Sequence record: PP681140.1
Reading direction: 5' to 3' (one strand)
Source of the DNA: Enterobacter phage EC152
Length of the DNA stretch: 64,000 nucleotides
Made by a program: the position numbers and the translations under genes. The notes under the pieces were generated by a model that was not told the origin of the DNA, searched no databases, and saw only the letters and a list, made by a program, of their open reading frames with translations. Shown one piece after another: positions 1-64,000 of the stretch; position 1 is the stretch's first letter; every line of letters starts with the position of its first letter.

Positions 1-225
1 CTTACGTAGGCCATAGCGATGGAAACTACACCACCAGGGCTGTTAATTACCACACGAATAGTGTCATCAGGGGATGCCTGACGGATTACCTGCAAACGGT
101 CCTGATGGTCTTCCAGCCATGACAGGTCATCAATATAAATGACGTGATCGTGAGAGTGAACAGGGTAGCTGTAGATATTCCCGTGCATACCCGGCATCAT
201 ACCGAAAAAGTTCTTGTTCTGTTCC
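1..225 (-). CDS. ClpP-like (S14) serine protease, N-terminal fragment; the gene continues beyond the window start
   Basis: Reverse-strand ATG at 223-225 with a GAGGAGG Shine-Dalgarno. The translation MEQNKNFFGMMPGMHG...VVINSPGGVVSIAMAY carries the ClpP-type INSPGG motif. Confidence 0.5.
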
Positions 226-228
226 ATA

Positions 229-711
229 TTAATCCTCCTCACGAGCGTTTGCAATATAGCCTTTCAGAATGTAAGCATTCTTCATCAGCCAGTCGATGTA
301 ATACCCTGTTTCGTCATCGACAAGTACCTGGTCGCTGTACTTGAATGTCACGAGAACTTTTCTCGCCCTTTCAGAGGCTACTGCTGCGGTGTGCAGCATT
401 GTGAACTTGTCAAGCTCTTCCTTCTCGACAGTCACGTACTTGGATTTACCATCCAGGTAGATCAGGTGATTCAGCAAATCACGACGATCCGGGAACATCC
501 ACCGGGCATCGCGTTCTGCTGCGGCAGTGTTATAAATCATTCGGGTAAAGAACCCGTCATTCATCTCATACAGAGACTGCGCCACAACCTTACGATAAAA
601 ATTGAAGAGGCTTTCCGCTTCAGCATCAAACAGCCCCGGAGAAACTACCCCACAATTCTTCAACTCCATCAGTTTTCGATGGGAGATAACCCCATGAATA
701 CTAACCGTCAT
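229..711 (-). CDS. hypothetical protein
   Basis: 160-aa ORF in the leftward gene string, tightly packed. The opposing ORF 214..861 is judged spurious. Confidence 0.55.
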   Translation of the reverse strand: MTVSIHGVISHRKLMELKNCGVVSPGLFDAEAESLFNFYRKVVAQSLYEMNDGFFTRMIYNTAAAERDARWMFPDRRDLLNHLIYLDGKSKYVTVEKEELDKFTMLHTAAVASERARKVLVTFKYSDQVLVDDETGYYIDWLMKNAYILKGYIANAREED

Positions 712-718
712 ACTCCTC

Positions 719-1042
719 CTATCGAGCTATCAGATATTTCACTTCCCCGTCATCCCCACGGTAACCGGAATCGACCACATGATAAGGCCCAAAATTGTCC
801 AATCTCACGATATCACCCACCACAAGGGTCTTCCTTGACTCATATTCCAAGGATTCGGTGAGATGTTTGAACTGATCCGTATCATCTGTGGTGCAGACAT
901 ATCGGATTTCACCATTGTTTTCAGTGACATAAATCCGTTTGCCTGTCTTTTTAGCCAGAACCCAGCCCTTTTTGTCATATTTTACAAGACAATAGGACTG
1001 ATTCAGCTTATCTCTAAACCTGGACACCTCGTTTCCTCTCAA
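719..1042 (-). CDS. hypothetical protein
   Basis: 107-aa ORF continuing the leftward operon. Confidence 0.5.
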   Translation of the reverse strand: MRGNEVSRFRDKLNQSYCLVKYDKKGWVLAKKTGKRIYVTENNGEIRYVCTTDDTDQFKHLTESLEYESRKTLVVGDIVRLDNFGPYHVVDSGYRGDDGEVKYLIAR

Positions 1043-1646
1043 GATTAGTCAGGAACTGCTCAAGCAAGGCCAAGCGCTCCGGAGTGTTTAGGTTAAGCGT
1101 TCTCACGCCATACTTTTTGGCGAGGTTAACCGCTGTAGCGGTGCCACCTTTCGGATTTCCATGCTTATCCTCGGATGCATAATACAAACAGAAGGCAGAA
1201 GGACGCGGCTCAAGGACATTTGCACCCAAAACCTGATGCACATTACGAGAGTGGAGTGCAAAAGCACCACGCTTCTTCTTAAGCGCTTCGAAATTAGGAT
1301 GAATTTCCTCTACCAATGAGTCTCTTACCACTTTTTGTTCAGGCATTAGGTAGTCAACATAACTTAAAGGATAATCCCAATAATCCCAGAGCTTATCATT
1401 GTCTGTTGCAAACCCGTCCCAAGGTATGTAAATCTCTGCCAAGCGTGTACGATACTCTTCTTGTTTTCCATTGTCAAGAGATTCGTAGTATTTTTGCATT
1501 CCTACCTGAAATGCTTCATCTGCACCCCCGGCTTTGCCACTTCTCAGCGTGAATCCAAGTCTTGCTAATCGGAAAGCAGCGTCTTCCATGACGCTGATAA
1601 CCTCTGGGGGTGTTTCGCGAGATCCTACCCCAGTGTAATATGCCAT
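1014..1646 (-). CDS. DprA/Smf-like Rossmann (SLOG-type) nucleotide-binding protein
   Basis: Internal ATG at 1646 is preceded by AGGAGG, so MAYYTGVGSR is the likely start. The motifs GSRETPP...LRSGKAGGADEAF and GGTATAVNLAKKYG resemble the DprA/SLOG fold. Confidence 0.5.
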   Translation of the reverse strand: MAYYTGVGSRETPPEVISVMEDAAFRLARLGFTLRSGKAGGADEAFQVGMQKYYESLDNGKQEEYRTRLAEIYIPWDGFATDNDKLWDYWDYPLSYVDYLMPEQKVVRDSLVEEIHPNFEALKKKRGAFALHSRNVHQVLGANVLEPRPSAFCLYYASEDKHGNPKGGTATAVNLAKKYGVRTLNLNTPERLALLEQFLTNLERKRGVQV

Positions 1647-1656
1647 AATCCTCCTG

Positions 1657-2457
1657 TTAAGAAGCCATCGGGGTATAGCGCTTCTCTTCGCGGTCAGCCA
1701 TGAGGCCAAGAGCGATGTCGCGAACCATACCACCACGAACGATATCCTCATTCGGGTCATCAAAGGAAACAGATCCCACACCTGCAAGATTGTGACGCTG
1801 GGTGAACTCGATTAACCATTCAAGACCAGACTGACCATGAATGTCTTTCTGACTTGCGTCGCCCATAACCACGAGCGTACAGTTATCAGAAATACGAGTG
1901 ATGATACTCAGCATCTCTTCCGGGGTGCTCTGCTGCGCTTCGTCGATCAGCAGGAAGCTCTTTTCGTCGAATGAACGACCACGGATGCTTTCCAGTTCCT
2001 GAACTTCAATACGCCCATTCAAGCCGTCCTTCAGGGCATTGTAGTAAGCCCCATCACCCATACGTTTACGGATGGTGTCCAGCATATTTCGGACGTAAGG
2101 GAACAGCTTTTCCAGTGAAGTACCCGGTTTGAAGCCGGAGGTTTTACCCGTCTGCACGTATGGACGAGCGACAATGATCTTGTCGAGTTCGTTTCTACGC
2201 AGCAAGTCGGCAGCATGAGCGGATGCAAGGTAGGTTTTACCTGTTCCGAAGATCCCCTTCGCGATGATAATGTTGCATGTCTGCAACTTGTGAAGGTAAT
2301 CCTGCTGCTTTTCATTCAGAGCAACTAGCGGTGGTGCGCTTTTTCGTTCCTCATCGAATTTCGGGTGGTGCTTTGCCTGACTAGCGGCCTGACGTTCAGC
2401 ACGTTGCTGTTGACGGGCGCTCAGTTTTGTTGCACGAGCCTCTTTGCTTCTTCCCAT
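1657..2457 (-). CDS. phoH: PhoH-like ATPase
   Basis: Walker A GIFGTGKTYLA and PhoH-like length and motifs. GGAG RBS. Confidence 0.85.
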   Translation of the reverse strand: MGRSKEARATKLSARQQQRAERQAASQAKHHPKFDEERKSAPPLVALNEKQQDYLHKLQTCNIIIAKGIFGTGKTYLASAHAADLLRRNELDKIIVARPYVQTGKTSGFKPGTSLEKLFPYVRNMLDTIRKRMGDGAYYNALKDGLNGRIEVQELESIRGRSFDEKSFLLIDEAQQSTPEEMLSIITRISDNCTLVVMGDASQKDIHGQSGLEWLIEFTQRHNLAGVGSVSFDDPNEDIVRGGMVRDIALGLMADREEKRYTPMAS

Positions 2458-2468
2458 ATTGGTTCTCC

Positions 2469-3023
2469 TTACGAGGTTAGAACAGATTTTGCCTTTTTGT
2501 AATAGGCTGTGCGCTCGGCTAGGTGGTTTGTGCCACCGTTTACCAGCTTGGTAATCTTAACGATATCATCAGCATCGCAAGCGGCGTTGATGTTTCTCAT
2601 GTCCCAATACCAACCAGCGCTGGCAACTGCATACTTAGGCTGTTCAAGCAGTTCTGGGTGATTAACGAGGTCTAAACCAAGTGCCTTTCCGCAAGCTTTG
2701 TAGTTTGCAAGTCCGGTAACCTGAATCAGGCCTCTCCCCTTGTACTTGGCCCCATCCCCGTCCTTCTCAGGGGTGTTTCCAAGACGCTTTGCGATAGAGC
2801 CAGTGTCATACTTATCAAAGTAGGCGTTGTTACCAAGCTCCTTAACATAACGGAACTCAGCAGATTCCACACCAACTTGTGACAGGAATCCAGCGATACG
2901 TTTGACAGTGTTGATACTGCCCTTCTCAAACAAGTCGTTCAGTGCATCAATGAACTTGGCATTTCGTCCCGCTGACGCACCTACTGGAAAAATCTTGTTG
3001 AGTTGTTCAAGCGTTAGTTTCAA
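2469..3023 (-). CDS. endolysin, glycoside hydrolase family 19 (chitinase-like lysozyme)
   Basis: GH19 signature KYKGRGLIQVTG...YAVASAGWYW, 184 aa. Confidence 0.75.
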   Translation of the reverse strand: MKLTLEQLNKIFPVGASAGRNAKFIDALNDLFEKGSINTVKRIAGFLSQVGVESAEFRYVKELGNNAYFDKYDTGSIAKRLGNTPEKDGDGAKYKGRGLIQVTGLANYKACGKALGLDLVNHPELLEQPKYAVASAGWYWDMRNINAACDADDIVKITKLVNGGTNHLAERTAYYKKAKSVLTS

Positions 3024-3035
3024 AAGAAGACCTCC

Positions 3036-3467
3036 TTACGGATTAGTCTCTCCTAGTGCCTCTACAAAAGCCGTTTCAAGCTGGGCGGCAATCCCAGAGA
3101 TCTTGATGGTAATACGTTCCTGGTAGATTGCATAAGCCAATTCGTGTGGCGCAAGCGCTTCTTTCAGGAGTGCAACCATCTTATCCATAACCTTTTGCAT
3201 AACCTCTTCGGAAAGAGCCTTTTTCAGGCGAACCTGTGCGGCATTCAATTCCTTTTCGAAAGCTGGGTCTTTTGCACCAGACTTCATTTGGCGCATTGCT
3301 TCGATCTCGTATTGGGTTTGCTCACTGAACTGATTAATCAGTCGTGGGAATACAAGACCAACAAAGTCACGGGCCAGTTGCTCGTGGTCACCAAACAGAA
3401 TGGTGTCAAGCTCTGATTGCGGCATTGGCACGAACGTTTGCCCTTCTTCATTGATAACGTCAGTCAT
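3036..3467 (-). CDS. hypothetical protein
   Basis: 143-aa ORF with a GAGGT RBS. It is translationally close to the upstream small ORF. Confidence 0.55.
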   Translation of the reverse strand: MTDVINEEGQTFVPMPQSELDTILFGDHEQLARDFVGLVFPRLINQFSEQTQYEIEAMRQMKSGAKDPAFEKELNAAQVRLKKALSEEVMQKVMDKMVALLKEALAPHELAYAIYQERITIKISGIAAQLETAFVEALGETNP

Positions 3468-3475
3468 AGGTTACC

Positions 3476-3616
3476 TCAGTAGGTGCCACGGGCAGCAGCA
3501 TCGGCTACCAGTTGCAGAAGTTCGTCTTCGGTAGCACGTTTAGTCTTACGCTTCTTACCACGCAGTTCCAGTGCCAGTTCCTTTTGATATGCCTTACGCA
3601 GAGTACGTTTGCTCAT
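3476..3616 (-). CDS. small basic protein (46 aa, K/R-rich), not in the ORF track
   Basis: AAGGAG RBS followed by ATG. The translation is MSKRTLRKAYQKELALELRGKKRKTKRATEDELLQLVADAAARGTY. A consensus promoter lies immediately upstream. Confidence 0.4.
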   Translation of the reverse strand: MSKRTLRKAYQKELALELRGKKRKTKRATEDELLQLVADAAARGTY

Positions 3617-3664
3617 TATATTCTCCTTTGTGGCCCACCAACAACATGAGGATGGGCTTAGTTA

Positions 3665-3693
3665 ATCTTATATGGTTTTTAGACGACTGTCAA
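3665..3693 (-). promoter_or_regulatory. sigma70-type promoter TTGACA-N17-TAAGAT (leftward)
   Basis: Reverse complement reads TTGACAgtcgtctaaaaaccataTAAGAT. Confidence 0.5.
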
Positions 3694-3960
3694 TCAGATG
3701 TTATGAGATTTCACAAATGCGATAAACTCATCTGCGGTCCCGATGTACCGCTCACTACCACCATCCTCCATGAACACACGGGGGACTGTGGTTGGAACAA
3801 CAGGAGCACATTTCGCTACCAGTTCTTCCTTCGTGTAGTTCTTATCGAGGGTCATGTAAAGGAAGTCAAGATCCTTTGACTTTGCGAACTCTTTCGCACG
3901 TACACAGTGGGGGCAATTGTCTTTGCCGTAGATCACAAAGGTATTTTCTTTGATGCTCAT
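3694..3960 (-). CDS. glutaredoxin/NrdH-like redoxin
   Basis: CPHC active site (YGKDNCPHCVRAKEF). The internal ATG at 3960 was chosen because upstream gene 3962..4324 ends at 3962. Confidence 0.75.
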   Translation of the reverse strand: MSIKENTFVIYGKDNCPHCVRAKEFAKSKDLDFLYMTLDKNYTKEELVAKCAPVVPTTVPRVFMEDGGSERYIGTADEFIAFVKSHNI

Positions 3961-3961
3961 G

Positions 3962-4324
3962 TCAATCCTTATTTTTAAAGTAGAACACAACTTCCGGCAC
4001 TTCGTTGGTGAAGTGCAGATCGAATCCAGACAGCACACCAATATCCTCGAATCCTAGTGCATCTGCAAACTCGTTCGGGTACTGAATGCTGATAGGCATT
4101 TCATAACCGAGCAGTTGACGGAGTTTAGGGACCCAAGAAGATGTCCCGCCCAAGAAAATTTCCATCTCAAACGTGCCGTTTAGTCCACGACGCAAGGAAA
4201 TCTTACGATGCGGTAGAAATCCACTTACACGCTCCCCACCAAGAAACAGATGGAGTTTGTGTGGGTCGTAAGCCACTAAACGAAGTGGTGCCAGTGCCGG
4301 ACCACTCGGAATTATTTCTGCCAT
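3962..4324 (-). CDS. hypothetical protein
   Basis: 120-aa ORF with an AAGGAG RBS. Confidence 0.5.
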   Translation of the reverse strand: MAEIIPSGPALAPLRLVAYDPHKLHLFLGGERVSGFLPHRKISLRRGLNGTFEMEIFLGGTSSWVPKLRQLLGYEMPISIQYPNEFADALGFEDIGVLSGFDLHFTNEVPEVVFYFKNKD

Positions 4325-4333
4325 TTTTTCTCC

Positions 4334-5422
4334 TTAGAAATCCCAGGTTTCGCCATCGGTATCATCTACCGCTGCATTCAGGCGATAATCTGTGTTGGTT
4401 TGCTCTTGGTTAGCGTTCTGCTGTTTGCTCGGATTCATCCAGATATCCATGAACGGCAGAGGGTCGCGTTTTGGAGCCTCGAAATCACGTTCGATACCGT
4501 AGTAGTCATAGATCGGAGCACAGTTCCAGTCGGTCCAGTCTTTCAGTAATGGAGCATTAAGCCCGATGATTGCACGTCCCTCACTGAACAGGTAATCACC
4601 CCATGCGTACTCGTTGGTGCGAACTTCGTCCAGAATTGCTTTCAGTTCTGATTTGATAGCATAGAAACTATCTTTCCACACCGGGTCTTTCAACAGGATG
4701 TCAATGACACCGAAGTCCATTTTGGTGTGCAACATTTCGTCCAGCATAATTTTCTGAACAAGCTGACCTACCTGAACGAATACACCCTGTTCAGCCAGAG
4801 CAAAGGTACACGCGAAGCTGGAGATGAATTCGATACCTTCAAGGCCAAGCAGAGAGAACAGTGCTCGCAGAATACCACGACGAACTTCCTCTTTATCAAC
4901 AGACTCTGGATCGATACGGTATTTTGCACCGAGGATTTCCAGTTCACGCATATACTTGACGATCACACCTGAGCGTTCCAGAACTGCTTGGTTGTTCTGA
5001 ATGTCTTCAATGATCTGACGTGAGTTTGGCAGACACTGACGGACAATATCAGAATACGTTAAAGCATGAAGAACTTCAATCTCAGATTGCTTCATCATCA
5101 TAGCAAAGAGTTCGCTGTTGGTGATGAATGGTGCGAACAGACAGATAATTGCCTGTGCTGCAACGCTATCCGCTTCCCACTGCCACATGATCGTTTGTAC
5201 CATGACATCGTAGGTAGATTTGCTACAGGTTGCGAAATCAGTGATGGATTGGTTCAGTTCGACCTCATCTTCAGACCAGTCCTGCTCTTTCTGCTTTTTG
5301 TACAGGTCGAACAGTTGTGGGTACTTTTTGTTGATGGAGTCATACATCCCCATTTGCTGCCCCAAGAACAGCGGGTAGTCACCAGTTTTATGAGCGGTGT
5401 TCTCAACGTTAAATACAGCCAT
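4334..5422 (-). CDS. nrdB: ribonucleotide reductase class Ia beta subunit
   Basis: NrdB-like sequence including the EGIEFISSF region. The start at 5422 (MAVFNVEN) was chosen on its GGGAGA RBS. Confidence 0.9.
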   Translation of the reverse strand: MAVFNVENTAHKTGDYPLFLGQQMGMYDSINKKYPQLFDLYKKQKEQDWSEDEVELNQSITDFATCSKSTYDVMVQTIMWQWEADSVAAQAIICLFAPFITNSELFAMMMKQSEIEVLHALTYSDIVRQCLPNSRQIIEDIQNNQAVLERSGVIVKYMRELEILGAKYRIDPESVDKEEVRRGILRALFSLLGLEGIEFISSFACTFALAEQGVFVQVGQLVQKIMLDEMLHTKMDFGVIDILLKDPVWKDSFYAIKSELKAILDEVRTNEYAWGDYLFSEGRAIIGLNAPLLKDWTDWNCAPIYDYYGIERDFEAPKRDPLPFMDIWMNPSKQQNANQEQTNTDYRLNAAVDDTDGETWDF

Positions 5423-5430
5423 TATTCTCC

Positions 5431-5450
5431 CTCGAAAACGGGGCCGAAGC
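5431..5450 (-). terminator. GGGGCTTCGGCCCC tetraloop hairpin between nrdA and nrdB (attenuator/terminator-like)
   Basis: Perfect palindrome at 5433-5446. On the transcribed strand it is followed by GTTTTCG. Confidence 0.45.
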
Positions 5451-5460
5451 CCCATAAGAA

Positions 5461-7776
5461 TTACAATGCACAACCTTCACAGTACGGATCTTCAACCGAG
5501 TTGTCTGCAATCAGCGGATAGTCCTTGCGGGTCTCTTCCTCTGCTTGCTTCTTCGCCTGAAGCTCTGCGGTCAGGGAGTCACCAGCACCAACCTTAGAGT
5601 TAAGGTAGTACCAGGTTTTCATCCCCATTTTAGTCGCACGGATCAGGTAACCAATCTGGTCCTTCATCGAAATCTTCCCGTCTTTCAACTGGGTGTAGTC
5701 GATGTAGAGGTCAGCACTGATAGCCTGCCCTGCAAACTTCTGGATCACCGCGTAAACGTCGATCAGGTCGTTGCTGCTAATGTCCCATGCTGAGGTGTAG
5801 TAATCCTTCAGCGCTTCGTACTCTGGAACAATAAACAGTACAGATCCTTGTGGAGACTTCTTGAAGATGATGTGATCACGCACCGGGTAAAGCCCGTTTG
5901 TAGTATTGGTTGCCAGAGAGGAACTCTCATTTGGCATATAAGCTTCCAACACACTATTGCGGATACCGCCGTTCTTGATAATCTCCTGGCGAAGAGATTC
6001 CCAGTCCTGCTTCAGGCTTGGGTCTTTCACCACACTATCAACCGCCTTGTTATAGGTGTCGATAGGCAACCATCCCTGTGGGTACTTGGTTTTGTTCATC
6101 CAAGGTGCAACACCACGTTCTTTTGCCAGTCGCAGACTCGCCTTGTGCAGGCTGAAGCTGTGCAGTTCTGCAAGATCGTGAACCAACTGCTTACTCTCCG
6201 GAGAACCATACGCGACTTTGTGTTTCGCGATGTAGTGAGCAAGGTTTGTCAGGCCAACACCAATTGAACGACGAGACTTGGCAGTATGCTCCATGTTCTC
6301 ATACGGATAATCCATGATATCCATAACGTTGTCGATCATCAGGACGGTGTAGTAAGCCACATCCTCGTACTCTTCCGGAGATACCCGACCCGCCACCAGA
6401 GAGGACAGGAAGCATAATGCAACCTCACCATCATCTGCAAGAGGATCAAAGATATTCCGCATATCCTTATAACCCTTGGTTGGCAGACAGATTTCCTGAC
6501 ACAGGTTAGAGGAGTAAATTGTCTCCAGGAACGGTGTGTGTCGGTTCATTTCATCAGGCCAGTACACATACAGGCGACCAGTCTCTGCTCGTTGGGTGAT
6601 TAGCTCTAAAGCGAGATCGCGAGCCTTAACCCAGGTCTTAGGAATCTTTTTGTCAGCAGCCACACGAGCAACTTCTGCATCAAACTCCTGCATGGTCATC
6701 TTAAACATACCCTCGTGCAACTGAGGAGCATCCTTGTAAGAGACCAACATCCAGTCAAGGTTCTTAGCCACACGGTTCATGAACGACTGGTTGATACCAA
6801 TGGAGTAGTCCATTGTGTTGATACGCTTCGACGTTACAGTCTGCGGGTTTTTAAGTCGCATCAGTTCATCGATCTGCGGGTCAAGCGCAAGGAATGAAAT
6901 CGTTGCACTACCACCACGGGTTGACTGACGGTTCTCCTTCACCCCGGCATCAATGCCACGGTAATAAGGCAGTTTACCCATGTGTTTGATCGTATTGCCA
7001 CGAACACCATCACCAATCGAACGGGAGGACAGGTAATAACCAATCCCTGCCTGTGCAACTGTCATGGTGTATGCCACTTCACGAGCAACACCAATACTCT
7101 TAGCCGTATCGTCGGCCTTAATGATGCAACAGGACGCATAACCAGTACGCCCGGTACGCAGCCCGTTCAGATACGGTGTTGGGGCATTGATCTTCAGGTC
7201 AGAGAGATAAGTGTACAACTGGATCACATCGTTAATACGACGATCCTTTGGCATACGCTTCATCACTGCCATCGCGATACCCATGAACATCATCTGCGGA
7301 GATTCAAACAGAACATCGTTGATGTTGTCCTTGATACCGTACTTGTCACGGAACTGCTTCAGAACTGCATAGCCGTAATCAAGGTCTTTCGAGTGATTGA
7401 TAACTGTTTCCAGCTTAACCAGATCGAAAGAGTCATACCCCATATCTTCCCAGTAACCGATACTGGTCATGTAGTGGTAGAAGTTAAACAGCGTAGGGAT
7501 CTTTGTGAAGCCACCATACGCCTCCTTGTAGATCTGTCCGATGAGCACACGACCAGCCATGCGGGAGTGAGCTTCATCTTTACGACTTACACAAGCGTCG
7601 ATCAATGCCTGGTTTACTTCACGAGTGGTGCATCCATCATACAGGCGCTTATAAGCGTCCATAGAGATGTGGGACCAGTTACCATTACCGTCATCACCAA
7701 AGATTGCTGCTTTGTTCAAACGTTCTGGTTCAAAAGGAACACTAGATCCATCACTCTTTACAACTGTATTGATCAA
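5461..7776 (-). CDS. nrdA: ribonucleotide reductase class Ia alpha subunit
   Basis: 771-aa product beginning MINTVVKSDGSSVPFEPERLNKA, uninterrupted and NrdA-like throughout. Confidence 0.92.
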   Translation of the reverse strand: MINTVVKSDGSSVPFEPERLNKAAIFGDDGNGNWSHISMDAYKRLYDGCTTREVNQALIDACVSRKDEAHSRMAGRVLIGQIYKEAYGGFTKIPTLFNFYHYMTSIGYWEDMGYDSFDLVKLETVINHSKDLDYGYAVLKQFRDKYGIKDNINDVLFESPQMMFMGIAMAVMKRMPKDRRINDVIQLYTYLSDLKINAPTPYLNGLRTGRTGYASCCIIKADDTAKSIGVAREVAYTMTVAQAGIGYYLSSRSIGDGVRGNTIKHMGKLPYYRGIDAGVKENRQSTRGGSATISFLALDPQIDELMRLKNPQTVTSKRINTMDYSIGINQSFMNRVAKNLDWMLVSYKDAPQLHEGMFKMTMQEFDAEVARVAADKKIPKTWVKARDLALELITQRAETGRLYVYWPDEMNRHTPFLETIYSSNLCQEICLPTKGYKDMRNIFDPLADDGEVALCFLSSLVAGRVSPEEYEDVAYYTVLMIDNVMDIMDYPYENMEHTAKSRRSIGVGLTNLAHYIAKHKVAYGSPESKQLVHDLAELHSFSLHKASLRLAKERGVAPWMNKTKYPQGWLPIDTYNKAVDSVVKDPSLKQDWESLRQEIIKNGGIRNSVLEAYMPNESSSLATNTTNGLYPVRDHIIFKKSPQGSVLFIVPEYEALKDYYTSAWDISSNDLIDVYAVIQKFAGQAISADLYIDYTQLKDGKISMKDQIGYLIRATKMGMKTWYYLNSKVGAGDSLTAELQAKKQAEEETRKDYPLIADNSVEDPYCEGCAL

Positions 7777-7785
7777 ACTTTCTCC

Positions 7786-8016
7786 TTATTTTTCTTCGAA
7801 TTGAGCAAGATACTTGTCAGCTTCATCAACTTCCTCGTCTTGAGGAGTATCTTCAGATGGAGCAGTGACGTTGATTATTTTACCAGAATATTGATCATAG
7901 TAAACATCATCGTACATCTTACTGTCATCGGTCAAATCATTGAAGTAGAGCCACCCGGCGTAGTGATGCTTATCATCGAAGCCACGGTCTTTCCACTTGG
8001 TCTTCTCTTTACTCAT
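7786..8016 (-). CDS. hypothetical acidic protein
   Basis: 76-aa ORF. Confidence 0.45.
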   Translation of the reverse strand: MSKEKTKWKDRGFDDKHHYAGWLYFNDLTDDSKMYDDVYYDQYSGKIINVTAPSEDTPQDEEVDEADKYLAQFEEK

Positions 8017-8492
8017 TAGTCCCCCAGACCAAATGCGTCACTCAGACGTGCTTCATCTTCACTATTGAACGTAATATCGAACGAATCTGGGCGATCACCA
8101 CGTTTGGTGTACTTACGGGTGTTAACTTTTTCATTCACCGGGATATCGTATGGCAAGTCGATAACGAACTCCATGTCTCGTTCCGAATACACACCAACAT
8201 CGAGGATGTCAACTCCGTTATAGATTTTTGCATACGGATAATCCGGACGCATGTCACCAACAAAGATCGTGGTCTTACGGTACAGATAGGGCAAATTAGC
8301 ACATCGTACATTCTTGTTGTTAAGCATAGTTACTTGCTTAGGATTACCCTCACTGTCGGAGACTTGGAATCCTACTGCATACAGGGCAGCACGGAGTCCA
8401 CTTTCTTGTGTCACATCGAATCCGGGTACTGTTCTCAGGAAGTCCAAAGTGACCGAAATGTGTTGGGTAGGTTTGCGTTTTGTTTTACTCAT
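8016..8492 (-). CDS. hypothetical protein
   Basis: Start at 8492 (MSKTKRKP) with a GGAG RBS. The longer track ORF overlaps the upstream gene. Confidence 0.5.
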   Translation of the reverse strand: MSKTKRKPTQHISVTLDFLRTVPGFDVTQESGLRAALYAVGFQVSDSEGNPKQVTMLNNKNVRCANLPYLYRKTTIFVGDMRPDYPYAKIYNGVDILDVGVYSERDMEFVIDLPYDIPVNEKVNTRKYTKRGDRPDSFDITFNSEDEARLSDAFGLGD

Positions 8493-8574
8493 GTATTCTC
8501 CATTCTGCCTATAATCGGGGAGAAAACTCTCCCCGCAATTCATACAACCAAGATACGGATTACTGGAACCTTTG

Positions 8575-9579
8575 TCAACCGGAAACTACATTGTTCGGAA
8601 CTAACTGGCGGTGTTGTGACCAACCACGGAAATTACCACTCCAGAACATACCGTTGCGGTCAACGTGGGTCACACCTTCTTCCCAAGCAAAAGCTTCATT
8701 CCCAAGTTCTTCGCAAGAAGCATGAACGAGTGGAGTGGCCTGATGCTCGAAAGGAGAGGCATGTACCTTATTACCACTCAAAAGTTTCCCATAAATGTCC
8801 AGCGCCTTATCTTTTGTGTTGTTCAGAACTCGGTAAGAGACCTGAGCACAACACGAGGCAGATATTGCCTTTGCTTCCTCTACGGTAAGCATAACAGGCT
8901 TATCTTCTTCGTCAAGAACACAATACCCAACAAACACTACACACTCTTTGTCGTCAATGTCTTCGTATTCGTAGACGTGATCAACATACGGTGTGTGCCA
9001 CTGTCCCGGCTCCAAGAGTTCAGGCTCGGATTCGTCAAAGGCCTTCTTCATGGCTTCAGCCAGTGCGAAGATGGTTGGATCTGCATCCTTATCCACACGC
9101 AACCACCAGAAGTTCTCAAAGTCAGTTGCTGTCAGCACTGTCTTCATACGCTGGAATGGTTCCAGAAGACGGTTTGCGATCTGTTTGTGATACCCGGCCT
9201 CGGCAAAACCCTCAGCAAACACACTTGCGCTAACAGCGGCCTTGTGCCACCAGGTTTTAGCAGAATAAAGCTCTTCCTTTCTATCACCTGTAGAGACATC
9301 CAAGGAAATAACAGAGATCGGGGTGTTATGTTCACCAGCATCCTGCATTCCTGGTTGGTTTTTACCGAACTTCACAGGCATCGCAGGATTATCACGAACC
9401 TGAGCGATCATTTTCTTGATCGGGATTGCACGGCTGCTCATAGCGTTCCTGCTGAACAGTCGGTGCGTCATCAATTCGCTGTGAATGATACGCGGGTATT
9501 CAAGCTCAAAAGTTGTAATACGTTGTCCCTGCGGAGAGATACTATCCGCTACTACGCGAGCGATTACAGCTTCTGTCAT
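8575..9579 (-). CDS. thyX: FAD-dependent thymidylate synthase
   Basis: ThyX motif HRLFSRNAMSSRAIP (RHR-x7-S type). 334 aa. Confidence 0.85.
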   Translation of the reverse strand: MTEAVIARVVADSISPQGQRITTFELEYPRIIHSELMTHRLFSRNAMSSRAIPIKKMIAQVRDNPAMPVKFGKNQPGMQDAGEHNTPISVISLDVSTGDRKEELYSAKTWWHKAAVSASVFAEGFAEAGYHKQIANRLLEPFQRMKTVLTATDFENFWWLRVDKDADPTIFALAEAMKKAFDESEPELLEPGQWHTPYVDHVYEYEDIDDKECVVFVGYCVLDEEDKPVMLTVEEAKAISASCCAQVSYRVLNNTKDKALDIYGKLLSGNKVHASPFEHQATPLVHASCEELGNEAFAWEEGVTHVDRNGMFWSGNFRGWSQHRQLVPNNVVSG

Positions 9580-9902
9580 TACTTAGCCCCTTCTTGCAGT
9601 TTTTTCAGGATGTTTTCTTTGTTGGCTTCCATTACCTTACCAACAGCTTCTTCAACAACCTTCTCAAGGATCGCGGTGCGATCAGCGAAGCGTTGCTGGA
9701 ATGCGATCATTTCTTCAGCTTCTTCTGCGGTGAAAATACCGAGATACGCTTCAGTGATCAGGCGGTTAATGAAATCGGCATCAAGGCCCATATCTGCTGC
9801 GGTGATACCGTAAGCGTCCAGACCCATTACCTGTGGGACTTTATCCACACGGCGCTGTAACTCATTGGTCAGGATGTCGAAAGATTCTTGTTTTAAAGTC
9901 AT
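9579..9902 (-). CDS. hypothetical protein
   Basis: 107-aa ORF. Confidence 0.45.
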   Translation of the reverse strand: MTLKQESFDILTNELQRRVDKVPQVMGLDAYGITAADMGLDADFINRLITEAYLGIFTAEEAEEMIAFQQRFADRTAILEKVVEEAVGKVMEANKENILKKLQEGAK

Positions 9903-10093
9903 TTGCCTCTCCTTTTGATTCGGTATGGTGTTTCAGGATTCATGTTTGCCTTGAACACCAAATATCGTGTCAGGATGTCCTGACACATGTCACTTGTGGC
10001 TTTGAAGGATATGAGGAAAGTTCCATCCTCAGTGAACACTTCCACCCAATCCCCGTAGTGGACAACAAAGTCTCCTGTGGGGCATCTCTTCAT
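9899..10093 (-). CDS. hypothetical small protein
   Basis: 64-aa ORF in a gene overlap. Confidence 0.35.
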   Translation of the reverse strand: MKRCPTGDFVVHYGDWVEVFTEDGTFLISFKATSDMCQDILTRYLVFKANMNPETPYRIKRRGK

Positions 10094-10695
10094 TACGCAA
10101 TATCCAGAACGAACTTACGGATGTCATCCCAGTTGTCGGTCTCAAGGTCAATCGAGACACGAATCTCCTCGGACTGATCGTATGGTGTCTTGAACTTAAT
10201 CTTGATCACCTCTGGGCCGAACTGGTTCAGAAACTCATTACGGTCATCAATGATGACATCGAGTTTGATACCAGCCTTGTTCTTCGTTGCATAGAACCCG
10301 TGGCCCGAGCCTGGCTCAATACTGAAAAACTCTTCAGTCTCACGTTTCAGGAAACGTACCTTAGACGAGAAGTGGCCTTTTTTGCAGTAAGATACAAACT
10401 GGTTGAAGTGTCCTGCTTCAGCCCATGCTGCCACTGCTTCAACTGCACCCGGTAGGGGTTTCAGTTTATCATACAGATATGGGTCTTCCCAAAAATCGTG
10501 TGGTGGAACCTGATTTACCTTTGCAGGTGGAAAATACTTGGAAACGTTGTAATACACCTTCCCTTGTGGATTCAGTGGTGGCAGAGTAGGATCTGCCTTC
10601 ACACCGTAAACCTGCTCCATCCAATGAACCCAGGGTGTCCCAGAATCAACAAAGGTCAGGTCAACATCAATACCAATATTCAGCGGTTTACGCAT
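10093..10695 (-). CDS. HAD-superfamily 5'(3')-deoxyribonucleotidase-like
   Basis: HAD motif I IGIDVDLT. The start at 10695 follows GGAGAAGAGA. Confidence 0.55.
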   Translation of the reverse strand: MRKPLNIGIDVDLTFVDSGTPWVHWMEQVYGVKADPTLPPLNPQGKVYYNVSKYFPPAKVNQVPPHDFWEDPYLYDKLKPLPGAVEAVAAWAEAGHFNQFVSYCKKGHFSSKVRFLKRETEEFFSIEPGSGHGFYATKNKAGIKLDVIIDDRNEFLNQFGPEVIKIKFKTPYDQSEEIRVSIDLETDNWDDIRKFVLDIA

Positions 10696-11293
10696 TCTCT
10701 TCTCCGTAGCTAATAGTCCTCGCCCATTCGAGAACCTCTTCAGCACAGTCTATCATGCCGCCCTCTTTGTTGTCAAAGTCACGCTCATGCCCTCTGATAC
10801 CTTCGAGGTACAACCAGTTACGACTGTCATTACCCCAATCATAACCTTTACGGTGGATACGTGCAAGGAAGAATTCACCACCTGTGGAATAAGCGTAATC
10901 AGAAAGCTCCTTGATCTCTTCAGCAAAACCACCATCGGAGAATACAATTACCTCATCGTTGGCATAATTCTGCTTCAGCTTCTCAACAGCAGCCTTACCA
11001 AAAGCAGATTTACCGAACAGAGGCTTAATTACCTTCTCTGAGCAATGGATCATCCACTCGCGAGGTGAAACAAAGAAACCATCGATCATCAGATATGGTG
11101 TTGGCTTCTCTTTGTAACGCCGGGTATACAGAGAATCCCACAATTCGCGAGAGATGCCAGCACTACGTACAGCAACCTCAAACAGAAGCTCTTTGACCTC
11201 TTCGTGGTTGATGTTTGGATTTCCCTTGCACAGATAGGCAGAGATTTCATCTTTACCGCTCTGTGGTGGGGCATTAAGGACTATAATATCCAA
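10688..11293 (-). CDS. deoxynucleoside monophosphate kinase-like P-loop protein
   Basis: P-loop LNAPPQSGKDE in a T4 gp1-like arrangement. Confidence 0.55.
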   Translation of the reverse strand: MDIIVLNAPPQSGKDEISAYLCKGNPNINHEEVKELLFEVAVRSAGISRELWDSLYTRRYKEKPTPYLMIDGFFVSPREWMIHCSEKVIKPLFGKSAFGKAAVEKLKQNYANDEVIVFSDGGFAEEIKELSDYAYSTGGEFFLARIHRKGYDWGNDSRNWLYLEGIRGHERDFDNKEGGMIDCAEEVLEWARTISYGEENA

Positions 11294-11307
11294 TCTTCTC
11301 TCCTTTA

Positions 11308-11326
11308 CAAAAGGGCCGAAGCCCTT
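11308..11326 (-). terminator. GGGCTTCGGCCC hairpin plus T-tract
   Basis: Reverse strand reads GGGCTTCGGCCCTTTTG immediately after the stop of gene 11325..12299. Confidence 0.5.
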
Positions 11327-12299
11327 AAATGATATTCACAAGCGTGTTAGCCATTTCTTCCTTGGTACGGATATTACGGCGGTCACGCATCACCGAACCA
11401 CAGCACTCACAACGGTATGCCTGGAACTTAGAAAGGTATGTAGTACCGACCTTACCCGGCATTTCCACAACCTGATCAGAGTTACAACGAACACAGCGTA
11501 GAACCTGATTGTCGTCTTCCTCATTGAACAGGGTCACGTTAGGGTGTTTCTTCATGAAAGGTCTTACTTTCAAGTAGATACCTTCAAGTGTTGGAATATC
11601 ACCGATGTTATAGAATTCCATTTCCTCAAACGCTTCAATCTCCCCGTGGAAACAGCGAATCCACAATGTAATCCCCTCGTGGTGGCGCTTACGTGCGTCC
11701 AGTTGGAAGTAATTACATGCGGCCTCCAGAGCATTAGAAGGCAAGGAGAATGCCGACTTCAGTTCTGCAAGCGTATCGATCACAATGTACGGAGATGGCG
11801 GTTTCATTCCGTGGAATGCGAAACGCTGGTTAGCCCAACCCTTATCGAAACGAGCATTGTGTGCAATGAAGATGTCACACTCATCCAGGATATGCCACAG
11901 TTCTTCAACCAGTTCTCGGTCGTCATGGATATCTGTTTTGAAAGTCTCGTAGTCTGGGAGTTTGCGACTGATGATCGCCGGGTTATCCAACCACTTACCC
12001 GCCCATGTCAGCATGTATGGCTCGTGCTCAACGTGGGAAGGTGTTACAAATGCCTTGAATCGGTTAAAGACCCAAGCCAAGGTCGCAGAGACCTCTACGT
12101 CACCCAAGAAGATCTTTGCTCCCGGATTACGTGCAACAGTCTCAGTAATTACCTGAGCAGCCTGCTTATCGTATTCGTGGGCCTTCAGGATCAGACGGAT
12201 GTGTGATTCCTTACTCTCTTTCCCAAGATAACGACGAGCAATTTCACGGTTACTCAGACCTTTCGCTTTTAAATCAAGGATTTCTTCTGCACTCAGCAT
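11325..12299 (-). CDS. HTH + DnaQ/DEDDh-like 3'-5' exonuclease + C-terminal zinc ribbon protein
   Basis: N-terminal LSNREIARRY helix-turn-helix. FIAHNARFDKGW matches the HNAxFD motif. C-terminal CVRCNS...CECCGS. Confidence 0.55.
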   Translation of the reverse strand: MLSAEEILDLKAKGLSNREIARRYLGKESKESHIRLILKAHEYDKQAAQVITETVARNPGAKIFLGDVEVSATLAWVFNRFKAFVTPSHVEHEPYMLTWAGKWLDNPAIISRKLPDYETFKTDIHDDRELVEELWHILDECDIFIAHNARFDKGWANQRFAFHGMKPPSPYIVIDTLAELKSAFSLPSNALEAACNYFQLDARKRHHEGITLWIRCFHGEIEAFEEMEFYNIGDIPTLEGIYLKVRPFMKKHPNVTLFNEEDDNQVLRCVRCNSDQVVEMPGKVGTTYLSKFQAYRCECCGSVMRDRRNIRTKEEMANTLVNII

Positions 12300-12511
12300 T
12301 ACACCTCTCGGATAAATTCAACAATATCATTCACAGCAAAGTCTCTCACGGCATCTTTCTCGACATCATATGCCTTGATCATCCATTGAGGCTCTTTGTG
12401 AAACTCAGTGGACCCATACCACATCACCGGGTCCATAACGGTTCTATAACCGTGCTCACCTCTCCAGTTCTTGTAGTAGAACTTCAAGGGTTTACTCAAA
12501 TTATTCAGCAA
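12299..12511 (-). CDS. hypothetical protein (start uncertain, possibly TTG)
   Basis: Conserved-looking segment KFYYKNWRGEHGYRT...WYGSTEFH. The track ORF overlaps the upstream EndoVII gene. A TTG at 12511 follows GGAGGA. Confidence 0.3.
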   Translation of the reverse strand: MLNNLSKPLKFYYKNWRGEHGYRTVMDPVMWYGSTEFHKEPQWMIKAYDVEKDAVRDFAVNDIVEFIREV

Positions 12512-12986
12512 ATCTTTCCTCCGTCTGTCTGACAAACTCCGTAAGGTAAAGTGTGATGCTTTCGTGTTTCTGAGTCCCTTTCGGGATGATGAGGCCGAGA
12601 TCCGACTCAGCCCTTTCAATGATCTTCTCATTGGTGCATCTTCTCAGGAACTTCAGCATGTCGTCCTTATACCCTGCGTGAATAGGATACCCACTGAAAT
12701 CCTGTTCCAAGTAGTCAGCAAGATTTCTAAGCGCTGTGGACAAAGGGGTGTCTGTGTAAGCAGAGACGTACTTCATCCAAGCCTTCAGGACATATCCTTC
12801 AAACGTATTCACACACTGGCTCAGAACTCCTCGACACTTTCCATCGAAGTGATCATGATCGAGACAAGGTTTGCGAAGTGGCTCACCGAGTACAGGATCA
12901 AGACCGCCTTGTTCCAGAATTAATTTCTCCCTGAATGCTGCAATCTGTCTTGCATCCTTAACCCAAAGTTCTGCCGTCAATGGCAC
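12501..12986 (-). CDS. recombination endonuclease VII (T4 gp49-like Holliday junction resolvase)
   Basis: CLDHDHFDGKCRGVLSQCVN matches the EndoVII LDHDH...G.VRG.LC..CN core. Confidence 0.7.
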   Translation of the reverse strand: MPLTAELWVKDARQIAAFREKLILEQGGLDPVLGEPLRKPCLDHDHFDGKCRGVLSQCVNTFEGYVLKAWMKYVSAYTDTPLSTALRNLADYLEQDFSGYPIHAGYKDDMLKFLRRCTNEKIIERAESDLGLIIPKGTQKHESITLYLTEFVRQTEERFAE

Positions 12987-13030
12987 TACGACAGGCTTCT
13001 TCCTTGCCTTGGGTTTGGATACAGGACTTT

Positions 13031-13666
13031 TTACTCTTTTCCTGCGGATAGCCCCTCCAAGAACTTCTTGCCGATTAAATACGCATCAGCGTAGTCAGCC
13101 TTTCCTGCTGCAAGAGTAACACCGTCTAACCACCCCGGATAGTCGTAATCAACGGCCTTAACCATCATGGCTTTGTCCATCTTAACTTTGGAGCGTGATG
13201 ATACCATTTTATTCTTCTTTTTGTCAAGCTTTTCCTTAGTTACCCACTGCTCTTCCTCTGGAAGGAGGCTACGGGCAAAAGACTTAACAGAAGTCGGTGC
13301 AACAGTATGGATGTTAAAGTATTCAATAAAGTGATTACCACAACCATCCAAGCTAAGGGCAATGCAGTAGAACAGACCTGCAAGGTCCCTTGTGGCACTA
13401 CCAATAGACCCAAGACTCAGTGCTTCCATCACATAATCATCTGGAGAATACTCAGTACACAGTTCATTTATCCTTTTACAGATATGCTCGATCTGCTCAT
13501 AAACGGTGTCAAAGTAGTAAACTTCCGGGTTTTGCTTTCCCTTGCTCTTGGTAGAACCAGTCCTGATCATCTCCCGATAAATAGGAGTCCCATCACTCCA
13601 GATAACAACGGCACAATGGGACAAAGACTGATCAACAGACATCAAAACATAAGGGAACTCACTCAT
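13031..13666 (-). CDS. RuvC-fold Holliday junction resolvase-like
   Basis: YVLMSVDQSLSHCAVVIW N-terminal motif, VMEAL, and C-terminal ADYADAYLIG resembling RuvC catalytic residues. The start could be 13666 or 13684. Confidence 0.5.
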   Translation of the reverse strand: MSEFPYVLMSVDQSLSHCAVVIWSDGTPIYREMIRTGSTKSKGKQNPEVYYFDTVYEQIEHICKRINELCTEYSPDDYVMEALSLGSIGSATRDLAGLFYCIALSLDGCGNHFIEYFNIHTVAPTSVKSFARSLLPEEEQWVTKEKLDKKKNKMVSSRSKVKMDKAMMVKAVDYDYPGWLDGVTLAAGKADYADAYLIGKKFLEGLSAGKE

Positions 13667-13964
13667 CTTTCCCGTCCACAGCATTCTCACGGAAAAGGAC
13701 CAAGGAGCACTCAAGGTCACCGTAGGCAACACTCGTCAACAACAGCAACTTCTCACCTTCAACAAGCTCACAATCTTCAAGAAGAAGTACCGTGAAGGCC
13801 TTATCCGGGTCAATAAAGTCATCTGTGAAGACCACGTAGTCACCGTGGTCTGTCTCAAGCATACGCCAAATACCTGTTCCAACTATGAACTTAGGCTTCA
13901 GAGAAGAAACAGCGAGGGCCTTGGAGTCCCTCATTACTGCTTCCATGATCATCCCATCAATCAT
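13659..13964 (-). CDS. hypothetical protein
   Basis: ATGA overlap with the stop of the FEN gene at 13961-13964. The track ORF starts with GTG further upstream. Confidence 0.4.
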   Translation of the reverse strand: MIDGMIMEAVMRDSKALAVSSLKPKFIVGTGIWRMLETDHGDYVVFTDDFIDPDKAFTVLLLEDCELVEGEKLLLLTSVAYGDLECSLVLFRENAVDGKDE

Positions 13965-15094
13965 AAAACCCCCACACGACGCAGTTCTGTTGCCAGAGTT
14001 GTTGGATCGTTGGCTGTGCGCTTCATGTATACCATCTGGAAGATGATCGAAGCCCACTGACCAGCACTCATTTTACGCTGAGTCCCATCCCACGAGGTGA
14101 ATTCAACCCCGTTAGGGAACCAGGTCTTGTACTGGTCAACAATAGCTGTCCACATATCCTTTTCAGTCTGTAAATGACCGATTAGGTTGAATGCGGCGGT
14201 ATCACCAAATCGTCCGGAGATGTCAAAGCACTGATAAGGCTTGATGTTATCTGAACTATCGCCACAGAGCATCTGGTAGCCGAAGAACTTACGTCCCCAA
14301 CCCTTAACCTTATTACCTTCCATCCAAATCTCACCCATAGAGTCATCAATGATCATTGGGATAGGGTGTTTCCATGTTTTCTCTTCACTGTCACGCATAG
14401 TGTCAAAAAGAAGACCAGGTGTTCCCTTTTGGTCCTTATCGAAGGATGCGACCATGTAGTTGAACTTGCCAGTGGCCTGGTAGAACTCCCACCCGGTGTT
14501 CATTAGCACAGACAGGTAATCGTCTGCCTCAACGCCGTCAATCACTTTGGCCTTGTACTTCTTCTTAACATACTCGCGTGTTTCCTGCAACAGCTTAGGA
14601 CGCAGGGTGTCTTCACGGTTGCCCTTATAACGCTCAGGTGCCGGAAGTAACAGACGGAAGTTGTTTTCACCACCAAGAACACCCATTCCGTATTGGTTGT
14701 CCATCTCCAGATGTTCAAAGATCGCATTGATCTTGGTTTTCAGGATGTGCAGGCAGTTTTCAACAGGCTCTGGAGTCTGAATGTCCTCAATCAGGAAGTC
14801 ATCTCTTCCCCAAGGAGTAAATTCACGTCCTTCTGCCTTTGCCTTGATTTCCATATTGGCGTTTTGGTCTTTTAACCAACCGCCTACCACCCTTTTGGTG
14901 GAACCCCAGAATTCTGTTCTGTTTTTGAAGATCTTTTCCCTGCCGGAAGCAATGTGCGTTGCCTTAATTGTACGCTTCTCAGCGCCAGCAGCAGACACAA
15001 AGCAAGTCTGGTCAAGGTCTAAAGCGATCACACAGTCATTCGTGACTTTATTTTTCCAATCTTTATCATACGGATATCCCACTAGCCCTCTCAA
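13961..15094 (-). CDS. 5'-3' exonuclease / flap endonuclease (T4 RNase H / T5 D15 family)
   Basis: GVEADDYLSVL (GxEADD) motif. 377 aa. Confidence 0.8.
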   Translation of the reverse strand: MRGLVGYPYDKDWKNKVTNDCVIALDLDQTCFVSAAGAEKRTIKATHIASGREKIFKNRTEFWGSTKRVVGGWLKDQNANMEIKAKAEGREFTPWGRDDFLIEDIQTPEPVENCLHILKTKINAIFEHLEMDNQYGMGVLGGENNFRLLLPAPERYKGNREDTLRPKLLQETREYVKKKYKAKVIDGVEADDYLSVLMNTGWEFYQATGKFNYMVASFDKDQKGTPGLLFDTMRDSEEKTWKHPIPMIIDDSMGEIWMEGNKVKGWGRKFFGYQMLCGDSSDNIKPYQCFDISGRFGDTAAFNLIGHLQTEKDMWTAIVDQYKTWFPNGVEFTSWDGTQRKMSAGQWASIIFQMVYMKRTANDPTTLATELRRVGVL

Positions 15095-15558
15095 TCGTTA
15101 CTCAAATACTCGTCCAAATACCGGACATCCAGTTCCCATTTCTCTCGCTTACTCCGTTCATGATACAAGGCAAACGCCTCGCTCACGTACTTCTCTGCAA
15201 CCTGTCTGGAGACACCGTTCACCTTCATGAAGTGACGAAGGGCGATTTCTCCTCTTCCACGAATACCAGCAAGGCCGATATGTTTTACTTCATGACATGA
15301 CGGGCAGAGCGCGATAAGACCTTTCAGCGTGATCTTACCATTACCAAAGTCCCAGATTTCGTGACACTCAACAGGGTGTTTGTTCCCTTTACCACCACAA
15401 ATCTCACATCTATAATTGGCTTTGGCATAGCATTTCTTTCTTACGACATCCCATTGGGATTTAGTGAGGTGAGAGCGTAAGTTAGTAAACCAAGCTGTTT
15501 TCGGAACCAGTTCAATCTCTAATTTCAATTCACCTCCACGAAGCTGCGATAACGACAT
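15091..15558 (-). CDS. HNH endonuclease (free-standing, homing-endonuclease-like)
   Basis: CEICGGKG...ECHEIWDF...LCPSCHEVKH. The ORF overlaps both neighbours, and an ATG at 15558 or the GTG at 15582 are both possible starts. Confidence 0.6.
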   Translation of the reverse strand: MSLSQLRGGELKLEIELVPKTAWFTNLRSHLTKSQWDVVRKKCYAKANYRCEICGGKGNKHPVECHEIWDFGNGKITLKGLIALCPSCHEVKHIGLAGIRGRGEIALRHFMKVNGVSRQVAEKYVSEAFALYHERSKREKWELDVRYLDEYLSND

Positions 15559-16036
15559 CAATTGCTCTTTCCCAGCATTCACCGAGAAGGTTTAATCCTT
15601 GCCAGTTGGCAGGATCATCAATGCGTGTATCATATTCATTCATTTTAACTCCCCAGATTGCGTCATATGGGGATGCCTCTACAAAGCGACGACCAGCATC
15701 TCTGTGGGTCAGTGCTGCCTCAAGGATGGATCGATTCGCCTTCATTTTCAGAACAAGACCGTTTGTTACAATGTCCATCCGGTTTTCTTCCCAGACACTA
15801 TTGTCAAAGTCCCTGACTTTACGGCCCAGCGCTTTTGCCTCGTTTGGATTGTTAACCGTGGCAATACGTGCAGCAATCTCTTTATCATCAAAGAGCATTG
15901 CTTTCTGGAACATCATAAAGTGCTCAACCGTGAAGAATTCATAGCCACCACAACGGATAGGAATTACCTGACGGAAGTGGTTGCTGAACATATCACGGTA
16001 AGTGAAGAAGAAAACATGCTGATCAGTTATTCTCAT
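15530..16036 (-). CDS. NADAR (YbiA-like) domain protein
   Basis: YRDMFSNHFRQVIPIRCGGYEFFTVEHFMMFQKAMLFDD matches the DUF1768/NADAR core. The start at 16036 follows AGAGGA. Confidence 0.7.
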   Translation of the reverse strand: MRITDQHVFFFTYRDMFSNHFRQVIPIRCGGYEFFTVEHFMMFQKAMLFDDKEIAARIATVNNPNEAKALGRKVRDFDNSVWEENRMDIVTNGLVLKMKANRSILEAALTHRDAGRRFVEASPYDAIWGVKMNEYDTRIDDPANWQGLNLLGECWERAIDVVIAASWR

Positions 16037-16047
16037 TGGTTTTCCTC

Positions 16048-16242
16048 TTAGTGGAAAGTCTTTTTGGAAGGGCATGAACCAGCACCTTCTTTCACAACTG
16101 ACTCTGTGCGATTACCATCGCTATAGATGCAGACTTTGGAGCTTCCATCAGTGTATTCATCCACCAAAGAAAGTGTGTTGACTGTGGCGAATGCCTGGGA
16201 AGAGAGCAGAACTGCTGCTAAAAGAATTGTTGTGCGGATCAT
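16048..16242 (-). CDS. small secreted protein (signal peptide, 2 Cys)
   Basis: MIRTTILLAAVLLSSQAFA signal peptide. Strong RBS AAGGAGATACAAAATG. Confidence 0.5.
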   Translation of the reverse strand: MIRTTILLAAVLLSSQAFATVNTLSLVDEYTDGSSKVCIYSDGNRTESVVKEGAGSCPSKKTFH

Positions 16243-16305
16243 TTTGTATCTCCTTTGTTAAGTCGAGACCCGATGATAATACACCACCGGGCCTTTTGTC
16301 AACTC

Positions 16306-17196
16306 TTATTTACCTGCTGGCAGGGTAACGAATGGGGTCTGAGAACCGCTGGTCATGTAGACTGGGGTCACACCGTTCCACTTGTTAATCGCTTCCAGTT
16401 GCATAATCTCTGGGTTTTTGCGGAGAGAATCACCACGAAGTTGGATGGATTCTGCTTCACCTTTTGCCAGTGCTACTTTAGCATCGGCTTCACCCTGAGC
16501 TTGCAGTCGCTTAGATTCTGCTTCACCGCGCGCGGCCTCGATTGCCTTCTGAGCTTCAGCTTTTGTTTGCTGGATTTCGTTCTCACGCAGCAGAGCTTTC
16601 TGAGTAGCCTCGATCTTCGCATTGATGGACGCTGTTACCTGTGGTGGGTAGCCGAGGTCATCAGTGTAAGACAGTTTCACGATCACGATACCGATTGGAT
16701 CAAGTTTCGCTTTCAGGGTTTTCGTCACACGGTCCAGAAGCTGAGATTTACCATCACCAGCCAGCGTACCGATATCCATCGTACCCGCTTCCTTGATCAG
16801 TGCATCAGAGATGTTCTGACGAATGTTGACATCGGTGATTTCCTGAACACCTTTACGGTAAGTCTGGAAGATCTTGGTGACCTTAGAACGATCAACGTAG
16901 TATTCAACACCAATCTTCGCAGTAACCGTCATAGAATCTTTGGTCTGGAAGTTGAAAGGTTGTTCGTAGTTGTTCAACTGGTTGAATGTTGGGAACTGAT
17001 AAATCTCTTCGTTCCACGTCAGCCAGTATTTACCAACACCGACTTCCTGTTGCTGGACTCCCTTCTCATCGCCGTACAGGTCAACCTTGACACCAACATA
17101 ACCTGCCGGGACGGTTGCACGTTCACAACCTGTCAGGCCAATTGCACCCAAAGCGATCAGGCCAGCGAAAACTACACGTTTGATATTCTTAAGCAT
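16306..17196 (-). CDS. SPFH/band-7 (prohibitin/HflK-like) lipoprotein
   Basis: LTGC lipobox after a signal peptide, an SPFH-like core and a coiled-coil tail. RBS AAAGAGGAGAACCAATG. Confidence 0.75.
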   Translation of the reverse strand: MLKNIKRVVFAGLIALGAIGLTGCERATVPAGYVGVKVDLYGDEKGVQQQEVGVGKYWLTWNEEIYQFPTFNQLNNYEQPFNFQTKDSMTVTAKIGVEYYVDRSKVTKIFQTYRKGVQEITDVNIRQNISDALIKEAGTMDIGTLAGDGKSQLLDRVTKTLKAKLDPIGIVIVKLSYTDDLGYPPQVTASINAKIEATQKALLRENEIQQTKAEAQKAIEAARGEAESKRLQAQGEADAKVALAKGEAESIQLRGDSLRKNPEIMQLEAINKWNGVTPVYMTSGSQTPFVTLPAGK

Positions 17197-17336
17197 TGGT
17201 TTGGTTCTCCTCTTTGATTTTGTATTCAGTTTTTACAGTTTGGTCAACGTGATCGTCAACAATTTTCGCTACCAAGGCAGCGGCAGACTTATTTCTGGAC
17301 CGGGCCAGATGCTGCAACTTTTCCCAGGTAGATGCT

Positions 17337-17540
17337 TTAAGATTTAGTAGCATCTAAGCCTCCACGTTTAAAGAACACTTTACGTACCCAATACCACACA
17401 ACCGCCGGGGCTGAGAACACCAGGGCGAAACCGCCGATAACGCCCAGTGTATCTTTAGCAGAAACTAAAGTTGGTACTGCGAACCCGAAGATGAAGCAAA
17501 GGAAGACAAATAAGCCAACACCGTTCAGGTAATATTTCAT
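17337..17540 (-). CDS. small two-TM membrane protein (NfeD/YqiJ-like partner of SPFH?)
   Basis: 67 aa with two hydrophobic helices, encoded immediately upstream of the SPFH gene. Confidence 0.5.
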   Translation of the reverse strand: MKYYLNGVGLFVFLCFIFGFAVPTLVSAKDTLGVIGGFALVFSAPAVVWYWVRKVFFKRGGLDATKS

Positions 17541-17899
17541 TATTCGGAACCTTCTTCGCCGTCATCAGCTTCAGTTTGTGCAACATTCGGAGTACCACGA
17601 CCAAACAGGATATCAGCCTCGGTCATCTGCTCAACCTGTTCTTCCAGGTCTTTACGCTTTTTGCCAGCCTGATACTGACGGTCAAACTCTGCTGCTACCA
17701 GCGTTTTGATGAACTTAGGATCGTAGTTGTGGCTGTCCTTCTCTACAGCAACGATATCCTTGAACTGGCTCGCTGCATCTTTCTGGGCGATCTTCGCATC
17801 AACACCTTCCTGAATTACTTTCTTCAGGCGATTACGCTCTGCTGGATCAGAAGGCAGGGGGTTTTTCAGTTCTACTTTGATTTTAGGCATACGTGGCAT
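17540..17899 (-). CDS. hypothetical protein (acidic C-terminus)
   Basis: 119 aa. A promoter lies at 17934-17961. Confidence 0.5.
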   Translation of the reverse strand: MPRMPKIKVELKNPLPSDPAERNRLKKVIQEGVDAKIAQKDAASQFKDIVAVEKDSHNYDPKFIKTLVAAEFDRQYQAGKKRKDLEEQVEQMTEADILFGRGTPNVAQTEADDGEEGSE

Positions 17900-17933
17900 A
17901 GTTTTGTTTCTCCTCTGTTTGTTTAGTCTGTTC

Positions 17934-17961
17934 AGTATAGCTACTTAATTATTTTTGTCAA
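17934..17961 (-). promoter_or_regulatory. sigma70-type promoter TTGACA-N16-TATACT (leftward)
   Basis: Reverse complement reads TTGACAaaaataattaagtagcTATACT. Confidence 0.45.
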
Positions 17962-17967
17962 ACACTT

Positions 17968-18189
17968 TTAATCAATGCCGACAATCTTTCCACCGGAGCG
18001 CTCAATCTGAGCTACATATGCTGCGAGCGTACCCAGAGTACATTCGTAGGCATATTTCTTAGCACCGCCCCAGCGACGTTTCATGGTGAATCTGATCAGG
18101 TATCGTGTGCTTGGTCCACGACTAACAATTCTGATTCCAAGGCGATTAGCGATTTCGATAATCTCAGGATAATCAATAATTTCTTCCAC
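17968..18189 (-). CDS. hypothetical protein
   Basis: 73 aa. Confidence 0.45.
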   Translation of the reverse strand: MEEIIDYPEIIEIANRLGIRIVSRGPSTRYLIRFTMKRRWGGAKKYAYECTLGTLAAYVAQIERSGGKIVGID

Positions 18190-18218
18190 TGCGTTCTCCT
18201 CTTTGTCTTGATGGGGTC

Positions 18219-18246
18219 ATTATACAGACCCCTTATTCATTGTCAA
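18219..18246 (-). promoter_or_regulatory. consensus sigma70 promoter TTGACA-N16-TATAAT (leftward); the -10 is embedded in a GGGGTC...GACCCC inverted repeat
   Basis: Reverse complement reads TTGACAatgaataaggggtctgTATAATgacccc. Confidence 0.5.
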
Positions 18247-18932
18247 GCGATAATTTTCGGACTTTCGAAAGTGCTTGGTTTCATGATCTTGCCATTTCTA
18301 TCGAAGAAGACAAGGCGTGAACCTTTGACGTCTGGGTTTCGGATATCAATTACCTCACGGAAACCAACACCTTCATAACGACCATTAGAACGGTCTTCGA
18401 TTGCTTTACATTCTTGACGTAAAGCTTCGGCTTTCTCCTTACCGGGCCACAAGGCAAGAATATCCTGCACATATGGGTATTTGGTATCGTTTGAATGTAA
18501 CACCTGACGCATGTTGTAGTCAAGATTAATATCAAGACGATAGCACAGCGCAGTCACCAGCTTCAGCACATAAACAGGATCTTGCATGTTACCATAGAGG
18601 TTGTGCTCCAGATCACCAATCGTAAACGTCAATGTTGGAGAAGGGGTACAGGCCTCACGTAAATACTCAGGGCTTTTCAACTGGCAAGCATATGAGGCCA
18701 CAACAAAGAGATCGCAGGCAGCGTCAACAGTTTCAATGCGGTCTCCAACACGGAGTGCATCAACGAGTTCGTTGAATTCTTCACGAATAAAACCCCATTG
18801 CAGACTGAAAGGTGTTGCCACATTATTGCGAGCACGATATGCAACATGGTTCCATTCAATCACATGCTCCGCGTATGCGTACAGATCTGATGGTTTTGTC
18901 ATCGCTAAAAGTGTTTCGTAAACCTTACTCAT
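18243..18932 (-). CDS. MazG-like nucleotide pyrophosphohydrolase domain protein
   Basis: EW...FIREEFNELVDALRVGDRIETVDAACDLF fits the MazG/HisE pattern (E..EE..E....D..E..DAL.DL). Confidence 0.5.
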   Translation of the reverse strand: MSKVYETLLAMTKPSDLYAYAEHVIEWNHVAYRARNNVATPFSLQWGFIREEFNELVDALRVGDRIETVDAACDLFVVASYACQLKSPEYLREACTPSPTLTFTIGDLEHNLYGNMQDPVYVLKLVTALCYRLDINLDYNMRQVLHSNDTKYPYVQDILALWPGKEKAEALRQECKAIEDRSNGRYEGVGFREVIDIRNPDVKGSRLVFFDRNGKIMKPSTFESPKIIA

Positions 18933-18941
18933 TGATTCTCC

Positions 18942-19313
18942 TTAATTAATTACATCTGTCGCGTGATCACCTTCCGGTTGGTCACGAATAATTCTTAATG
19001 GCAAAAGAGCACCGTTCTTAGCTACGAACAGGCATTTGTCGCCATATGTCCCATTCTTGTACCAAGAATAAGACGTATTCACCTTGTAGGCCATACCGTC
19101 GAATTGACAGGTCATGGTGTTCCACAACGGTTTGGTAAGGGCCAGCGTTACCAGGCCCAACACAACAGCCCAAATCAACAGCAGACGTTTCACCTTTCCC
19201 TGAGTCCAGTCAATGAAATCGTCAAGCTTGTCTTTCCGGAAACGGTAGGCGATATAAATACCGCCCCCGGTTACCAGTGTTGCCCCAAAGAGCGCCAGCC
19301 AATACCAGATCAT
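18942..19313 (-). CDS. membrane protein (2 TM)
   Basis: MIWYWLALFGATLVTGGGIYIAY and a second TM segment. Confidence 0.5.
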   Translation of the reverse strand: MIWYWLALFGATLVTGGGIYIAYRFRKDKLDDFIDWTQGKVKRLLLIWAVVLGLVTLALTKPLWNTMTCQFDGMAYKVNTSYSWYKNGTYGDKCLFVAKNGALLPLRIIRDQPEGDHATDVIN

Positions 19314-19759
19314 TATGCACGTACCTCTGTTACCTTCACGGTTGCTTCACCGCGAAGTTGGATGTTGGAACCATCGTCGAGAGTGAGAATGATATCATCA
19401 CCACTGATTTTGTGGCCTTTAACAATATAATCTTTTCCCCACATCTCTACCTTATCACCCATCACGACATTTTTGGCCTTGTAATCACCCGGCAGGCGAT
19501 CTTCATCGCTAACCGCTTCATAAAGGTCGCTAAACGCTTGTGGGGACATTGCTGTGAACTGGTCACCCACTTTCACAATGTAATCACCGGGAAACGCCTG
19601 AACACCGTTAACATCCATATTCCGGATATCCCGTGTATGGATCTCAGAATCTTTCCATACCCCGGTCTCGACCCACTTGGTAACTTGACCAACCCCGGTG
19701 CTAGACCCGTTGAATACGTGTGCTTCAACCTCTTGAGGTTTGCGACTATAGAATCCCAT
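19313..19759 (-). CDS. hypothetical protein
   Basis: TAATG overlap with the DNA ligase stop. Start at M7 of the track ORF. Confidence 0.5.
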   Translation of the reverse strand: MGFYSRKPQEVEAHVFNGSSTGVGQVTKWVETGVWKDSEIHTRDIRNMDVNGVQAFPGDYIVKVGDQFTAMSPQAFSDLYEAVSDEDRLPGDYKAKNVVMGDKVEMWGKDYIVKGHKISGDDIILTLDDGSNIQLRGEATVKVTEVRA

Positions 19760-21057
19760 TAGTATACTGGCTCCCATGTTAATGTGTTAAGTTCACGTAC
19801 ACTCTGTCCCACTGGGAACTGAGGTACACCATCATCAGTGCGAGACTGGAATGTAAAGTTGATGAAACCACCAACCAACAGCAACATCTTCGCCTGAGAA
19901 CGTTCTGCATGTGTGCCTTTCATTTTACAGTTGAATCGTGTTCCGTCCTGTTCTTCACAAAGCAGAACACCCTCGCCATTTTTGTCCTCTATAGAATCAA
20001 GGACCTTGGCCTCACCATCCTGGAACAGCTTCCATTTCTGGAGATCAGAGGATCGTTGACCGAACTCGTAGACACCTTTGAAGTTACGGATGATCGACCC
20101 TTCAAATCCTTGCTCCATGTATTTACCGATGGACCACTTAACTTCTCTCTCAGAAGTGACAACAATACCAGCGATAACTTTTACCAATGGAACGTTGAGT
20201 TCGCACTCGACAGCATCAGTAACAGCCAGAAGGTCTTGGTGTCTGGTCTTATCGTGTTCATAAGAATACCAAGGACTCTGTGCATTCACCGGAATGTCAA
20301 AGATATGATACTCAAGGTCAAGACTCGAATAACCACTGTAGCGATCAACGTCCTTCACAGGTTTATACGTTGAAACAGCCCACACGTTGCCGTCAAAGTC
20401 TTTCCAGAGATGTTCACCTGCTTCAACAGCCTTGTTGTAACGCTTGATATCAGCTTGATAATCCTTTTCGATCTCGGATTCAATCTGTTCAGGTGTACGC
20501 CACTTCTTAGCAAGAGCAACAATCTTCTGTAGACTCAGGCCATGAATATACAGTTCACCATCGAACTTGTCAAACCCTGAATGCTCTGCAAGTTCCTTAA
20601 CTTGCTGTAGCAGAGCGCCCTGCACAGGGTATGTCTTGTTTCCACGACTATTAAACACCGGGATGCCATTCTTGTCAAGAGTTACAAGAGCACGAACACC
20701 GTCAAGCTTTGGCTGCACATAGGCAGGATAGACGATAGCTGAAGATCGCTTGATCGCATCGTGTGCCAACATAGGAGAAAAGTTTTCTTCCTCTACGAGC
20801 TTGCTTGTATCGTCACGATATCCAAGACGAACCTGTTTCTCCCACTTAGAAACAGCCTCAACCCATGCCTGCTGTTCTGCGGTGGTTTCATTAGATCGCC
20901 CAACATTCTTAGGTTCACAGGTTGTAACCTTCTGTTGCTTCTTACCACCGACCTTACCAAACTCCACTACGACCTGATCACCTACAATAAACACCTTCCA
21001 ACACTGGAAAGAACCGTCTTTGTTCAGTGCGAAAAGTGTTGAGTTAACTTGCTGCAT
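19759..21057 (-). CDS. ATP-dependent DNA ligase
   Basis: KLDGVRAL (KxDG) adenylation motif. 432 aa. Confidence 0.85.
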   Translation of the reverse strand: MQQVNSTLFALNKDGSFQCWKVFIVGDQVVVEFGKVGGKKQQKVTTCEPKNVGRSNETTAEQQAWVEAVSKWEKQVRLGYRDDTSKLVEEENFSPMLAHDAIKRSSAIVYPAYVQPKLDGVRALVTLDKNGIPVFNSRGNKTYPVQGALLQQVKELAEHSGFDKFDGELYIHGLSLQKIVALAKKWRTPEQIESEIEKDYQADIKRYNKAVEAGEHLWKDFDGNVWAVSTYKPVKDVDRYSGYSSLDLEYHIFDIPVNAQSPWYSYEHDKTRHQDLLAVTDAVECELNVPLVKVIAGIVVTSEREVKWSIGKYMEQGFEGSIIRNFKGVYEFGQRSSDLQKWKLFQDGEAKVLDSIEDKNGEGVLLCEEQDGTRFNCKMKGTHAERSQAKMLLLVGGFINFTFQSRTDDGVPQFPVGQSVRELNTLTWEPVY

Positions 21058-21833
21058 TATTTCTCCTTTTTCTGTAAAGGCGTTTTTCCTTCAAGGTGGT
21101 CTTCAACCATATTGATTAAACCGGGGTTGCTGAAAGCATCAACAGCGCCTGCCCGATAAACGATAACACCCGCATCTTCATACATCAACTGCTCATCATA
21201 GCGAACACCTGGGTTAACAACCACCACCTTTGTTCCTCGCATGACAGCAGGGAAAAGTTCCCAGTTGAAGTTGATCACTGTGTTTGAACAACCAACCACA
21301 ATAACCATGTCTTCAGATGTCAAGCTATCTAAGGTCGAATATAGCTGCCCGTATGCAGGCGCAGTTTCACCAAAAAAGATAACGTTAGGCTTGCACCATC
21401 CATAATCATCTGGGTCAATCTGCTCATAGCCAACATCAATGATCTTTTTAGGTGATCCAGCCTCAGTCTCAATCACCAACTCTTTCAGATAACCATGAAT
21501 ATAAAGCGTATCTTCTTTAGGAACGCCTGCACGTTCCAACAGGTCATCAACGTTAGTTGTCAAGTTAATAACCTGGTTAGGATAGTTTTTATACCACTCT
21601 GCCACACGCATATGTGCAGCGTTAGGATGCACAGTTTGCAGTTCTGCACGACGCTTGTTATAAAAAGTATGCGTCTTGTGGTAAAAATTACCACGGAAGG
21701 CATGGATGTTGCATACCTCTTCAAGGTCATACTCATCCCACAAGGCCTTCCCGGAGTTCGTATCGGTACGGAATGTACGGATTCCGCTTTCAGCAGAAAA
21801 TCCAGCACCGCTAATGACATATAAGCGCCTCAA
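21057..21833 (-). CDS. Sir2-family protein (sirtuin-like, no zinc-ribbon cysteines)
   Basis: GAGFSAESGIRTFR, TTNVDDLLERAG, IHGYL and VIFFGE Sir2 motifs. No CxxC pairs are present. Confidence 0.75.
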   Translation of the reverse strand: MRRLYVISGAGFSAESGIRTFRTDTNSGKALWDEYDLEEVCNIHAFRGNFYHKTHTFYNKRRAELQTVHPNAAHMRVAEWYKNYPNQVINLTTNVDDLLERAGVPKEDTLYIHGYLKELVIETEAGSPKKIIDVGYEQIDPDDYGWCKPNVIFFGETAPAYGQLYSTLDSLTSEDMVIVVGCSNTVINFNWELFPAVMRGTKVVVVNPGVRYDEQLMYEDAGVIVYRAGAVDAFSNPGLINMVEDHLEGKTPLQKKEK

Positions 21834-21843
21834 ATATTTCTCC

Positions 21844-22269
21844 TTATTGCAATTTCAATGAGTTACGCAGACGACGCTCTTGAGCATCACGAGTTTCCTG
21901 CGGAACGCTGTGAATAGAATCATTGCCATGACGGTTCTCGACAACCAGGCTAATGACGCGATACCCATACTCCTCAGCCAACTTAAGGTATGGTTTCAGT
22001 TCTTTTTCACTGGTTGATGTGTTGGACACAATGATCTTACTGGAATTGCCAAAACCATTGAAGTCATTCTCCATCCACTCGCGAACCTGTTCTTGACACC
22101 ATGCATGTGCCGCCTGAATATTCTCAGGTTTCCAGTCATAAACACCATCTTCCGTATAGTGGAATTTATCTGCTTCACATACAGGCCACAAACCCTCTGC
22201 GAGCATGTCTGCAACCGTAGACTTACCAGCACCAGACACACCACGCAGGATAATAAGAGTCTTTTCCAT
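21844..22269 (-). CDS. P-loop polynucleotide kinase-like (Pnk/AAA_33) protein
   Basis: LRGVSGAGKST Walker A. The VSNTS...ENRHGN arrangement resembles the T4 Pnk kinase domain. Confidence 0.6.
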   Translation of the reverse strand: MEKTLIILRGVSGAGKSTVADMLAEGLWPVCEADKFHYTEDGVYDWKPENIQAAHAWCQEQVREWMENDFNGFGNSSKIIVSNTSTSEKELKPYLKLAEEYGYRVISLVVENRHGNDSIHSVPQETRDAQERRLRNSLKLQ

Positions 22270-22278
22270 CTCTTCTCC

Positions 22279-22623
22279 TCAGTAATTGTTTCTCAGAATG
22301 CTCACACCATACCGAGCCATGCTCTCTTTTGCAAGCATAAATTTGTGTCCTGCCGATGGATTAGATGTATGCACGAACAGTTTAATCGGACCAAACAACA
22401 TCTTACCAAAGACAATCTTTTCCTCAAGATTAAGGAAGCACCAATACCCGTCATGGTCTGATTCCTCACCAAGGTCGTTATCGAAGTGCCACTCGGTGAC
22501 ACGACGATATGGTTTACTACGATCTTCGAGGAACTCCATAAACTCTTCAGAGTTCTTTAACCACAAGGCATCCGGATAACCATAATCTTTTGGGTCGCGA
22601 AGGTCATCCAACCAGATTATCAT
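22279..22623 (-). CDS. hypothetical protein with IWLDDLRDP / HFDNDLG acidic motifs
   Basis: 114 aa. Encoded between the kinase and ligase genes. Confidence 0.45.
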   Translation of the reverse strand: MIIWLDDLRDPKDYGYPDALWLKNSEEFMEFLEDRSKPYRRVTEWHFDNDLGEESDHDGYWCFLNLEEKIVFGKMLFGPIKLFVHTSNPSAGHKFMLAKESMARYGVSILRNNY

Positions 22624-22856
22624 TTCTCACCCCTTTCCTTGTGAGGGTAGATTGAACACCCAACACCGTAGCAGCAGATCATGGCAATGATGAATAGAAT
22701 ACCGCCAAAAATTACTTGACCACCAAGCGTTTCGATAACCCAATTCACAAAAATTATCAGTGCAGACAACAATACAAACACAGATAACCCAATGATAAAT
22801 CTAGTAATTACCGAAACAGCACGGTCGCATTTGTCCTTAATACTCATAAGTTTCAT
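22620..22856 (-). CDS. small membrane protein (2 TM)
   Basis: 78 aa, hydrophobic. Confidence 0.45.
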   Translation of the reverse strand: MKLMSIKDKCDRAVSVITRFIIGLSVFVLLSALIIFVNWVIETLGGQVIFGGILFIIAMICCYGVGCSIYPHKERGEK

Positions 22857-23773
22857 TTGCGGTCCTCGAAATATTTTTCAATGATCATACGCCGATACTG
22901 AGAGTCCTTAGCGGCCCACTCTTCTTTTTCGTAAGCCCAGCGAAGCCAGTCAAGGAGTTCGTAGAACTCTTCGTCAATACGCTGTTTGGCATTCTGAGGA
23001 TTATCCCAGATCATGTCCCACTTGTTCTGGCTACCCCGCATCAAGAACTTCTTCGCCAGGTAGTGTGGTGACTTGATTTTCAGGAGTAATTCTCCGGTAT
23101 CAACATCACGTACAACAAAACCTTCATGGTGTACTTCCTTGGATGCTTTCACAACATCACTGAAGATCATGTTATCCCATCCAGCACGTTTCCATCCATA
23201 ACGGTTTGCAACCTTATCAAGGTCCCATTCAGGAAGCATACCACCACTAAGGTGGACACGGCAACCGATCAGGTATGCACCAGCCTCTTCTGCGACGATA
23301 TGTGGATCACTTTCATCACAGATTTCGAAAATCAGTGTACATGGTCCAGCACCCTTGACAAAATAATCCAGAAGATCAGGCGACATTGCACCAACGATCT
23401 TTTCTTTTGCCATATGAGCGAATTCAGAATCGAGTGTCCCCGTTGTTGAGACAATGACCTCACCATTGTAAACACTCATAGCAGCCATAAAGCCATTAAC
23501 TTTACGAGGTACACACACCAACTGGTCCCGTGGAACATCGGTGTTATTCTCGAAGCGGTTGAAAATCTTCGTGAAAGGCCAGATAACAACGTTGTCCTCT
23601 GCATCAACAACCATGCCACGGCACTCAAGAAGACGTGCGTCTGTGTGCCATAAGTTATCCCAGAACACATTGTTCTTATATTTCAGAACAGACAGACCCG
23701 CGAACGGGCCTTCGGTGTAAGTCTTTTTGGTTACCAGCTTTTTAGCTACCAGATCGTCTACGTTAAATTTCAT
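22853..23773 (-). CDS. RNA ligase-like nucleotidyltransferase (Rnl family)
   Basis: Motif I PRKVNGF (KxNG), EGFVVRD and LLKIKSPHY (KxK). It is distinct from the DNA ligase at 19759. Confidence 0.65.
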   Translation of the reverse strand: MKFNVDDLVAKKLVTKKTYTEGPFAGLSVLKYKNNVFWDNLWHTDARLLECRGMVVDAEDNVVIWPFTKIFNRFENNTDVPRDQLVCVPRKVNGFMAAMSVYNGEVIVSTTGTLDSEFAHMAKEKIVGAMSPDLLDYFVKGAGPCTLIFEICDESDPHIVAEEAGAYLIGCRVHLSGGMLPEWDLDKVANRYGWKRAGWDNMIFSDVVKASKEVHHEGFVVRDVDTGELLLKIKSPHYLAKKFLMRGSQNKWDMIWDNPQNAKQRIDEEFYELLDWLRWAYEKEEWAAKDSQYRRMIIEKYFEDRK

Positions 23774-23782
23774 TTTTGTCCC

Positions 23783-23959
23783 CTACTTTTTCTTGAAGAA
23801 TGTCTGGATTATACATGCCTCACGGCGGCTGTCAATACTTTGTTCTGGCATTGATGCCGCTGTTACAAGTTTAGCAACATCGCGCTTGTCGATGGAGCCA
23901 TACGCACCAGAATCCATCATGAAGAAAATCTTGTCTTGGGTAATTTTATGAACTTTCAT
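23783..23959 (-). CDS. small ORF (58 aa) not in the track
   Basis: GAGAGGA RBS plus ATG. The translation begins MKVHKITQDKIFFMMDSGAYG. It fills the gap in the leftward operon. Confidence 0.4.
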   Translation of the reverse strand: MKVHKITQDKIFFMMDSGAYGSIDKRDVAKLVTAASMPEQSIDSRREACIIQTFFKKK

Positions 23960-23977
23960 AAGTCCTCTCTTAGGTAA

Positions 23978-24334
23978 TTAACTACGCTTTTCGTAACCTT
24001 CTGCCTGATAGTAGGTAGTATTGTGCGGTGTTTCAATGCTAAAACTGATCTGGCAGAGTTCTTGGGCTAAGAATGTACCAAGTTCAACAGCCATGTCAAG
24101 TATTTCGTGCTCAGGACGCTCAAAGCGCGGGTACTGCATGATCCGGGCAGTCATACCATCCTCAACACCACCTGTGTACACGTAGGTACACGGGGAGATC
24201 TGCACACAAGCGCCTTTCATCACCCACTGGCGACACAGGTTTTCAGCCTGATTGTAGTTGCCAGCGATGTGAATTGTTGCATAGAAAGACTTAGAAGTCT
24301 TCTTTGGTAAAAAATTACGAGGCTTGTTGTGCAT
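23978..24334 (-). CDS. hypothetical protein
   Basis: The start at 24334 lies just after the upstream stop and has a GGAG RBS. Confidence 0.45.
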   Translation of the reverse strand: MHNKPRNFLPKKTSKSFYATIHIAGNYNQAENLCRQWVMKGACVQISPCTYVYTGGVEDGMTARIMQYPRFERPEHEILDMAVELGTFLAQELCQISFSIETPHNTTYYQAEGYEKRS

Positions 24335-24335
24335 A

Positions 24336-24935
24336 TTATTCTCCATGATCAACAGTGTAAATTGGTTTAGCAAGGCACATCATAACAGCTTCACGCATCG
24401 TTAAAGGACGACCATGCACATCCCAACCCACATCCAAAATACGCCCACCAGGGGCCGTATAGGAGCCGTGGCTGTGACCGTGCAGCATTACCGACCCGTG
24501 GTGAGCTTTATTCCACGAGGCAAAAGGATAGTGGGACATACATACCTTCACCTTTTCTTTTCCGGTGCTGAACTCAATTTCCTTATAGTCCACAACTTCA
24601 TGACCAAACTCACGGAAGATACGCTTGGTCTGATGGTTGTCATGATTACCACCAACCAGAATGATCTTCCCATTGATACGACTCAGGATATCACGAACTT
24701 TTGGCTCAACATGCTTACCATAGGCAATAACGAAATCCCCCAGGTGTGCCACCACATCGTCAGGCTTGACGTGTTTGTTCCACGTCTTAACCATGTCGTC
24801 ATTCATTTTTACAACTGAGGCTGAGTCTTCTTTCGGGCCGTACAGGTTCTTACGGAACTTATCACACGATGGGAAACCAAGAATGTTGGTGTGCCACCAG
24901 TGGGTGTCTGATGTAACGTGATCAATTTGAATCAT
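24336..24935 (-). CDS. calcineurin-like metallophosphoesterase
   Basis: The DxH, GDFV, GNHD and GHSHG motifs are all present. Confidence 0.8.
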   Translation of the reverse strand: MIQIDHVTSDTHWWHTNILGFPSCDKFRKNLYGPKEDSASVVKMNDDMVKTWNKHVKPDDVVAHLGDFVIAYGKHVEPKVRDILSRINGKIILVGGNHDNHQTKRIFREFGHEVVDYKEIEFSTGKEKVKVCMSHYPFASWNKAHHGSVMLHGHSHGSYTAPGGRILDVGWDVHGRPLTMREAVMMCLAKPIYTVDHGE

Positions 24936-25216
24936 TTCTTTTTCCTTTTTGTTGTTTTCTTATACAAACCTAACGCGGCATTCTCCTTGGCGCAAGTGAG
25001 AACTCTTTCGATCTTGCGACGATCAACCTCCGGCATATTAAGTTCCCACCAACCCATCCAGTAGATCTGGTCTTTGGTGAGTGGTTCTGCTTCAGGATCT
25101 GCCTCTTGATCATGAAGGCGCTGTATAGCTTCCTTGATCACACCAACATCGGTTGTGAACACAAACGCTTCTGTATCGAACTTGTCCTTAACGGGCTTCT
25201 TAATATCTTTTTTCAT
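24932..25216 (-). CDS. hypothetical protein
   Basis: 94 aa. Confidence 0.45.
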   Translation of the reverse strand: MKKDIKKPVKDKFDTEAFVFTTDVGVIKEAIQRLHDQEADPEAEPLTKDQIYWMGWWELNMPEVDRRKIERVLTCAKENAALGLYKKTTKRKKK

Positions 25217-25482
25217 TTTATCTCCGTAGCCGGGTAAGCATAGAGGATTCCGTCACGAATGTTACGGTTGTGCTGCCACACAATCAGCTTCATGCACACC
25301 AGATTGACTACATGACGATCACCATGAATGTAAACACTGGAGTCCATCCATGTCTTACCCCAGTCAACCCGACTGTCGAGATACAGCTTAACACCATATC
25401 GTTTCTCCGCTGCACTCATAATCTCCAAGAGGGCTTCATAAGCCTCTTTGTAGATTGAGTTATCGCAGGTAATGCTCTTCAT
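25213..25482 (-). CDS. hypothetical protein (start ambiguous)
   Basis: Possible starts are ATG at 25482 or TTG at 25488/25503. Confidence 0.4.
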   Translation of the reverse strand: MKSITCDNSIYKEAYEALLEIMSAAEKRYGVKLYLDSRVDWGKTWMDSSVYIHGDRHVVNLVCMKLIVWQHNRNIRDGILYAYPATEIK

Positions 25483-25599
25483 ATCCAAATTAACCCTCCA
25501 CAATAGCCCTCAGAGCCTCTGAGTGGCCCTGTATTGAATTAAATGGGTGTAGGGAACCCAAGTGTACCACCACACCATTAAAACCTCTTACAACGCTTC

Positions 25600-25923
25600 T
25601 CAGAGCGTTATACGAATCTCACTGAGATCCACCACACAATTATTACTCTCGATATGTTCCACTGTCAAGTCCTTATACCATACCACAGTGACATTTCTTT
25701 GTCTTAGACGACTACGTAATGACGTGAGGTAGTCACCGAACACTTCCTGCTCAGACTTACCATCTGGTAAAACCACACACACATTTTGTTCTTTCATTGA
25801 TTCATGAAACACATCACGAATCAACATGAGCCTTGACTTCTCCTCGTCAGTCTGTTCAGCTTTACGACGAGGTTTACCACACACCATATCACCAATATCT
25901 TTTGTTTGTTTACTTGACAACAT
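25600..25923 (-). CDS. hypothetical protein, first gene of the leftward early operon
   Basis: AAGGAG RBS before the ATG at 25923. Confidence 0.5.
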   Translation of the reverse strand: MLSSKQTKDIGDMVCGKPRRKAEQTDEEKSRLMLIRDVFHESMKEQNVCVVLPDGKSEQEVFGDYLTSLRSRLRQRNVTVVWYKDLTVEHIESNNCVVDLSEIRITL

Positions 25924-25992
25924 TACAATCTCCTTTAACAATACGAGCATTCTACATGAACAAAATCTGAAGTCAACCCCTTGACAGCACAT

Positions 25993-26201
25993 TCCTGTTC
26001 ATTCATACTGCGGTTCATCAAGTGAACGACTCTTTGATAGTAGAATATATAGATCATACTAAAAGATCTTGTTTTTAGATCTTATGTTTTATTGTTTTTA
26101 TAAAAGAGTATTGTTTTATTTATTTTATATAGTATTTATTTCTGTTATCAATTTGAGACTAGGCTTAGTATCAATTTGAGTATAGGCTATGGAGGAGAGA
26201 C
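25993..26201. promoter_or_regulatory. AT-rich divergent control region
   Basis: TTGACA-N17-CATACT lies at 25994-26022. BglII-type palindromes AAGATCTT and AGATCTTA lie 7 nt apart near 26060-26084. Two 20-nt direct repeats TATCAATTTGAG(ac/ta)TAGGCT at 26146-26165 and 26171-26190 lie 5 nt apart. Confidence 0.5.
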
Positions 26202-26519
26202 ATGGGGTACATCGCGTCAGGTAAGCACATCTACGGTAACTTCGAACTGAAGTTGCTGTCGGTGACCTGCGCCTCGTCCAACGACAAGATTGTGTACCTC
26301 TACATGCGTCATCAGTATCACTACTTCAAGTCTCTCCGGAAAACGTATCATGAGTCGCTTGATAGTATTGCTGATGCCACAGGATTATCGAGGGCAACTG
26401 TTGCCAGGTGTGTGAGCAACCTTGAAAAGATAAAGTGGTTGACAAAGGACACAACACGCACCAACATGGGCCACAACAAAACGATTTACGAAATTCACAA
26501 TTGGACAGAGGAGAAATAA
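26202..26519 (+). CDS. helix-turn-helix DNA-binding protein
   Basis: SLDSIADATGLSRATVARCVSNLEK HTH. GGAGGAGAGACATG RBS. Confidence 0.55.
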   Translation: MGYIASGKHIYGNFELKLLSVTCASSNDKIVYLYMRHQYHYFKSLRKTYHESLDSIADATGLSRATVARCVSNLEKIKWLTKDTTRTNMGHNKTIYEIHNWTEEK

Positions 26520-26520
26520 A

Positions 26521-27333
26521 ATGAGTATTGAATTACGTTTGAACAAACTGGTTGTTCCTGTAGACCACTTCACCTTTAAGGGTGGTGAGGAACAGGTCAA
26601 AATTGACCTAAAACACGCACCAAAAGGCGGTATTGGTTTCGTAGATATCACTGCCAAAATCAAAAATTCAACTGATGTCATGGCACTGGCTATGTTGGTG
26701 GATGCGTGTTCCCGTTTGGAAGGATTGCATAACCACGCAGAGTTCACCCTGCACCTTCCATACATCCCGTATGCACGTCAAGACCGTGTAATGAACCCAG
26801 GTGAAGCGTTATCTATTAAGGTTTTCGCAAACATTGTCAACTCGCTTGGTTTCGACACGGTTATCGTTGATGACCCGCACAGCGATGTCTCTGCTGCACT
26901 GCTCAATAACGTCCGTATCCGTGGTCAGGATGTTCTTATTTCCGAGATGAAAGATCTTGGCAACTCCACATTGCATAGCAACTCTTTGGTTGTGGTAGCA
27001 CCTGATGCGGGTGCTCGCAAGAAAGCCCATAAGGTTGCTGACCGATTCAGTCTTCCTCTTGTTGAGGCTGGTAAAGTACGTGATTTGCAGACCAACGAAA
27101 TCACTGGTACTGCGGTGTTCGGAGATGTTGAAGGTAAAGTGTGTATGATTGTTGATGATATCTGCGACGGTGGTCGTACATTCATCGCCCTTGCACAGGC
27201 CCTGAAAGAAAACGGTGCGAAACGTGTTATCCTGTACGTTACTCACGGTATCTTTTCTTTCGGTAAACAGGTCATCCTCGATGGTGGGGTTGATGAAATC
27301 TATGCGTATCATGACTGGACGGAGAATTTTTAA
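26521..27333 (+). CDS. prs: ribose-phosphate pyrophosphokinase (PRPP synthetase)
   Basis: VVAPDAGARKKAHKVA and the PRPP-binding loop VCMIVDDICDGGRTF. Confidence 0.75.
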   Translation: MSIELRLNKLVVPVDHFTFKGGEEQVKIDLKHAPKGGIGFVDITAKIKNSTDVMALAMLVDACSRLEGLHNHAEFTLHLPYIPYARQDRVMNPGEALSIKVFANIVNSLGFDTVIVDDPHSDVSAALLNNVRIRGQDVLISEMKDLGNSTLHSNSLVVVAPDAGARKKAHKVADRFSLPLVEAGKVRDLQTNEITGTAVFGDVEGKVCMIVDDICDGGRTFIALAQALKENGAKRVILYVTHGIFSFGKQVILDGGVDEIYAYHDWTENF

Positions 27334-27866
27334 TGACTGAATCAACAAGTTTTATTTTTGTTGTCGATACAGATTCCTATGCTGGTAATTTTGAGCGTGA
27401 CATGTGCGCTCATATCACCGGGCAGATTGGTGAATGCGGTGTTGGTGCAGAGTACCGCACCGATATTGAAGACCTAAAAGAAGACCATTACGATTTTGAT
27501 CTCGAAAAAATCTGTGAGTGGTTAGAAAATAATGTTCTCCAGGTTCCAGATGAACACGCCTGCTATCGCCCATGTGCGATTTACCCAACACCGGGGCGTA
27601 CAAACAACGGCGGTGGTGTGCATTCTGATGTGACCGCAAATAATCCATTCAAGTGGCCTGCATACGAAAGTGTAGCTATCTACATCCGTGAAGAACCACC
27701 TGAAGATGTGGTACGTTTCATGGTCATCCGTGCTAACACTTTCTATATTCGTGCGACCAAGTGGTCACCAGCCAAAGAAATCAAGGTAAAAGGTTGCAGA
27801 TTGGTTAAAGAAACGACAACTGTGAAAACAGAATCGAAATCTTTAGACTTTTCACTTGACATCTAA
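27333..27866 (+). CDS. hypothetical protein encoded between prs and nadV
   Basis: TAATG coupling to prs. 177 aa, Cys/His-containing, with no recognisable motif. Confidence 0.55.
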   Translation: MTESTSFIFVVDTDSYAGNFERDMCAHITGQIGECGVGAEYRTDIEDLKEDHYDFDLEKICEWLENNVLQVPDEHACYRPCAIYPTPGRTNNGGGVHSDVTANNPFKWPAYESVAIYIREEPPEDVVRFMVIRANTFYIRATKWSPAKEIKVKGCRLVKETTTVKTESKSLDFSLDI

Positions 27867-27919
27867 ACCGAACGGGGTGTAGAATCACCCCATCAAAACA
27901 CACAAAGGAGAAACAAAAC

Positions 27920-29611
27920 ATGCTGCATAAAGAAAGTCCACTTTGCCACGCTGACTTTTATAAACCTTCACACATCTCCATGTACGATCAACGTTCTGAG
28001 ATTGTTCAGGACAACATGACACCACGTAATGCAAAGCACTTCATTCATTTCGCTGATAATGACCAGCGTGTGATGATGGCTGGCCTGCAAGGTTTCATTA
28101 AGTGGTTCCTGATCGATATGTTTAACGAAAACTTTTTCAAAATGAAAAAGGAAGACGCTCTGGCCCAGTACAAAGAAATTTGTGATCTGAGCATCGGTCC
28201 GAACATGGTTGAAACATGGGGCTTTGAAAAACTTCACGACCTCGGTTATCTGCCACTGGAAATCCGCTCAATTCCTGAAGGTACACTGTCTCCAGTACAG
28301 GTTCCGCTGTTCACCATCCAGAACACGCACCCTGATTTCTACTGGTTGCCGAACTTCCTGGAAAGTGTGATCTCAGCAGAAACCTGGAAAACTATCACAA
28401 CTGCAACTACATTCTGGCAGTATCGTAAGCTGTCTGAAGCGTGGGCCGCTGAAACCTGTGACAACAATCTGCACGTTCCGTTCCAGAACCACTGCTTCGC
28501 GTATCGCGGTGAATCAGGTACTCACGATGCAGCACAGAGCGAGTTTGGTCAACTGATCAACTCAATGGGTACAGATACCATTCCTGCGATTCTGTATGCA
28601 ATGCGTTATTACAACATGAAAGGTAAGTTCGTTGCTGGTTCTATCCCCGCATCAGAACACAGTGTTGCAACAACTAACATTGGCTTTATCGTCGGTCGCC
28701 TGAAAACTGAAAATCCTGATCTGTCTCTGGATGAACTGCGTTTCCTGGCTGAAGTTGAATTCCTGAAACGCTACATCACGGAAATTTTCCCGAAAGGTTT
28801 TGTTTCCTACGTAGCAGACAGCTATGACTTCTGGGCGATTATCACCCGCGCAGCGCTGATTCTAAAAGAAGATATCATGGCTCGTGACGGTCGTGTTGTG
28901 TTCCGTCCTGACTCAGGTATTCCAGAGCACATCATCGCTGGGTATTATATCCTGCCTGGTGAATATAAAACCTGCTCAGACGCATTTGATGAGCTTGAGC
29001 GATTTGAAGGTCCATATACTCCTGAAGTTGTGAATGTGCAGGGGACTTGGTTCACCATTGAATATAACGAGTTCTCAGATACAACGATTACTCGTTCAGA
29101 ACTTACAGACCATGAAGTCAAAGGTGCAATCCAGTGCCTGTGGGAAATCTTTGGTGGTGAAATTAACTCCAAAGGCTACAAAGTTCTGGACAGTCATGTT
29201 GGCCTGATCTACGGTGACTCTATCACTGTCGCTCGTGCAAAAGACATCTTTGAACGTCTGAAAGACCATGGTTTTGCATCCAGCAACATTGTGTTCGGGG
29301 TTGGTTCTTATACCACACAGTACACAACCCGTGATTCACTGGGTATGGCTGTGAAGGCAACTGGTGCGGTTATTGATGGTCAGCAGATCATGGTTGTCAA
29401 AGAACCGAAGACTGATCTCGGTAAGAAATCTGCAAAAGGTTTCCTGAAGGTTGTTCGTGATGAGAATGGTGAACTGAAACTGGTTGACAATTGTCAGCTT
29501 GAAGATGTACAGTCTGACGATAACGAACTGCGTCGTGTGTTCTACAATGGCAAACTGATTGTCGATGAAGACCTGACAACGATTCGTGAACGAGCAGCCG
29601 CTCAACTGTAA
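27920..29611 (+). CDS. nadV: nicotinamide phosphoribosyltransferase
   Basis: 563-aa product starting MLHKESPLCHADFYKPSHISMYD, NAMPT-like throughout. Confidence 0.88.
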   Translation: MLHKESPLCHADFYKPSHISMYDQRSEIVQDNMTPRNAKHFIHFADNDQRVMMAGLQGFIKWFLIDMFNENFFKMKKEDALAQYKEICDLSIGPNMVETWGFEKLHDLGYLPLEIRSIPEGTLSPVQVPLFTIQNTHPDFYWLPNFLESVISAETWKTITTATTFWQYRKLSEAWAAETCDNNLHVPFQNHCFAYRGESGTHDAAQSEFGQLINSMGTDTIPAILYAMRYYNMKGKFVAGSIPASEHSVATTNIGFIVGRLKTENPDLSLDELRFLAEVEFLKRYITEIFPKGFVSYVADSYDFWAIITRAALILKEDIMARDGRVVFRPDSGIPEHIIAGYYILPGEYKTCSDAFDELERFEGPYTPEVVNVQGTWFTIEYNEFSDTTITRSELTDHEVKGAIQCLWEIFGGEINSKGYKVLDSHVGLIYGDSITVARAKDIFERLKDHGFASSNIVFGVGSYTTQYTTRDSLGMAVKATGAVIDGQQIMVVKEPKTDLGKKSAKGFLKVVRDENGELKLVDNCQLEDVQSDDNELRRVFYNGKLIVDEDLTTIRERAAAQL

Positions 29612-29615
29612 TCAA

Positions 29616-29638
29616 TAAGCCCCTTCGGGGGCTTTTCT
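29616..29638 (+). terminator. rho-independent terminator
   Basis: AAGCCCCTTCGGGGGCTTTTCT. Confidence 0.7.
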
Positions 29639-29650
29639 GATAGGTAGACT

Positions 29651-29962
29651 ATGGAAAATCCATGCAAGTGGCATGAAGTCCCAGTAGGAGATTGCCTTAC
29701 GTGTAATAACACACCAACAAACCCGTATTATATTAAGGAGCCTAAGATGTTTGGACCAGTAATGATGGAGTGTAAAGTCTGTAAACAGGAATTTGAAGCT
29801 GATCTTGAGGCTCATGGACCAGGTGTTTGCATCATTTCCTTTGGTTGTGGACATACAATGCACGCAACAAAAACAGAAACCCGCTGGGTAAACACGAAAA
29901 CGGGAAATGTAGATCTCGTTGAAACCGAAAAACAGATTAAGGGGTCTGATTTCAGTGCGTAA
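29651..29962 (+). CDS. Cys-rich zinc-ribbon protein (alternative start at 29747)
   Basis: CKWH...CLTC and CKVCK...FGCGHTMH motifs. An AAGGAG RBS precedes the internal ATG at 29747. Confidence 0.45.
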   Translation: MENPCKWHEVPVGDCLTCNNTPTNPYYIKEPKMFGPVMMECKVCKQEFEADLEAHGPGVCIISFGCGHTMHATKTETRWVNTKTGNVDLVETEKQIKGSDFSA

Positions 29963-30164
29963 TTACGTTGCAAAACACGACCATAACCGCGCTTCTGTAC
30001 ACACAGACCAGAAGAAAGCGTGGGAACCAGACGTTCTTGACGGTCTTGAGGAGCATTTCCTTGAGATAGAGAATCCGAAAGAGGATGAAGAAGAGCTAAC
30101 GCCAGAGCAAAAGCTGGCTATAGCAGAGTATTCACGGGGTGTCAAGGACTCTGGAATTGTTTGA
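29956..30164 (+). CDS. hypothetical acidic protein (GTG start, uncertain)
   Basis: The track ORF starts at a TTG without an RBS. A GTG at 29956 follows AAGGGG. Confidence 0.3.
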
Positions 30165-30193
30165 TTGACAAAAATAGTGACCGCTGATAAGAT
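30165..30193 (+). promoter_or_regulatory. sigma70 promoter TTGACA-N17-TAAGAT with TG extended -10
   Basis: TTGACAaaaatagtgaccgctgaTAAGAT. Confidence 0.6.
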
Positions 30194-30243
30194 CTAAGTT
30201 ATCGAAACAACTCGATTTCTTAATTAACTAACGGTAGGTCATT

Positions 30244-30489
30244 ATGTTTAAATTAAAACTTGTACACAAATCTGATAATGGAGAGTATATTGAACACGAA
30301 TCACATCACGTCACCCTGGACGAAGCGACTGAAGAAGCTGATGATATCGCTTTTGCTACGACTGGCTACGGCATTGAAGCCTGGAAATATGTTGCATCCT
30401 TCGGAGAAGAAGGCGGCTTATACTATTTCTACCCCGTTGACGGTGATTCCACGATCAAGTACGCTCTCCGAATCTTCAGGACAGTCTAA
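30244..30489 (+). CDS. hypothetical protein
   Basis: 81 aa. Confidence 0.5.
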   Translation: MFKLKLVHKSDNGEYIEHESHHVTLDEATEEADDIAFATTGYGIEAWKYVASFGEEGGLYYFYPVDGDSTIKYALRIFRTV

Positions 30490-30552
30490 AAACCGCAAGC
30501 AGCGCCGTGCTGAAGCGGCGATTACACGTTCAAAACGAAAAGGAGCAAAACG

Positions 30553-30672
30553 ATGAAAGAAGAATTTGACGGATTTATCGGTTATGGTGAAGGCATTCGC
30601 CAAGCTGAAGACGTAGATGTTTTCGTTGGTTTCGGAGAGGGTATTTCCTCTGAGGAAAACTGGGGGTTTTAA
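30553..30672 (+). CDS. micro-ORF (39 aa) with duplicated G(Y/F)GEGI motif
   Basis: AAAAGGAG RBS. Translation MKEEFDGFIGYGEGIRQAEDVDVFVGFGEGISSEENWGF. Confidence 0.35.
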   Translation: MKEEFDGFIGYGEGIRQAEDVDVFVGFGEGISSEENWGF

Positions 30673-30674
30673 AA

Positions 30675-30853
30675 ATGGACCAGTTTATTGAGTTCTCTGA
30701 GAGAGACTGGCCCCATGAAAGCCTGCGTGGTATGTACCACCACCTGGCTTGCAAGCAATGTGGTAAGCAGTATATCGGGCCAAAAAGAGAGGTGTTCTGT
30801 TTTATTTGTGAAAAAGATAAAAAATACATTGACAATAGAAAAGATAGTGCGTA
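30675..30853 (+). CDS. micro-ORF (59 aa) zinc-ribbon-like
   Basis: CKQCGK...CFIC motifs. The ORF overlaps the promoter that precedes tRNA-Met. Confidence 0.3.
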
Positions 30854-30857
30854 GTAT
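30829..30857 (+). promoter_or_regulatory. sigma70 promoter TTGACA-N17-TAGTAT
   Basis: TTGACAatagaaaagatagtgcgTAGTAT, located 20 nt upstream of tRNA-Met. Confidence 0.6.
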
Positions 30858-30877
30858 TCACCTCACCAAGACGAGAT

Positions 30878-30954
30878 GGTTCTGTAGCTTAGTTGGTTAG
30901 AGCGCTTCCCTCATAAGGAAGAGGTCGCAGGTTCAATCCCTGCCAGAACTACCA
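30878..30954 (+). tRNA. tRNA-Met(CAT)
   Basis: Cloverleaf with anticodon loop CTCATAA, T-loop TTCAATC and an encoded CCA. Confidence 0.8.
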
Positions 30955-30968
30955 AACGAGGAGAGACC

Positions 30969-31136
30969 ATGAATAAGATTTATGATTTTTTCGGAATTGG
31001 TAAACCCAAGAGTATGTCTTCAAACTGGGATTCCAGAATGGACTCATCTGTAGGGAATAGTAATTCTGTGTACGACCGTTACAATGTTTCACTCGGTCTT
31101 CATAAAGAAACGAAAAAAGATTCAAAAAACGATTGA
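30969..31136 (+). CDS. micro-ORF (55 aa)
   Basis: GAGGAGAGACCATG RBS. Its stop overlaps the -35 of the next promoter. Confidence 0.4.
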   Translation: MNKIYDFFGIGKPKSMSSNWDSRMDSSVGNSNSVYDRYNVSLGLHKETKKDSKND

Positions 31137-31161
31137 CAAAGGAAGTACGAAAGATTAGTAT
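31133..31161 (+). promoter_or_regulatory. sigma70 promoter TTGACA-N17-TAGTAT
   Basis: TTGACAaaggaagtacgaaagatTAGTAT. Confidence 0.6.
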
Positions 31162-31205
31162 TACCAACGTCAACAAGACATTAGCAAATAGAGGAGAAAT
31201 ACAAC

Positions 31206-31535
31206 ATGGCTAAGAAAAACGCAACTAAGAAAGTTTCTGCAATCGACGCAATCAAACAGCCTTTCCAGTTTGAGTCGAAGTCAACGCAGACTCACTCTGC
31301 ACCACACGATGTTCGTCTGGGCGGTGTAACCAAGACCGTTTCCATTCGTAAAAAGCGTCGTGATGAAGACGGCAACGTTGTATTCATCTGGGAATCCGTT
31401 TCCCGCGTTGAAGGCGGTCAGGTTATTTCTGCCTCACATCGTGTTCGCACTGGCAAGACCAAGCGTGAACGCGCTGGTAAAGCTAAAGACGCTAAGGTTG
31501 TTGAAGCCGTAGCGCCGAAAGGTAAGAAGAAGTAA
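31206..31535 (+). CDS. small lysine-rich basic protein (possible DNA-binding)
   Basis: GAGGAGAAATACAACATG RBS. 109 aa with K/R-rich termini. Confidence 0.6.
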   Translation: MAKKNATKKVSAIDAIKQPFQFESKSTQTHSAPHDVRLGGVTKTVSIRKKRRDEDGNVVFIWESVSRVEGGQVISASHRVRTGKTKRERAGKAKDAKVVEAVAPKGKKK

Positions 31536-31559
31536 TAAAGCTTTACTGAACTGATGGTT

Positions 31560-31743
31560 TGTGTTGAAATGGCGCTGTCGAAAATTGTCGGCAGGGTCAT
31601 AGTAAACAGTCGCCCCAGTTCGGTAATTAATTCCTCCGGCATGGGGATAGACGAAGCTGGCTGCGGCGATGCGTCTTAAAATAAAGGGCTGCGGCAACCG
31701 TGACGACCCCGTGCAACGTCTTGAAAAACACGGGACTGATTTT
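31560..31743 (+). ncRNA. structured non-coding region
   Basis: Hairpin CCCGTG...CACGGG plus T-tract near 31705-31743, and a GGCTGCGGC direct repeat. No tRNA fold was found. Confidence 0.3.
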
Positions 31744-31819
31744 GGGGTATTAACTCAGCGGTTAGAGTAGCGGCCTCTTAAGCCGAAGGTCGAAGGTTCG
31801 AATCCTTCATGCCCTACCA
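31744..31819 (+). tRNA. tRNA-Lys(CTT)
   Basis: Anticodon stem GCGGC/GCCGA with loop CTCTTAA. T-arm GAAGGTTCGAATCCTTC. CCA encoded. Confidence 0.75.
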
Positions 31820-31827
31820 AACAACGG

Positions 31828-32033
31828 GCTTTGGAAGTAATGCTTAATTACGGGTGAGGAATCCCCGGACCCCCAGCTTAGGGGTGCATCACGTAAGGTT
31901 CGAATCCTTACCTTCGCCCACCATTTTGAGAGAAAAGAGAACTGGGGTTCAACTCCCTTGTCTCGGAAGGCCCGCCTTCTAACAGGGCCGATAGCTTACG
32001 CAATGGTTAAAGCGCTTTTCTTTCAAAAACTGC
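31828..32033 (+). ncRNA. tRNA-like remnants
   Basis: A perfect T-arm TAAGGTTCGAATCCTTA followed by ...CGCCCACCA has no matching 5' acceptor strand. GCCGATAGCTTACGCAATGGTTAAAGCGC resembles a tRNA 5' half. Confidence 0.35.
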
Positions 32034-32062
32034 TTGACAATGAAATTTTTAAAGTGTAGTAT
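32034..32062 (+). promoter_or_regulatory. sigma70 promoter TTGACA-N17-TAGTAT
   Basis: TTGACAatgaaatttttaaagtgTAGTAT. Confidence 0.6.
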
Positions 32063-32093
32063 CACAACTCAATTTTACGCAAAGGAGAACTTA

Positions 32094-32705
32094 ATGTCTG
32101 ATTCTAAAACTGTAATTTCTGTAACTGAACGCGCTACCAAAGCTGTTGCAACTGCTGCCACTGGCCTGAGTAAGGTTGTTTCTGAACTGCAATCTCTGGC
32201 TGAAGGTTCTGAGCGTATCAGTCAAGAAATTCAGTTTAAACAGCAAGAGCTTGGCAATATCGAAGTGCAGTTCAACGAAAAGCTGGCTGAAGAAAAATCT
32301 AAGCTGAAGATCAAGGTTCTGGAAAATGAAGACGGTGTTCTGAACACTCTTCTGAAGGCTCGTGGCCTTGTAGCAATCGAGCCGGGTGTTGTTGATGGTC
32401 TGCGTTACGAACTGTCGGCTGCTCAGAACAATAACGAAGATGCGATCACCGCCGCAGTAGATGCTGCAAAACGTTCTGCCGCTATCGAACTGAACGCTGT
32501 TAAGTCCAATCTGGAATCAGCACACAAAGTTGCAATTGCCGAACTGAACGCCAATACTAAGGCAGACAAAGATCGTATTGCAATGCTGACCGAACAGCTT
32601 GAAGCAGCCCGTGCAGACCTGAAGGCAGAACGCGAAACCCGTCTGGAAATCGCTAAAGCTGATGCGAATCGTCAAGGTGTTGTAGTCAACACTGGTAAAA
32701 ACTAA
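32094..32705 (+). CDS. coiled-coil protein (203 aa)
   Basis: The ATG at 32094 follows AAGGAGAA. The longer track ORF from 32034 would include the promoter. Confidence 0.65.
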   Translation: MSDSKTVISVTERATKAVATAATGLSKVVSELQSLAEGSERISQEIQFKQQELGNIEVQFNEKLAEEKSKLKIKVLENEDGVLNTLLKARGLVAIEPGVVDGLRYELSAAQNNNEDAITAAVDAAKRSAAIELNAVKSNLESAHKVAIAELNANTKADKDRIAMLTEQLEAARADLKAERETRLEIAKADANRQGVVVNTGKN

Positions 32706-32714
32706 TACCGCTGT

Positions 32715-32732
32715 GCCGACACGGATGTCGGC
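32715..32732 (+). terminator. stem-loop GCCGACAcggaTGTCGGC (no U-tract)
   Basis: Perfect 7-bp stem after the stop at 32705. Confidence 0.35.
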
Positions 32733-32782
32733 AAACATTTGAAGTAAATTTAAAATTTAAAGTTCATTGAGAGGAGAATTAT

Positions 32783-33430
32783 ATGTCTACTAAGATTTCT
32801 GTAACCCGCGCTCTGGCAACTCTGACCAAGGTTGAGGGTAAGATCGAAAAGCGTATCGACCAGTTGAACACTGTTCAGATCGCAAAAGGGACCGAAGACC
32901 ACCGTTCGATCCCAGGTTCTCTGGTTAGCATTGCTGACTTCGAGACTTCTGCTAAGGCAGACTTCCAAGGCCTGCAAGACCTGCTGGCAGTACGTGATGA
33001 ACTGAAGGCGAAAGTTGTTCAGTCCAACGCAGTAACTCTTGTCACCGTTGGTGGTAAAGAGATGACGGTTGCTCAGGCAATTGAAGGCAAGCGCACAGTT
33101 GCTTACAAAGAACTGCTCCTGTCCAAACTGAAAGCGCAGTACAACTTCGCTCAGAAGCGCCTGGATAAAGAAGTCGCTGACTTCGAAACCAAGCTGGAAC
33201 AAGCCCGTGCTCCGTACATCAGTCGTGACAAAGCGCCTGATCCAGAGCAGATTAAGACGGTAGAAGGTCCGACCCGTCTGATGAGCACACCGTCTATCGT
33301 TGACCCACTGGGTCTGGCAGACGTAATCCGAAATCTGGAAACAGAGATCGAAGACTTCAAATCCAACGTTGACTTTGTGTTGTCCGAGTCCAACGCACGG
33401 ACTGAAGTAGAGATTGAGGGATCAATCTAA
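32783..33430 (+). CDS. coiled-coil/alpha-helical protein (215 aa)
   Basis: GAGAGGAGAATTATATG RBS. Confidence 0.65.
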   Translation: MSTKISVTRALATLTKVEGKIEKRIDQLNTVQIAKGTEDHRSIPGSLVSIADFETSAKADFQGLQDLLAVRDELKAKVVQSNAVTLVTVGGKEMTVAQAIEGKRTVAYKELLLSKLKAQYNFAQKRLDKEVADFETKLEQARAPYISRDKAPDPEQIKTVEGPTRLMSTPSIVDPLGLADVIRNLETEIEDFKSNVDFVLSESNARTEVEIEGSI

Positions 33431-33640
33431 AATAACTTGAGGAATTATGAAAAACATCTTGTAATTCCTCTCGTTAACTGATAAAGTTTCAAAATGCTGT
33501 TTTTGGTTAGCGAAGTTGGAAACATCTTGCCTCTACCGAGGCCGGAGGTTAAACTGCCTCGAACTTAATCATATAGGATGATACTTAACGTATGTTTCCG
33601 CAGACCACAACTCTGCCGAAATTATCGAATCGCGAATTCG

Positions 33641-33700
33641 AAAGACTTCAAAGTTCAACATTCAAAGATTAAAGTTCAAAGCTTAATGTTTAAACTTGAA
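33641..33700 (+). repeat. AT-rich iteron-like repeats (TTCAAAG x3 and related)
   Basis: cttcaaagttcaacattcaaagattaaagttcaaagcttaatg. Confidence 0.4.
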
Positions 33701-33817
33701 ACTTCTAAACCACAAAGCTAAAATTTCGTTGATTATTAAAATCCTGGGTCAAAGGTCCTTAGCTCACAAGATATGGCTAACCACACCTCCGGGCAGTTAA
33801 TCGGAAACAGCATTCTT

Positions 33818-33892
33818 GCTCCTAAAGCATAAGTGGCGATGCAGCGGCCTTGTAAGCCGAGGAAGTGGGTTCGATTCCTACTGGGAGCACCA
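33818..33892 (+). tRNA. tRNA-Thr(TGT)
   Basis: Acceptor GCTCCTA/TGGGAGC. Anticodon loop CTTGTAA. CCA encoded. Confidence 0.75.
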
Positions 33893-33898
33893 AACAAT

Positions 33899-33972
33899 TC
33901 GTTGATAGCCTTAGCGGTAAAGGCCCCCTCTGCGCAAGGGGTTCAGTGGTTCGAATCCACTTCAGCGAGCCA
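33899..33972 (+). tRNA. tRNA, anticodon ambiguous (GCG or TGC)
   Basis: T-arm AGTGGTTCGAATCCACT and 3' CCA. The acceptor starts with T. The anticodon loop CTGCGCA is non-canonical. Confidence 0.45.
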
Positions 33973-33974
33973 AT

Positions 33975-34083
33975 GCAGGGTAGGCGGTTTGTCAACCGCG
34001 AGGTCCATCCAGACCTGAAAATAGCTCTCGGCTTGGAGTGGAGAGTGAATACATAGGTGGTTAGATTCCACCACCCTGCTCCA
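33975..34083 (+). ncRNA. tRNA-like RNA with a ~35-nt insertion
   Basis: Perfect acceptor GCAGGGT/ACCCTGC, T-arm GGTGGTTAGATTCCACC and a CCA end. The internal arms do not form a canonical anticodon stem-loop. Confidence 0.4.
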
Positions 34084-34274
34084 AAACATATTTTAAAGTG
34101 CATTAGCTCAGATTATTTGATTCACGGACTGATCATCTGTGAGGAGAATGAGCCTAACTGAATGGAGTTTCAACGACAAAGGCCACGTTGTTGTAACAGA
34201 AGTTCTAAGGTCGTAGAGCGCTGTTCGCGGAGAACAGAGGTCGGTGGAGTCACCATGCAGCTTAAAATATGTTT

Positions 34275-34352
34275 GCGCTCTTGGTCCAATCTGGTAGAGG
34301 CATGGGTGTTAAGCTCCCAGGGTTCCCGGTTCGAGTCCGGGAGGGCGCACCA
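34275..34352 (+). tRNA. tRNA-like, anticodon undetermined
   Basis: Acceptor GCGCTCT/AGGGCGC, T-arm CCCGGTTCGAGTCCGGG and CCA. The D and anticodon arms pair poorly (region TGTTAAG). Confidence 0.4.
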
Positions 34353-34356
34353 GATA

Positions 34357-34431
34357 CGGGGTATAGTCTAGAGGATAGGCAGGAGTCTTCTAAACTCCTT
34401 TACGTGGGTTCGAATCCTACTACCTCGACCA
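34357..34431 (+). tRNA. tRNA-Arg(TCT)
   Basis: Anticodon stem GGAGT/ACTCC with loop CTTCTAA. CCA encoded. Confidence 0.7.
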
Positions 34432-34436
34432 CTTAT

Positions 34437-34510
34437 GCGCGGTTGCTGGAGTGGCAACAGCTTCGGCTGCAAACCGAATGTCAGGTGTTCGATTCACCTA
34501 CCGTGCTCCA
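34437..34510 (+). tRNA. tRNA-Cys(GCA)
   Basis: Anticodon stem TTCGG/CCGAA with loop CTGCAAA. CCA encoded. Confidence 0.75.
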
Positions 34511-34549
34511 AGTTGTTGATATTTTTTGCTATAAATGATAAAATAACCC

Positions 34550-34578
34550 TTGACAGAGATATTGAACTCTGATAACAT
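34550..34578 (+). promoter_or_regulatory. sigma70 promoter TTGACA-N17-TAACAT (TG extended)
   Basis: TTGACAgagatattgaactctgaTAACAT. Confidence 0.55.
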
Positions 34579-34596
34579 GAATAAGTGGGGTTAATT

Positions 34597-34962
34597 ATGG
34601 CAACAAAACAAGCACTTACCAAGCGTCGTAGAGGTAAGGGTCGTCCTTTAAAAGAGGAGTCTAACGCAATTCAGCTTGAGAAGAACATTCTTGACCTGAA
34701 AACAAAGATGATTGCTATGATCCCTGATGCACATATGGTCCTTCGTGATCTTATGATGAACAAGGATACTAAAGACAACATCCGTGAGAATATTGCTCGT
34801 TTCGTTATTGAAGAAGGTAAGCAAATGCTTTCTGATTACTTCGATGAAGAGAACGAAAATGAAGAAGAAACAAAGAACGTCGATGATGGTTCCGGAAAGG
34901 GCGCTGATAAACCAGTAGCAAAACCTTTCTCAACTGACATCGTACAGTTCAAACAAGGTTAA
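34597..34962 (+). CDS. hypothetical protein (121 aa)
   Basis: The ATG at 34597 (MATKQALTK) lies downstream of the promoter. The track ORF start at 34585 is less likely. Confidence 0.55.
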   Translation: MATKQALTKRRRGKGRPLKEESNAIQLEKNILDLKTKMIAMIPDAHMVLRDLMMNKDTKDNIRENIARFVIEEGKQMLSDYFDEENENEEETKNVDDGSGKGADKPVAKPFSTDIVQFKQG

Positions 34963-34964
34963 TT

Positions 34965-35052
34965 GGGGCGGTTCCCGGAGCGGCAAACGGGCGGGATTGT
35001 AAATCCCTTGGCATCGCGTCCTTCGTAGGTTCGAGTCCTACTCGCCCCACCA
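34965..35052 (+). tRNA. tRNA-Tyr(GTA), class II
   Basis: Long variable arm. Anticodon loop TTGTAAA. A73 and CCA. Confidence 0.7.
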
Positions 35053-35058
35053 ATTAAC

Positions 35059-35133
35059 GGGAGTATAGCTCAGTGGTAGAGCAAACGGTCGATAACCGTT
35101 AGGTCGCTGGTTCAAGCCCAGCTACTCCCACCA
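35059..35133 (+). tRNA. tRNA-Ile(GAT)
   Basis: Anticodon stem AACGG/CCGTT with loop TCGATAA. CCA encoded. Confidence 0.65.
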
Positions 35134-35139
35134 AACAAA

Positions 35140-35215
35140 GCGTTATTAGTGCAGTGGTCCAGCATCCCGTCCTTCCAAGTCGGTGACATCGGTTCGAATC
35201 CGATATAACGCTCCA
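35140..35215 (+). tRNA. tRNA-Gly(TCC)
   Basis: Anticodon loop CTTCCAA (one stem mismatch). T-arm ATCGGTTCGAATCCGAT. Confidence 0.6.
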
Positions 35216-35221
35216 ATTAAT

Positions 35222-35296
35222 GCTCCTATCGGCTAACGGTCAGGCCGCCAGACTTTCAATCTGGAAATCCGAGTTCGATTCTCGGTAGGAGTACCA
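35222..35296 (+). tRNA. tRNA-Glu(TTC)
   Basis: Anticodon stem CCAGA/TCTGG with loop CTTTCAA. Confidence 0.75.
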
Positions 35297-35303
35297 AATT
35301 TGT

Positions 35304-35380
35304 AGGGACTTAGCACAATTGGCTAGTGCAGCGGATTCCAAATCCGCAGGTTCTGGGTTCGAATCCCAGGGTCCCTGCCA
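35304..35380 (+). tRNA. tRNA-Trp(CCA)
   Basis: Anticodon stem GCGGA/TCCGC with loop TTCCAAA. Confidence 0.75.
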
Positions 35381-35388
35381 AATTATTT

Positions 35389-35506
35389 AGCTCTGTAGCA
35401 GGTAAATCGGGCCTGATACCTCTAAGTAGTGGTTGCAAACGCGAATGGGGTTTGAAGTGAGCGGTTACCACGTTCGACTCGTGGCGCTTCATTCTGTTGC
35501 AGAGCT
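35389..35506 (+). ncRNA. structured RNA candidate (tRNA-associated stable RNA?)
   Basis: Outer stem AGCTCTG...CAGAGCT encloses a tRNA-like minihelix TGAAGTG-AGCGGTTA-CCACGTTCGACTCGTGG-CGCTTCA. Confidence 0.4.
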
Positions 35507-35517
35507 AAGTGATTTTT

Positions 35518-35593
35518 AGGAGGATGGTGTAATTGGTTAGCACACGGGGCTTTGATCTCCGGAGTTAGGGTTCGAGTCCTTATCTTCCTGCCA
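35518..35593 (+). tRNA. tRNA-Gln(TTG)
   Basis: Anticodon stem CGGGG/CTCCG with loop CTTTGAT. Confidence 0.75.
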
Positions 35594-35664
35594 AATTTGA
35601 GTGTTTTTGGGTTGAATGATGGATCAGCTATGCTGTGATGGCTTCAACAGGAGAACACTCATGT

Positions 35665-35741
35665 GTGGCTATATCATAACTGGATAATGACACTGCATGT
35701 GAGGCAGTTCTATGTCGGTTCGAGTCCGACTAGCCACCCCA
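35665..35741 (+). tRNA. tRNA-His(GTG)
   Basis: Anticodon stem ACTGC/GCAGT with loop ATGTGAG. Confidence 0.75.
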
Positions 35742-35745
35742 ATTT

Positions 35746-35820
35746 GCAGATACGAGTTAACCTCTAACTTCCCCCATGTTTCATGGGTTCTAGTCCAGGA
35801 TAACTTTTGTACGTATCTGC
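35746..35820 (+). ncRNA. structured RNA candidate
   Basis: Outer stem GCAGATACG...CGTATCTGC (9 bp) with internal CCCCCATG...CATGGG hairpin. Confidence 0.35.
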
Positions 35821-35828
35821 CGCGAATT

Positions 35829-35920
35829 GGTGGAATGGTCGAGCGGTTAAAGACAGCACCTTGGAAAGGTGTCGGCCCCTTCACAGGGGTCCGTAGGTTC
35901 GAATCCTACTTCCACCGCCA
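35829..35920 (+). tRNA. tRNA-Ser(GGA), class II
   Basis: Anticodon loop TTGGAAA. Long variable arm. CCA encoded. Confidence 0.75.
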
Positions 35921-35935
35921 CTTTGAGGAGATGAT

Positions 35936-36091
35936 ATGCAAAAACTTTTGCGTTGTAAGAAGGTGTTTGGTCGTTGCAAGATTCATGGTAGTAACTGTGG
36001 TGTTGCAGACGAGATCCAATCAATCCCTATAACTCGTGCGAAAGAGAAAGCAGATCTTCGCAAAGAAATTAAAGAACAATTGGAAGATTAA
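35936..36091 (+). CDS. micro-ORF (51 aa), Cys-rich N-terminus
   Basis: GAGGAG RBS. Translation begins MQKLLRCKKVFGRCKIHGSNCG. The 3' end overlaps the acceptor stem of the next tRNA. Confidence 0.3.
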   Translation: MQKLLRCKKVFGRCKIHGSNCGVADEIQSIPITRAKEKADLRKEIKEQLED

Positions 36092-36172
36092 CCCTAACGG
36101 TAAGGGATCTCTTTGCTAAAGAGACAGTAGCCCCTGAAAAGGGGTGTGTCAGTTCAAGTCTGACATCTTCCT
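36082..36172 (+). tRNA. tRNA-Ser(GCT), class II
   Basis: Anticodon stem TCTCT/AGAGA with loop TTGCTAA. Variable arm present. CCA is not fully encoded (CCG). Confidence 0.65.
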
Positions 36173-36174
36173 CC

Positions 36175-36263
36175 GGAGAGCAGGCTGCATGGTGCAGACT
36201 CCGGTTTGAACCCGGTCCCATCGTAGCGATACGGTGACAGTTCGATTCTGTTGCTCTCCTCCA
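36175..36263 (+). tRNA. tRNA-Ser(TGA), class II
   Basis: Anticodon loop TTTGAAC. Acceptor GGAGAGC/GCTCTCC. CCA encoded. Confidence 0.65.
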
Positions 36264-36268
36264 AATAT

Positions 36269-36355
36269 GGGTTGGTAGCCAAGCGGCGACGTATGTCTAA
36301 GGCACTCGACTTTTAATCGAGGGATCGTTGGGTTCGAATCCCACCCGACCCACCA
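36269..36355 (+). tRNA. tRNA-Lys(TTT)-like with expanded D region
   Basis: Anticodon stem CTCGA/TCGAG with loop CTTTTAA. A GACgtatGTC mini-hairpin is inserted in the D-loop. 87 nt. Confidence 0.45.
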
Positions 36356-36360
36356 TACAA

Positions 36361-36463
36361 CGGGACGATAGTTTAATGAGGCTGGAAATGCGACGGCAAC
36401 CAGCGGAGCAGAATGACGGGCATCCAGGACCGTAGGTGAGGTGCAAACCCTCAGATCCCGCCA
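36361..36463 (+). ncRNA. tRNA-like/stable RNA candidate
   Basis: Ends ...CCTCAGATCCCGCCA with a T-like arm TGAGGTGCAAACCCTCA and an internal hairpin GCTGG...CCAGC. It does not fold as a canonical tRNA. Confidence 0.35.
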
Positions 36464-36487
36464 AATTGAAATAAGTTAAAATAATTC

Positions 36488-36516
36488 TTGCAAAAGGTTG
36501 TTTTCACTGATAAAGT
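36488..36516 (+). promoter_or_regulatory. sigma70 promoter TTGCAA-N17-TAAAGT (TG extended)
   Basis: TTGCAAaaggttgttttcactgaTAAAGT, about 8 nt upstream of the next tRNA. Confidence 0.5.
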
Positions 36517-36524
36517 AATTACAT

Positions 36525-36613
36525 GGTTCTTTGACCGAGAGGCCGATGGTAGCAGGCTGTTAACCTGCCGGGAGCAATCCCCGACGAAGGTTCGAATCCT
36601 TCAGGAACCGCCA
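36525..36613 (+). tRNA. class II (long variable arm) tRNA with GTT anticodon (Asn) and G73
   Basis: The D-arm and anticodon stem (GACCGAGAGGCCGATGGT, GCAGG/CCTGC) resemble tRNA-Tyr, but the loop is CTGTTAA. Variable arm CGGGAGCAATCCCCG. Confidence 0.5.
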
Positions 36614-36618
36614 AATTT

Positions 36619-36695
36619 GGAGATATAGTTTAAACGGATAAAATACACCCCTGTCACGGGTATGTTCCGGGTTCGATGCCCGGTATCTCCGCCAA
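36619..36695 (+). tRNA. tRNA-Asp(GTC)
   Basis: Anticodon stem CACCC/GGGTA with loop CTGTCAC. CCA encoded. Confidence 0.75.
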
Positions 36696-36700
36696 ATTTG

Positions 36701-36756
36701 CAGAGTCGTACTAGCACTGGAAAGTCCTTCGGGATGTTGATACCTCTAGTTCTGCA
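36701..36756 (+). ncRNA. hairpin element (GCAGA...TCTGC with internal GTCCTTCGGGAT tetraloop)
   Basis: An inter-tRNA spacer structure, possibly a processing signal. Confidence 0.3.
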
Positions 36757-36817
36757 TTTAATTAGCTAGCCAGCAATACCAGTTGCAGTGTCTGGGACAA
36801 TTAAAATTCTGCACCTT

Positions 36818-36895
36818 CGGAGCGTAGCGCAGTCTGGTCAGCGTGGGTGCCTTGGATGCACTGGGTCGCAGGTTCGAATCCTGCCGCTCCGACCA
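36818..36895 (+). tRNA. tRNA-Pro(TGG)
   Basis: Acceptor CGGAGCG/CGCTCCG. Anticodon loop CTTGGAT. Confidence 0.75.
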
Positions 36896-36900
36896 ATTTA

Positions 36901-36975
36901 GCAGGTATAGTTCAACGGATAGAGCATCAGTTTACGAAGCTGAGAATCGGGGTTCGAATCCCTGTATCTGCACCA
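36901..36975 (+). tRNA. tRNA-Arg(ACG)
   Basis: Anticodon stem TCAGT/GCTGA with loop TTACGAA. Confidence 0.75.
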
Positions 36976-36979
36976 ATAT

Positions 36980-37055
36980 GGGGCTGTAGTTTATTTGGAT
37001 AAAATCGCAGGCTTGCACCTTGCAGAACTGAGTTCGATTCTCAGTGGCTCCACCA
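36980..37055 (+). tRNA. tRNA-Ala(TGC)
   Basis: G3:U70 pair present. Anticodon loop CTTGCAC. Confidence 0.75.
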
Positions 37056-37090
37056 AATTAAGGCTTGGATTTCTTCGGACCCAAGCGCAC

Positions 37091-37167
37091 GGGCGATTGA
37101 TGGAATTGGTATACGTGTCGGATTTAGATTCCGAATTTTGGGGGTTCGAGTCCCCTGTCGCCCACCA
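37091..37167 (+). tRNA. type I tRNA with TAG anticodon (Leu CUA reader?)
   Basis: Anticodon stem TCGGA/TCCGA with loop TTTAGAT. A73. A 5-nt variable loop, which is unusual for Leu. Confidence 0.5.
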
Positions 37168-37175
37168 CTTCTAAT

Positions 37176-37249
37176 GCTTCCTTAGTTTAATGGTAGAACC
37201 CTGTCTTTACACGGCAGTTGCGGTAGTTCGATTCTACCAGGAAGTACCA
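37176..37249 (+). tRNA. tRNA-Val(TAC)
   Basis: Anticodon stem CTGTC/GGCAG with loop TTTACAC. Confidence 0.75.
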
Positions 37250-37256
37250 ATCTTAT

Positions 37257-37332
37257 GGGGTTGTAACTCAGTTGGTAGAGTGCCTGCCTGAAGAGCAGAT
37301 GGTCGGTGGTTCGAGTCCACCCGGCCCCACCA
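37257..37332 (+). tRNA. tRNA-Phe(GAA)
   Basis: Anticodon loop CTGAAGA. T-arm GGTGGTTCGAGTCCACC. Confidence 0.75.
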
Positions 37333-37338
37333 AATAAT

Positions 37339-37420
37339 TGCGTGTTAGTGAAACGGATATATAGATCACGTTGGCCTCATAAGCCGAAAATTGTGGGTTC
37401 GACTCCCATCCACGCATCCA
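37339..37420 (+). tRNA. second CAT-anticodon tRNA (Met or Ile2) with long D-loop
   Basis: Anticodon stem TTGGC/GCCGA with loop CTCATAA. 14-nt D-loop. CCA encoded. Confidence 0.6.
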
Positions 37421-37427
37421 AAACAAT

Positions 37428-37485
37428 GGGGTATCCAGGAGCAGTCCTGCACCGTAAGAGTCCCTCAGTAGGGAACACCCCACCA
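37428..37485 (+). ncRNA. 58-nt tRNA-like mini-structure ending in ACCA
   Basis: GGGGTAT...ACACCCC acceptor-like stem. Arms CAGGAgcagTCCTG and TCCCTcagtAGGGA. No anticodon arm. Confidence 0.3.
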
Positions 37486-37528
37486 TATTCTAATAATAAT
37501 AAATATTCAATCTCCTCTCCTTTGCCTC

Positions 37529-37556
37529 GCCCCGCTCTTGCGGGGCTTTTCTTTTT
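37529..37556 (+). terminator. rho-independent terminator ending the tRNA array
   Basis: GCCCCGCtcttGCGGGGCTTTTCTTTTT. Confidence 0.75.
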
Positions 37557-37597
37557 CTGGTACACTCCAATGGTTAACTAAACCAAAGGAGAAAACC

Positions 37598-39022
37598 ATG
37601 CTTCATATCTACCCAAAAGAAGACTTCCAACGTGAATTCAACATCCTCAAAAGCCTGATCCCGAAAGGTGTGTATGAGATCCTTAAGCGCCTCGATGCTC
37701 GTGTTGCAGGTGGTACGCTGACATCACTTTTCTCTAACCGGGAAGTGAATGACCTTGATCTCTATTTCCCATCCTGGGAGAATCTTGAGGTTTTTCTGGC
37801 ATACATGACTGATCGTGGACTCTTGGTTGGGGACAGCGATCTTACCCCAACTTCAAACAACTGGGGCAACTCGAAGCGTTCATTCGTATACTTCCTTGAA
37901 CTTGACAAGCCGGGTAGCCATAAAGACTACGTGAATGCCTTGGTATGCGAAAGAAAAGAACGACCACCTACAGAGCTTTCAGCCAGCCAGCTTTCAAAGC
38001 TTTATTCTTTGCTTGAATCTCGTAATGGCAATGTTTTCAAGGCCATTCAAAAAGCCTCGGAAGATAACAACCCCGACACCATCTACAATCTGGGGATGAC
38101 TGATAAGAGCGTCATGTTCACCAATCAATCCTCTCCCGTTATGCAGGTGATCGCATTTGATGTTTTTGCTGATGCAGAGGCGATCTTTAACAAGTTCGAT
38201 TTCACGATCAATATGGGCTGTTTTAGCTTTGCAAGCGAGAAATGGGAGTTTGATAGTCGCTTCCTGAAACACTTGGCTCAGAAAGTTCTGGTGATTAACC
38301 CAGGCACTGATTACCCCATTATCAGTATGCTACGCTCTGATAAGTATCGCGCCCGTGGCTACACGATCTCTCGTCGAGAAACAATGAAGCTTGGTATTGC
38401 AGCGTCAGGACTTAAAATCGAGTCGTGGGAAGATGCCAAGGCACATTTGAGTGGGATGTATGGTACAAACGTTGAAGACTTATTCAATGAAACAAGACCA
38501 TTTTCATTTGATCTGTTATTTGATAAACTAGATTCAGCGGGGGATTATCTGATCGCCTCTATCGCAACTGAATCTGAAAAAGGACAGTTCAGCAGATATC
38601 GTGGTCTGAAACCAGAGAACATCTTTACTATGTATCAACGGTTACGTATCAACACCGGGCGTCCACATTTCTCTAAACTGTGGGGTGTCTGTCCGGCAGA
38701 GAACTTCTATTTGATGCAGGCCAACAATCCGCAACAGGCCGTTGGTCTTCTTGAGACAAAACCTGCTGATAAGCTCCTCAAGTACATGAACGTTTATATT
38801 GATGAAAAAGAGGCGTATGACGTTTACAAGTCGTGGGGAGAGAAAGGAAAGACAGGGAGATGGGGAGACAGATTATCAAAACCGGGGGCTGTGCTTCTGG
38901 AGGTCACTGTCCTTGACCCAACGAAAATCGCCTATGACGATGCACAGATTGACATTTTAGATGATGAAGAAACGCTTCTGAAAATAGAGCGGCTTATTGA
39001 ATCTAACGGGGATATTTCATGA
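37598..39022 (+). CDS. Pol-beta-superfamily nucleotidyltransferase (475 aa)
   Basis: hG[GS]-x-DhD motif in RVAGGTLTSLFSNREVNDLDLYF. The ATG at 37598 follows AAAGGAGAAAACC. It sits directly after the tRNA array. Confidence 0.55.
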   Translation: MLHIYPKEDFQREFNILKSLIPKGVYEILKRLDARVAGGTLTSLFSNREVNDLDLYFPSWENLEVFLAYMTDRGLLVGDSDLTPTSNNWGNSKRSFVYFLELDKPGSHKDYVNALVCERKERPPTELSASQLSKLYSLLESRNGNVFKAIQKASEDNNPDTIYNLGMTDKSVMFTNQSSPVMQVIAFDVFADAEAIFNKFDFTINMGCFSFASEKWEFDSRFLKHLAQKVLVINPGTDYPIISMLRSDKYRARGYTISRRETMKLGIAASGLKIESWEDAKAHLSGMYGTNVEDLFNETRPFSFDLLFDKLDSAGDYLIASIATESEKGQFSRYRGLKPENIFTMYQRLRINTGRPHFSKLWGVCPAENFYLMQANNPQQAVGLLETKPADKLLKYMNVYIDEKEAYDVYKSWGEKGKTGRWGDRLSKPGAVLLEVTVLDPTKIAYDDAQIDILDDEETLLKIERLIESNGDIS

Positions 39023-39423
39023 CAGACATATTGAACATGGTGATTTCCTTTATCAGGAATAATACCAAACTGGTAGTTGCAGCATTCTTAGCCATTGCCC
39101 TGTTGTCCGGGGCAGTTTACACTAAGCACTGGTACAACGACCAGATTACAGCATCTTATAATCGTGGTGTGAAGGATACTGATGATAAGTGGGTCGCTAA
39201 ACAACAAGAGAACAAGAATGCTAACCATGACTACAAAGACAATCAGCAGAAAGCTTCTGATGAGTTGAGTAAACAACTTGAAGAAGAGAAGGCGAAGAAT
39301 GCGAAGTTGCAGTCAGAGCTTGACAAGAAACAGACCGCCTATCAGAACTCCGATAATGGTAAGAAGAAGGGTCTGGACAATGACTTTGTGGACATCTACA
39401 ACGAGAGCCTGGGGTTGAAATGA
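39019..39423 (+). CDS. i-spanin (Rz-like)
   Basis: N-terminal TM helix and a periplasmic coiled-coil. 134 aa. Confidence 0.6.
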   Translation: MTDILNMVISFIRNNTKLVVAAFLAIALLSGAVYTKHWYNDQITASYNRGVKDTDDKWVAKQQENKNANHDYKDNQQKASDELSKQLEEEKAKNAKLQSELDKKQTAYQNSDNGKKKGLDNDFVDIYNESLGLK

Positions 39424-39710
39424 GAAAGACAATCATAGCCGTATTAGTCGCTACAGCGCTTGTTAGCGGGTGCAGGAATCCTCCTGAAGTCGTACCTGTT
39501 GTGCAAAAGTTTAACCCGGCAGAGGTGCTAGCAAAGCCCCCTGCTGGGGCAATGATTGACCCTGTTGAACCAACACCTCTTCCATATGGTGCAGACAACT
39601 CAGTCAACAGCGCAATCATGAAGAAGAATAACATTGACGGAGCCAATGACCGTAGCAAACTGCGCATACTCCAGCAATATATCCGAAACATATTTGATCC
39701 TAAAAAGTAA
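39420..39710 (+). CDS. o-spanin (Rz1-like lipoprotein)
   Basis: LVSGC lipobox, Pro-rich, ATGA overlap with the i-spanin gene. Confidence 0.65.
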   Translation: MRKTIIAVLVATALVSGCRNPPEVVPVVQKFNPAEVLAKPPAGAMIDPVEPTPLPYGADNSVNSAIMKKNNIDGANDRSKLRILQQYIRNIFDPKK

Positions 39711-39718
39711 TTGACAAG

Positions 39719-39749
39719 GCCCTTATTTTATGATAAGGGCTTTATTTTT
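39719..39749 (+). terminator. rho-independent terminator
   Basis: GCCCTTATtttatgATAAGGGCTTTATTTTTAT. Confidence 0.7.
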
Positions 39750-39808
39750 ATCAGGTTTCATGGTAAACTACCTCCTATAGGCCAATTAAGGCACAAAATG
39801 GAGGTCTT

Positions 39809-41308
39809 TTGAGTAAAACATTCGGACCTGCCAGCCCCAAGCAGAAAATGATCCTGGAAAACAACGCACAAATCCTGATCATTGGGGGTGCGGCGGGGTC
39901 AGGTAAATCTTACCTGCTTCAATTGATGCCCCTCAACATTATCGACGACCCAAGAACGAACTGCATTATGTTCCGTAGAAACACCCCTCAGTTGAAGGGT
40001 GGTGGTGGTCTGTATGATACTGCACGAGGCATCTACACACAGCTTGCTCCTGAATGGAAGCCACGCTTCAGGGAGAAAGACCTTGAGGCAATTTTCCCTT
40101 CCGGTGCGAAAGTTAAGTGGTCCCACATGGAATATGAGAAAGATAAGTATTCTCACCAGGGTCTGCAATATACCTTTGTCGGGTTTGACGAAGGAACACA
40201 GTTTGAATGGTCTCAGATCGAATACCTTATGTCTCGTCTTCGTTCTGAATCCAAATATCCAAGCCGTATGGTTATCTCCTGTAACCCCGACCCAGACCAC
40301 AAGATCAAGGAGTTGATCGAATGGTATCTTGATGATGATGGGTTCCCGATCCCTGAGCGTGACGGTGTTATCCGTTGGTTCATTCGCCGTGATGGTGAAT
40401 TCATTTGGGGGGAAACTGCGGAGGAGTTGATCGAGAAATATTGGGACGGTGTGGATGTTCGTAAGAAGCCAAAGCCCCTGTCCTTCTCATTCATCAGTGC
40501 GACTATCTTTGATAACCCACCGATGCTTGACAATAACCCGGATTACCTTGCTTTCCTTGAAGGTCTACCAGAGATCGAAAAGGCACAGCTACTCCACGGT
40601 AACTGGAAGGTTCGCCCTGAAGGTGCAAACTATTTCCAGCGATCCTATTTGAAAGAAGTTCCTTGCCTTCCTTTGGGTGTGACATCAGTCCGTCCTTATG
40701 ACAAGGCAGGCACAGAGAGAACCTCTGGCAACAGATATCCCGACTTTACTGCATCTGTTAAGGTGAGTAAAGATAGTGACGGTTTCTACTACCTGTCTGG
40801 TGACTATTGCCCTGAGTTCGTTGATGACGGAATGTATTCAACGCAAACACAAGGTCGTTTCTGTAAAAAAGCTGGTGAACGAGATGTTATCATTAAGAAG
40901 CAAGCCCACTTTGATGGTGATGACGTTGTTATCATTTTCAACGTTGACCCAGGTCAGGCTGGCATTAGTGAGTTCACAACAAGTTCCCGTGAGCTTCTTG
41001 CTGAAGGATTTATCGTAGAGCGAGATCCTACACCGGGTAACAAATCAAAACTTACACGCTTCACCCCATTTGCAAAACTCGCTCAGTCTGGCATGGTGCG
41101 TATCGTAAGAGATAGCTTTGACGCTAAAACTTATGAAGCCCTTATGACTGAACTTGAGAAGTTCAATGGTGAACGAAGCACAACAACCCGTAAGGATGAC
41201 TGGGCTGACTGCGTGGCCTCTGGTATCAACTACCTTGAGAAGAACGAGATCATCAGACCTGTCGTAATCCCGAAAATTGTTGCTCCGACCTTGTATAAAA
41301 GACTTTAA
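39809..41308 (+). CDS. terL: terminase large subunit
   Basis: Walker A GGAAGSGKSY. TTG start after GGAGGT. 499 aa. Confidence 0.8.
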   Translation: MSKTFGPASPKQKMILENNAQILIIGGAAGSGKSYLLQLMPLNIIDDPRTNCIMFRRNTPQLKGGGGLYDTARGIYTQLAPEWKPRFREKDLEAIFPSGAKVKWSHMEYEKDKYSHQGLQYTFVGFDEGTQFEWSQIEYLMSRLRSESKYPSRMVISCNPDPDHKIKELIEWYLDDDGFPIPERDGVIRWFIRRDGEFIWGETAEELIEKYWDGVDVRKKPKPLSFSFISATIFDNPPMLDNNPDYLAFLEGLPEIEKAQLLHGNWKVRPEGANYFQRSYLKEVPCLPLGVTSVRPYDKAGTERTSGNRYPDFTASVKVSKDSDGFYYLSGDYCPEFVDDGMYSTQTQGRFCKKAGERDVIIKKQAHFDGDDVVIIFNVDPGQAGISEFTTSSRELLAEGFIVERDPTPGNKSKLTRFTPFAKLAQSGMVRIVRDSFDAKTYEALMTELEKFNGERSTTTRKDDWADCVASGINYLEKNEIIRPVVIPKIVAPTLYKRL

Positions 41309-41323
41309 CAGAGGGGATAACTC

Positions 41324-42874
41324 GTGTCAACAAGATTTGCACAACCAGGGGCGGTTGTAAAGGCAGGGAATGAAAACCTTGCCGTTAGTCGCCTCCGTAC
41401 CGGGGAATTAGGCTCTGGTGCTCTCTCCCAGCTTCGTGCAGAATCAGAAGTAATGAAGGTAGAAGAGCTACGCTGGCCTTGCTTCCTGGCAACCGTAGAG
41501 GCAATGAAGCAGGATCATACTGTTTCTACGGCGCTTGATACGAAATACGTATTCGTAACCAAAGCATTCAACGATTTTAAAATCCTGTTCAATCGTGATA
41601 GCAAAGAGTCTAAAGATGCCGCTGAGTTTGTAGAGTATGCCCTGAAGAATCTTGCTAACCAGCAAACTCTTCGAGATGTTGCTCGCAGTGCTGCAACTTT
41701 CAACGAATATGGATTCTCCATCTTTGAGAAAGTATACCGTACAGAATCAACTCCGTCAAAGTACGCTGGCTACATCACAATTGATAAGATTGCTTTCCGT
41801 CCACAGTCAAGCCTGTCCCGTTCTAAACCTTGGGTTTTTGACGATGACGGACGAACACTGAAGGGCATCTATCAAAGCAAAATGGCTTTTGCAAACTTCC
41901 AGAACGGCCTGACTCAGATCTCTTCTGCGATGAGCTTGGTAACCAACCTTACCTCTTCCGCTGATGAAGTCTTTATCCCGATCAACAAACTGATGGTGAT
42001 GAGTCTTGGTGGAACAGAATCCAACCCGGCAGGTGTTTCTCCTTTGGTTGGGTGTTATCGTGCTTTCCGTGAGAAGATCCTGATTGAGAATCTTGAGACC
42101 ATTGGTGCTTCCAAAGACCTCGGTGGTATCATCGAACTTAAGATCCCTTCTCAGATCCTGAACAAAGCAGCAATTGACCCAAAATCCCCAGAGGCCGAAA
42201 TGGTTCAGGGGTTAATGGCAGATGCTGCAAACGCACACGCAGGCGAGCAGGCTTACTTCATCCTCCCTTCTGATATGAACGCTCAGGGTGGTGAACAGTA
42301 CAAAATGGCCCTGAAGGGCATTGACGGTGCTGGTAAGCAGTATAGCACTCAAGAACTGGTGAACTCACGTAAGAAAGCGATCCTTGACCGCTTTGGTGCG
42401 GGATTTATCAACCTTGGTAATGATGGTCAGGGTTCTTACAACCTGTCAGAATCTAAACAGTCTATCCACGGGCATTTTGTTCAGCGTGATATCGACATCA
42501 TCGTTGAAGCATTCAACAAGAATCTGATCCCTCAGCTTCTGGCACTGAATGACATCCGTCTTTCTGACGAAGACATGCCAAAACTGAAGCCTGGTCTGAT
42601 TCAGGAAGTGGACATGGAGGGCTTCTCCAAGTTTGTTCAGCGTATTGGTGCTGTTGGATACTTACCTAAAACTCCTACGGTTATCAACAAGATCCTTGAA
42701 GTTGGTGGCTTTGATGAGGAAATTCCAGAAGACATGTCTACGGACGAGCTTCTGAAACTCCTTGGTCAGGATACCAGTCGCTCCGGTGATGGTATGACAG
42801 CAGGCTCTAGCGGTAATGGAACAGGAAAAATCTCCTCAACAAGAGACAATTCTGTATCCAATATGGATAATTAA
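41324..42874 (+). CDS. portal protein (putative)
   Basis: 516-aa product immediately downstream of terL. GTG start after GAGGGG. Confidence 0.6.
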   Translation: MSTRFAQPGAVVKAGNENLAVSRLRTGELGSGALSQLRAESEVMKVEELRWPCFLATVEAMKQDHTVSTALDTKYVFVTKAFNDFKILFNRDSKESKDAAEFVEYALKNLANQQTLRDVARSAATFNEYGFSIFEKVYRTESTPSKYAGYITIDKIAFRPQSSLSRSKPWVFDDDGRTLKGIYQSKMAFANFQNGLTQISSAMSLVTNLTSSADEVFIPINKLMVMSLGGTESNPAGVSPLVGCYRAFREKILIENLETIGASKDLGGIIELKIPSQILNKAAIDPKSPEAEMVQGLMADAANAHAGEQAYFILPSDMNAQGGEQYKMALKGIDGAGKQYSTQELVNSRKKAILDRFGAGFINLGNDGQGSYNLSESKQSIHGHFVQRDIDIIVEAFNKNLIPQLLALNDIRLSDEDMPKLKPGLIQEVDMEGFSKFVQRIGAVGYLPKTPTVINKILEVGGFDEEIPEDMSTDELLKLLGQDTSRSGDGMTAGSSGNGTGKISSTRDNSVSNMDN

Positions 42875-42894
42875 TTTCAACTTACTGAAATAGC

Positions 42895-42923
42895 TTGCAA
42901 AAGAAAATGAACGGTGTTAAAAT
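42895..42923 (+). promoter_or_regulatory. sigma70 promoter TTGCAA-N17-TAAAAT
   Basis: TTGCAAaagaaaatgaacggtgtTAAAAT. Confidence 0.45.
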
Positions 42924-42940
42924 AACTATCAACGGGGAAA

Positions 42941-43570
42941 ATGATGAAATACACAAGTATTGCTGACCTTCCTGCATCGGTATCTGATCTGTCTCTCGTT
43001 CAGAAGAGCAAGGTACTGAATATTGCAAATGGCCTGATTGCTTCAGGCCAATCTCCTGAAGCCGCTATCGAGAAGGCTTCCAAAGACGTTCTAAACGTGA
43101 ACGTTAAAACTGAAATCAACAAGTCAACCTCTGTTGTAAGCGTCCAGAAAGATGCTGGAGAGCAGATGATTTCCTACGAAGTCATTTACGAACCAGACGC
43201 TAAAGATGCTCACGGCGAATGGATGTCTGCTGAGACAATTGCCAAAGCCAAGCAGTCTTTTGATAAGGCACACGAAGCTGGCATTGTTAAAGAGAACCTC
43301 TTCCACATGATTGAGACTGACTCTTTCACAATCGAGAAGACTTGGATTCAGGAAGAATTTGATGTGGTGGTTATCGGGACCGAGCAGGTAATTAAAGCTG
43401 GCACCTGGGTAGCTAAAGTTAAATATAACGACCCTGTTCTCTGGGACCTCAAAAAGTCTAACGTTGTGGGTGGTCTAAGCATTCAATGCTCCGGCTCCAT
43501 CAACAAAGAAACAGGTGAGATCAGCAACGTTGATTTCGGTGTCGAATATGTTGAGGAAGATGGCGAATGA
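42941..43570 (+). CDS. head morphogenesis protein (protease/assembly, function unclear)
   Basis: Position between the portal and scaffold genes. 209 aa. Confidence 0.35.
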   Translation: MMKYTSIADLPASVSDLSLVQKSKVLNIANGLIASGQSPEAAIEKASKDVLNVNVKTEINKSTSVVSVQKDAGEQMISYEVIYEPDAKDAHGEWMSAETIAKAKQSFDKAHEAGIVKENLFHMIETDSFTIEKTWIQEEFDVVVIGTEQVIKAGTWVAKVKYNDPVLWDLKKSNVVGGLSIQCSGSINKETGEISNVDFGVEYVEEDGE

Positions 43571-44568
43571 CAATTGCTAAAGCCAAAGCCATTAAAGAGA
43601 AGGGTATCGCACTCTGCCACGAGAGTCAAGGATTTTCTGCAAACCTGCGACCAGTGTCACTTCTGATGAAGTCTGACCTGCAACCAGAACAGATTACCGA
43701 AGACGTTATCAAGGCATTGCAGCAAGTTACTGTCTCTATGAGCTTTGAAGAATTCCTGCGTAGATTCTTCTATATGTGGAGTGATGACGCGGAACTGCTT
43801 ACCAAGCTGCTGGGCTTTGAAACTGAACTTGAAAACGAAGCTGCTGAAAATCCTGACGATGAATGGGTCCAAGCATGGAACGCTCAACACCAGGAATGGC
43901 TTGAAGAACGTATGGAGTCCATCTCCATTGCTAAAGCTGCAAACAGCGGTGAACAAATCGACCTTGTTAAACAGTACGAACTGCTGAAGCTTCAGCAACT
44001 GTTTGAAAAAGGCGTAAGCGAATTAGGTCTGACCTTCACAGAAGGTGAGTCCAAAGATCTCCAGGTAACTGGGGTCGTCAAAGAAGCAGGTACTGACCCT
44101 GTAATTGATACATCCAAAGAAAATAAGGAGACCTCAGTGTCCGATAATGTTACTGATGTAACCAAGTCTCAAGAATACCTTGACCTGGTTAAGCAACTGG
44201 AAGATGCCAAAGCGAAAGCTGCTGCTGCTGATGAAATTATCAAGGCTGCGGAGCAAGTAGAAAAGAATGCTGCTCTGACTAAAGCGAAAGGTTTCACCTT
44301 TGCTGCTGAAGCTGACCACGCATCACTGGCTGATTTCATCATCGAAAAAGCTAATGCCCCGGTAGTAGCTCTTCTGGAAAAAGCTCAGGCTCGTATTAGC
44401 GAACTGGAAACAGAAGTTGAAACCGTGAAGAAAGAATTCAGCACTGCTGAACACGGATCTGGTGCTGAAGCGCCTGTTGATGACATCAACAAGTCTGCTG
44501 AAGACATTCTGAAAGCAAACATCGAGAAAGCGAAAGCTCGCGCTCGTGAAGCTGCACAAAACGCCTAA
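43567..44568 (+). CDS. scaffolding protein (putative)
   Basis: Acidic, alpha-helical coiled-coil. ATGA coupling. Confidence 0.5.
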   Translation: MTIAKAKAIKEKGIALCHESQGFSANLRPVSLLMKSDLQPEQITEDVIKALQQVTVSMSFEEFLRRFFYMWSDDAELLTKLLGFETELENEAAENPDDEWVQAWNAQHQEWLEERMESISIAKAANSGEQIDLVKQYELLKLQQLFEKGVSELGLTFTEGESKDLQVTGVVKEAGTDPVIDTSKENKETSVSDNVTDVTKSQEYLDLVKQLEDAKAKAAAADEIIKAAEQVEKNAALTKAKGFTFAAEADHASLADFIIEKANAPVVALLEKAQARISELETEVETVKKEFSTAEHGSGAEAPVDDINKSAEDILKANIEKAKARAREAAQNA

Positions 44569-44588
44569 TATCGAGGAGATTTAAATAA

Positions 44589-45008
44589 ATGGCTAATCCA
44601 ATCCAAGGGTACTACTCTGACATCGTTCTGGGTAAAGTGGACTCTTCTGACCAGGGCTACAGCTTCCTGGAAATGGAAATCACCTACAGCGCTGGCCTGA
44701 AGGCTGGTATGATCGTTAAGGCAGACGGTACTCTTGCCGCTACTGCTGACGCTGCAAGCGCTTTTGGTGTGATCACTGACCGTGACCTCGTTCCTGCGTA
44801 TGACGCTCCGCGTCCTTTCGTTGTAGGACAGAAGTATAACTTCGTCGTGGCTGTTCGTGGTCTGACCCTGAACAAATTCAAACTGTTTTTCGCTGACGGT
44901 ACTACTGCAATCAACGCTGCCGCTATCGCTGCTCTTGAGGCCAAAGGTCTGAAGATCACTGATAAATATTACGACGGTTCCGTTGAGATCCCAGTAACGT
45001 CTATCTAA
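44589..45008 (+). CDS. head decoration/accessory protein (putative)
   Basis: 139-aa Ala-rich product immediately upstream of the capsid gene. Confidence 0.35.
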   Translation: MANPIQGYYSDIVLGKVDSSDQGYSFLEMEITYSAGLKAGMIVKADGTLAATADAASAFGVITDRDLVPAYDAPRPFVVGQKYNFVVAVRGLTLNKFKLFFADGTTAINAAAIAALEAKGLKITDKYYDGSVEIPVTSI

Positions 45009-45029
45009 TCTACACCAAGGAGAATAACA

Positions 45030-46043
45030 ATGGCAGTAGTACGCACTAATGACTTCCAGATCGTCGATCTCGGCGCTACTCTGGAAATCGTACCACGTCA
45101 GTACCGTCTGATCACCAACATGGACCTGTTCACAGCGTACCACGGTGTAACGACTGTCGCTCAGATCGAACGTGTTGATGAAGTTGTAACTGACTTCCCG
45201 GCTCGTCGTCGTCAGGGTGAACGTAACTACGTTGGTACTGAAAAGGCCCAACTGAAAAACTTCAACATTCCGTTCTTCCCACTGGATCGTCAGATCACAG
45301 CGGCAGACGTGCAGAACTTCCGTAAGTATTTTACTGCTGACGCTCCGAAGTCTGTAGAAGATGTTGTTGCTCGTGTGGTTCGTCGTATCCGCATCTCTCA
45401 TGAACAACTGAAAGAAAAAGCAATGCTTCAGGCGATCATGGGTAAATCCTGGGCACCACAGGACCCAACCGCTCAGTACAACTACTTCACCGAGTGGGGT
45501 GTTACTCAGCACACAGCTAACATCGACTTCACCGATGTAGCAACCGATCCAACTGACATCATCGAAGCTGACGCTCGTGCGTACATCATCGACAATGCTG
45601 GTGACAACGGTAACAACTACGGTATCGTAGTTCTGGCTTCTCGTAAGTGGTTCTCAGCGCTGATCGCTCACCCGCTGGTAATGAACGCTTACCAATACTA
45701 CTCTTCTACTCAAGAGCCGCTTCGTCGTCGTCTGGGTCAAGGGCAGGAAAACGCCAACAACCGTATGTTTGTTCACAAGAACGTAACTTACATCGAGGAT
45801 ATCTCCAACTACATCCCTGATGGTGAAGCTTACATTCTGCCGCAAGGAATCGACGACATGTTCCAGATTCACTATGCACCAGCAGATGACGTTCGTGAAG
45901 CGAACACTCCTGCACAAGAACTGTACCTGTGGTACAAATCTTCTGCATACCTGCGTGAAGAAAAGGTTGAGTCCGAAACTTCCTTCCTGACTGTTAACAC
46001 CCGTCCGGAACTGGTTGTTCGCTCTACTGGTACTTTCGCATAA
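45030..46043 (+). CDS. major capsid protein (putative)
   Basis: 337 aa, strong AAGGAGAAT RBS, followed by a strong terminator. Confidence 0.6.
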   Translation: MAVVRTNDFQIVDLGATLEIVPRQYRLITNMDLFTAYHGVTTVAQIERVDEVVTDFPARRRQGERNYVGTEKAQLKNFNIPFFPLDRQITAADVQNFRKYFTADAPKSVEDVVARVVRRIRISHEQLKEKAMLQAIMGKSWAPQDPTAQYNYFTEWGVTQHTANIDFTDVATDPTDIIEADARAYIIDNAGDNGNNYGIVVLASRKWFSALIAHPLVMNAYQYYSSTQEPLRRRLGQGQENANNRMFVHKNVTYIEDISNYIPDGEAYILPQGIDDMFQIHYAPADDVREANTPAQELYLWYKSSAYLREEKVESETSFLTVNTRPELVVRSTGTFA

Positions 46044-46065
46044 GATAGCGTAACTGCTACCTCTA

Positions 46066-46100
46066 AGAGGGGGAGGTGATTATTCACCTCTCCCTTTTTC
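46066..46100 (+). terminator. rho-independent terminator
   Basis: GAGGGGGAGGTGAttatTCACCTCTCCCTTTTTCTTTTTT. Confidence 0.7.
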
Positions 46101-46177
46101 TTTTTTCGTCCCCTTAATAATAGCCACTTCATCACTGGTGTCAAGTGGTTTTTACTAAGGTAACCAATGGAGATTTT

Positions 46178-46702
46178 ATGGCTAATCAAAACTATCGTAT
46201 TTTCCCGAACAAAGTAGAACTGTTCAAATTCTTCGGCACTTATGCTCCTGAACTGAATGTTGGTGTTTCCGCACGTCTTCCACTGAACGGATTCTGTGTT
46301 GGAAAAGAGCACAAGGCTTTCCGCAACTCCGTTGACTTCTTCAAGGCTCTTGCAGAGATCTCTGGTCTGGATGTAGATACTGAACATTCAACACTGCGTA
46401 TGGGTACGTACATCGTATTTTTCAACAGCGCTCTTCCAAACCCTAACCGTCGCGGTAAGGCAGTTGAAGCTACTGTGGCTCCGAAGGTTGATGCTCCGGT
46501 AGTCGAGGTTAAATCTGCAAGTTATGAAGCAATTCTGACAGAAGCAGAAGCCCTCAATGATGAAGCTGACAAGAAAGGTAGCAAAGATAAACTTGCTGAC
46601 CTGGCAGCAACCAAAGGCATCACCCTTGCGAAAAACAAATCTTTCGAAAACATGATGGCTGACTTCAAGGCTGCTCTTGAAGAACTAGAGCCTGCAAAAT
46701 AA
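46178..46702 (+). CDS. hypothetical structural protein
   Basis: ATG at 46178 after GGAG. The track ORF begins at an upstream GTG. Confidence 0.45.
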   Translation: MANQNYRIFPNKVELFKFFGTYAPELNVGVSARLPLNGFCVGKEHKAFRNSVDFFKALAEISGLDVDTEHSTLRMGTYIVFFNSALPNPNRRGKAVEATVAPKVDAPVVEVKSASYEAILTEAEALNDEADKKGSKDKLADLAATKGITLAKNKSFENMMADFKAALEELEPAK

Positions 46703-46711
46703 GGGGTAAAA

Positions 46712-49333
46712 ATGGCAGATTACAATGATAAGGTCGTTAACGCCGAACTGATCCTCCCAGAGGGCGGTGCGGGGGAGACCTTTGTTGATGATGGTCAATT
46801 CCACACGGAAGACACGACCACCGTCACACTTCTCGGTAATGGTACATCCACTACCCCACTGAAGGCAACTGTTATTGTAGATCCTGCTTCCGGAAACGCA
46901 CTTGTAGCTGGCGCTGACGGTCTTTCCGTTGGTGTCAGTGCAATCAGTGACAACCTGCTTGTATTAGCGGGTGGAAAGCTGTATGTTGCTCCTCCTCAGA
47001 TCGTCATCCCGATTTCTACTAAGACTGGAAACACTCTCGTAGAAGTCACCGACCCAGGTGAAGAGGGGCTATATGTCCCACCTGGTGAAAAGGGCGATAA
47101 AGGTGACCAAGGGCCGCAAGGTGAACCGGGTGTCGGTATTTACATCCAAGGTATCGTTGGAGACCCATCCCAACTACCACCTGCATCAACAATGCAGGAA
47201 GGCGATACATATGTTATTGGAACACACTACTGGACTGTTGTAAACCAGCAATGGGTTGACCTTGGAGACTTCGCTGGTCCACAGGGTCAGGATGGTATCG
47301 GTCTGGTAATCAAAGGATCTTTCACCGACACTGCATTCCTTCCACAAGAAGGGAACACCGAAGGTGATACTTACATCATCCAGGAACAGATGTGGGTTTG
47401 GACCGGAGATGAAGATGGTTGGCAACCAGTAGGGCAAGTTGGACCAACTGGTCCACAGGGTGCCACTGGTGCTACAGGTCCACAAGGACCTAAAGGTGAT
47501 AAGGGTGACAAGGGGGATAAGGGAGACCAAGGTCCTCAAGGCATCCAAGGTCTTACCGGAGCACAAGGTCCAAAGGGAGACAAAGGCGACAAAGGTAACG
47601 ATGCTGCCATTGTTAAACTGAAAGGGACCAAGGCTACTGAAGCTGATCTTCCGTCCTTTGGTAACGCTGTCGCAGATGCTTGGGTTGTACAGGAAAACAA
47701 CCACGTATGGGTTTGGACATCAGATGGTGCTTGGGAAGATATTGGCCCTGTACAGGGTCCGAAGGGAGACCAAGGCGATGTCGGTCCTCAAGGTCCACAG
47801 GGACAGAAAGGCGATCAAGGACCAATCGGTCCAGATGGTGCCACTGGTCCGGCAGGTGCAGACGGCCCTCAAGGTATTCAGGGGCCAATCGGTCCAAAAG
47901 GCGATAAAGGGGACACAGGTCTAACTGGTCCGGTAGGCCCTCAAGGTCCAGTAGGTCCTAAAGGAGACCGTGGTGAAACTGGTTATGGTGCTCGTGTTCT
48001 GGGTACGAAAGGTTCAACAACCGATCTTCCGGCAACAGGAACACCGGGTGATGCGTGGATCATTGTACCAAACCTCTACGTCTGGAGTCAATCTGATGCT
48101 CAATGGATCAACGTAGGTCCTTATGTTGGACCAAAGGGCGATAAAGGAGACACCGGGGATGTCGGCGCAACAGGCCCTAAAGGGGATACTGGTGCTGATG
48201 GACCTCAAGGTCCTAAAGGAGACACTGGTGCAACTGGCCCAGCAGGTGCTGATGGAGCACAGGGTCCAGAAGGTCCTATGGGTGTCGCTCTTGTTCCAAA
48301 AGGTACTGTCGCTAACGAAGCGGCTCTTCCATCAGGTGCGTCACACGGGGATTATTACACAACTGAGGACACCGGGGAAGGCTTTGCTTTTGATGGTTCA
48401 GACTGGATTAATCTTGGTGTTATGAGAGGTCCTCAAGGGGATCAAGGCCCACAAGGGCTACAGGGAGATACGGGACCTCAAGGTCCGAAGGGTGATACAG
48501 GGCTTACAGGACCAACAGGACCGCAAGGCCCTCAAGGTGAAATGGGTCCTGGTGTAGAGATCATCGGCAAACTGGACAACAGTTCTGAACTTCCTTCTAC
48601 TGGTACGCTGGGTCAGGGTTACTTGATCAATGGTGATTTCTGGGGATGGACAGGAACAACCTACGAAAACCTTGGACCTATTCAAGGTCCTCAAGGGGAG
48701 GTTGGTCCAACAGGACCGACTGGTCCACAGGGTAGTCAAGGGATTCAGGGTGTTAAAGGTGACCAAGGTACTCTTTGGTTAAACTTTGCACGCAACCCAG
48801 GTCCTGCTGATGGTCGAGTTGGGGATTACTTCATTAACAAATCCACACTTGAATATTTCCAGAAAACCTCCGCTACGGTATGGGCTTCTCTCGGATATAT
48901 GGGTGGTGGTAACGTTTATGATACCTCCTCTACCACACCACAAGCCCGTACAAGTTCAGGTTGGGTAAACGTACCAGTTCTTGAAGCACCTACTGACAGT
49001 GGTTATTATGTTCGTGTAAACAGTGCATGGAAGAAGCTTGATCGTTACGACCTTCTTGTGACTTCTACAACTGGGGCAATGGACGTTAGCGTGTCACAAG
49101 TCTTCAAGGTTGATGGTACTGCGAACAAGACCATGAGCTTCACAAACCTCCCTGCTAACCGAGCGATGACAATCGTGATCGTGTTCACGGGTTCCGGTGC
49201 GTCCCTGACGTGGCCTGGAAACCTAGCATGGTCAAACGGTACGTCAGTGACTCTTGGAACAACCCGTACAGTGGTTACTATCCTTTGGGATGGTACAAAC
49301 CTGACAGGTACTACGTCCTTAACGGTTAACTGA
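46712..49333 (+). CDS. collagen-like repeat fibre protein (873 aa)
   Basis: Extended Gly-X-Y tracts (GPQGEPG..., [16 protein letters not shown]...) with non-collagenous N- and C-terminal domains. Confidence 0.8.
47080..48780 (+). repeat. interrupted collagen-like GXY triplet repeats (coding)
   Basis: Runs of GGT/GGA-NNN-NNN codons encoding GP(Q/K)G(D/E)xG. Confidence 0.8.
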
Positions 49334-49337
49334 CAAA

Positions 49338-49356
49338 AGGGGCTTCGGCCCCTTCT
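49338..49356 (+). terminator. GGGGCTTCGGCCCC hairpin
   Basis: A perfect tetraloop hairpin after the collagen-like gene. Confidence 0.5.
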
Positions 49357-49368
49357 AAAGGAGAAAAA

Positions 49369-50013
49369 ATGGTAGTATATTCCTACACACCAATGATCAG
49401 GTCTTCTGATGGAAAATACCCGGTATACCTTACTGATTTCAGGGCCGACAACCCTAACGTCAGTATTGGGACTTGGGTGTACTCAGAGAACATTGCGGAG
49501 TTTGGATATTTTCCGGTTATCCCTGTGACACCGCCTACGGGTGATGTTGTCCTGGAAGGACCACCTGAATTTAACGACCAAACCCAGCAGTGGGAACAGA
49601 CATGGACATCTCGTGATTTCTCACCTGAAGAGATTGCTGCTAACCTTGAAGCTGCAAAGCAAAATAGAAAAGCAGAGGCACAAAACGTTCTCTCTCGTGA
49701 TGTTGAGTTAGGCATCCCTTATCCGGTAGGTAATGTTGAGTACAAAGTCAGAGTGAAAAGCTTTGACCTCGCAACTCTCCTTACAATCAAATCGGTACTT
49801 GATTCAGATGGTGATCAAAGTTCTGAGGTGTATCCTTTCAGATTCCTTGATGGTTATAAATCAGACTTTACACACGCTGAAATGAAAGACTTGGTACTCC
49901 AGGTTTCTCGTGCTCAGTATAATCTGATGAAGTCTTACTGGTCATACCTTGATCAGGTGGAGCAAGCCTCCACAATTCAAAACATTCCCGCAGTTCCTGA
50001 ATCATTCCTATAA
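49369..50013 (+). CDS. hypothetical structural protein
   Basis: AAAGGAG RBS. 214 aa. Confidence 0.5.
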   Translation: MVVYSYTPMIRSSDGKYPVYLTDFRADNPNVSIGTWVYSENIAEFGYFPVIPVTPPTGDVVLEGPPEFNDQTQQWEQTWTSRDFSPEEIAANLEAAKQNRKAEAQNVLSRDVELGIPYPVGNVEYKVRVKSFDLATLLTIKSVLDSDGDQSSEVYPFRFLDGYKSDFTHAEMKDLVLQVSRAQYNLMKSYWSYLDQVEQASTIQNIPAVPESFL

Positions 50014-50026
50014 GGAGAAATAAAAT

Positions 50027-50416
50027 ATGGCAACTTCTGGTGTAGCTGGTCTGCTTTATGCAACTAAACTCATCGACCTCGGTACTGGACAATCAATCAG
50101 CGTTGCTGATATTATCTCCGGATCTGGTGGCGGTGGTTCAGTGGCTTGGGCCGATATCACAGGTAAGCCCGCGACGTTCCCGCCTGTAATTGGCACAACT
50201 GCAACCACAGCAAAAGCTGGTGACTATGTTCCAGCATGGTCTGAAATCACTTCCAAACCAACAACTTTCGCTCCAGTACCTGCTACTGCTTCTGTAGTTG
50301 GTGGTGTGAAGGCTGCTGCAACTCAGGCTGCTTCTACAGCAACTGATGTGGCTGGACTAGTGACAGACTTTAACGCACTGCTGACCAAACTTAAAGCCGC
50401 TGGTATCATGCTTTAA
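50027..50416 (+). CDS. small protein with tandem phage tail-fibre repeats
   Basis: WADITGKPATFPPV and WSEITSKPTTFAPV match the W..I..KP.TF.P repeat. Confidence 0.5.
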   Translation: MATSGVAGLLYATKLIDLGTGQSISVADIISGSGGGGSVAWADITGKPATFPPVIGTTATTAKAGDYVPAWSEITSKPTTFAPVPATASVVGGVKAAATQAASTATDVAGLVTDFNALLTKLKAAGIML

Positions 50417-50421
50417 TATAC

Positions 50422-50445
50422 AGGCCCTTCGGGGCCTTTTATTTT
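50422..50445. terminator. bidirectional hairpin AGGCCCttcgGGGCCT plus T-tract
   Basis: Lies between the convergent genes 50027..50416 (+) and 50439..50843 (-). Confidence 0.6.
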
Positions 50446-50843
50446 AAGAGTGGTTTAACACCCGCTTCCATGTTCACGTTTACCATTGGCTCTTTACCAT
50501 CTTTATAATATGTGCAGATGTATGCCCCTTTAAAACCTTGGGTTCCATACAGGATTGCAACATCATTCAGATATTGATATCCTTCAGTTTGTTCCGTGAT
50601 CTCATTCATCTCCCCAGTCTGCACTACGGATACGCCGGGTTTGAATGCCTTACGAAATGCTTGATCACAAGATAGACGTACAAGTCGATGAATGCTCGCT
50701 GTCTTTTCTTCTTTCGATAACCAGCTTGTCTCAATAGACCGCAGGTTGTCCTGATCTGGGTGCTTCATGATATAGGTGGTAGTGACCAAAGCTGCAACAA
50801 CAGCACCAACAACTAATGCAACAATCCCCTTAGTATTCTTCAT
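50439..50843 (-). CDS. membrane-anchored protein encoded antisense to the late operon (moron-like)
   Basis: N-terminal TM segment IVALVVGAVVAALVTTTYI. AGGAGAACATT RBS. Its own promoter lies at 50876-50903. Confidence 0.55.
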   Translation of the reverse strand: MKNTKGIVALVVGAVVAALVTTTYIMKHPDQDNLRSIETSWLSKEEKTASIHRLVRLSCDQAFRKAFKPGVSVVQTGEMNEITEQTEGYQYLNDVAILYGTQGFKGAYICTYYKDGKEPMVNVNMEAGVKPLLK

Positions 50844-50875
50844 AAAATGTTCTCCTGTATTCGTTAATTACCATT

Positions 50876-50903
50876 ACGATAACACATTAGATCAGTCTGT
50901 CAA
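50876..50903 (-). promoter_or_regulatory. leftward promoter TTGACA-N16-TATCGT for the moron gene
   Basis: Reverse complement reads TTGACAgactgatctaatgtgtTATCGT. Confidence 0.4.
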
Positions 50904-50912
50904 GCGTTTTTA

Positions 50913-50941
50913 ATGACAAATAGAATCTTTTATGATAAGAT
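50913..50941 (+). promoter_or_regulatory. rightward promoter ATGACA-N17-TAAGAT (TG extended)
   Basis: ATGACAaatagaatcttttatgaTAAGAT. Confidence 0.45.
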
Positions 50942-50977
50942 ATTGATTAATAGAAGAGCAATCCAACAGGAGCGAAA

Positions 50978-51496
50978 ATGACAGACCAAGAAATTATTGA
51001 TTATATTCGACTGCTCCTTGGGTCAATTCCTCCAGAGGTCTTGCCTGATGAAACCATTTTGGCATTCCTTGCAATCGAAAAGGTAAAGGCTAACTGGCCT
51101 AATCCTGATTCAACCCCTTGCGACATGTGGCGTGTTATTTACAACACAATGATTGATGTCGTTCGTTGGTTAATCCTGCAAGAAGTTAACTCTGGTGAAG
51201 CATCTATCACAGAACGTCTGGAAAAAATCGGTGACGAGACTATCCAGGTCAAAGGTGGCTCCACATACCAGAACTGGAAAGACTTCCTTGACTGGTTGCA
51301 GGCAAACCCCGATTATGTGAATGATTGCCTCAGCGCGGTATCAAGTTTAGTCATTGTTGGCGGTGTACGTCAAGATGAATATCTTCGCGTCAAAAGGAAT
51401 CCAAACTCAAGAGGTCCTTTCGATGTAGCAGGCATTGTACCCCAGACTGGTGTACCGGGAATCCCTCGCAGATACCCTCACCGCTGGCCTCGTTAA
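50978..51496 (+). CDS. hypothetical structural protein
   Basis: 172 aa. Confidence 0.45.
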   Translation: MTDQEIIDYIRLLLGSIPPEVLPDETILAFLAIEKVKANWPNPDSTPCDMWRVIYNTMIDVVRWLILQEVNSGEASITERLEKIGDETIQVKGGSTYQNWKDFLDWLQANPDYVNDCLSAVSSLVIVGGVRQDEYLRVKRNPNSRGPFDVAGIVPQTGVPGIPRRYPHRWPR

Positions 51497-51514
51497 TTAT
51501 CCTTCGCTTGATCG

Positions 51515-51543
51515 TTGATTTTGCTAAGATAATGTGGTAAAAT
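51515..51543 (+). promoter_or_regulatory. promoter TTGATT-N17-TAAAAT (alternative TGcTAAGAT -10)
   Basis: ttgattttgctaagataatgtggtaaaat. Confidence 0.35.
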
Positions 51544-51561
51544 ACCTAAACGGATGTGGCT

Positions 51562-52038
51562 ATGAGACCAAAATTCACAAGTAAGCAAGATCTGAGCCAG
51601 TTAGAGAACTTCTTCAAAGCTACCAAAATGCTTGATTATCGTCAAGTATCATACGGTTACTATGATGACCCTCACTACTCAGGTCTTAATACTGCGACTC
51701 TCGCAGCGATTCACCAAGAGGGCTGGAACGGGCTACCTGCTCGTACTTTCATGACCAGCGCCGCAGTTGCCTTCAATAAGGAACTGAACAAGCTACAAAA
51801 AGATCTGTTTGCATATCTCGCAATGGGCGGTCAGAACCTGACACCAATCCTTAACAGGATCGGTAAAGCCGGGGCGAGAAAAATCCAATTCGTGATCGAC
51901 ACCGGACTTTTCCCTCATAACACAGTATCTGATGCCTGGGCTGATGTCAAGGGATTCAAAGAGGCAATGTTCCATTATGGAGACCTCAAAGAGTCCACAA
52001 CATTCAGAATTTCAAAAGGTAAAGATTCGGGGGTATAA
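51562..52038 (+). CDS. hypothetical structural protein
   Basis: ATG at 51562. The track begins at a GTG at 51556. Confidence 0.45.
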   Translation: MRPKFTSKQDLSQLENFFKATKMLDYRQVSYGYYDDPHYSGLNTATLAAIHQEGWNGLPARTFMTSAAVAFNKELNKLQKDLFAYLAMGGQNLTPILNRIGKAGARKIQFVIDTGLFPHNTVSDAWADVKGFKEAMFHYGDLKESTTFRISKGKDSGV

Positions 52039-52472
52039 TGGCAGGTTACAGACTTATTGGCAGAAACAAACTGATCCCTCGCCCAACGTTTGTTGGACGA
52101 CACAGAGAATACGCCAAAGTAGATATGGATAACCCATTTGAAAACCAGGGTATTCAAATTGACTATGAAGAATTTGATGTCCTTGAGTGCGTTGTCCAAC
52201 CCCTTACAGGCAAGGCAGCAAGAGATTACACGACACAACTGATGCAGGAAGGTGGGAGACAGTATGACTCCTTCACGGTTTACTCCTCAGTTATGCTACG
52301 TGGTCCGGTAGAGGGTTCTAACGAACTTGCTGACCAAATCAAGCTAATGAATTCCCGTGGAGAAATGGTGTGGTTCACCGTGATCAAGTCTGATGCTTAT
52401 CAGACCACAGGTGTTGCACGTTTCCGAGCTTACGTAGTGTCTGTTCCTGAAGGGACAAACGGAGGAGTTTAA
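52038..52472 (+). CDS. hypothetical structural protein (head-tail connector region)
   Basis: TAATG coupling. 144 aa. Confidence 0.45.
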   Translation: MAGYRLIGRNKLIPRPTFVGRHREYAKVDMDNPFENQGIQIDYEEFDVLECVVQPLTGKAARDYTTQLMQEGGRQYDSFTVYSSVMLRGPVEGSNELADQIKLMNSRGEMVWFTVIKSDAYQTTGVARFRAYVVSVPEGTNGGV

Positions 52473-53002
52473 TGGCAGATTTCACCAATTCAGATGAGAT
52501 CTTTGATGCCCTGACAAAGACAGTCGGCTCCTTCTGTAAAGAGACCACAGGCCGAAAAGTAGTTCTTGCAGGTGAAGATGAGATCCCTAAAGTAGATGGT
52601 GAATTCATTCTTGTAGACCTTACAGCAGTTGACCAGATTGACTGGCAGGCTGATGAAGGTTTGGATGTTAACGGTAATGCAACGACTATTCACAACTATG
52701 AGGTTGTGTATACGCTCACAGCATATCGTGGAAAAGCTCCAAGCGCTCTCAGCAGGGTTTTACAGGCGATGAACTTACCATTCATTTACGATAAATATTT
52801 TCCGACCAATTCTCCTTTTGCATACTCATCCTCTTCAACGATTTCTCGTCTGAGAGTGCCTCTGAATGTGCAGAAGTTCGAAAACCGTGCTGTGGTGCTT
52901 ATTACGTTCAACGTATGCTTCATCGAAACAGACACTGGAGCTTTCGAGGACCTGGAGAAGATCAACGCTCAAATCGTTTATCACTTCCCGGCTCAAGACT
53001 AA
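52472..53002 (+). CDS. hypothetical structural protein
   Basis: GGAGGAG RBS. 176 aa. Confidence 0.45.
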   Translation: MADFTNSDEIFDALTKTVGSFCKETTGRKVVLAGEDEIPKVDGEFILVDLTAVDQIDWQADEGLDVNGNATTIHNYEVVYTLTAYRGKAPSALSRVLQAMNLPFIYDKYFPTNSPFAYSSSSTISRLRVPLNVQKFENRAVVLITFNVCFIETDTGAFEDLEKINAQIVYHFPAQD

Positions 53003-53132
53003 AGAAAACCACTCGGTTATTGATAAGCATTCGCTTATTAGTGATCGTATAAGAGGGCTTCGGCCCTCATAATACAGCACAAAGAGGTGCTGGTCAATAA
53101 CTGTATGTACAGAAATAAAGAAGAGGAAACCG

Positions 53133-54545
53133 ATGGCTTATAATGATAAGGTGGTTGACGTTACGGTCACGCTTGGTACTCAACCAATCGACACCAAAGG
53201 GTTTGAAACCCCGCTGTTCCTGGCTATCCACAACGTCTTCCCTGAACGTTTTCGCGCGTATACCGAACTCGATCAGTTAGTAGATGATGGATTCGCTCCA
53301 GGTTCCCCAGCTTATGTCTTCGCAACAAAAGCATTCGCTGGTACATTCCGTCCTCAGTACCTGATGGTTGGTCGTCAAGGCTTCACTAATACCATCGTGG
53401 ACTTCACTGGACAGGTCAATACCGACCCTGAAGCGCCTGTAGCCCTGAACGTAGTTTCCGGTGCTTATCAGACTAGCGCTATCGTGGCGGTAACTGGTGC
53501 ATCTACCCCAACCAGTATTGCTACCGCTCTGGCAGCATCTCTGAATGGTGATGCAACACTGACCACTGTTTTAACTGCAACTGCAAGCGCAGGTGTGGTA
53601 ACAATCGCTCCTAAGAATGGTGGTGCATTCAGCGTCGGTCGCGACAGCGGGAACATGACTATCAGCAACACCTCAAGTGAAACTGTGTCATCTGTTCTTC
53701 CTCAGATCCTGACTGCAACTGAGAACTGGTACTTCCTGAGCACCGAGTCTCACACCAACGCATCCATCCTGGCTGCTGCTGCATTTGCTTCTGCGAACTA
53801 CAAGCTGCATGTGTATGCGACTGCTGATGAACTGGTTAAAACTGCTGGTAGCAACTCTATTGCTAACCAACTGAAAGCTCTCCAGTACGATACTTCTATC
53901 GGTATGTATGATCCGCTTGCGGATAGCGCATTCTCTGAAGGCGGTATCATCGGTGCAATGGCTTCCAACGATCCTTCTTACGGTGACTCTATTCACCTGA
54001 AGACAATGGAAGGTGTAATTGCCCCTACCCTGAGCGCTACAGACCGTATGACCATTTGGGGACAAAACCTGAACTTCTACCGTATGATTAACGGTGTTGG
54101 TTCCTTCTACGAAGGCAAGTGTGCTTCTGGCAACTACGTAGACGTTGTTCGTTTCGGTCACTGGCTGAAGTTCCGCACAGAAGAAAGCGTGTTTGGTTAC
54201 ATGTCTCGTCGTTCTAACATGGGTCTCTCCATGAAGATGAGTGATGACGATCTGCCAAACCTGAAGTCTGTGATGATGAACAACCCAATCAACGTTGGTA
54301 TCTCCAATGGTTCAATCCTAACAGGATACGATGACGTTAACAAGGTGTTCTACGATCCGGTAATCACAATTCCGCTTCGTGCATCCATCCCAACTAACGA
54401 TCTGGCTGCTCGTACTCTGAACAACGTGAAAGTGGAACTTGTGTACAACACACCACTGCACTTCGTTAAGATCCGCATGACCGTTCTGTTAGATAAAACA
54501 GGGTCTAGTTCCGGAAACGGTCAGACTGTAACAGCAGGAGTGTAA
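53133..54545 (+). CDS. major tail protein (tail sheath or tube; 470 aa)
   Basis: The order (large tail protein, 157-aa protein, two chaperones, tape measure) fits a sheath-tube arrangement. Confidence 0.45.
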   Translation: MAYNDKVVDVTVTLGTQPIDTKGFETPLFLAIHNVFPERFRAYTELDQLVDDGFAPGSPAYVFATKAFAGTFRPQYLMVGRQGFTNTIVDFTGQVNTDPEAPVALNVVSGAYQTSAIVAVTGASTPTSIATALAASLNGDATLTTVLTATASAGVVTIAPKNGGAFSVGRDSGNMTISNTSSETVSSVLPQILTATENWYFLSTESHTNASILAAAAFASANYKLHVYATADELVKTAGSNSIANQLKALQYDTSIGMYDPLADSAFSEGGIIGAMASNDPSYGDSIHLKTMEGVIAPTLSATDRMTIWGQNLNFYRMINGVGSFYEGKCASGNYVDVVRFGHWLKFRTEESVFGYMSRRSNMGLSMKMSDDDLPNLKSVMMNNPINVGISNGSILTGYDDVNKVFYDPVITIPLRASIPTNDLAARTLNNVKVELVYNTPLHFVKIRMTVLLDKTGSSSGNGQTVTAGV

Positions 54546-54548
54546 TAA

Positions 54549-55022
54549 ATGAATACAGCTATCCTAACACCGTATGCTTACGACCCTAAAAAAGTCAAGC
54601 TATACCTGATGACTCAGCGTGTTACTGGATTTGCCGCAGATACCAAGATCGTCGTTGCTCGTAACGAAGATAACATCATCCCCCACATGGGGGTTGATGG
54701 TGAGCTATCCGCTGCACTGTCTCGTAACCAATCTGGTGTTATGACAGTTTCTCTCCAGAACACCGCTTCTTGGAACGGAAACTTCGCAAACTGGCAGAAA
54801 CAAGCCTCCATCACCGGGCTGATTTTCTTCCCTGTCCTTCTTGAAGGTTCTCAGGGTATGGGTCTCAGCACTATCGGTTGGATTCAGAAACAACCAGATC
54901 TGACCTACGGTACAGAAGTGGGCCAGATGGACTGGGAAATCGGTATCCTCGACGCTTGGTTAAGCCCAGATACTCTGTCTTCCGCAGGCTTCGGTCTTGC
55001 TGGTCTTGCAGGTATCGTATAA
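54549..55022 (+). CDS. tail tube-like protein
   Basis: 157 aa, immediately after the large tail protein. Confidence 0.4.
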   Translation: MNTAILTPYAYDPKKVKLYLMTQRVTGFAADTKIVVARNEDNIIPHMGVDGELSAALSRNQSGVMTVSLQNTASWNGNFANWQKQASITGLIFFPVLLEGSQGMGLSTIGWIQKQPDLTYGTEVGQMDWEIGILDAWLSPDTLSSAGFGLAGLAGIV

Positions 55023-55097
55023 GTGTTTCGTGTGCCACATGGACGTGGCCTTTCACACACGTAAGGATCTCTCAATCTCAAAGACGCAGGAGCGTAC

Positions 55098-55571
55098 ATG
55101 AATATCAGACCAACAACTGAAATCGACCTCGCAGGTCACAACTTTGTTATCACGCACTGGTCTCCTTCCAAGGTTATGAAAAACCTTCCGAAGATCGGTC
55201 GTTATGTAGCAGTCCCTATGGCAACCATCTCTGGTTCCATGATGACTGGAGGCCAGAACCTTTCTGACGCTCTCCCAACTGCTATTCTATACCTCTTTGA
55301 ACAGATGGAGCAAGATGATATCGAAAAACTTTTCGCATTGATTCTTGAGGATGTATCCGTTGATGGTATGGCGGGTAAAGTAGATATTGACGCTCTGTTC
55401 CAAGACAAAATGTTAGACCTCATTAAGCTTGTTGCTAAAGTTCTGGAGATCAACTACGGCTGTTTTTTCACGAAAGACGGTTTCGCAGACCTTCAGGGAC
55501 TTCTGGGACGCCTGGGACAGACCCATCAAGTGAATACGGTGGATCAGGCGACGGAAGTGGCAGCGGAGTAA
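55098..55571 (+). CDS. tail assembly chaperone (gpG-like)
   Basis: Position upstream of the tape measure. Contains the slippery T TTT TTC at 55463-55469. Confidence 0.5.
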   Translation: MNIRPTTEIDLAGHNFVITHWSPSKVMKNLPKIGRYVAVPMATISGSMMTGGQNLSDALPTAILYLFEQMEQDDIEKLFALILEDVSVDGMAGKVDIDALFQDKMLDLIKLVAKVLEINYGCFFTKDGFADLQGLLGRLGQTHQVNTVDQATEVAAE

Positions 55572-55849
55572 CACCGTCCAAAATTTCGAAAGTCGTCCTG
55601 AGAGCTATGGATTATGCAAAGAAAAATAGCTCACTGACTTGGTTCGATTACTTGTGGTGTCGTGCTCTGAAAAGTTTCAAAGGGGAATCTTATATGTCCC
55701 TTGAACATGCGGATATGGCCTATCTGCTCAGGCTGAATGAATTTCTTGATGTGGAAGAGTTTGTCAACGATGTCCACGAGAGAGAGGAAGATAGTAAAGC
55801 AAAAGCTGCTCAAGCCGCTAGCAAGCCGCGCCGTGGTAGAAGAGGTTAA
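55463..55849 (+). CDS. predicted -1 frameshift extension (gpT-like), fused to 55098..55468
   Basis: The -1 frame is open from the slippery site through track ORF 55607..55849. It encodes a Gly/Ser-rich linker and a basic C-terminus. Confidence 0.45.
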   Translation, partial: FFHERRFRRPSGTSGTPGTDPSSEYGGSGDGSGSGVTPSKISKVVLRAMDYAKKNSSLTWFDYLWCRALKSFKGESYMSLEHADMAYLLRLNEFLDVEEFVNDVHEREEDSKAKAAQAASKPRRGRRG

Positions 55850-55854
55850 TCTCA

Positions 55855-55888
55855 AGCCGGGTTCCTTTTCGGGAACCTGGCTTTTTTA
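55855..55888 (+). terminator. hairpin plus T-tract immediately upstream of the tape measure gene
   Basis: GCCGGGTTCCttttCGGGAACCTGGCTTTTTTATT. Confidence 0.6.
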
Positions 55889-55902
55889 TTGAGAGGAAAT
55901 CA

Positions 55903-58293
55903 ATGGCGAACATTATCGTAACCCAGACAGTCAACAAAGTCACATGGGACGTGGACAAGACCTCTTTTGGTCGTGCCATGAAAGCTGTGAAGTCTTTGAA
56001 GACAGAATGGGAAAAAGCTGGTAAAGCATTCTCTGCCAGCAAGTCAGACCCCGCAGCAGCACTAAAGCGTTCAGCAATGCAAGCTCGCCTTGTCAACAAA
56101 AGACTGCAACAGACTGAACGTGCTGAACAAGCAAAGACTACGGCCCACAACATCGCTATGGCGAAGAAAGAGGCTCGTGCTCGTGAAGCAATTGACAAGA
56201 TCCAGAGAGCACGTAGAAAGCAAGCTGTGTCTCAACTTACCGCAAGACGTTCACCAGAGTCTCAAGCTGATTATAATGGACTAAAATCCCGTCTGCGTGA
56301 AATGGAAAAAACGGGTGGCGGTTACGGGACTAACCCTGCAATTTCTGCTGCACGTCAAGCAGCCCTGCAAGAAGAACTGGCGCGTCGTTCCAAGTCTGGA
56401 AATGCTTCAGGAATGGTTGGTAATTCAACGATGTCAGATCCTTCTGTAATTGCTCGTCAGAACAGAGCGATGCAGCAGAGCGTACAACGTGAGCAAGCCA
56501 AGGCCTCTAAAGAGCAGATCCGTGCTCGTGAACAAGCCCGTAAGAAACAAGAAGCGGAAGACCTTCGTTATTCTCGTTATCTGGCTGGGAAAGAATCCAC
56601 TGTAGCTAACGCTGCTGTACGTCTTCGTGCTAAGTACGGCGATAACTACGCAAGCAAGCTGAAGGGGTACGATTCCATGAAGGAACGTTTCCTTGACAGT
56701 AACACCATGAAGTCTTCTAACTTCCGTGCTGAACTGGCTGCTATGGAAACCGGGCTTCGCAAAGCAAACATGAACACCCTATCCCTGACAGATGGGCTGA
56801 AGAACCTGCGTAGCACACTGATCAGCGTAACCGCTGCTTACGGAGCATTCAATGCTGCGGCGAGTGTTGTGAAAACAGGTCAGTTCTTCCAGGGTATGGA
56901 AGCTACAATGCTGATGGTCTCCGATGACTCCGCAGAGGCAGGTAAGCGTCTGAAATTTGTTCGTGATCAATCCTACCGTTTAGGTCTTGACCTCAAGGTA
57001 GCTGCACAGGGTTACACCCAAATGGCTATCGCTGCTAACGGTGTACTGACTAAATCACAGAACGATGAACTTTTCAAGGCATTTTCTGAATACTCCACAG
57101 CCCTTCAGGTTGACCCGGTTAAATACCAACGTGGTATCACGGCGATCCAACAGATGATGGGTAAAGGTCAGATCATGGCTGAAGAACTGAAGCAACAGCT
57201 TGCCGAAGGTATCCCTGGTTCTTTACAGGTGTTCATTAAGGCATCTCAGGAAGCTTTCAATGACTCAACCATCGACGTTACCAAGATGCTGGACATGATG
57301 CAGAAAGGTGAACTGAAAGCTGCTAAAGTCCTTCCTTTTGTAGCTAAGTATTACTCTGAAGCCGCAAACAAGGGTGGTGCTCTTCAGAAAGCCCTGCAAG
57401 GTAACCGTGTTGCAATGCAGCGTCTGACATTAACATGGATGGACTTCCAGAACAAGATCTTCCAGAGCGGGTTTGGGGAATCTCTGACAAGTGCGTTTAA
57501 CGAACTTGCAAAAATCCTTGACTCAAACGGGCCTCTGGCTCAGAATCTGGGACAATTCTTTGCTGGATTCACCGATGGTTTCATGGAGATGGTGTACACT
57601 GTATACAACACATTCGTCCTGATCCAGGGTATCATGGAGCGCTACATCCCGATCTTCCGCAAGAACGGTGAAGAGCTTTCCTCTGCTTGGAAATGGGTTG
57701 GTTGGGGAGTTGGTGCTCTATTCTTCGCTTCAGCACTTATCCGAGTATTTAACATCCTTGCCAAAATCGCAGGTCTCTCTGGGGCATTAAGTTTCCTGAA
57801 GACTATCTTTGGAGGCCCTGATGATGAAGGTGGCGGTGGAGATGGCAAGAACAAGAAGGGGAAAGGCCCCCGTTTCAGTAAGCTTGGTAAGGCCGCTCGT
57901 TGGTTAGGTCTCTACGGACTTATTGCCGGGGAAAGTATGATTGCTGGAGACTATGTGTTTGACAAAGCACAGGACTACAGTGACTCTACTTACGGAACTG
58001 AAACGACAGCAGGAGGCAACCTGAAGAAAAACTCCTGGATGGGCCAAACTTGGGACTTCATCACCGGACAGAGATCAATGACTGACCAGCGCAGACTTGA
58101 TTATCTGAACCAGAATGGTATGGTTCCTGGACCAGCAGGGGCAGCAACTCCTCCGATGGTCATTCCGACTGAACCTGTTAGCGGTGAGATTACGATCAAA
58201 ATCGACGCAGGCGAAATGAAGAACATGATTGACCAGCAGATTGAAGCTGCAAACATGGGTAACATCAACCTAATCCTTGGTGTTCCTCAATAA
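55903..58293 (+). CDS. tail tape measure protein
   Basis: 796-aa product with a coiled-coil N-half, hydrophobic segments (WVGWGVGALFFASALIRVF) and a Gly-rich region. Confidence 0.75.
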   Translation: MANIIVTQTVNKVTWDVDKTSFGRAMKAVKSLKTEWEKAGKAFSASKSDPAAALKRSAMQARLVNKRLQQTERAEQAKTTAHNIAMAKKEARAREAIDKIQRARRKQAVSQLTARRSPESQADYNGLKSRLREMEKTGGGYGTNPAISAARQAALQEELARRSKSGNASGMVGNSTMSDPSVIARQNRAMQQSVQREQAKASKEQIRAREQARKKQEAEDLRYSRYLAGKESTVANAAVRLRAKYGDNYASKLKGYDSMKERFLDSNTMKSSNFRAELAAMETGLRKANMNTLSLTDGLKNLRSTLISVTAAYGAFNAAASVVKTGQFFQGMEATMLMVSDDSAEAGKRLKFVRDQSYRLGLDLKVAAQGYTQMAIAANGVLTKSQNDELFKAFSEYSTALQVDPVKYQRGITAIQQMMGKGQIMAEELKQQLAEGIPGSLQVFIKASQEAFNDSTIDVTKMLDMMQKGELKAAKVLPFVAKYYSEAANKGGALQKALQGNRVAMQRLTLTWMDFQNKIFQSGFGESLTSAFNELAKILDSNGPLAQNLGQFFAGFTDGFMEMVYTVYNTFVLIQGIMERYIPIFRKNGEELSSAWKWVGWGVGALFFASALIRVFNILAKIAGLSGALSFLKTIFGGPDDEGGGGDGKNKKGKGPRFSKLGKAARWLGLYGLIAGESMIAGDYVFDKAQDYSDSTYGTETTAGGNLKKNSWMGQTWDFITGQRSMTDQRRLDYLNQNGMVPGPAGAATPPMVIPTEPVSGEITIKIDAGEMKNMIDQQIEAANMGNINLILGVPQ

Positions 58294-58300
58294 TTTAAAG

Positions 58301-58320
58301 GGGCTTCGGCCCCTTTTTTA
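58301..58320 (+). terminator. GGGGCTTCGGCCCC plus T6 terminator
   Basis: aaaGGGGCTTCGGCCCCTTTTTT. Confidence 0.7.
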
Positions 58321-58349
58321 TTGTTTTATCTCAAGATTTATGATAAAAT
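58321..58349 (+). promoter_or_regulatory. promoter TTGTTT-N17-TAAAAT (TG extended)
   Basis: ttgttttatctcaagatttatgaTAAAAT. Confidence 0.4.
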
Positions 58350-58374
58350 CGTAACATGTATAATGGGAGGACTC

Positions 58375-59247
58375 ATGGCATTTGTATCCAACAACCAGTC
58401 CAAACCGCAACAGGGCAAGGCCACGGCTAACGTCGAGAAAAAGGTCAGTACAGCCCAGGAAGCCAGCGGTGAGGTGCAATATACGCTCTTCGCCAGTGGT
58501 CTTAACTACGGCGGTAGAAACGTAGAACTAAAGGACAAAAACTACACCAACGACCTCGCGATCATTTTCGACGTTGTTGAACAACACTCTTACACACGCA
58601 CAGTTGATAAGACATCGTATGCTGTTGAAGAAAAGGTAAAATTCAGTGACCACGGTGTTATTGAGGATGGTAAATTCTCTTTCAGTGCCAGAGTCAACTC
58701 ATCCCCTGTTTACCTGATCGAAAACAACTACCTCGACAAAGACACTGACGATCAAAACCCGGTTGCATCTCGTCGTCCAGAGAAGGCTCTGGAGATCCTT
58801 GAGAGGCTGATCACTGACCGCCAGATTGTCACCCTTGTCACCGAAGATAAGATCATTGAGAACTATATCCTTACCTCGATGGAAGCCGCTCGTAGCAACT
58901 CTGATGGTGCTGCTCTGGTGTTCCAGCTTGAATTTACGGAGTTCCGTACATTCACCCTTGGTAAGACAGCCCTTGCAACAGTGTACTCCGACCCTAAAAA
59001 GTCAGGTGGTAAGACCAAGCAGAAGGGTTCTCAACAATCTTCAGCAACAGACAACGAAGTTGAAGTAACAGCCCGACGCACTAAATTTGCAGGCCCAAAC
59101 AAAGATGGCTGGCAAAGGATTGCTGAAGCTATGGACTCAGGCAACTTCACCAAGCAAGACCAGGTTATCGGCACACTTACCCCAGATGGTAAAATTCGTG
59201 GTGCTGACGGGTCTATCATGGACTACAACAAAGCAGTGGGGAAATAA
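58375..59247 (+). CDS. tail/baseplate protein
   Basis: ATG at 58375 after GGGAGG. The track ORF includes the promoter region. Confidence 0.45.
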   Translation: MAFVSNNQSKPQQGKATANVEKKVSTAQEASGEVQYTLFASGLNYGGRNVELKDKNYTNDLAIIFDVVEQHSYTRTVDKTSYAVEEKVKFSDHGVIEDGKFSFSARVNSSPVYLIENNYLDKDTDDQNPVASRRPEKALEILERLITDRQIVTLVTEDKIIENYILTSMEAARSNSDGAALVFQLEFTEFRTFTLGKTALATVYSDPKKSGGKTKQKGSQQSSATDNEVEVTARRTKFAGPNKDGWQRIAEAMDSGNFTKQDQVIGTLTPDGKIRGADGSIMDYNKAVGK

Positions 59248-59597
59248 TGTCAGCTATTACTTTCTCATGGGACATTGACGGGTTCGCTGACCAGACCATG
59301 CGTGTGGTTCTGGACAGTCAGACCTATGAAATGCGCTTCCAATGGAACGAGCGAGATGAGTCTTGGCTAGTTTCCTTTGGTGATGTTGGTCAAACGCCAA
59401 CAATCTCTTTTAAACTTACAACAATTTTCGACATCTTTGCCCCTTTCAAATATCTGGAGAATATCCCGTCCGGGCAACTGCGTGTCTTTTCTTTTACACA
59501 GTCAACCAAACGCGTTGGTAGATACAATATCGGATTCCTGTCTGACTTGCAACTCCTTTATTCATCTCCTGACGAAGAGTTAACTGGCGAGGAGTAA
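59247..59597 (+). CDS. baseplate/tail protein
   Basis: TAATG coupling. Confidence 0.45.
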   Translation: MSAITFSWDIDGFADQTMRVVLDSQTYEMRFQWNERDESWLVSFGDVGQTPTISFKLTTIFDIFAPFKYLENIPSGQLRVFSFTQSTKRVGRYNIGFLSDLQLLYSSPDEELTGEE

Positions 59598-59599
59598 TC

Positions 59600-60589
59600 A
59601 TGCCTTCTTACAGAACACGAACATTCAAACTCACAATCGGCAAGCCCGTGTATATCGGGCAAAAGCCGACTAACATCTCTGACTACACCAACCAAAACAC
59701 GAAAGATGCGTATGTCGTCAGTAATGAAACTGGCGCTGCAAACATCGAGTTTGAGGTGAAGAAAGATAACTCAAAAGACCCTAACAAGGGGTATGTTACC
59801 CTTTACAACCTGTCTGATGAAACAGTAAGTTATCTCGATGCTAACCAGCGTGAGTCAATTGCTATTGTTCTGGAGGCAGGTTTCGATGGGGAAAACCAGA
59901 CAATCTTTTCCGGAACAGTTGAATTTGTTCAGGATAAATGGGATGGACATACTCGTCAGACGAAGATGATCCTTGGTGATGCAACAACTAACATCATGAC
60001 GGCTAAGACTGCGAGATCTTACAAGAAAGGTACACCTATGGACACGGTGCTTAACGATCTTGTTTCCGACTTGAAACTCCCTATTGGTAAGGTGGTTAAG
60101 TTCGGTAATCAAACTCTCCAGCAGTCGATGGCCTTTACCGGAAACGCTGCAAACAACCTTGAACGCCTAGCAAAGAACACGGGTTCTACTTTTAGTGTTC
60201 AAGATGGTGCTGTGTATTGGACCACACAGGGTAAGCGTTTCCGTAATGCTGTTTTTGAAATCAGTGCGGAATCCGGGATGCACGACTCACCAACCCCACA
60301 AAACCCGGAACCAGCAAAACGCCGCCTTGAGAAAAAGAAGAAGTCTAAGAGCAAGCCAAAGACCAGCAAGGGTCCTAGCCGTGCTGAGATCAAGGAAGAC
60401 GCTGGGCTTGTTGTAGTAACAGAACTGAACGGTGCGATCATTCCTGAAAGCACGATTTATTTAAAAAGCCAGAAGTACACAGGCTTCTACAAGGTAGTTT
60501 ATCTCACCCATAAAGGTCAGCTTGAAGGTGGCGATTGGGTGTCTGAAATAGGCCTTGCTGAAACCCGTGGTGGTATTGTGGAGGAATAA
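59600..60589 (+). CDS. baseplate hub-like protein
   Basis: GAGGAG RBS. 329 aa. Confidence 0.45.
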   Translation: MPSYRTRTFKLTIGKPVYIGQKPTNISDYTNQNTKDAYVVSNETGAANIEFEVKKDNSKDPNKGYVTLYNLSDETVSYLDANQRESIAIVLEAGFDGENQTIFSGTVEFVQDKWDGHTRQTKMILGDATTNIMTAKTARSYKKGTPMDTVLNDLVSDLKLPIGKVVKFGNQTLQQSMAFTGNAANNLERLAKNTGSTFSVQDGAVYWTTQGKRFRNAVFEISAESGMHDSPTPQNPEPAKRRLEKKKKSKSKPKTSKGPSRAEIKEDAGLVVVTELNGAIIPESTIYLKSQKYTGFYKVVYLTHKGQLEGGDWVSEIGLAETRGGIVEE

Positions 60590-61290
60590 TGGCTTCAATT
60601 CAACGTATGGATGCTGCACTAAACCAATGGTTTGCTCGTCAAGCTCGTGATATCCACACAGGCTTGAGGGCCAGGGTTGTGGATGTGGATTATAGTGTAC
60701 CATCAGCAACCGTACAACCACTGGCCTCAACTAACTTCGATGATGGCACCGTAGACGCTTATCCTGCTGTTTTTGATGTTCCCCTGTCCATGCCTTCGGC
60801 TAACGGGGGAAAAGCTCGCCTGACGCTTCCTGTGAAGCCTGGTGACGTTGTAGGGCTATCATTCTCTGAACGCAATGAGGGTGATGCAAACGACACGACA
60901 ACTCACGGACTTTTCCCCGGCTGGTCAATCATTGGCGTACACAGCGATGGTAATGCAATGACCATTCACCCGGACAATGTGGAGTTATGGAACGACACTG
61001 TTCATTTCTCAATGACTCCGGATGGGGACTTTACTTTAACAGGTCCTCAAGGGACTTTCAAGGTAGATAAGTCTGGTCAAATGCAATTCACAAATGGTGC
61101 TGCAACCTTGACAGCAAAGACCGATGGTAATATCGAAATGAATGGTGCAAAGATCACCCCTGACGGGAACTTAATCACCGCCCGTGGCGTTAACATGAAT
61201 GATTTCTATGATTACTTCATGCGACACACCCACCACTACACATGGACGGACGGCTCTGGTCAGAGTGATACTGCCCGACCTAACGCATAA
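60589..61290 (+). CDS. baseplate central spike (gpV/gp5-like) candidate
   Basis: 233-aa beta-rich protein. ATGG overlap. Confidence 0.4.
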   Translation: MASIQRMDAALNQWFARQARDIHTGLRARVVDVDYSVPSATVQPLASTNFDDGTVDAYPAVFDVPLSMPSANGGKARLTLPVKPGDVVGLSFSERNEGDANDTTTHGLFPGWSIIGVHSDGNAMTIHPDNVELWNDTVHFSMTPDGDFTLTGPQGTFKVDKSGQMQFTNGAATLTAKTDGNIEMNGAKITPDGNLITARGVNMNDFYDYFMRHTHHYTWTDGSGQSDTARPNA

Positions 61291-61299
61291 GGGGAATAA

Positions 61300-61917
61300 A
61301 TGGCAACTCTTTATTCTGACCTTCTAATGGACCCGGTTACTGGAGACCTTGATGTCTCCACGGGTCTTCAGATCATTGAGTCCAACCAGACAAGCCTCCG
61401 TCAAAGACTGTGGCTTCGCTTCAATATCTGGGCTGGAAACTGGTATTTCGATGAGACCTTTGGTTTCCCATACCGAACATATCTGAGCAAGAAGGTAATG
61501 AAAACTGTCCTTGACAACAAGATCAAGGAAGTAACTCGTCTTGAGCCTGACGTGCTTGAGATCACCTCGTTCCACTCTTCAATGGATCGAACCACACGTA
61601 GCTACCAGGCCTTCTTCGAAGTAACAACTAAAGAACAAGAGGTTGTAAGACTTGCTTTCGTGGGTCAGGATGAGTATTATTACCCAATCCCTGATGAAGG
61701 TGCAACGGTTCTGTGTGATGACGATGGTTGGATTACGTGGGCTAACAAGCTTTACTACCTGATCAACTTCCGTCTGCCTCGCACTGGCGATGCTACATGG
61801 TGGAACACCTGGGCTGGTACTGATATTGATAACCCAATTCCAGTCGGTAGCCTGATGGATGACAAGAACAACGTCATCACCACTGAAGATGGCAAGTCCA
61901 TTAACCGTAACCACTAA
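61300..61917 (+). CDS. baseplate protein
   Basis: AAGGGGAATAAATG RBS. Confidence 0.4.
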   Translation: MATLYSDLLMDPVTGDLDVSTGLQIIESNQTSLRQRLWLRFNIWAGNWYFDETFGFPYRTYLSKKVMKTVLDNKIKEVTRLEPDVLEITSFHSSMDRTTRSYQAFFEVTTKEQEVVRLAFVGQDEYYYPIPDEGATVLCDDDGWITWANKLYYLINFRLPRTGDATWWNTWAGTDIDNPIPVGSLMDDKNNVITTEDGKSINRNH

Positions 61918-61927
61918 GGGGTAAATA

Positions 61928-62599
61928 ATGGCAGATGTTGCATTTCCAACAGTGAAGGTCTCTGACCTTCCTACTGCCGTCACCGTTTCCGGTGGCGATT
62001 TTGTTGTTACCGATCAGTCAGATACTACCAGAAAAGCCTCCCTGGATACAATTGTTTCCAAAATGAGCTTGACAAGAGTGGTATTCTTTGCTGAAGGTGG
62101 CTACCTTGAGTCTAAGAAGGATCTCGCTTTCTTTGCGACTGACGGTAAGTATTACACATGGAACGGTACTTATCCAAAGACAATTCCAATGGCTTCTTCC
62201 CCGGCAACAACCGGGGGTATTAGCTCTAACGCGTGGCAGGAGTTTGGTGCCAGTGGTGGTAGCTCAACAGGGAAAGTTGTAAATCTTGGCAATGTCCAAG
62301 GGACAGCAACATGCAACCTGACACTTGGAGATACCTTCATTGCTAACCTTACGGCAGGGCAGTGTGTGGTTGGTATCACTAATCCATCCACGGCACAGGG
62401 TGTCTCTCAAGTATTCACCCTTTCCTTGACTCAGGGTACGGGTGCAAACCTTGTATCTTGGCCCAGCAACATCAAGTGGAATTATGGACGACTACCAGTT
62501 CTTTCATATAAAACCGGGGTGCGAGACATCTTCCAGTTCGTCACTTATGACGGGGGAAATACATGGTTCGGCTCCCTCATTATGGCAGGAGTTGAGTAA
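61928..62599 (+). CDS. baseplate/tail fibre protein
   Basis: AAGGGGTAAATAATG RBS. Confidence 0.4.
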   Translation: MADVAFPTVKVSDLPTAVTVSGGDFVVTDQSDTTRKASLDTIVSKMSLTRVVFFAEGGYLESKKDLAFFATDGKYYTWNGTYPKTIPMASSPATTGGISSNAWQEFGASGGSSTGKVVNLGNVQGTATCNLTLGDTFIANLTAGQCVVGITNPSTAQGVSQVFTLSLTQGTGANLVSWPSNIKWNYGRLPVLSYKTGVRDIFQFVTYDGGNTWFGSLIMAGVE

Positions 62600-64000
62600 T
62601 GGCAAAGTTAAGCCACAACATTGATAATGTGTTTCAGTTGATCGACGGACACATTCAGTTTCTTCAGAGAAACACCGGAGAGACAATCGATCCTACGGTT
62701 CAGCACTACATCCTGAACTTGCAAAATGTTCTGGCTAACAACCGCCACTTCATCAACTGGACGGCGCAGGAAGCCCAGCCAAATGGTGACGCAACAACCG
62801 AGGGTCAGTCAGTGCTGATCCTTGGATGTGCTTATGCGTACCTCGCGTCTAATGACCCGAAATACCTTGAACTTGCAGAGGCCTATTGGCAGGCATATAT
62901 TGACTGGTTCTTTGCTGGTCAGCCAATCCCAGATCCTCCTGCGGTATATCGTCCTAACTGGATCATTAACGGAAAGGAACCCCGTCTTGCTCACTACCCT
63001 CTCACCGACGATGGATACCCGACCCACGGTGGATTCAAGGGCAGCGTGATGTCTTGGACAAACGGAAGAACCCTGATCCCTCATGGTGCTCCTAATTGGG
63101 GAGAATACCTTGACAAGGCCTGGTTTGCTTTTGACGGCAACCTTGGTTGGAACTCTGTCAACGCCACGGTGTACAAAGAAAACCCGGATGGAAGTACCAA
63201 CTGGGATGAGTACGGATCACAGTGGGATGTAGACTGGATTATTGACCGTCTGGGCCGTAAGGTTGACTGGGATGGTAACATTCTCGAAGAAGGTCTTCCC
63301 GAATCTCAGTGGGGGACTGTTCAACTGAAGGATACCACAATCACGGGTAATTACAAGTTCAACTATGCGACATGTAACCCTGTTGAGCATGGTGGATACC
63401 TGATGGGTAGAAACACCATGTGGCACAACCGCCCGGTTAACGTACCTATTGAGATGGGCTTCCAGGATAACGCCTCTGACGCAGAGACTTGGTGGTGTGA
63501 TGCGAACTACGTGATGTACCAGATCACGGGGGAAAGAAAATACTGGCTTTGCTGGCAGTCTTCACTGATCGTCTGTGATAACTATTCCGACATTGACCGT
63601 TTCGATAAGTTCTTCCGCAAGTCAACATTCGCGACAATCCCATTCACCGATGGGATCAGCTATGACTACTCATACCCGTCAACGGCAGTTCCTCAGTATT
63701 CTCGCGATTCTGATGGGTATATTGGTATTCGTCAAACTGTAGCAGCGCAAACTACCCTTGAGCAACAGGCTATTTGGTTCCGTGTTGACGGCACTTCAAA
63801 GCTCCGTGTTCAGTTCTCAGGGAAAGATGATGCTGGCAATGGTCTGTTATTCAGACCAGAGCTTGATCTTAATAAAACAAAATCTGAAACCGGAAGGGTG
63901 ACCTACCGTTGTGGTCTCCCACGCGGTACAGACTCTATCGTTTCTATGGACATCCCTCTCTCCAACTTCGTGAGACTAACCCCTCCGGGTGGTGGCAGTT
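62599..64000 (+). CDS. large tail fibre/baseplate protein, partial (continues past the window end)
   Basis: ATG at 62599 after GGAG. The frame is open to position 64000. It is absent from the ORF track because no stop lies in the window. Confidence 0.5.
   Translation, partial: MAKLSHNIDNVFQLIDGHIQFLQRNTGETIDPTVQHYILNLQNVLANNRHFINWTAQEAQPNGDATTEGQSVLILGCAYAYLASNDPKYLELAEAYWQAYIDWFFAGQPIPDPPAVYRPNWIINGKEPRLAHYPLTDDGYPTHGGFKGSVMSWTNGRTLIPHGAPNWGEYLDKAWFAFDGNLGWNSVNATVYKENPDGSTNWDEYGSQWDVDWIIDRLGRKVDWDGNILEEGLPESQWGTVQLKDTTITGNYKFNYATCNPVEHGGYLMGRNTMWHNRPVNVPIEMGFQDNASDAETWWCDANYVMYQITGERKYWLCWQSSLIVCDNYSDIDRFDKFFRKSTFATIPFTDGISYDYSYPSTAVPQYSRDSDGYIGIRQTVAAQTTLEQQAIWFRVDGTSKLRVQFSGKDDAGNGLLFRPELDLNKTKSETGRVTYRCGLPRGTDSIVSMDIPLSNFVRLTPPGGGS

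Follow-up and report, generated by a model that had tools for sequence, protein, structure and literature searches.

A predicted three-enzyme RNA heal-and-seal module, carried on separate polypeptides, in Enterobacter phage EC152

The RNA repair pathway of phage T4 and CthPnkp, whose phosphatase is the one metallophosphoesterase known for RNA-end healing, are described counterparts of the locus analysed here. Two further systems bear on its surroundings: the cREC domain, which was predicted to process 2',3'-cyclic RNA ends and tied to NAD+/ADPr enzymes (Iyer et al., 2021; PMC7824862), and the NARP1 pathway of phage Bas63, found by experiment to be a self-sufficient counter-defence (bioRxiv 10.1101/2024.02.11.579819). 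The window, 64,000 nucleotides of phage EC152 (PP681140.1), belongs to a Seunavirus-type phage (Vequintavirinae) with GAP31, 4MG and LNA4 as relatives. The core of the locus is likely a three-enzyme RNA heal-and-seal module on separate polypeptides, which would be a sensible variant of the T4 pathway. All genes of the block lie on the minus strand, at the coordinates that an earlier sequence-only reading had given:

24336-24935, minus: stand-alone binuclear metallophosphoesterase (MPE), 199 aa (Pfam Metallophos 1.6e-7; phrog_547 1e-49)
23978-24334, minus: SAM-lyase-fold protein, 118 aa (phrog_4848)
23783-23959, minus: small conserved ORF, 58 aa (phrog_20147 2e-15)
23835-23808, minus: promoter-like site, sigma-70-type
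22853-23773, minus: short Rnl1-family ATP-dependent RNA ligase, 306 aa (phrog_562 6e-65)
22620-22856, minus: predicted membrane protein, 78 aa (phrog_30308 1.6e-52)
22279-22623, minus: cREC domain protein, 114 aa (Pfam PF20274 cREC_REC 4.7e-14, 53.3 bits against a cut-off of 27)
21844-22269, minus: minimal Pnk-clade P-loop kinase, 141 aa (AAA_33 8.9e-9; phrog_2071 5.6e-55)
21057-21833, minus: Zn-less Sir2-family protein, 258 aa (PF02146 4.8e-22; phrog_2162 8.7e-110)
19759-21057, minus: ATP-dependent DNA ligase, 432 aa (PF01068 and PF14743; phrog_114 1.5e-81)

The family matches of these proteins exceed chance by a wide margin. The sequence-only reading had drawn the genes as one leftward operon. 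They are indeed co-oriented, with most intergenic spacings between -4 and +10 nt, but a single transcription unit is improbable. The promoter-like site, read directly from the sequence, is TTGACA-16-TATAAT (a 12/12 consensus match); it precedes the ligase ATG by about 35 nt, falls within the 3' end of the 58-aa ORF, and is a putative promoter by consensus match alone. There is therefore probably more than one transcription unit, the genes from the ligase through the DNA ligase being promoted separately from, or in addition to, those of the MPE and the 118-aa protein.

The MPE, ligase and kinase are encoded by three distinct ORFs, as had been stated, and all motifs quoted for them are present. 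In the ligase these are KVNGF at residue 91, EGFVVRD at 217 and KIK at 232. Its family profile matches T4 Rnl1 (2c5u, 2e-11), lining up motif I (K91), motif IV (E217-G218) and motif V (K232/K234), and the residues essential in T4, R54, K75, F77, K99, E159, E227/G228, K240, K242 and Y246, correspond to the family's invariant R52, K69, F71, K91, E150, E217/G218, K232, K234 and Y238. An AlphaFold model (pLDDT 91.7) finds its best structural matches in T4 Rnl1 and the fungal Trl1 ligase domains; Foldseek puts T4 Rnl1 first (9e-13) and Trl1 next, with DNA ligases far lower. PF09511 is present in most homologues, the window ligase itself falling below the Pfam threshold. Profile and fold thus agree with the Rnl-family assignment of the earlier reading and place the protein in the T4 Rnl1/fungal Trl1 clade as the predicted sealing enzyme, rather than in a DNA ligase or mRNA-capping family; a DNA ligase identity was rejected on the same matches. 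Unlike T4 Rnl1, it lacks most of the C-terminal tRNA-specificity domain, with about 70 aa past motif V compared with about 120 in T4.

The kinase carries its P-loop, GVSGAGKST, at residue 10 and also matches phrog_505, 'polynucleotide kinase' (3e-7). The best matches of its family profile are Pnkp1 (4xrp, 1e-8), T4 Pnk (1ly1, 5e-8) and the CthPnkp kinase (4gp7, 2e-6); alignments to these and to L-seryl-tRNA(Sec) kinase cover most or all of the domain, whereas metabolic kinases match far more weakly or over the P-loop only. A dNMP kinase identity was rejected, there being no such enzyme among the 60 matches listed for the profile. The family (1281 representative clusters at E<=1e-10, most of them with a length of 130-150 aa) keeps K16 (the P-loop Lys), D34 (equivalent to the catalytic D35 of T4) and R113 invariant; T4 Pnk R38 has no equivalent in the window kinase. 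The protein therefore belongs, judging from its family profile, to the polynucleotide-kinase clade of Pnkp1, T4 Pnk and CthPnkp, and we propose that it acts as a 5'-OH polynucleotide kinase.

The MPE motifs are SDTH at residue 9, GDFV at 66, GNHD at 96 and GHSHG at 153. In 19 diverged homologues all metal ligands are invariant (D10, H12, D67, N97, H98, H135, H154 and H156), as are the family-specific H15, R28, W141, D168 and D172; the binuclear metal site is complete. The enzyme is thus of metallophosphoesterase type, as had been claimed, but of another clade than the healing enzyme of CthPnkp: the family profile matches Aquifex aq_1665 (1xm7, 4.8e-22) but does not reach the CthPnkp phosphatase 4j6o at E<=0.1, and membership of the CthPnkp/lambda-phosphatase clade was rejected. 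Its closest relative by profile is aq_1665, the sole solved structure among its relatives and itself of uncharacterised function. Weak matches were also obtained to the YfcE model and to that of the DNA-damage-associated PdeM (TIGR04123, 0.0015). We propose this aq_1665-like MPE as a candidate 3'-end healer, that is, a 2',3'-cyclic phosphodiesterase and/or a 3'-phosphomonoesterase.

The association of the three enzymes was followed in 58 diverse IMG/VR viral loci flanked on either side by 3 kb or more, ligase identity reaching as low as 38% across the 80 loci scanned. Within 3 kb of the ligase lie the kinase in 54/58 loci, the MPE in 49/58 and both in 45/58, in at least six gene arrangements, chiefly MPE-ligase-kinase (30 loci) and kinase-ligase-MPE (13 loci). 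Counted in reverse, a ligase is found within 6 kb in 47 of the best 80 MPE-family loci; about a third of the MPE-family loci scanned have none within that distance. Of the 58 loci, 6 carry kinase and ligase as a fusion, and such single ORFs are seen both on phage contigs and in genomes of Cardiobacteriaceae/Pasteurellaceae, where a phage-type MPE follows. In Leptolyngbya-type cyanobacteria a single protein combines kinase, MPE and ligase; both its kinase and its MPE domain match CthPnkp (4j6o 2.8e-24; 4gp6 3.8e-11), and its C-terminal ligase module aligns end-to-end with residues 4-304 of the window ligase at 30% identity. The idea of a split Pnkp thus gains independent support from a trio that is syntenic, in several orders, in highly diverged phages and fused in pairs or in full elsewhere, and this synteny strongly supports a single pathway. 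The genes could instead be independent accessories sharing an inherited order, with a ligase that is chiefly non-catalytic, as has been reported of T4 gp63 in tail-fibre attachment. Homologues are indeed named 'RNA ligase and tail fiber protein attachment catalyst' in databases, and HIDEN-SEQ found the N-terminal domain of T4 rnlA intolerant of transposon insertions under laboratory conditions. Yet the linkage outlasts rearrangement of gene order and divergence below 40% identity, fusions occur in phages and in bacteria, including bacteria without tail fibres, and the catalytic residues are all invariant in the three families, which makes this reading very improbable.

A DNA ligase is often nearby, so that a DNA substrate is possible: the kinase and MPE might heal DNA ends, readying 5'-OH/3'-phosphate termini of phage DNA for the neighbouring DNA ligase while that DNA is replicated, recombined or mended after nicking by the host, with the Rnl1-like enzyme acting on single-stranded nucleic acid. 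DNA is a substrate of T4 Pnkp and mammalian PNKP. In 29/58 loci the RNA ligase has a DNA ligase within 8 kb, and this abuts the module in several arrangements; RNR, ThyX, a DNA polymerase exonuclease subunit and exonucleases share the leftward block with the module, and the PdeM model that the MPE weakly matches is a ligase-associated DNA-damage-response one. We nevertheless regard DNA-end healing as unlikely. It is with the RNA-ligase-family enzyme, rather than the DNA ligase, that the kinase forms fusions and has its tightest linkage; the fold of that enzyme is nearest to tRNA-repair and tRNA-splicing ligases; RtcB, an RNA ligase, adjoins the cellular fused versions (directly downstream of the cyanobacterial gene in 14 loci); and tRNA clusters or tmRNA genes are often nearby, 30 of the 60 related loci scanned having a tRNA or tmRNA gene no more than about 8 kb from the ligase.

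Established here are the family membership of the three enzymes, their intact catalytic residues, their conserved linkage and their fusions. We hypothesize that RNA heal-and-seal would run as follows. A host ribonuclease (an anticodon nuclease or some other RNase that works without metal) would cleave tRNA or other RNA, leaving 2',3'-cyclic phosphate (or 3'-phosphate) and 5'-OH ends; the MPE would open the phosphate at the 3' terminus and remove it, yielding a 3'-OH, probably helped with the cyclic phosphate by the cREC protein in the lineage of this phage; the kinase would phosphorylate the 5'-OH; and the ligase would join the ends via ligase-AMP (K91) and then RNA-adenylate. We infer the substrates and the division of labour between MPE and cREC from the genes, and the most likely function would be counter-defence against anticodon nucleases, by resealing host-cut tRNAs.

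The cREC gene, found in 10/58 loci, lies in the window between ligase and kinase, and its acidic and Ser/Thr motifs (WLDD at 4, FDNDLGE at 47, HTSNPS at 85) are present; the protein is a divergent receiver domain with a predicted role in cyclic-phosphate processing, accessory to the trio. The repair module is also adjoined by an NAD+ pair and a tRNA cluster:

26521-29611, plus: NARP1-like NAD+ reconstitution pair, divergently transcribed (by homologue annotations in GAP31 and 4MG)
26521-27333, plus: Prs/Adps-like gene (homologues annotated ribose-phosphate pyrophosphokinase in GAP31 and 4MG)
27920-29611, plus: Nampt/Namat-like gene (homologues annotated nicotinamide phosphoribosyltransferase in GAP31 and 4MG)
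30878-37332, plus: cluster of 25 tRNAs (ARAGORN, Rfam)

Within 8 kb of the ligase, a Nampt-like gene occurs in 33/58 loci and a Prs-like gene in 27/58, in differing orders; Macro-domain genes occur in 11 loci, and the window has Sir2, cREC and NADAR. The module might then belong to an NAD+/ADP-ribose-centred pathway, in either of two forms. In a Trl1-like one, the cyclic phosphate would become a 2'-phosphate, the ligase would seal the 2'-PO4 junction, and NAD+-dependent chemistry (Sir2, Macro, cREC) would remove the 2'-phosphate; in the other, MPE and cREC would degrade ADP-ribose-derived cyclic-phosphate signals or by-products and not RNA ends. The link of cREC to NAD+/ADPr enzymes and the fit of the Trl1 ligase domains, nearly as good as that of T4 Rnl1, point this way. 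However, the annotation of the close relative 4MG shows no Tpt1/KptA homologue within 20 kb, Sir2 and cREC are missing from most loci in which the three enzymes are retained, and NARP1 is self-sufficient in Bas63, so that co-location in an anti-defence region accounts for the linkage without mechanistic coupling. We hold an NAD+-centred role to be improbable and retain RNA heal-and-seal.

The remaining genes of the block are accessory or counter-defence neighbours, not obligatory for the module. The grouping with Sir2 and a DNA ligase had been called unusual, which does not hold for the DNA ligase, by the counts a common neighbour; Sir2 is a variable, occasional accessory (11/58 loci; not in GAP31). 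It has Cys at 41, 147 and 182 only and no CxxC...CxxC zinc site, in keeping with the 'Zn-less' label, and PADLOC gives no defence-SIR2 match for it. Among the supposed unknowns, the 114-aa and 118-aa ORFs are now assigned to cREC and the SAM-lyase fold, while the 58-aa ORF is limited to the closest relatives and the 78-aa membrane protein is lineage-specific (3/81 loci). The SAM-lyase-fold protein is probably a separate anti-defence gene outside the repair core; the ORF list gives it 131 aa (23978-24373, TTG start at 24373), and its start is most likely the ATG at 24334 (M14 of that ORF), giving 118 aa. The DNA ligase gene falls just beyond the range delimited in the sequence-only reading, and a 177-aa ORF lies between the Prs-like and Nampt-like genes.

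Between 19.7 and 25.0 kb, the minus strand encodes the kinase, the metallophosphoesterase (MPE) and the Rnl1-family ligase in a packed run of co-oriented genes that extends from the MPE through an ATP-dependent DNA ligase. With genes called as stop-to-stop ORFs plus HMM matches and no gene finder, this run comprises:

24336-24935, minus strand: metallophosphoesterase, 199 aa (ORF listing)
23978-24334, minus strand: conserved part (118 aa, from Met14) of a 131-aa ORF (ORF listing)
23783-23959, minus strand: 58-aa ORF (ORF listing)
22853-23773, minus strand: RNA ligase, 306 aa (ORF listing)
22620-22856, minus strand: membrane ORF, 78 aa (ORF listing)
22279-22623, minus strand: cREC domain ORF, 114 aa (PF20274)
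21844-22269, minus strand: P-loop kinase, 141 aa (AAA_33, phrog_2071)
21057-21833, minus strand: Sir2, 258 aa (ORF listing)
19759-21057, minus strand: ATP-dependent DNA ligase, 432 aa (ORF listing)

The sequence-only reading had described kinase, phosphoesterase and ligase as separate polypeptides; they are indeed encoded by three genes with other ORFs intervening, and the motifs quoted for them were all found at the expected positions in these ORFs. The source is a Seunavirus-type phage of ~148 kb: identity over this region is 93.6% with Escherichia phage vB_EcoM_LNA4, 93.1% with Cronobacter phage GAP31 and 82% with Escherichia phage 4MG, the latter two both classified as Seunavirus (Vequintavirinae). 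Records of these relatives name the genes singly ('RNA ligase 1 and tail attachment protein', 'phosphoesterase', 'ATPase', 'Sir2', 'hypothetical'); no record annotation or searchable paper handles them as one system, and literature searches found no functional study of a Vequintavirinae RNA ligase.

Single-sequence searches of the PDB were uninformative both for the ligase (noise only) and for the kinase (only a designed protein and two gluconokinases, all weakly matched), so that family profiles were required. The window ligase has no Pfam match at E<=0.01 and NCBIfam is likewise silent; PHROGs groups it with T4 RnlA (6e-65), most of its best 120 homologues carry a precomputed match to PF09511, and fused relatives score 32-45 bits on that model against a cut-off of 28.3. 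A profile built from 27 homologues matches T4 Rnl1 (2c5u, 2e-11). Across these homologues the residues of motif I (K91-V-N-G94), motif III (E150), motif IV (E217-G218) and motif V (K232/K234) are invariant and align with T4 K99, E159, E227-G228 and K240/K242. Also invariant are R52, K69, F71 and Y238, which align with R54, K75, F77 and Y246; together with K119, these T4 residues, the first three of them preceding motif I, are the Rnl1-specific essential ones of the mutational literature. K119 itself is not retained, a conserved Thr (T111) occupying that position in the window ligase family. The AlphaFold model (pLDDT 91.7), compared with the PDB by Foldseek, matches 2c5u at 9.3e-13, Trl1 ligase domains at ~4e-12 (6n0t at 3.6e-12) and archaeal Rnl3 at ~1e-10, while the first DNA ligase (ASFV) appears only at 4.6e-6. 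Because profile match, aligned residues and fold ranking agree, the protein is placed in the Rnl1/Trl1 clade as a predicted RNA ligase smaller than T4 Rnl1; its fold is nearer to Rnl1 than to a DNA ligase or a capping enzyme, and the earlier call of an RNA rather than a DNA ligase holds. After motif V the model has only ~70 helical residues (helices 236-305) against ~120 aa in the T4 C-terminal domain, and its TM-score is ~0.52 when normalised to T4 Rnl1. This C-terminal domain confers tRNA specificity on T4 Rnl1, and most of it is missing from the window ligase model. A search with this ligase gave 2603 related proteins at E<=0.001.

The kinase matches Pfam AAA_33 and phrog_2071 and, more weakly, a 'polynucleotide kinase' PHROG. 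Its profile, made from 19 diverged homologues, detects Capnocytophaga Pnkp1 (4xrp, 1e-8), T4 Pnk (1ly1, 5e-8), L-seryl-tRNA(Sec) kinase (5e-7) and the kinase of Clostridium thermocellum Pnkp (CthPnkp; 4gp7, 2e-6), in alignments that span most or all of the kinase domain; metabolic kinases give far weaker or P-loop-only matches and no dNMP kinase occurs among the 60 matches listed. The profile thus favours a Pnk-like enzyme over a dNMP kinase, as had been proposed. The P-loop (G10-V-S-G-A-G-K16-S17; K15 and S16 in T4) is present with its Lys invariant, D34 is invariant and aligned with the catalytic T4 D35, and R113, also invariant, is aligned with R122 of the T4 lid. The positions facing T4 R38 (H37 here), which contacts the acceptor, and the lid residue R126 are not Arg, in loops whose alignment is unreliable at such distance. 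The family counts 1281 representative clusters at E<=1e-10, nearly always as stand-alone proteins of 130-150 aa.

The MPE has a complete binuclear metal centre, in keeping with the suggestion that the phosphatase is not of the HAD type found in T4; all metal-centre residues are invariant across 19 homologues, as are the family-specific residues H15, R28, W141, D168 and D172. Among solved structures the family profile has one strong match, Aquifex aeolicus aq_1665 (1xm7, 4.8e-22), a structural-genomics protein without assigned function, which consequently gives no information on the substrate; neither the CthPnkp phosphatase (4j6o) nor lambda phosphatase (1g5b) is matched at E<=0.1. Judging from its context, the window MPE would resemble the Pnkp phosphatase in role while standing outside its clade. 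Relatives of it are encoded on at least 565 viral contig stretches.

What ties the three proteins together is their linkage. A scan of IMG/VR with the ligase family gave 80 loci, with ligase identity falling from 93% to 38%, and neighbours were counted in the 58 that have at least 3 kb on each side. Of these, 54 have the kinase within 3 kb of the ligase, 49 have the phosphoesterase there and 45 have both, counts that overstate the number of independent events since IMG/VR loci are phylogenetically non-independent, a bias mitigated by varied gene orders and fusions: 30 loci read MPE-ligase-kinase, 13 read kinase-ligase-MPE, and in 6 the kinase and ligase form a single ORF. In the reverse scan, the best 80 MPE-family loci have a ligase within 6 kb in 47 cases and a kinase in 46. 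In Cardiobacteriaceae and Pasteurellaceae genomes a fused kinase-ligase gene precedes one for the phage-type phosphoesterase, and Leptolyngbya-type cyanobacteria carry a single protein of ~710-770 aa that combines AAA_33, Metallophos and RNA_lig_T4_1 (for example Leptolyngbya sp. PCC 7375, at 6780-8918 of L107 in our numbering of related loci, with ~20 more loci in L086-L118). The kinase domain of the cyanobacterial protein matches CthPnkp (4gp6, 3.8e-11); its phosphoesterase domain, which the phage-type MPE profile fails to detect, matches 4j6o (2.8e-24); and its ligase domain fits the Rnl1-family model PF09511, is 30% identical to the window ligase end-to-end (residues 4-304, E 1e-38) and finds no match to solved ligase chains of CthPnkp at E<=0.01. 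Directly downstream of the fused gene, 14 loci encode RtcB. From the natural fusions one would expect the C-terminus of the kinase to lie next to the N-terminus of the ligase. Linkage that outlasts rearrangement, together with repeated fusion, is the strongest available computational evidence for one shared pathway. Mere synteny, with the ligase in a structural role, would leave the fusions and the bacterial occurrences unaccounted for and is very improbable. The enzyme families, their intact active sites and their genomic coupling are direct observations.

We think it likely that the three enzymes constitute an RNA heal-and-seal pathway. A host RNase would leave 2',3'-cyclic phosphate (or 3'-phosphate) and 5'-OH ends; the phosphoesterase, aided in this lineage by cREC, would produce the 3'-OH, the kinase would provide the 5'-phosphate and the ligase would seal via lysyl-AMP at K91. 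We infer the substrates, how MPE and cREC divide the work and which host nuclease is involved, and all functional claims here rest on sequence, predicted structure and gene neighbourhood. The RtcB, tRNA and tmRNA neighbours point toward RNA as the substrate. DNA end-healing together with the neighbouring DNA ligase, which is found within 8 kb in 29 of the 58 loci, seems unlikely given that the fusion partner of the kinase is an RNA ligase and that RtcB and tRNA genes form the context.

Other genes of the block appear less constant. The 114-aa ORF is a cREC protein (PF20274, 53.3 bits against a cut-off of 27) that keeps the receiver-type residues D6-D7, D49/D51 and T86-S87. Iyer, Anantharaman, Krishnan, Burroughs and Aravind (2021; PMC7824862) defined cREC, predicted that it processes 2',3'-cyclic phosphates or cyclic ADP-ribose, and found it operonically tied to RNA ligases and NAD+-related enzymes; no experimental follow-up was found in the searchable literature. 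Present in 10 of the 58 loci, it is accessory to the module. The 58-aa ORF and the membrane ORF of 78 aa occur in the closest relatives only. The 118-aa protein, compared with Svi3-3 and T3 SAMase by fold and by substrate-binding residues (Svi3-3 G56, Y58, E69, Q104), has a SAM-lyase-like fold and a narrow distribution, and was for both reasons rejected as a repair cofactor. Over the window Rfam finds tRNAs only, which gives no hint of a known RNA cofactor, Y-RNA-like or otherwise.

Several known systems perform comparable chemistry with different parts. T4 Pnkp and Rnl1, which counter the anticodon nuclease PrrC, are also phage-encoded and heal both ends before sealing. T4 and the window have in common (i), an Rnl1-clade ligase that is a separate polypeptide and has the same essential residues except K119; and (ii), a Pnk-clade 5'-kinase whose P-loop Lys and catalytic Asp are shared. 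In T4, however, a HAD (DxDxT) domain on the kinase polypeptide serves as the 3'-phosphatase, whereas the window has a separate binuclear metallophosphoesterase; unlike its T4 counterpart, the window kinase is a stand-alone protein of 141 aa with no Arg aligned to R38, and the ligase has 306 aa instead of 374, with a far shorter C-terminal helical domain. CthPnkp unites the same three chemistries, including a metallophosphoesterase for 3'-end healing and a kinase of a related family, but in one polypeptide and with a lambda-phosphatase-like phosphoesterase, where the window has three genes and an MPE of a different clade. The CthPnkp ligase domain belongs to a different clade that requires Hen1, and its repair leaves a 2'-O-methyl mark; the annotation of the close relative 4MG shows no Hen1 up to 20 kb on either side. 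The cyanobacterial kinase-MPE-ligase has the same three predicted activities and the same ligase family as the window, but with everything fused, a kinase and phosphoesterase of CthPnkp type, and a cellular context with RtcB. Fungal and plant Trl1 (ligase-kinase-cyclic phosphodiesterase) shows the same pairing of a ligase with a P-loop polynucleotide kinase. Trl1 leaves a 2'-phosphate and relies on the NAD+-dependent Tpt1; its 2H cyclic phosphodiesterase, 2'-phosphate and Tpt1 features were not found in the window system. As in the match to the T4 and CthPnkp sets that had been proposed, the module would work like T4 Pnkp/Rnl1 and CthPnkp, but it is a member of neither architecture, the phosphatase being neither HAD nor lambda-phosphatase-like, the kinase a minimal stand-alone protein and the ligase a short Rnl1 relative. 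In the neighbourhoods surveyed by Iyer et al. (PMC7824862) cREC is likewise operonic with an ATP-dependent RNA ligase and, as in the window (Sir2, NADAR, NAD+ salvage pair), NAD+-related genes are nearby; calcineurin-like phosphatases replace HAD in a few of the jumbo phages that this survey covers, whereas the window phage is of ~148 kb. Since modular RNA repair with interchangeable phosphatases is already established, the module varies a known theme. The trio of kinase, aq_1665-like MPE and short Rnl1, with its fusions, is undescribed in the literature searched, although Burroughs and Aravind (2016) may list the arrangement.

A divergent AT-rich region near 26.0-26.2 kb is where the leftward block starts, and gene spacing within the block is compatible with co-transcription. 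A perfect 12/12 sigma-70-type promoter-like site (23835-23808, minus strand) lies ~35 nt before the ligase start codon, and more strong promoter-like matches are found upstream of the phosphoesterase block (25668-25639 and near 26151-26122); single sites are not proof, the scan having returned 34 against 17.8 expected. The sequence-only reading took these genes for one operon, with which their common orientation and close spacing agree and the promoter-like site before the ligase does not; they probably form one co-oriented block with two or more promoters. A second 12/12 site in the leftward block is located at 18219-18246 (minus strand), at the end of a MazG-like gene.

First among the rightward genes come a Prs-like and a Nampt-like gene with a 177-aa ORF between them (26521-29611, plus strand), and a 25-tRNA cluster follows. 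The Prs-like and Nampt-like genes are the pair that defines NARP1 (Adps + Namat), a NAD+ reconstitution pathway, here split by the 177-aa ORF (27333-27866), which is without a Pfam or PADLOC match and similar, in the GAP31 record, to Bacillus phage G gp332. NARP1 of phage Bas63 rebuilds NAD+ and overcomes NAD+-depleting defences (bioRxiv 10.1101/2024.02.11.579819). Among the 58 diverse phage loci, 33 have a Nampt-like gene and 27 a Prs-like gene no more than 8 kb from the RNA ligase, and tRNA clusters are found within ~8 kb of the ligase in about half of the 60 loci scanned. Sir2, absent from GAP31 and present in 11 of the 58 loci, is Zn-less as first read, with only three isolated Cys and the zinc site absent. 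None of the proteins Sir2, RNA ligase, MPE, cREC and 118-aa ORF product gave a defence-type match in PADLOC, and the idea that Sir2 is a captured defence NADase was dropped on this ground.

With such neighbours, the pathway could instead be centred on NAD+ or ADP-ribose, either Trl1-like with a 2'-phosphate intermediate or degrading a signal, a possibility that we regard as doubtful because Sir2 and cREC are patchy and NARP1 is self-sufficient. It would likewise be surprising if RNA repair and NAD+ reconstitution were mechanistically coupled in a widespread phage module, the ligase sealing through a 2'-phosphate or MPE and cREC acting on ADP-ribose-derived cyclic phosphates. Such coupling would account for the trio travelling with NARP1-like, Macro, Sir2 and NADAR genes and, if true, would be the bacterial-virus counterpart of eukaryotic Trl1/Tpt1 logic or a new signal-degrading pathway. 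Returning to RNA healing and sealing, the position of the trio among validated or likely counter-defence genes supports a counter-defence role, as had been suggested against anticodon nucleases, without proving it.

Defences that cleave tRNA are still being found (PrrC, RloC, PARIS, retrons, OLD, Cas13), and T4 Pnkp/Rnl1 is to our knowledge the sole well-studied phage repair response. The module is predicted to be a second, widespread solution made from different parts. If its activities are confirmed, both the aq_1665-like family of phosphoesterases and a polynucleotide kinase of very small size would gain a function, RNA-end manipulation would gain a compact enzyme set, and it would be easier to predict which phages, including therapeutic Vequintavirinae, can escape tRNA-targeting immunity. 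Its persistent co-location with the NARP1-like pair and tRNA clusters marks the region as an anti-defence island worth mining.

A number of further observations concern this neighbourhood. The Rfam tRNA model adds two tRNA-like sequences at 36269-36352 and 37339-37417 (both plus strand; 50.5 and 45 bits), uncalled by ARAGORN, which would bring the tRNA cluster to ~27. A permuted tmRNA lies within a few kb of the ligase in the related loci L060 (16410-16732), L067 (14168-14570), L073 (13238-13640) and L077 (8665-9065), the last three of which encode the kinase-ligase fusion alongside it. Downstream in the leftward block, a NADAR-family protein (15533-16036, minus strand) shares 96% identity with a 4MG protein that bears the NADAR annotation, and fits the PADLOC candidate-defence model PDC-M42C at 8.7e-28. 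SPFH modules have been proposed as RNA-repair scaffolds, and an SPFH/Band-7 lipoprotein (16306-17196, minus strand; Pfam 2.1e-21) is encoded downstream in the same leftward block; we left it out as a scaffold because it is not among the 25 most recurrent neighbour clusters elsewhere. The recurrent neighbours of the trio in diverged phages include a 176-aa protein with an HD-like motif and no Pfam match (15 loci; for example L024, 6877-7404), a Macro-domain protein (11 loci; L022, 8440-8925) and an Rv2179c-like 3'-5' exoribonuclease (15 loci; L069, 3033-3662). Finally, a few genes downstream of the DNA ligase, a MazG/PRA-PH-like nucleotide pyrophosphohydrolase (18243-18932, minus strand; 229 aa, Pfam 1.7e-4), so annotated in GAP31 and 4MG, is syntenic with the module in Vequintavirinae-like loci.

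Follow-up and report, generated by a model that had tools for sequence, protein, structure and literature searches.

Enterobacter phage EC152 carries, within the 64,000-nt stretch analysed here (PP681140.1; hereafter the window), a gene that probably encodes the working asparagine tRNA of the phage on a five-armed (class II) body. The tRNA is well formed, with a GUU anticodon, G73 and CCA, it is the sole Asn decoder of a nearly complete phage set, and it is a member of a large phage and mobile-array family of long-arm GUU tRNAs. The long arm is a widespread trait of phage and mobile-array tRNA-Asn genes and not a single oddity, which the original prediction for this gene had not foreseen.

ARAGORN calls a tRNA-Asn(gtt) at exactly 36525–36613 (+), and the Rfam model RF00005 matches it over its full length with 51.2 bits (gathering score 29; E ≈ 6e-9), without any non-canonical pair and with a 14-nt insertion that falls in the variable region. 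The RF00005 cloverleaf is complete (acceptor, D, anticodon and T arms, T-loop consensus), as ARAGORN concurs, and the same gene is already annotated as tRNA-Asn in Cronobacter phage vB_CsaM_GAP31 (GenBank JN882284, 89773–89861). The stem geometry is 7/5, i.e., an acceptor stem of 7 bp and a T stem of 5 bp, and not the 8/4 or 9/3 of allo-tRNAs. ARAGORN, Rfam and direct reading of the sequence agree on what had been proposed at the outset, a class II tRNA with a GUU anticodon, G73 and a CTGTTAA loop, i.e., the main AsnRS identity elements placed on a type II scaffold. A variable stem-loop is also present as predicted; its length had been given as 15 nt and is corrected here to a 17-nt region in which the hairpin, a 4-bp stem with a GCAA tetraloop, takes up 12 nt (Table 1).

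Table 1. Features of the tRNA-Asn gene and its upstream region (positions in the window).
Feature	Position	Strand	Sequence or description	Basis
Whole tRNA-Asn(GUU) gene	36525–36613	+	89 nt, class II architecture, CCA encoded; order GGUUCUU, UG, ACC-GAGAGGCCGAU-GGU, A, anticodon arm, variable region, T arm, AGGAACC, G, CCA	ARAGORN, Rfam
Acceptor stem, 5′ strand	36525–36531	+	GGUUCUU; partner AGGAACC at 36603–36609; includes U6-G67 wobble	Sequence reading
D arm	36534–36550	+	Class II type; 3-bp stem ACC/GGU, 11-nt loop GAGAGGCCGAU	Sequence reading, Rfam
Anticodon arm	36552–36568	+	GCAGG-CUGUUAA-CCUGC; loop CUGUUAA 36557–36563; anticodon GUU 36559–36561	ARAGORN, Rfam
Variable region	36569–36585	+	17 nt, C-GGGA-GCAA-UCCC-CGAC; linker C 36569, GGGA 36570–36573, GCAA tetraloop 36574–36577, UCCC 36578–36581, linker CGAC 36582–36585	Sequence reading; compensatory changes in relatives
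T arm	36586–36602	+	GAAGG-UUCGAAU-CCUUC	Rfam
Discriminator and 3′ end	36610–36613	+	G73 (36610), then encoded CCA	Sequence reading
Possible promoter	36488–36516	+	TTGCAA, 17-nt spacer, TAAAGT; 3′ end 8 nt before the tRNA	Inferred from upstream conservation

Set against the features that define each tRNA type, the gene combines several of them. A variable region of at least 10 nt holding a stem-loop with covariation support makes it class II, whereas described cellular tRNA-Asn has a short variable loop of 4–5 nt in place of the 17 nt, 4-bp stem and tetraloop found here. Both Asn hallmarks, G34 U35 U36 and G73, are present; the U1:A72 pair typical of bacterial tRNA-Asn is replaced by G1:C72 in the GAP31 clade. 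The GUA and A73 of tRNA-Tyr are absent from the gene and from all its relatives, which carry GUU and G73; the arm geometry and the body similarity are those of tRNA-Tyr, with the body about as close to phage tRNA-Ser. The tRNA-Ser combination of G73, G1:C72 and G2:C71 is present, but not the tRNA-Ser arm (5–7 bp and about one unpaired 3′ base), since the arm here has 4 bp and four unpaired 3′ bases. Upstream of the gene, phage PVP-SE1 shares a conserved stretch of about 45 nt, despite the differing acceptor stems of the two tRNAs. The promoter candidate in Table 1 matches 8 of 12 positions and a strict sigma-70 scan called no promoter upstream of the gene; we offer a dedicated promoter only as a suggestion.

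The window is 99.5% identical to GAP31 (Seunavirus, Vequintavirinae) over 96% of 5 kb (megablast), and the same 89-nt gene is found in phages 4MG, LNA4 and VIK251 at 96.6–97.8% identity, with 96.6% for 4MG (BLAST). Genes of 80–84% identity are present in Av-05, in TH18-like phages and in Salmonella phage 7t3, which has a 349-kb genome and lies outside the subfamily; in PVP-SE1 the syntenic position is occupied by a version of 85 nt. All relatives examined receive a tRNA-Asn(gtt) call and keep GUU and G73, and GTT is found in every one of them, from 97% down to below 60% identity, including the independently sequenced genomes of GAP31, 4MG, LNA4, VIK251, Av-05, PVP-SE1 and 7t3. The acceptor stem is identical among GAP31, 4MG, Av-05, TH18 and the jumbo phage 7t3, and their other stems vary. 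Compensatory evolution maintains the extra arm, whose stem pairs as GGGA/UCCC in GAP31, UGGA/UCCA in 4MG, GAGA/UCUC in 7t3, GAGU/ACUC in PVP-SE1 and GGGAG/CUCCC in Av-05. Two carriers of a long-arm tRNA-Asn, 4MG and the BASEL phage GreteKellenberger, infect E. coli K-12.

The arm goes far beyond what chance would give, since it is conserved and covaries in relatives. Among 103 unique viral long-arm sequences, the variable region mostly measures 12–22 nt (one of 11 nt and one of 27 nt), the arm stem has 3–4 bp in 81 and the loop is a tetraloop in 72. A GNRA loop caps 57 of the 103 arms, 40 of these with GAAA, where 1.65 would be expected from shuffles, an excess of about 35-fold; likewise, the mean best stem is 3.63 bp and falls to 2.87 ± 0.08 bp after shuffling each variable region. 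MAFFT alignments placed the arm stems out of register, and a covariance model built from six sequences was used instead to align 150 hits, 83 of them Asn rows. In these rows the four arm pairs are 93–98% canonical in 59–68 sequences, with all four Watson–Crick types, a level that shuffles never reach, and changes on both sides occur in 4/4 pairs of the arm helix. Pair counting gave 98.4% of cells paired and a covariation score of 0.978, compared with 0.188 when shuffled and at most 0.144 with slid partners; this score is favoured by an alignment fitted to the structure, a fit that does not enter the shuffle test, which used unaligned variable regions. In 76 of the 103 long-arm sequences (74%) and in 82 of 105 short-arm Asn forms (78%), U1:A72 forms the first pair, with G1:C72 in Tyr, and C2:G71 is found in about half of the long-arm Asn family.

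How far the family extends was assessed with three pattern scans of IMG/VR. Scan 1 (CTGTTAA, 20–30 nt, GGTTCRAATCC, 10 nt, GCCA) gave at least 120 matches, and among the matches listed almost all are five-armed tRNAs of very diverse sequence. Scan 2, with unrestricted spacing, provides an unbiased sample; 112 of its matches have class I spacing and 8 have class II spacing. Each of the eight class II loci belongs to an array of five or more tRNAs, and half of the class I loci hold only one or two tRNAs. In the scan 2 sample, 10 of 53 array-borne Asn tRNAs carry an arm (19%) versus 17 of 423 tRNAs of other class I isotypes (4%), an enrichment with an odds ratio of 5.6 (p = 2e-4). Scan 3 demanded neither G73 nor CCA and added 87 matches, 72 of them tRNA-like, in which position 73 is G in 61 (85%), U in 10, C in one and A in none. 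Since the search patterns demanded the anticodon loop, and in scans 1 and 2 also G73 and CCA, these features are not independent evidence in the respective sets. Altogether, the pattern scans found long-arm GUU tRNAs more than 200 times, in viral contigs of diverse kinds.

Among GenBank phages, many T5-like Epseptimavirus genomes, GreteKellenberger and T4-like Klebsiella phages have an annotated long-arm tRNA-Asn of 84 nt; some Tequintavirus-like BASEL phages also carry the long form, and Pseudomonas jumbo phages have more distant, partial matches. Long-arm genes are routinely annotated simply as tRNA-Asn. Phage T5 itself was considered as a model and ruled out, its tRNA-Asn being of the class I short form (78 nt). 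The same pattern applied to a genome collection returned genuine long-arm Asn genes that, among the matches listed, almost always lie within giant arrays of 17–36 tRNAs per 8 kb, in Micromonospora, Mycobacterium, Acidobacteriota, Planctomycetota, Verrucomicrobiota and Flavobacteriales; the remaining matches listed are archaeal intron-containing tRNA-Asn genes and unrelated elements. The giant arrays are the accessory “tRNA array units” described before (PMC4758250, PMC12803027). Clustering of the flanking ORFs of 121 long-arm and 98 short-arm loci, in search of a partner protein, returned no conserved partner gene; the only flanking ORFs in common encode HNH and GIY-YIG homing endonucleases.

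The phage's own array comprises 25 tRNA genes on the plus strand at 30878–37332 (ARAGORN), and two further Rfam matches bring it to about 27. Nearly all amino acids are covered, and 36525–36613 is the only Asn decoder among them. A separate, intact tRNA-Tyr (GUA, A73) lies at 34965–35052, and the arms of the three tRNA-Ser genes in the window have 6–7 bp. Other members of the array are also unusual in shape: both Leu tRNAs (34275–34352 and 37091–37167) have 5-nt variable loops and A73 without a long arm, and tRNA-Lys(UUU) at 36269–36355 has an additional D-loop hairpin, GAC-GUAU-GUC, which reads GAC-GCAA-GUC in the PVP-SE1 homologue. Short-form tRNAs account for 56 of 137 unique Leu-anticodon tRNAs in viral loci, and GNRA-capped arms are also found in phage Lys, Thr, Glu, Met, Ile, Gly and Pro tRNAs. 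Just 3′ of the array, a 494-aa ORF showed only a faint PHROG match to nucleotidyltransferases and no match in Pfam or PDB.

The body had been described as Tyr-like, and that description holds in part. BLAST with 36525–36613 in E. coli returned tRNA-Tyr genes only, in 5426 of 5426 genomes, at 75–76% identity over positions 11–78; E. coli tRNA-Tyr has the same 18 bases across the T arm (C plus GAAGGUUCGAAUCCUUC), and several of the differences between the two genes are compensatory. The arm points the same way. In viral loci the Asn long arm has zero or one unpaired 5′ base, 3–4 bp and three or four unpaired 3′ bases; phage Tyr arms from the same loci share this geometry, with GNRA caps being rare (5/66), whereas phage Ser arms mostly have 5–6 bp, 18–20 nt overall and about one unpaired 3′ base, and phage Leu arms have one or two unpaired 3′ bases. 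The D arm does not follow: its 20-nt segment matches tRNA-Ser(GCU) of Pseudomonas phage PPSC2 at 20 of 20 positions and E. coli tRNA-Tyr at only 14 of 20, and without the acceptor stem and the arm the body is 88% identical to the former and 84% to the latter. Since the D-arm segment is that of a phage tRNA-Ser, “Tyr-like” fits the arm and the T arm, and the body as a whole is generically class II, not specifically Tyr. Many family members have 4-bp D stems of the class I type, and nearest-neighbour body typing, which is noisy, finds an acceptor stem resembling class I Asn and a D arm resembling Ser, Ile or Tyr. With U1:A72 in 74% and these many 4-bp D stems, the long-arm Asn family looks heterogeneous in origin.

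Regarding charging, E. coli AsnRS recognises its tRNA by the three anticodon bases together with G73, a set that can be moved to tRNA-Lys (PMC9976931). G73 is an antideterminant for TyrRS and LeuRS, with A73 and U35 being key Tyr elements (PMC9976931, PMC7609411). SerRS disregards the anticodon and recognises G73 together with the long arm and the way it is oriented, with G1:C72 and G2:C71 assisting (PMC7609411, PMC9976931), and C2:G71 is listed among its antideterminants (PMC9976931). Since all AsnRS determinants are present, we infer that host AsnRS would charge the phage tRNA through its anticodon and G73, with TyrRS and LeuRS presumably blocked by G73. SerRS would need a longer arm in another orientation and may be kept off by the short Tyr-type arm with its 4 bp and four unpaired 3′ bases. 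Once charged, the tRNA would read AAC and AAU during phage gene expression. Asn codons make up 4.7% of phage codons, 295 AAC versus 100 AAU (75% AAC). The NrdA encoded in the window is 35% identical to E. coli NrdA, and the 33 aligned AAY positions correspond to Asn in 12 cases and to Ser in 3, in line with average conservation; the catalytic SNLC motif is among these positions, and AAY in phage genes clearly means Asn. Two points count against a working tRNA-Asn. Class II synthetases approach the tRNA from the side of the variable region, and a long arm might hinder AsnRS. Moreover, G1:C72, G2:C71, G73 and the Ser-identical D arm of the GAP31 clade all favour SerRS.

Three readings had been offered originally: an unusual tRNA-Asn, a decoding-manipulation tRNA and a degenerate Tyr copy. 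The last, in which a tRNA-Tyr copy mutated from GTA to GTT or was misread in sequencing, has only the closest E. coli gene on its side and can practically be dismissed: comparison with orthologous tRNAs found GUU everywhere and GTA in no relative, independently sequenced genomes included, the phage has its intact tRNA-Tyr elsewhere in the array, all stems are perfect and G73 co-varies with GUU. No alternative fold of 36525–36613 with a 5-nt variable loop exists either, so that the unusual tRNA-Asn stands on both counts; its place as the only Asn tRNA of the array, the retention of GUU and G73, the compensatory arm changes and AAY standing for Asn also support it. Manipulation of decoding would mean that SerRS charges the tRNA wholly or partly with serine and that Asn codons are sometimes read as Ser, deliberately or as a tolerated error. 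The G73, G1:C72, G2:C71 and C11:G24 of the GAP31 clade are compatible with this, as are the D arm, which a phage tRNA-Ser shares exactly, and the reliance of SerRS on arm plus G73 (PMC7609411, PMC9976931). We nevertheless find it quite unlikely, because the arm geometry is of the Tyr type (6–7 bp in the phage's own Ser tRNAs, and about one unpaired 3′ base in phage Ser tRNAs generally) and because mis-insertion would damage essential Asn residues, AAY codons being found at conserved and catalytic Asn positions. In addition, about half of the family carries the SerRS antideterminant C2:G71, and one would hardly expect a harmful activity from the single Asn tRNA of the set or from a trait conserved in hundreds of lineages.

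If the tRNA does work in asparagine decoding, the main rival to a functional arm is that the arm is functionless, a neutral legacy of a class II (Tyr or Ser) ancestor, which seems rather doubtful to us. GUA would have become GUU and A73 would have become G73, and AsnRS, reading only the anticodon and G73, would tolerate the arm. The two point changes would suffice, the Asn identity set can be moved to another tRNA (PMC9976931), the arm has the geometry seen in phage Tyr tRNAs, and the GAP31 body stands close to both E. coli tRNA-Tyr (84%) and phage tRNA-Ser(GCU) (88%). However, acceptor stems of the Asn type (U1:A72) prevail in the family and many of its D stems are of the class I type, so the family looks like Asn tRNAs that gained an arm and not like Tyr derivatives. 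GNRA caps, 35-fold over expectation, are rare in phage Tyr arms, compensatory change keeps the arm across very distant lineages, and similar arms occur in phage Lys, Thr, Glu and Met tRNAs. A further possibility is that the RNA is a decoy, sponge or tagged RNA and not mainly a translation substrate, for example one that soaks up a nuclease or toxin, or a GNRA-capped handle for a phage or host protein. GNRA hairpins are common docking motifs for protein and RNA, which speaks for such a role. So do engineered hairpin tags tolerated in variable arms (PMC7590224) and the service of phage tRNAs in counter-defence (PMC11555353). Nevertheless, the translation features are intact (anticodon loop, T loop, 7-bp acceptor stem and CCA), the gene fills the sole Asn slot of a full decoding set and the search of flanking loci returned no conserved neighbouring partner gene, which leaves this idea very improbable.

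For the working tRNA-Asn, we hypothesize that the arm is most likely kept since the phage tRNA then differs in shape from host tRNA-Asn: host factors that read the tRNA-Asn body, such as defence nucleases and toxins, would miss the armed tRNA, while its synthetase identity elements would stay intact despite the reshaped body. More broadly, and only tentatively, mobile tRNA sets, in phages as arrays and in bacteria as “tRNA array units”, may systematically reshape tRNA bodies while keeping minimal synthetase identity, with Asn gaining a GNRA-capped Tyr-type arm, Leu losing its arm, Lys acquiring a D-loop hairpin and Thr, Glu and Met sometimes gaining arms; the purpose would be to escape shape-recognising host immunity or toxins, and in the GAP31 clade the arm, G73 and G1-G2 might add a dual Asn/Ser identity. 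No defence system is known to us that recognises tRNA-Asn through its body. Phage tRNAs counter tRNA-cleaving defences (PMC11555353, PMC10264068, PMC13056530) and an anti-defence role has been proposed for mobile array units (PMC12803027); a shape unlike that of the host isoacceptor, with the minimal determinants kept, fits this counter-defence picture. On the other hand, the tRNA-Asn of a T5-like phage, used as a control, gave no rescue from PrrC170 (PMC11555353), which counts against it.

According to textbooks, a long variable arm is found only in Leu, Ser, bacterial Tyr and Sec tRNAs, and this rule underlies how SerRS, LeuRS and TyrRS discriminate their substrates. A conserved long-arm tRNA-Asn family would show that AsnRS tolerates a fifth arm and would offer a natural case in which to test what keeps SerRS from a long-arm tRNA with G73. 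It also suggests that body shape, beyond the anticodon loop, is a variable in the conflict of phage tRNAs with tRNA-targeting host systems. For annotation, isotype models can misjudge long-arm tRNA-Asn genes. In the full-text literature open without subscription, the scope of our search, we found no description of a long-arm tRNA-Asn in phages or arrays.

Compared with bacterial class I tRNA-Asn (E. coli asnT/U/V/W), the phage tRNA shares GUU in a CUGUUAA loop, G73 and, presumably, AsnRS, and most members of the long-arm family also share the U1:A72 first pair. It differs in having a variable region with a stem-loop (12–22 nt across the phage family) where the cellular tRNA has a 5-nt loop and, in the GAP31 clade, in G1:C72 and a class II-type D arm (3 bp, 11-nt loop). 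With bacterial tRNA-Tyr (class II, GUA, A73) it has in common the arm geometry (0–1, 3–4 bp, 3–4), G34 and U35, and the GAP31-clade gene is 75% identical to E. coli tyrT/V over positions 11–78 with an identical T arm; unlike tRNA-Tyr, it has U36 in place of A36, G73 in place of A73, another acceptor stem and a GNRA cap. The tRNA-Ser (class II, G73) shares G73, G1:C72 and G2:C71, the phage tRNA-Ser(GCU) D arm is that of the GAP31 clade, and GNRA-capped arms are common in phage Ser tRNAs; however, Ser tRNAs have Ser anticodons and a longer arm (5–7 bp, 18–20 nt) with about one unpaired 3′ base and consequently another orientation.

Known tRNAs that combine a long arm with an unexpected anticodon resemble the phage tRNA in that combination and differ from it in other respects. 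The nematode nev-tRNAs also place on a class II body the anticodon of an amino acid whose usual tRNAs are class I, but they keep leucine identity and consequently mistranslate, and they belong to nematodes, not to phages or bacteria (PMC3333845); in the phage long-arm Asn tRNAs, discriminator and anticodon match the synthetase of their own amino acid. Allo-tRNAs of environmental bacteria (Mukai et al. 2017, reviewed in PMC7609411) likewise have a long arm and many unexpected anticodons, with an 8/4 or 9/3 geometry and serine or alanine identity, whereas the phage tRNA-Asn is 7/5 and its anticodon and discriminator agree with each other. Phage counter-defence tRNAs include a T5-like tRNA-Tyr acting against Retron-Eco7 and phage tRNA-Lys acting against PrrC or PARIS (PMC11555353, PMC11464382, PMC10264068); in the literature searched, none is described with a whole extra arm, and no defence system aimed at tRNA-Asn is linked to such an arm. 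Like the tRNA described here, they are phage isoacceptors that differ from the host copy and are still charged, and their arrays are interspersed with homing endonucleases; unlike it, the documented cases rely on overexpression or on changes in the anticodon loop.

Among the long-arm GUU tRNAs, a family that combines the Asn anticodon with a variable-region hairpin, one subgroup carries U73 in place of G73 and has a D-arm of the type UGCUUUAG..GGNCGAAAAGUC. At two loci, a U73 member occurs together with a G73 member. The matches listed from genome loci also included single tRNAs from Alphaproteobacteria and other MAGs, in which the GUU anticodon sits on a Ser-like body with a long Ser-type arm and G73; these are candidates for Ser-charged Asn decoders. 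Other genome loci among those matches, from Verrucomicrobiota, Acidobacteriota and Deltaproteobacteria, hold “half tRNA-Asn” repeats of the form CTGTTAATCCGCC-NNNN-GGCGGAT..GTAGGTTCGAATCCTAC..GGAGCCA, which lack the tRNA 5′ half and at times occur as paired copies spaced 60–320 bp apart.

The tRNA-Lys(UUU) of the window was not called by ARAGORN despite its Rfam score. Its D loop holds an additional 3-bp hairpin, GAC-GUAU-GUC, and the corresponding hairpin in the homologue from phage PVP-SE1 is GAC-GCAA-GUC. The interval separating tRNA-Lys from tRNA-Asn could represent a decayed tRNA. Its terminal bases, ...GAUCCCGCCAAAUUGA, resemble the 3′ ends of neighbouring tRNAs; tRNA-calling tools give no tRNA in this interval, and its folding does not improve on that of shuffled sequences (z = −0.42). 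Elsewhere in the array, ARAGORN called nothing at the position of an additional tRNA, annotated in GenBank as tRNA-Met, and a tRNA-Sec-like match was weak. The ORF found immediately 3′ of the array had zero matches in Pfam and PDB, and its sole match was a faint one to a PHROG nucleotidyltransferase (residues 47–90, E = 1.7e-4). The deposited record of Cronobacter phage GAP31 has a 70-nt “tRNA-OTHER” pseudogene between tRNA-Glu and tRNA-Trp that is absent from the window; the window and the deposited sequence are thus closely related and not identical.

Features of the window and of fetched viral or genome loci (L-numbers)
Feature	Location	Details
tRNA-Sec-like match	window 33974-34080	23.7 bits, below threshold
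tRNA-Leu(UAA)	window 34275-34352	A73; 5-nt variable loop
tRNA-Glu to tRNA-Trp interval	window 35222-35380; GAP31, L001 239-476	
tRNA-Lys(UUU)	window 36269-36355	Rfam 50.5 bits
PVP-SE1 tRNA-Lys homologue	L002 1531-1616	
tRNA-Lys to tRNA-Asn stretch	window 36356-36470	
tRNA-Leu(UAG)	window 37091-37167	A73; 5-nt variable loop
Additional tRNA (Met)	window 37339-37417	Rfam 45 bits
494-aa ORF	window 37538-39022	+ strand
Arms in other isotypes, viral examples	L015, L051, L059, L083, L187, L011, L012, L022	
U73 long-arm GUU tRNAs	L395, L437, L385, L391, L393, L430, L440, L443	
Ser-like GUU tRNAs	L264, L311, L320, L341, L360	genome loci
“Half tRNA-Asn” elements	L248, L262, L303, L339 and about 30 more	among the matches listed

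Variable-region hairpin arms, frequently with a GNRA cap, also occur in phage Thr, Lys, Glu, Met, Ile, Gly, Pro, Cys and Trp tRNAs. Across viral arrays sampled without bias, such arms were present in ~4% of class I isotypes. Both Leu tRNAs of the window array have the class I shape. This short form was found in 56 of 137 unique Leu-anticodon tRNAs from the fetched viral loci, where all short-form members encoding CCA (48/48) carry A73; to our knowledge, bacterial tRNA-Leu is invariably class II.
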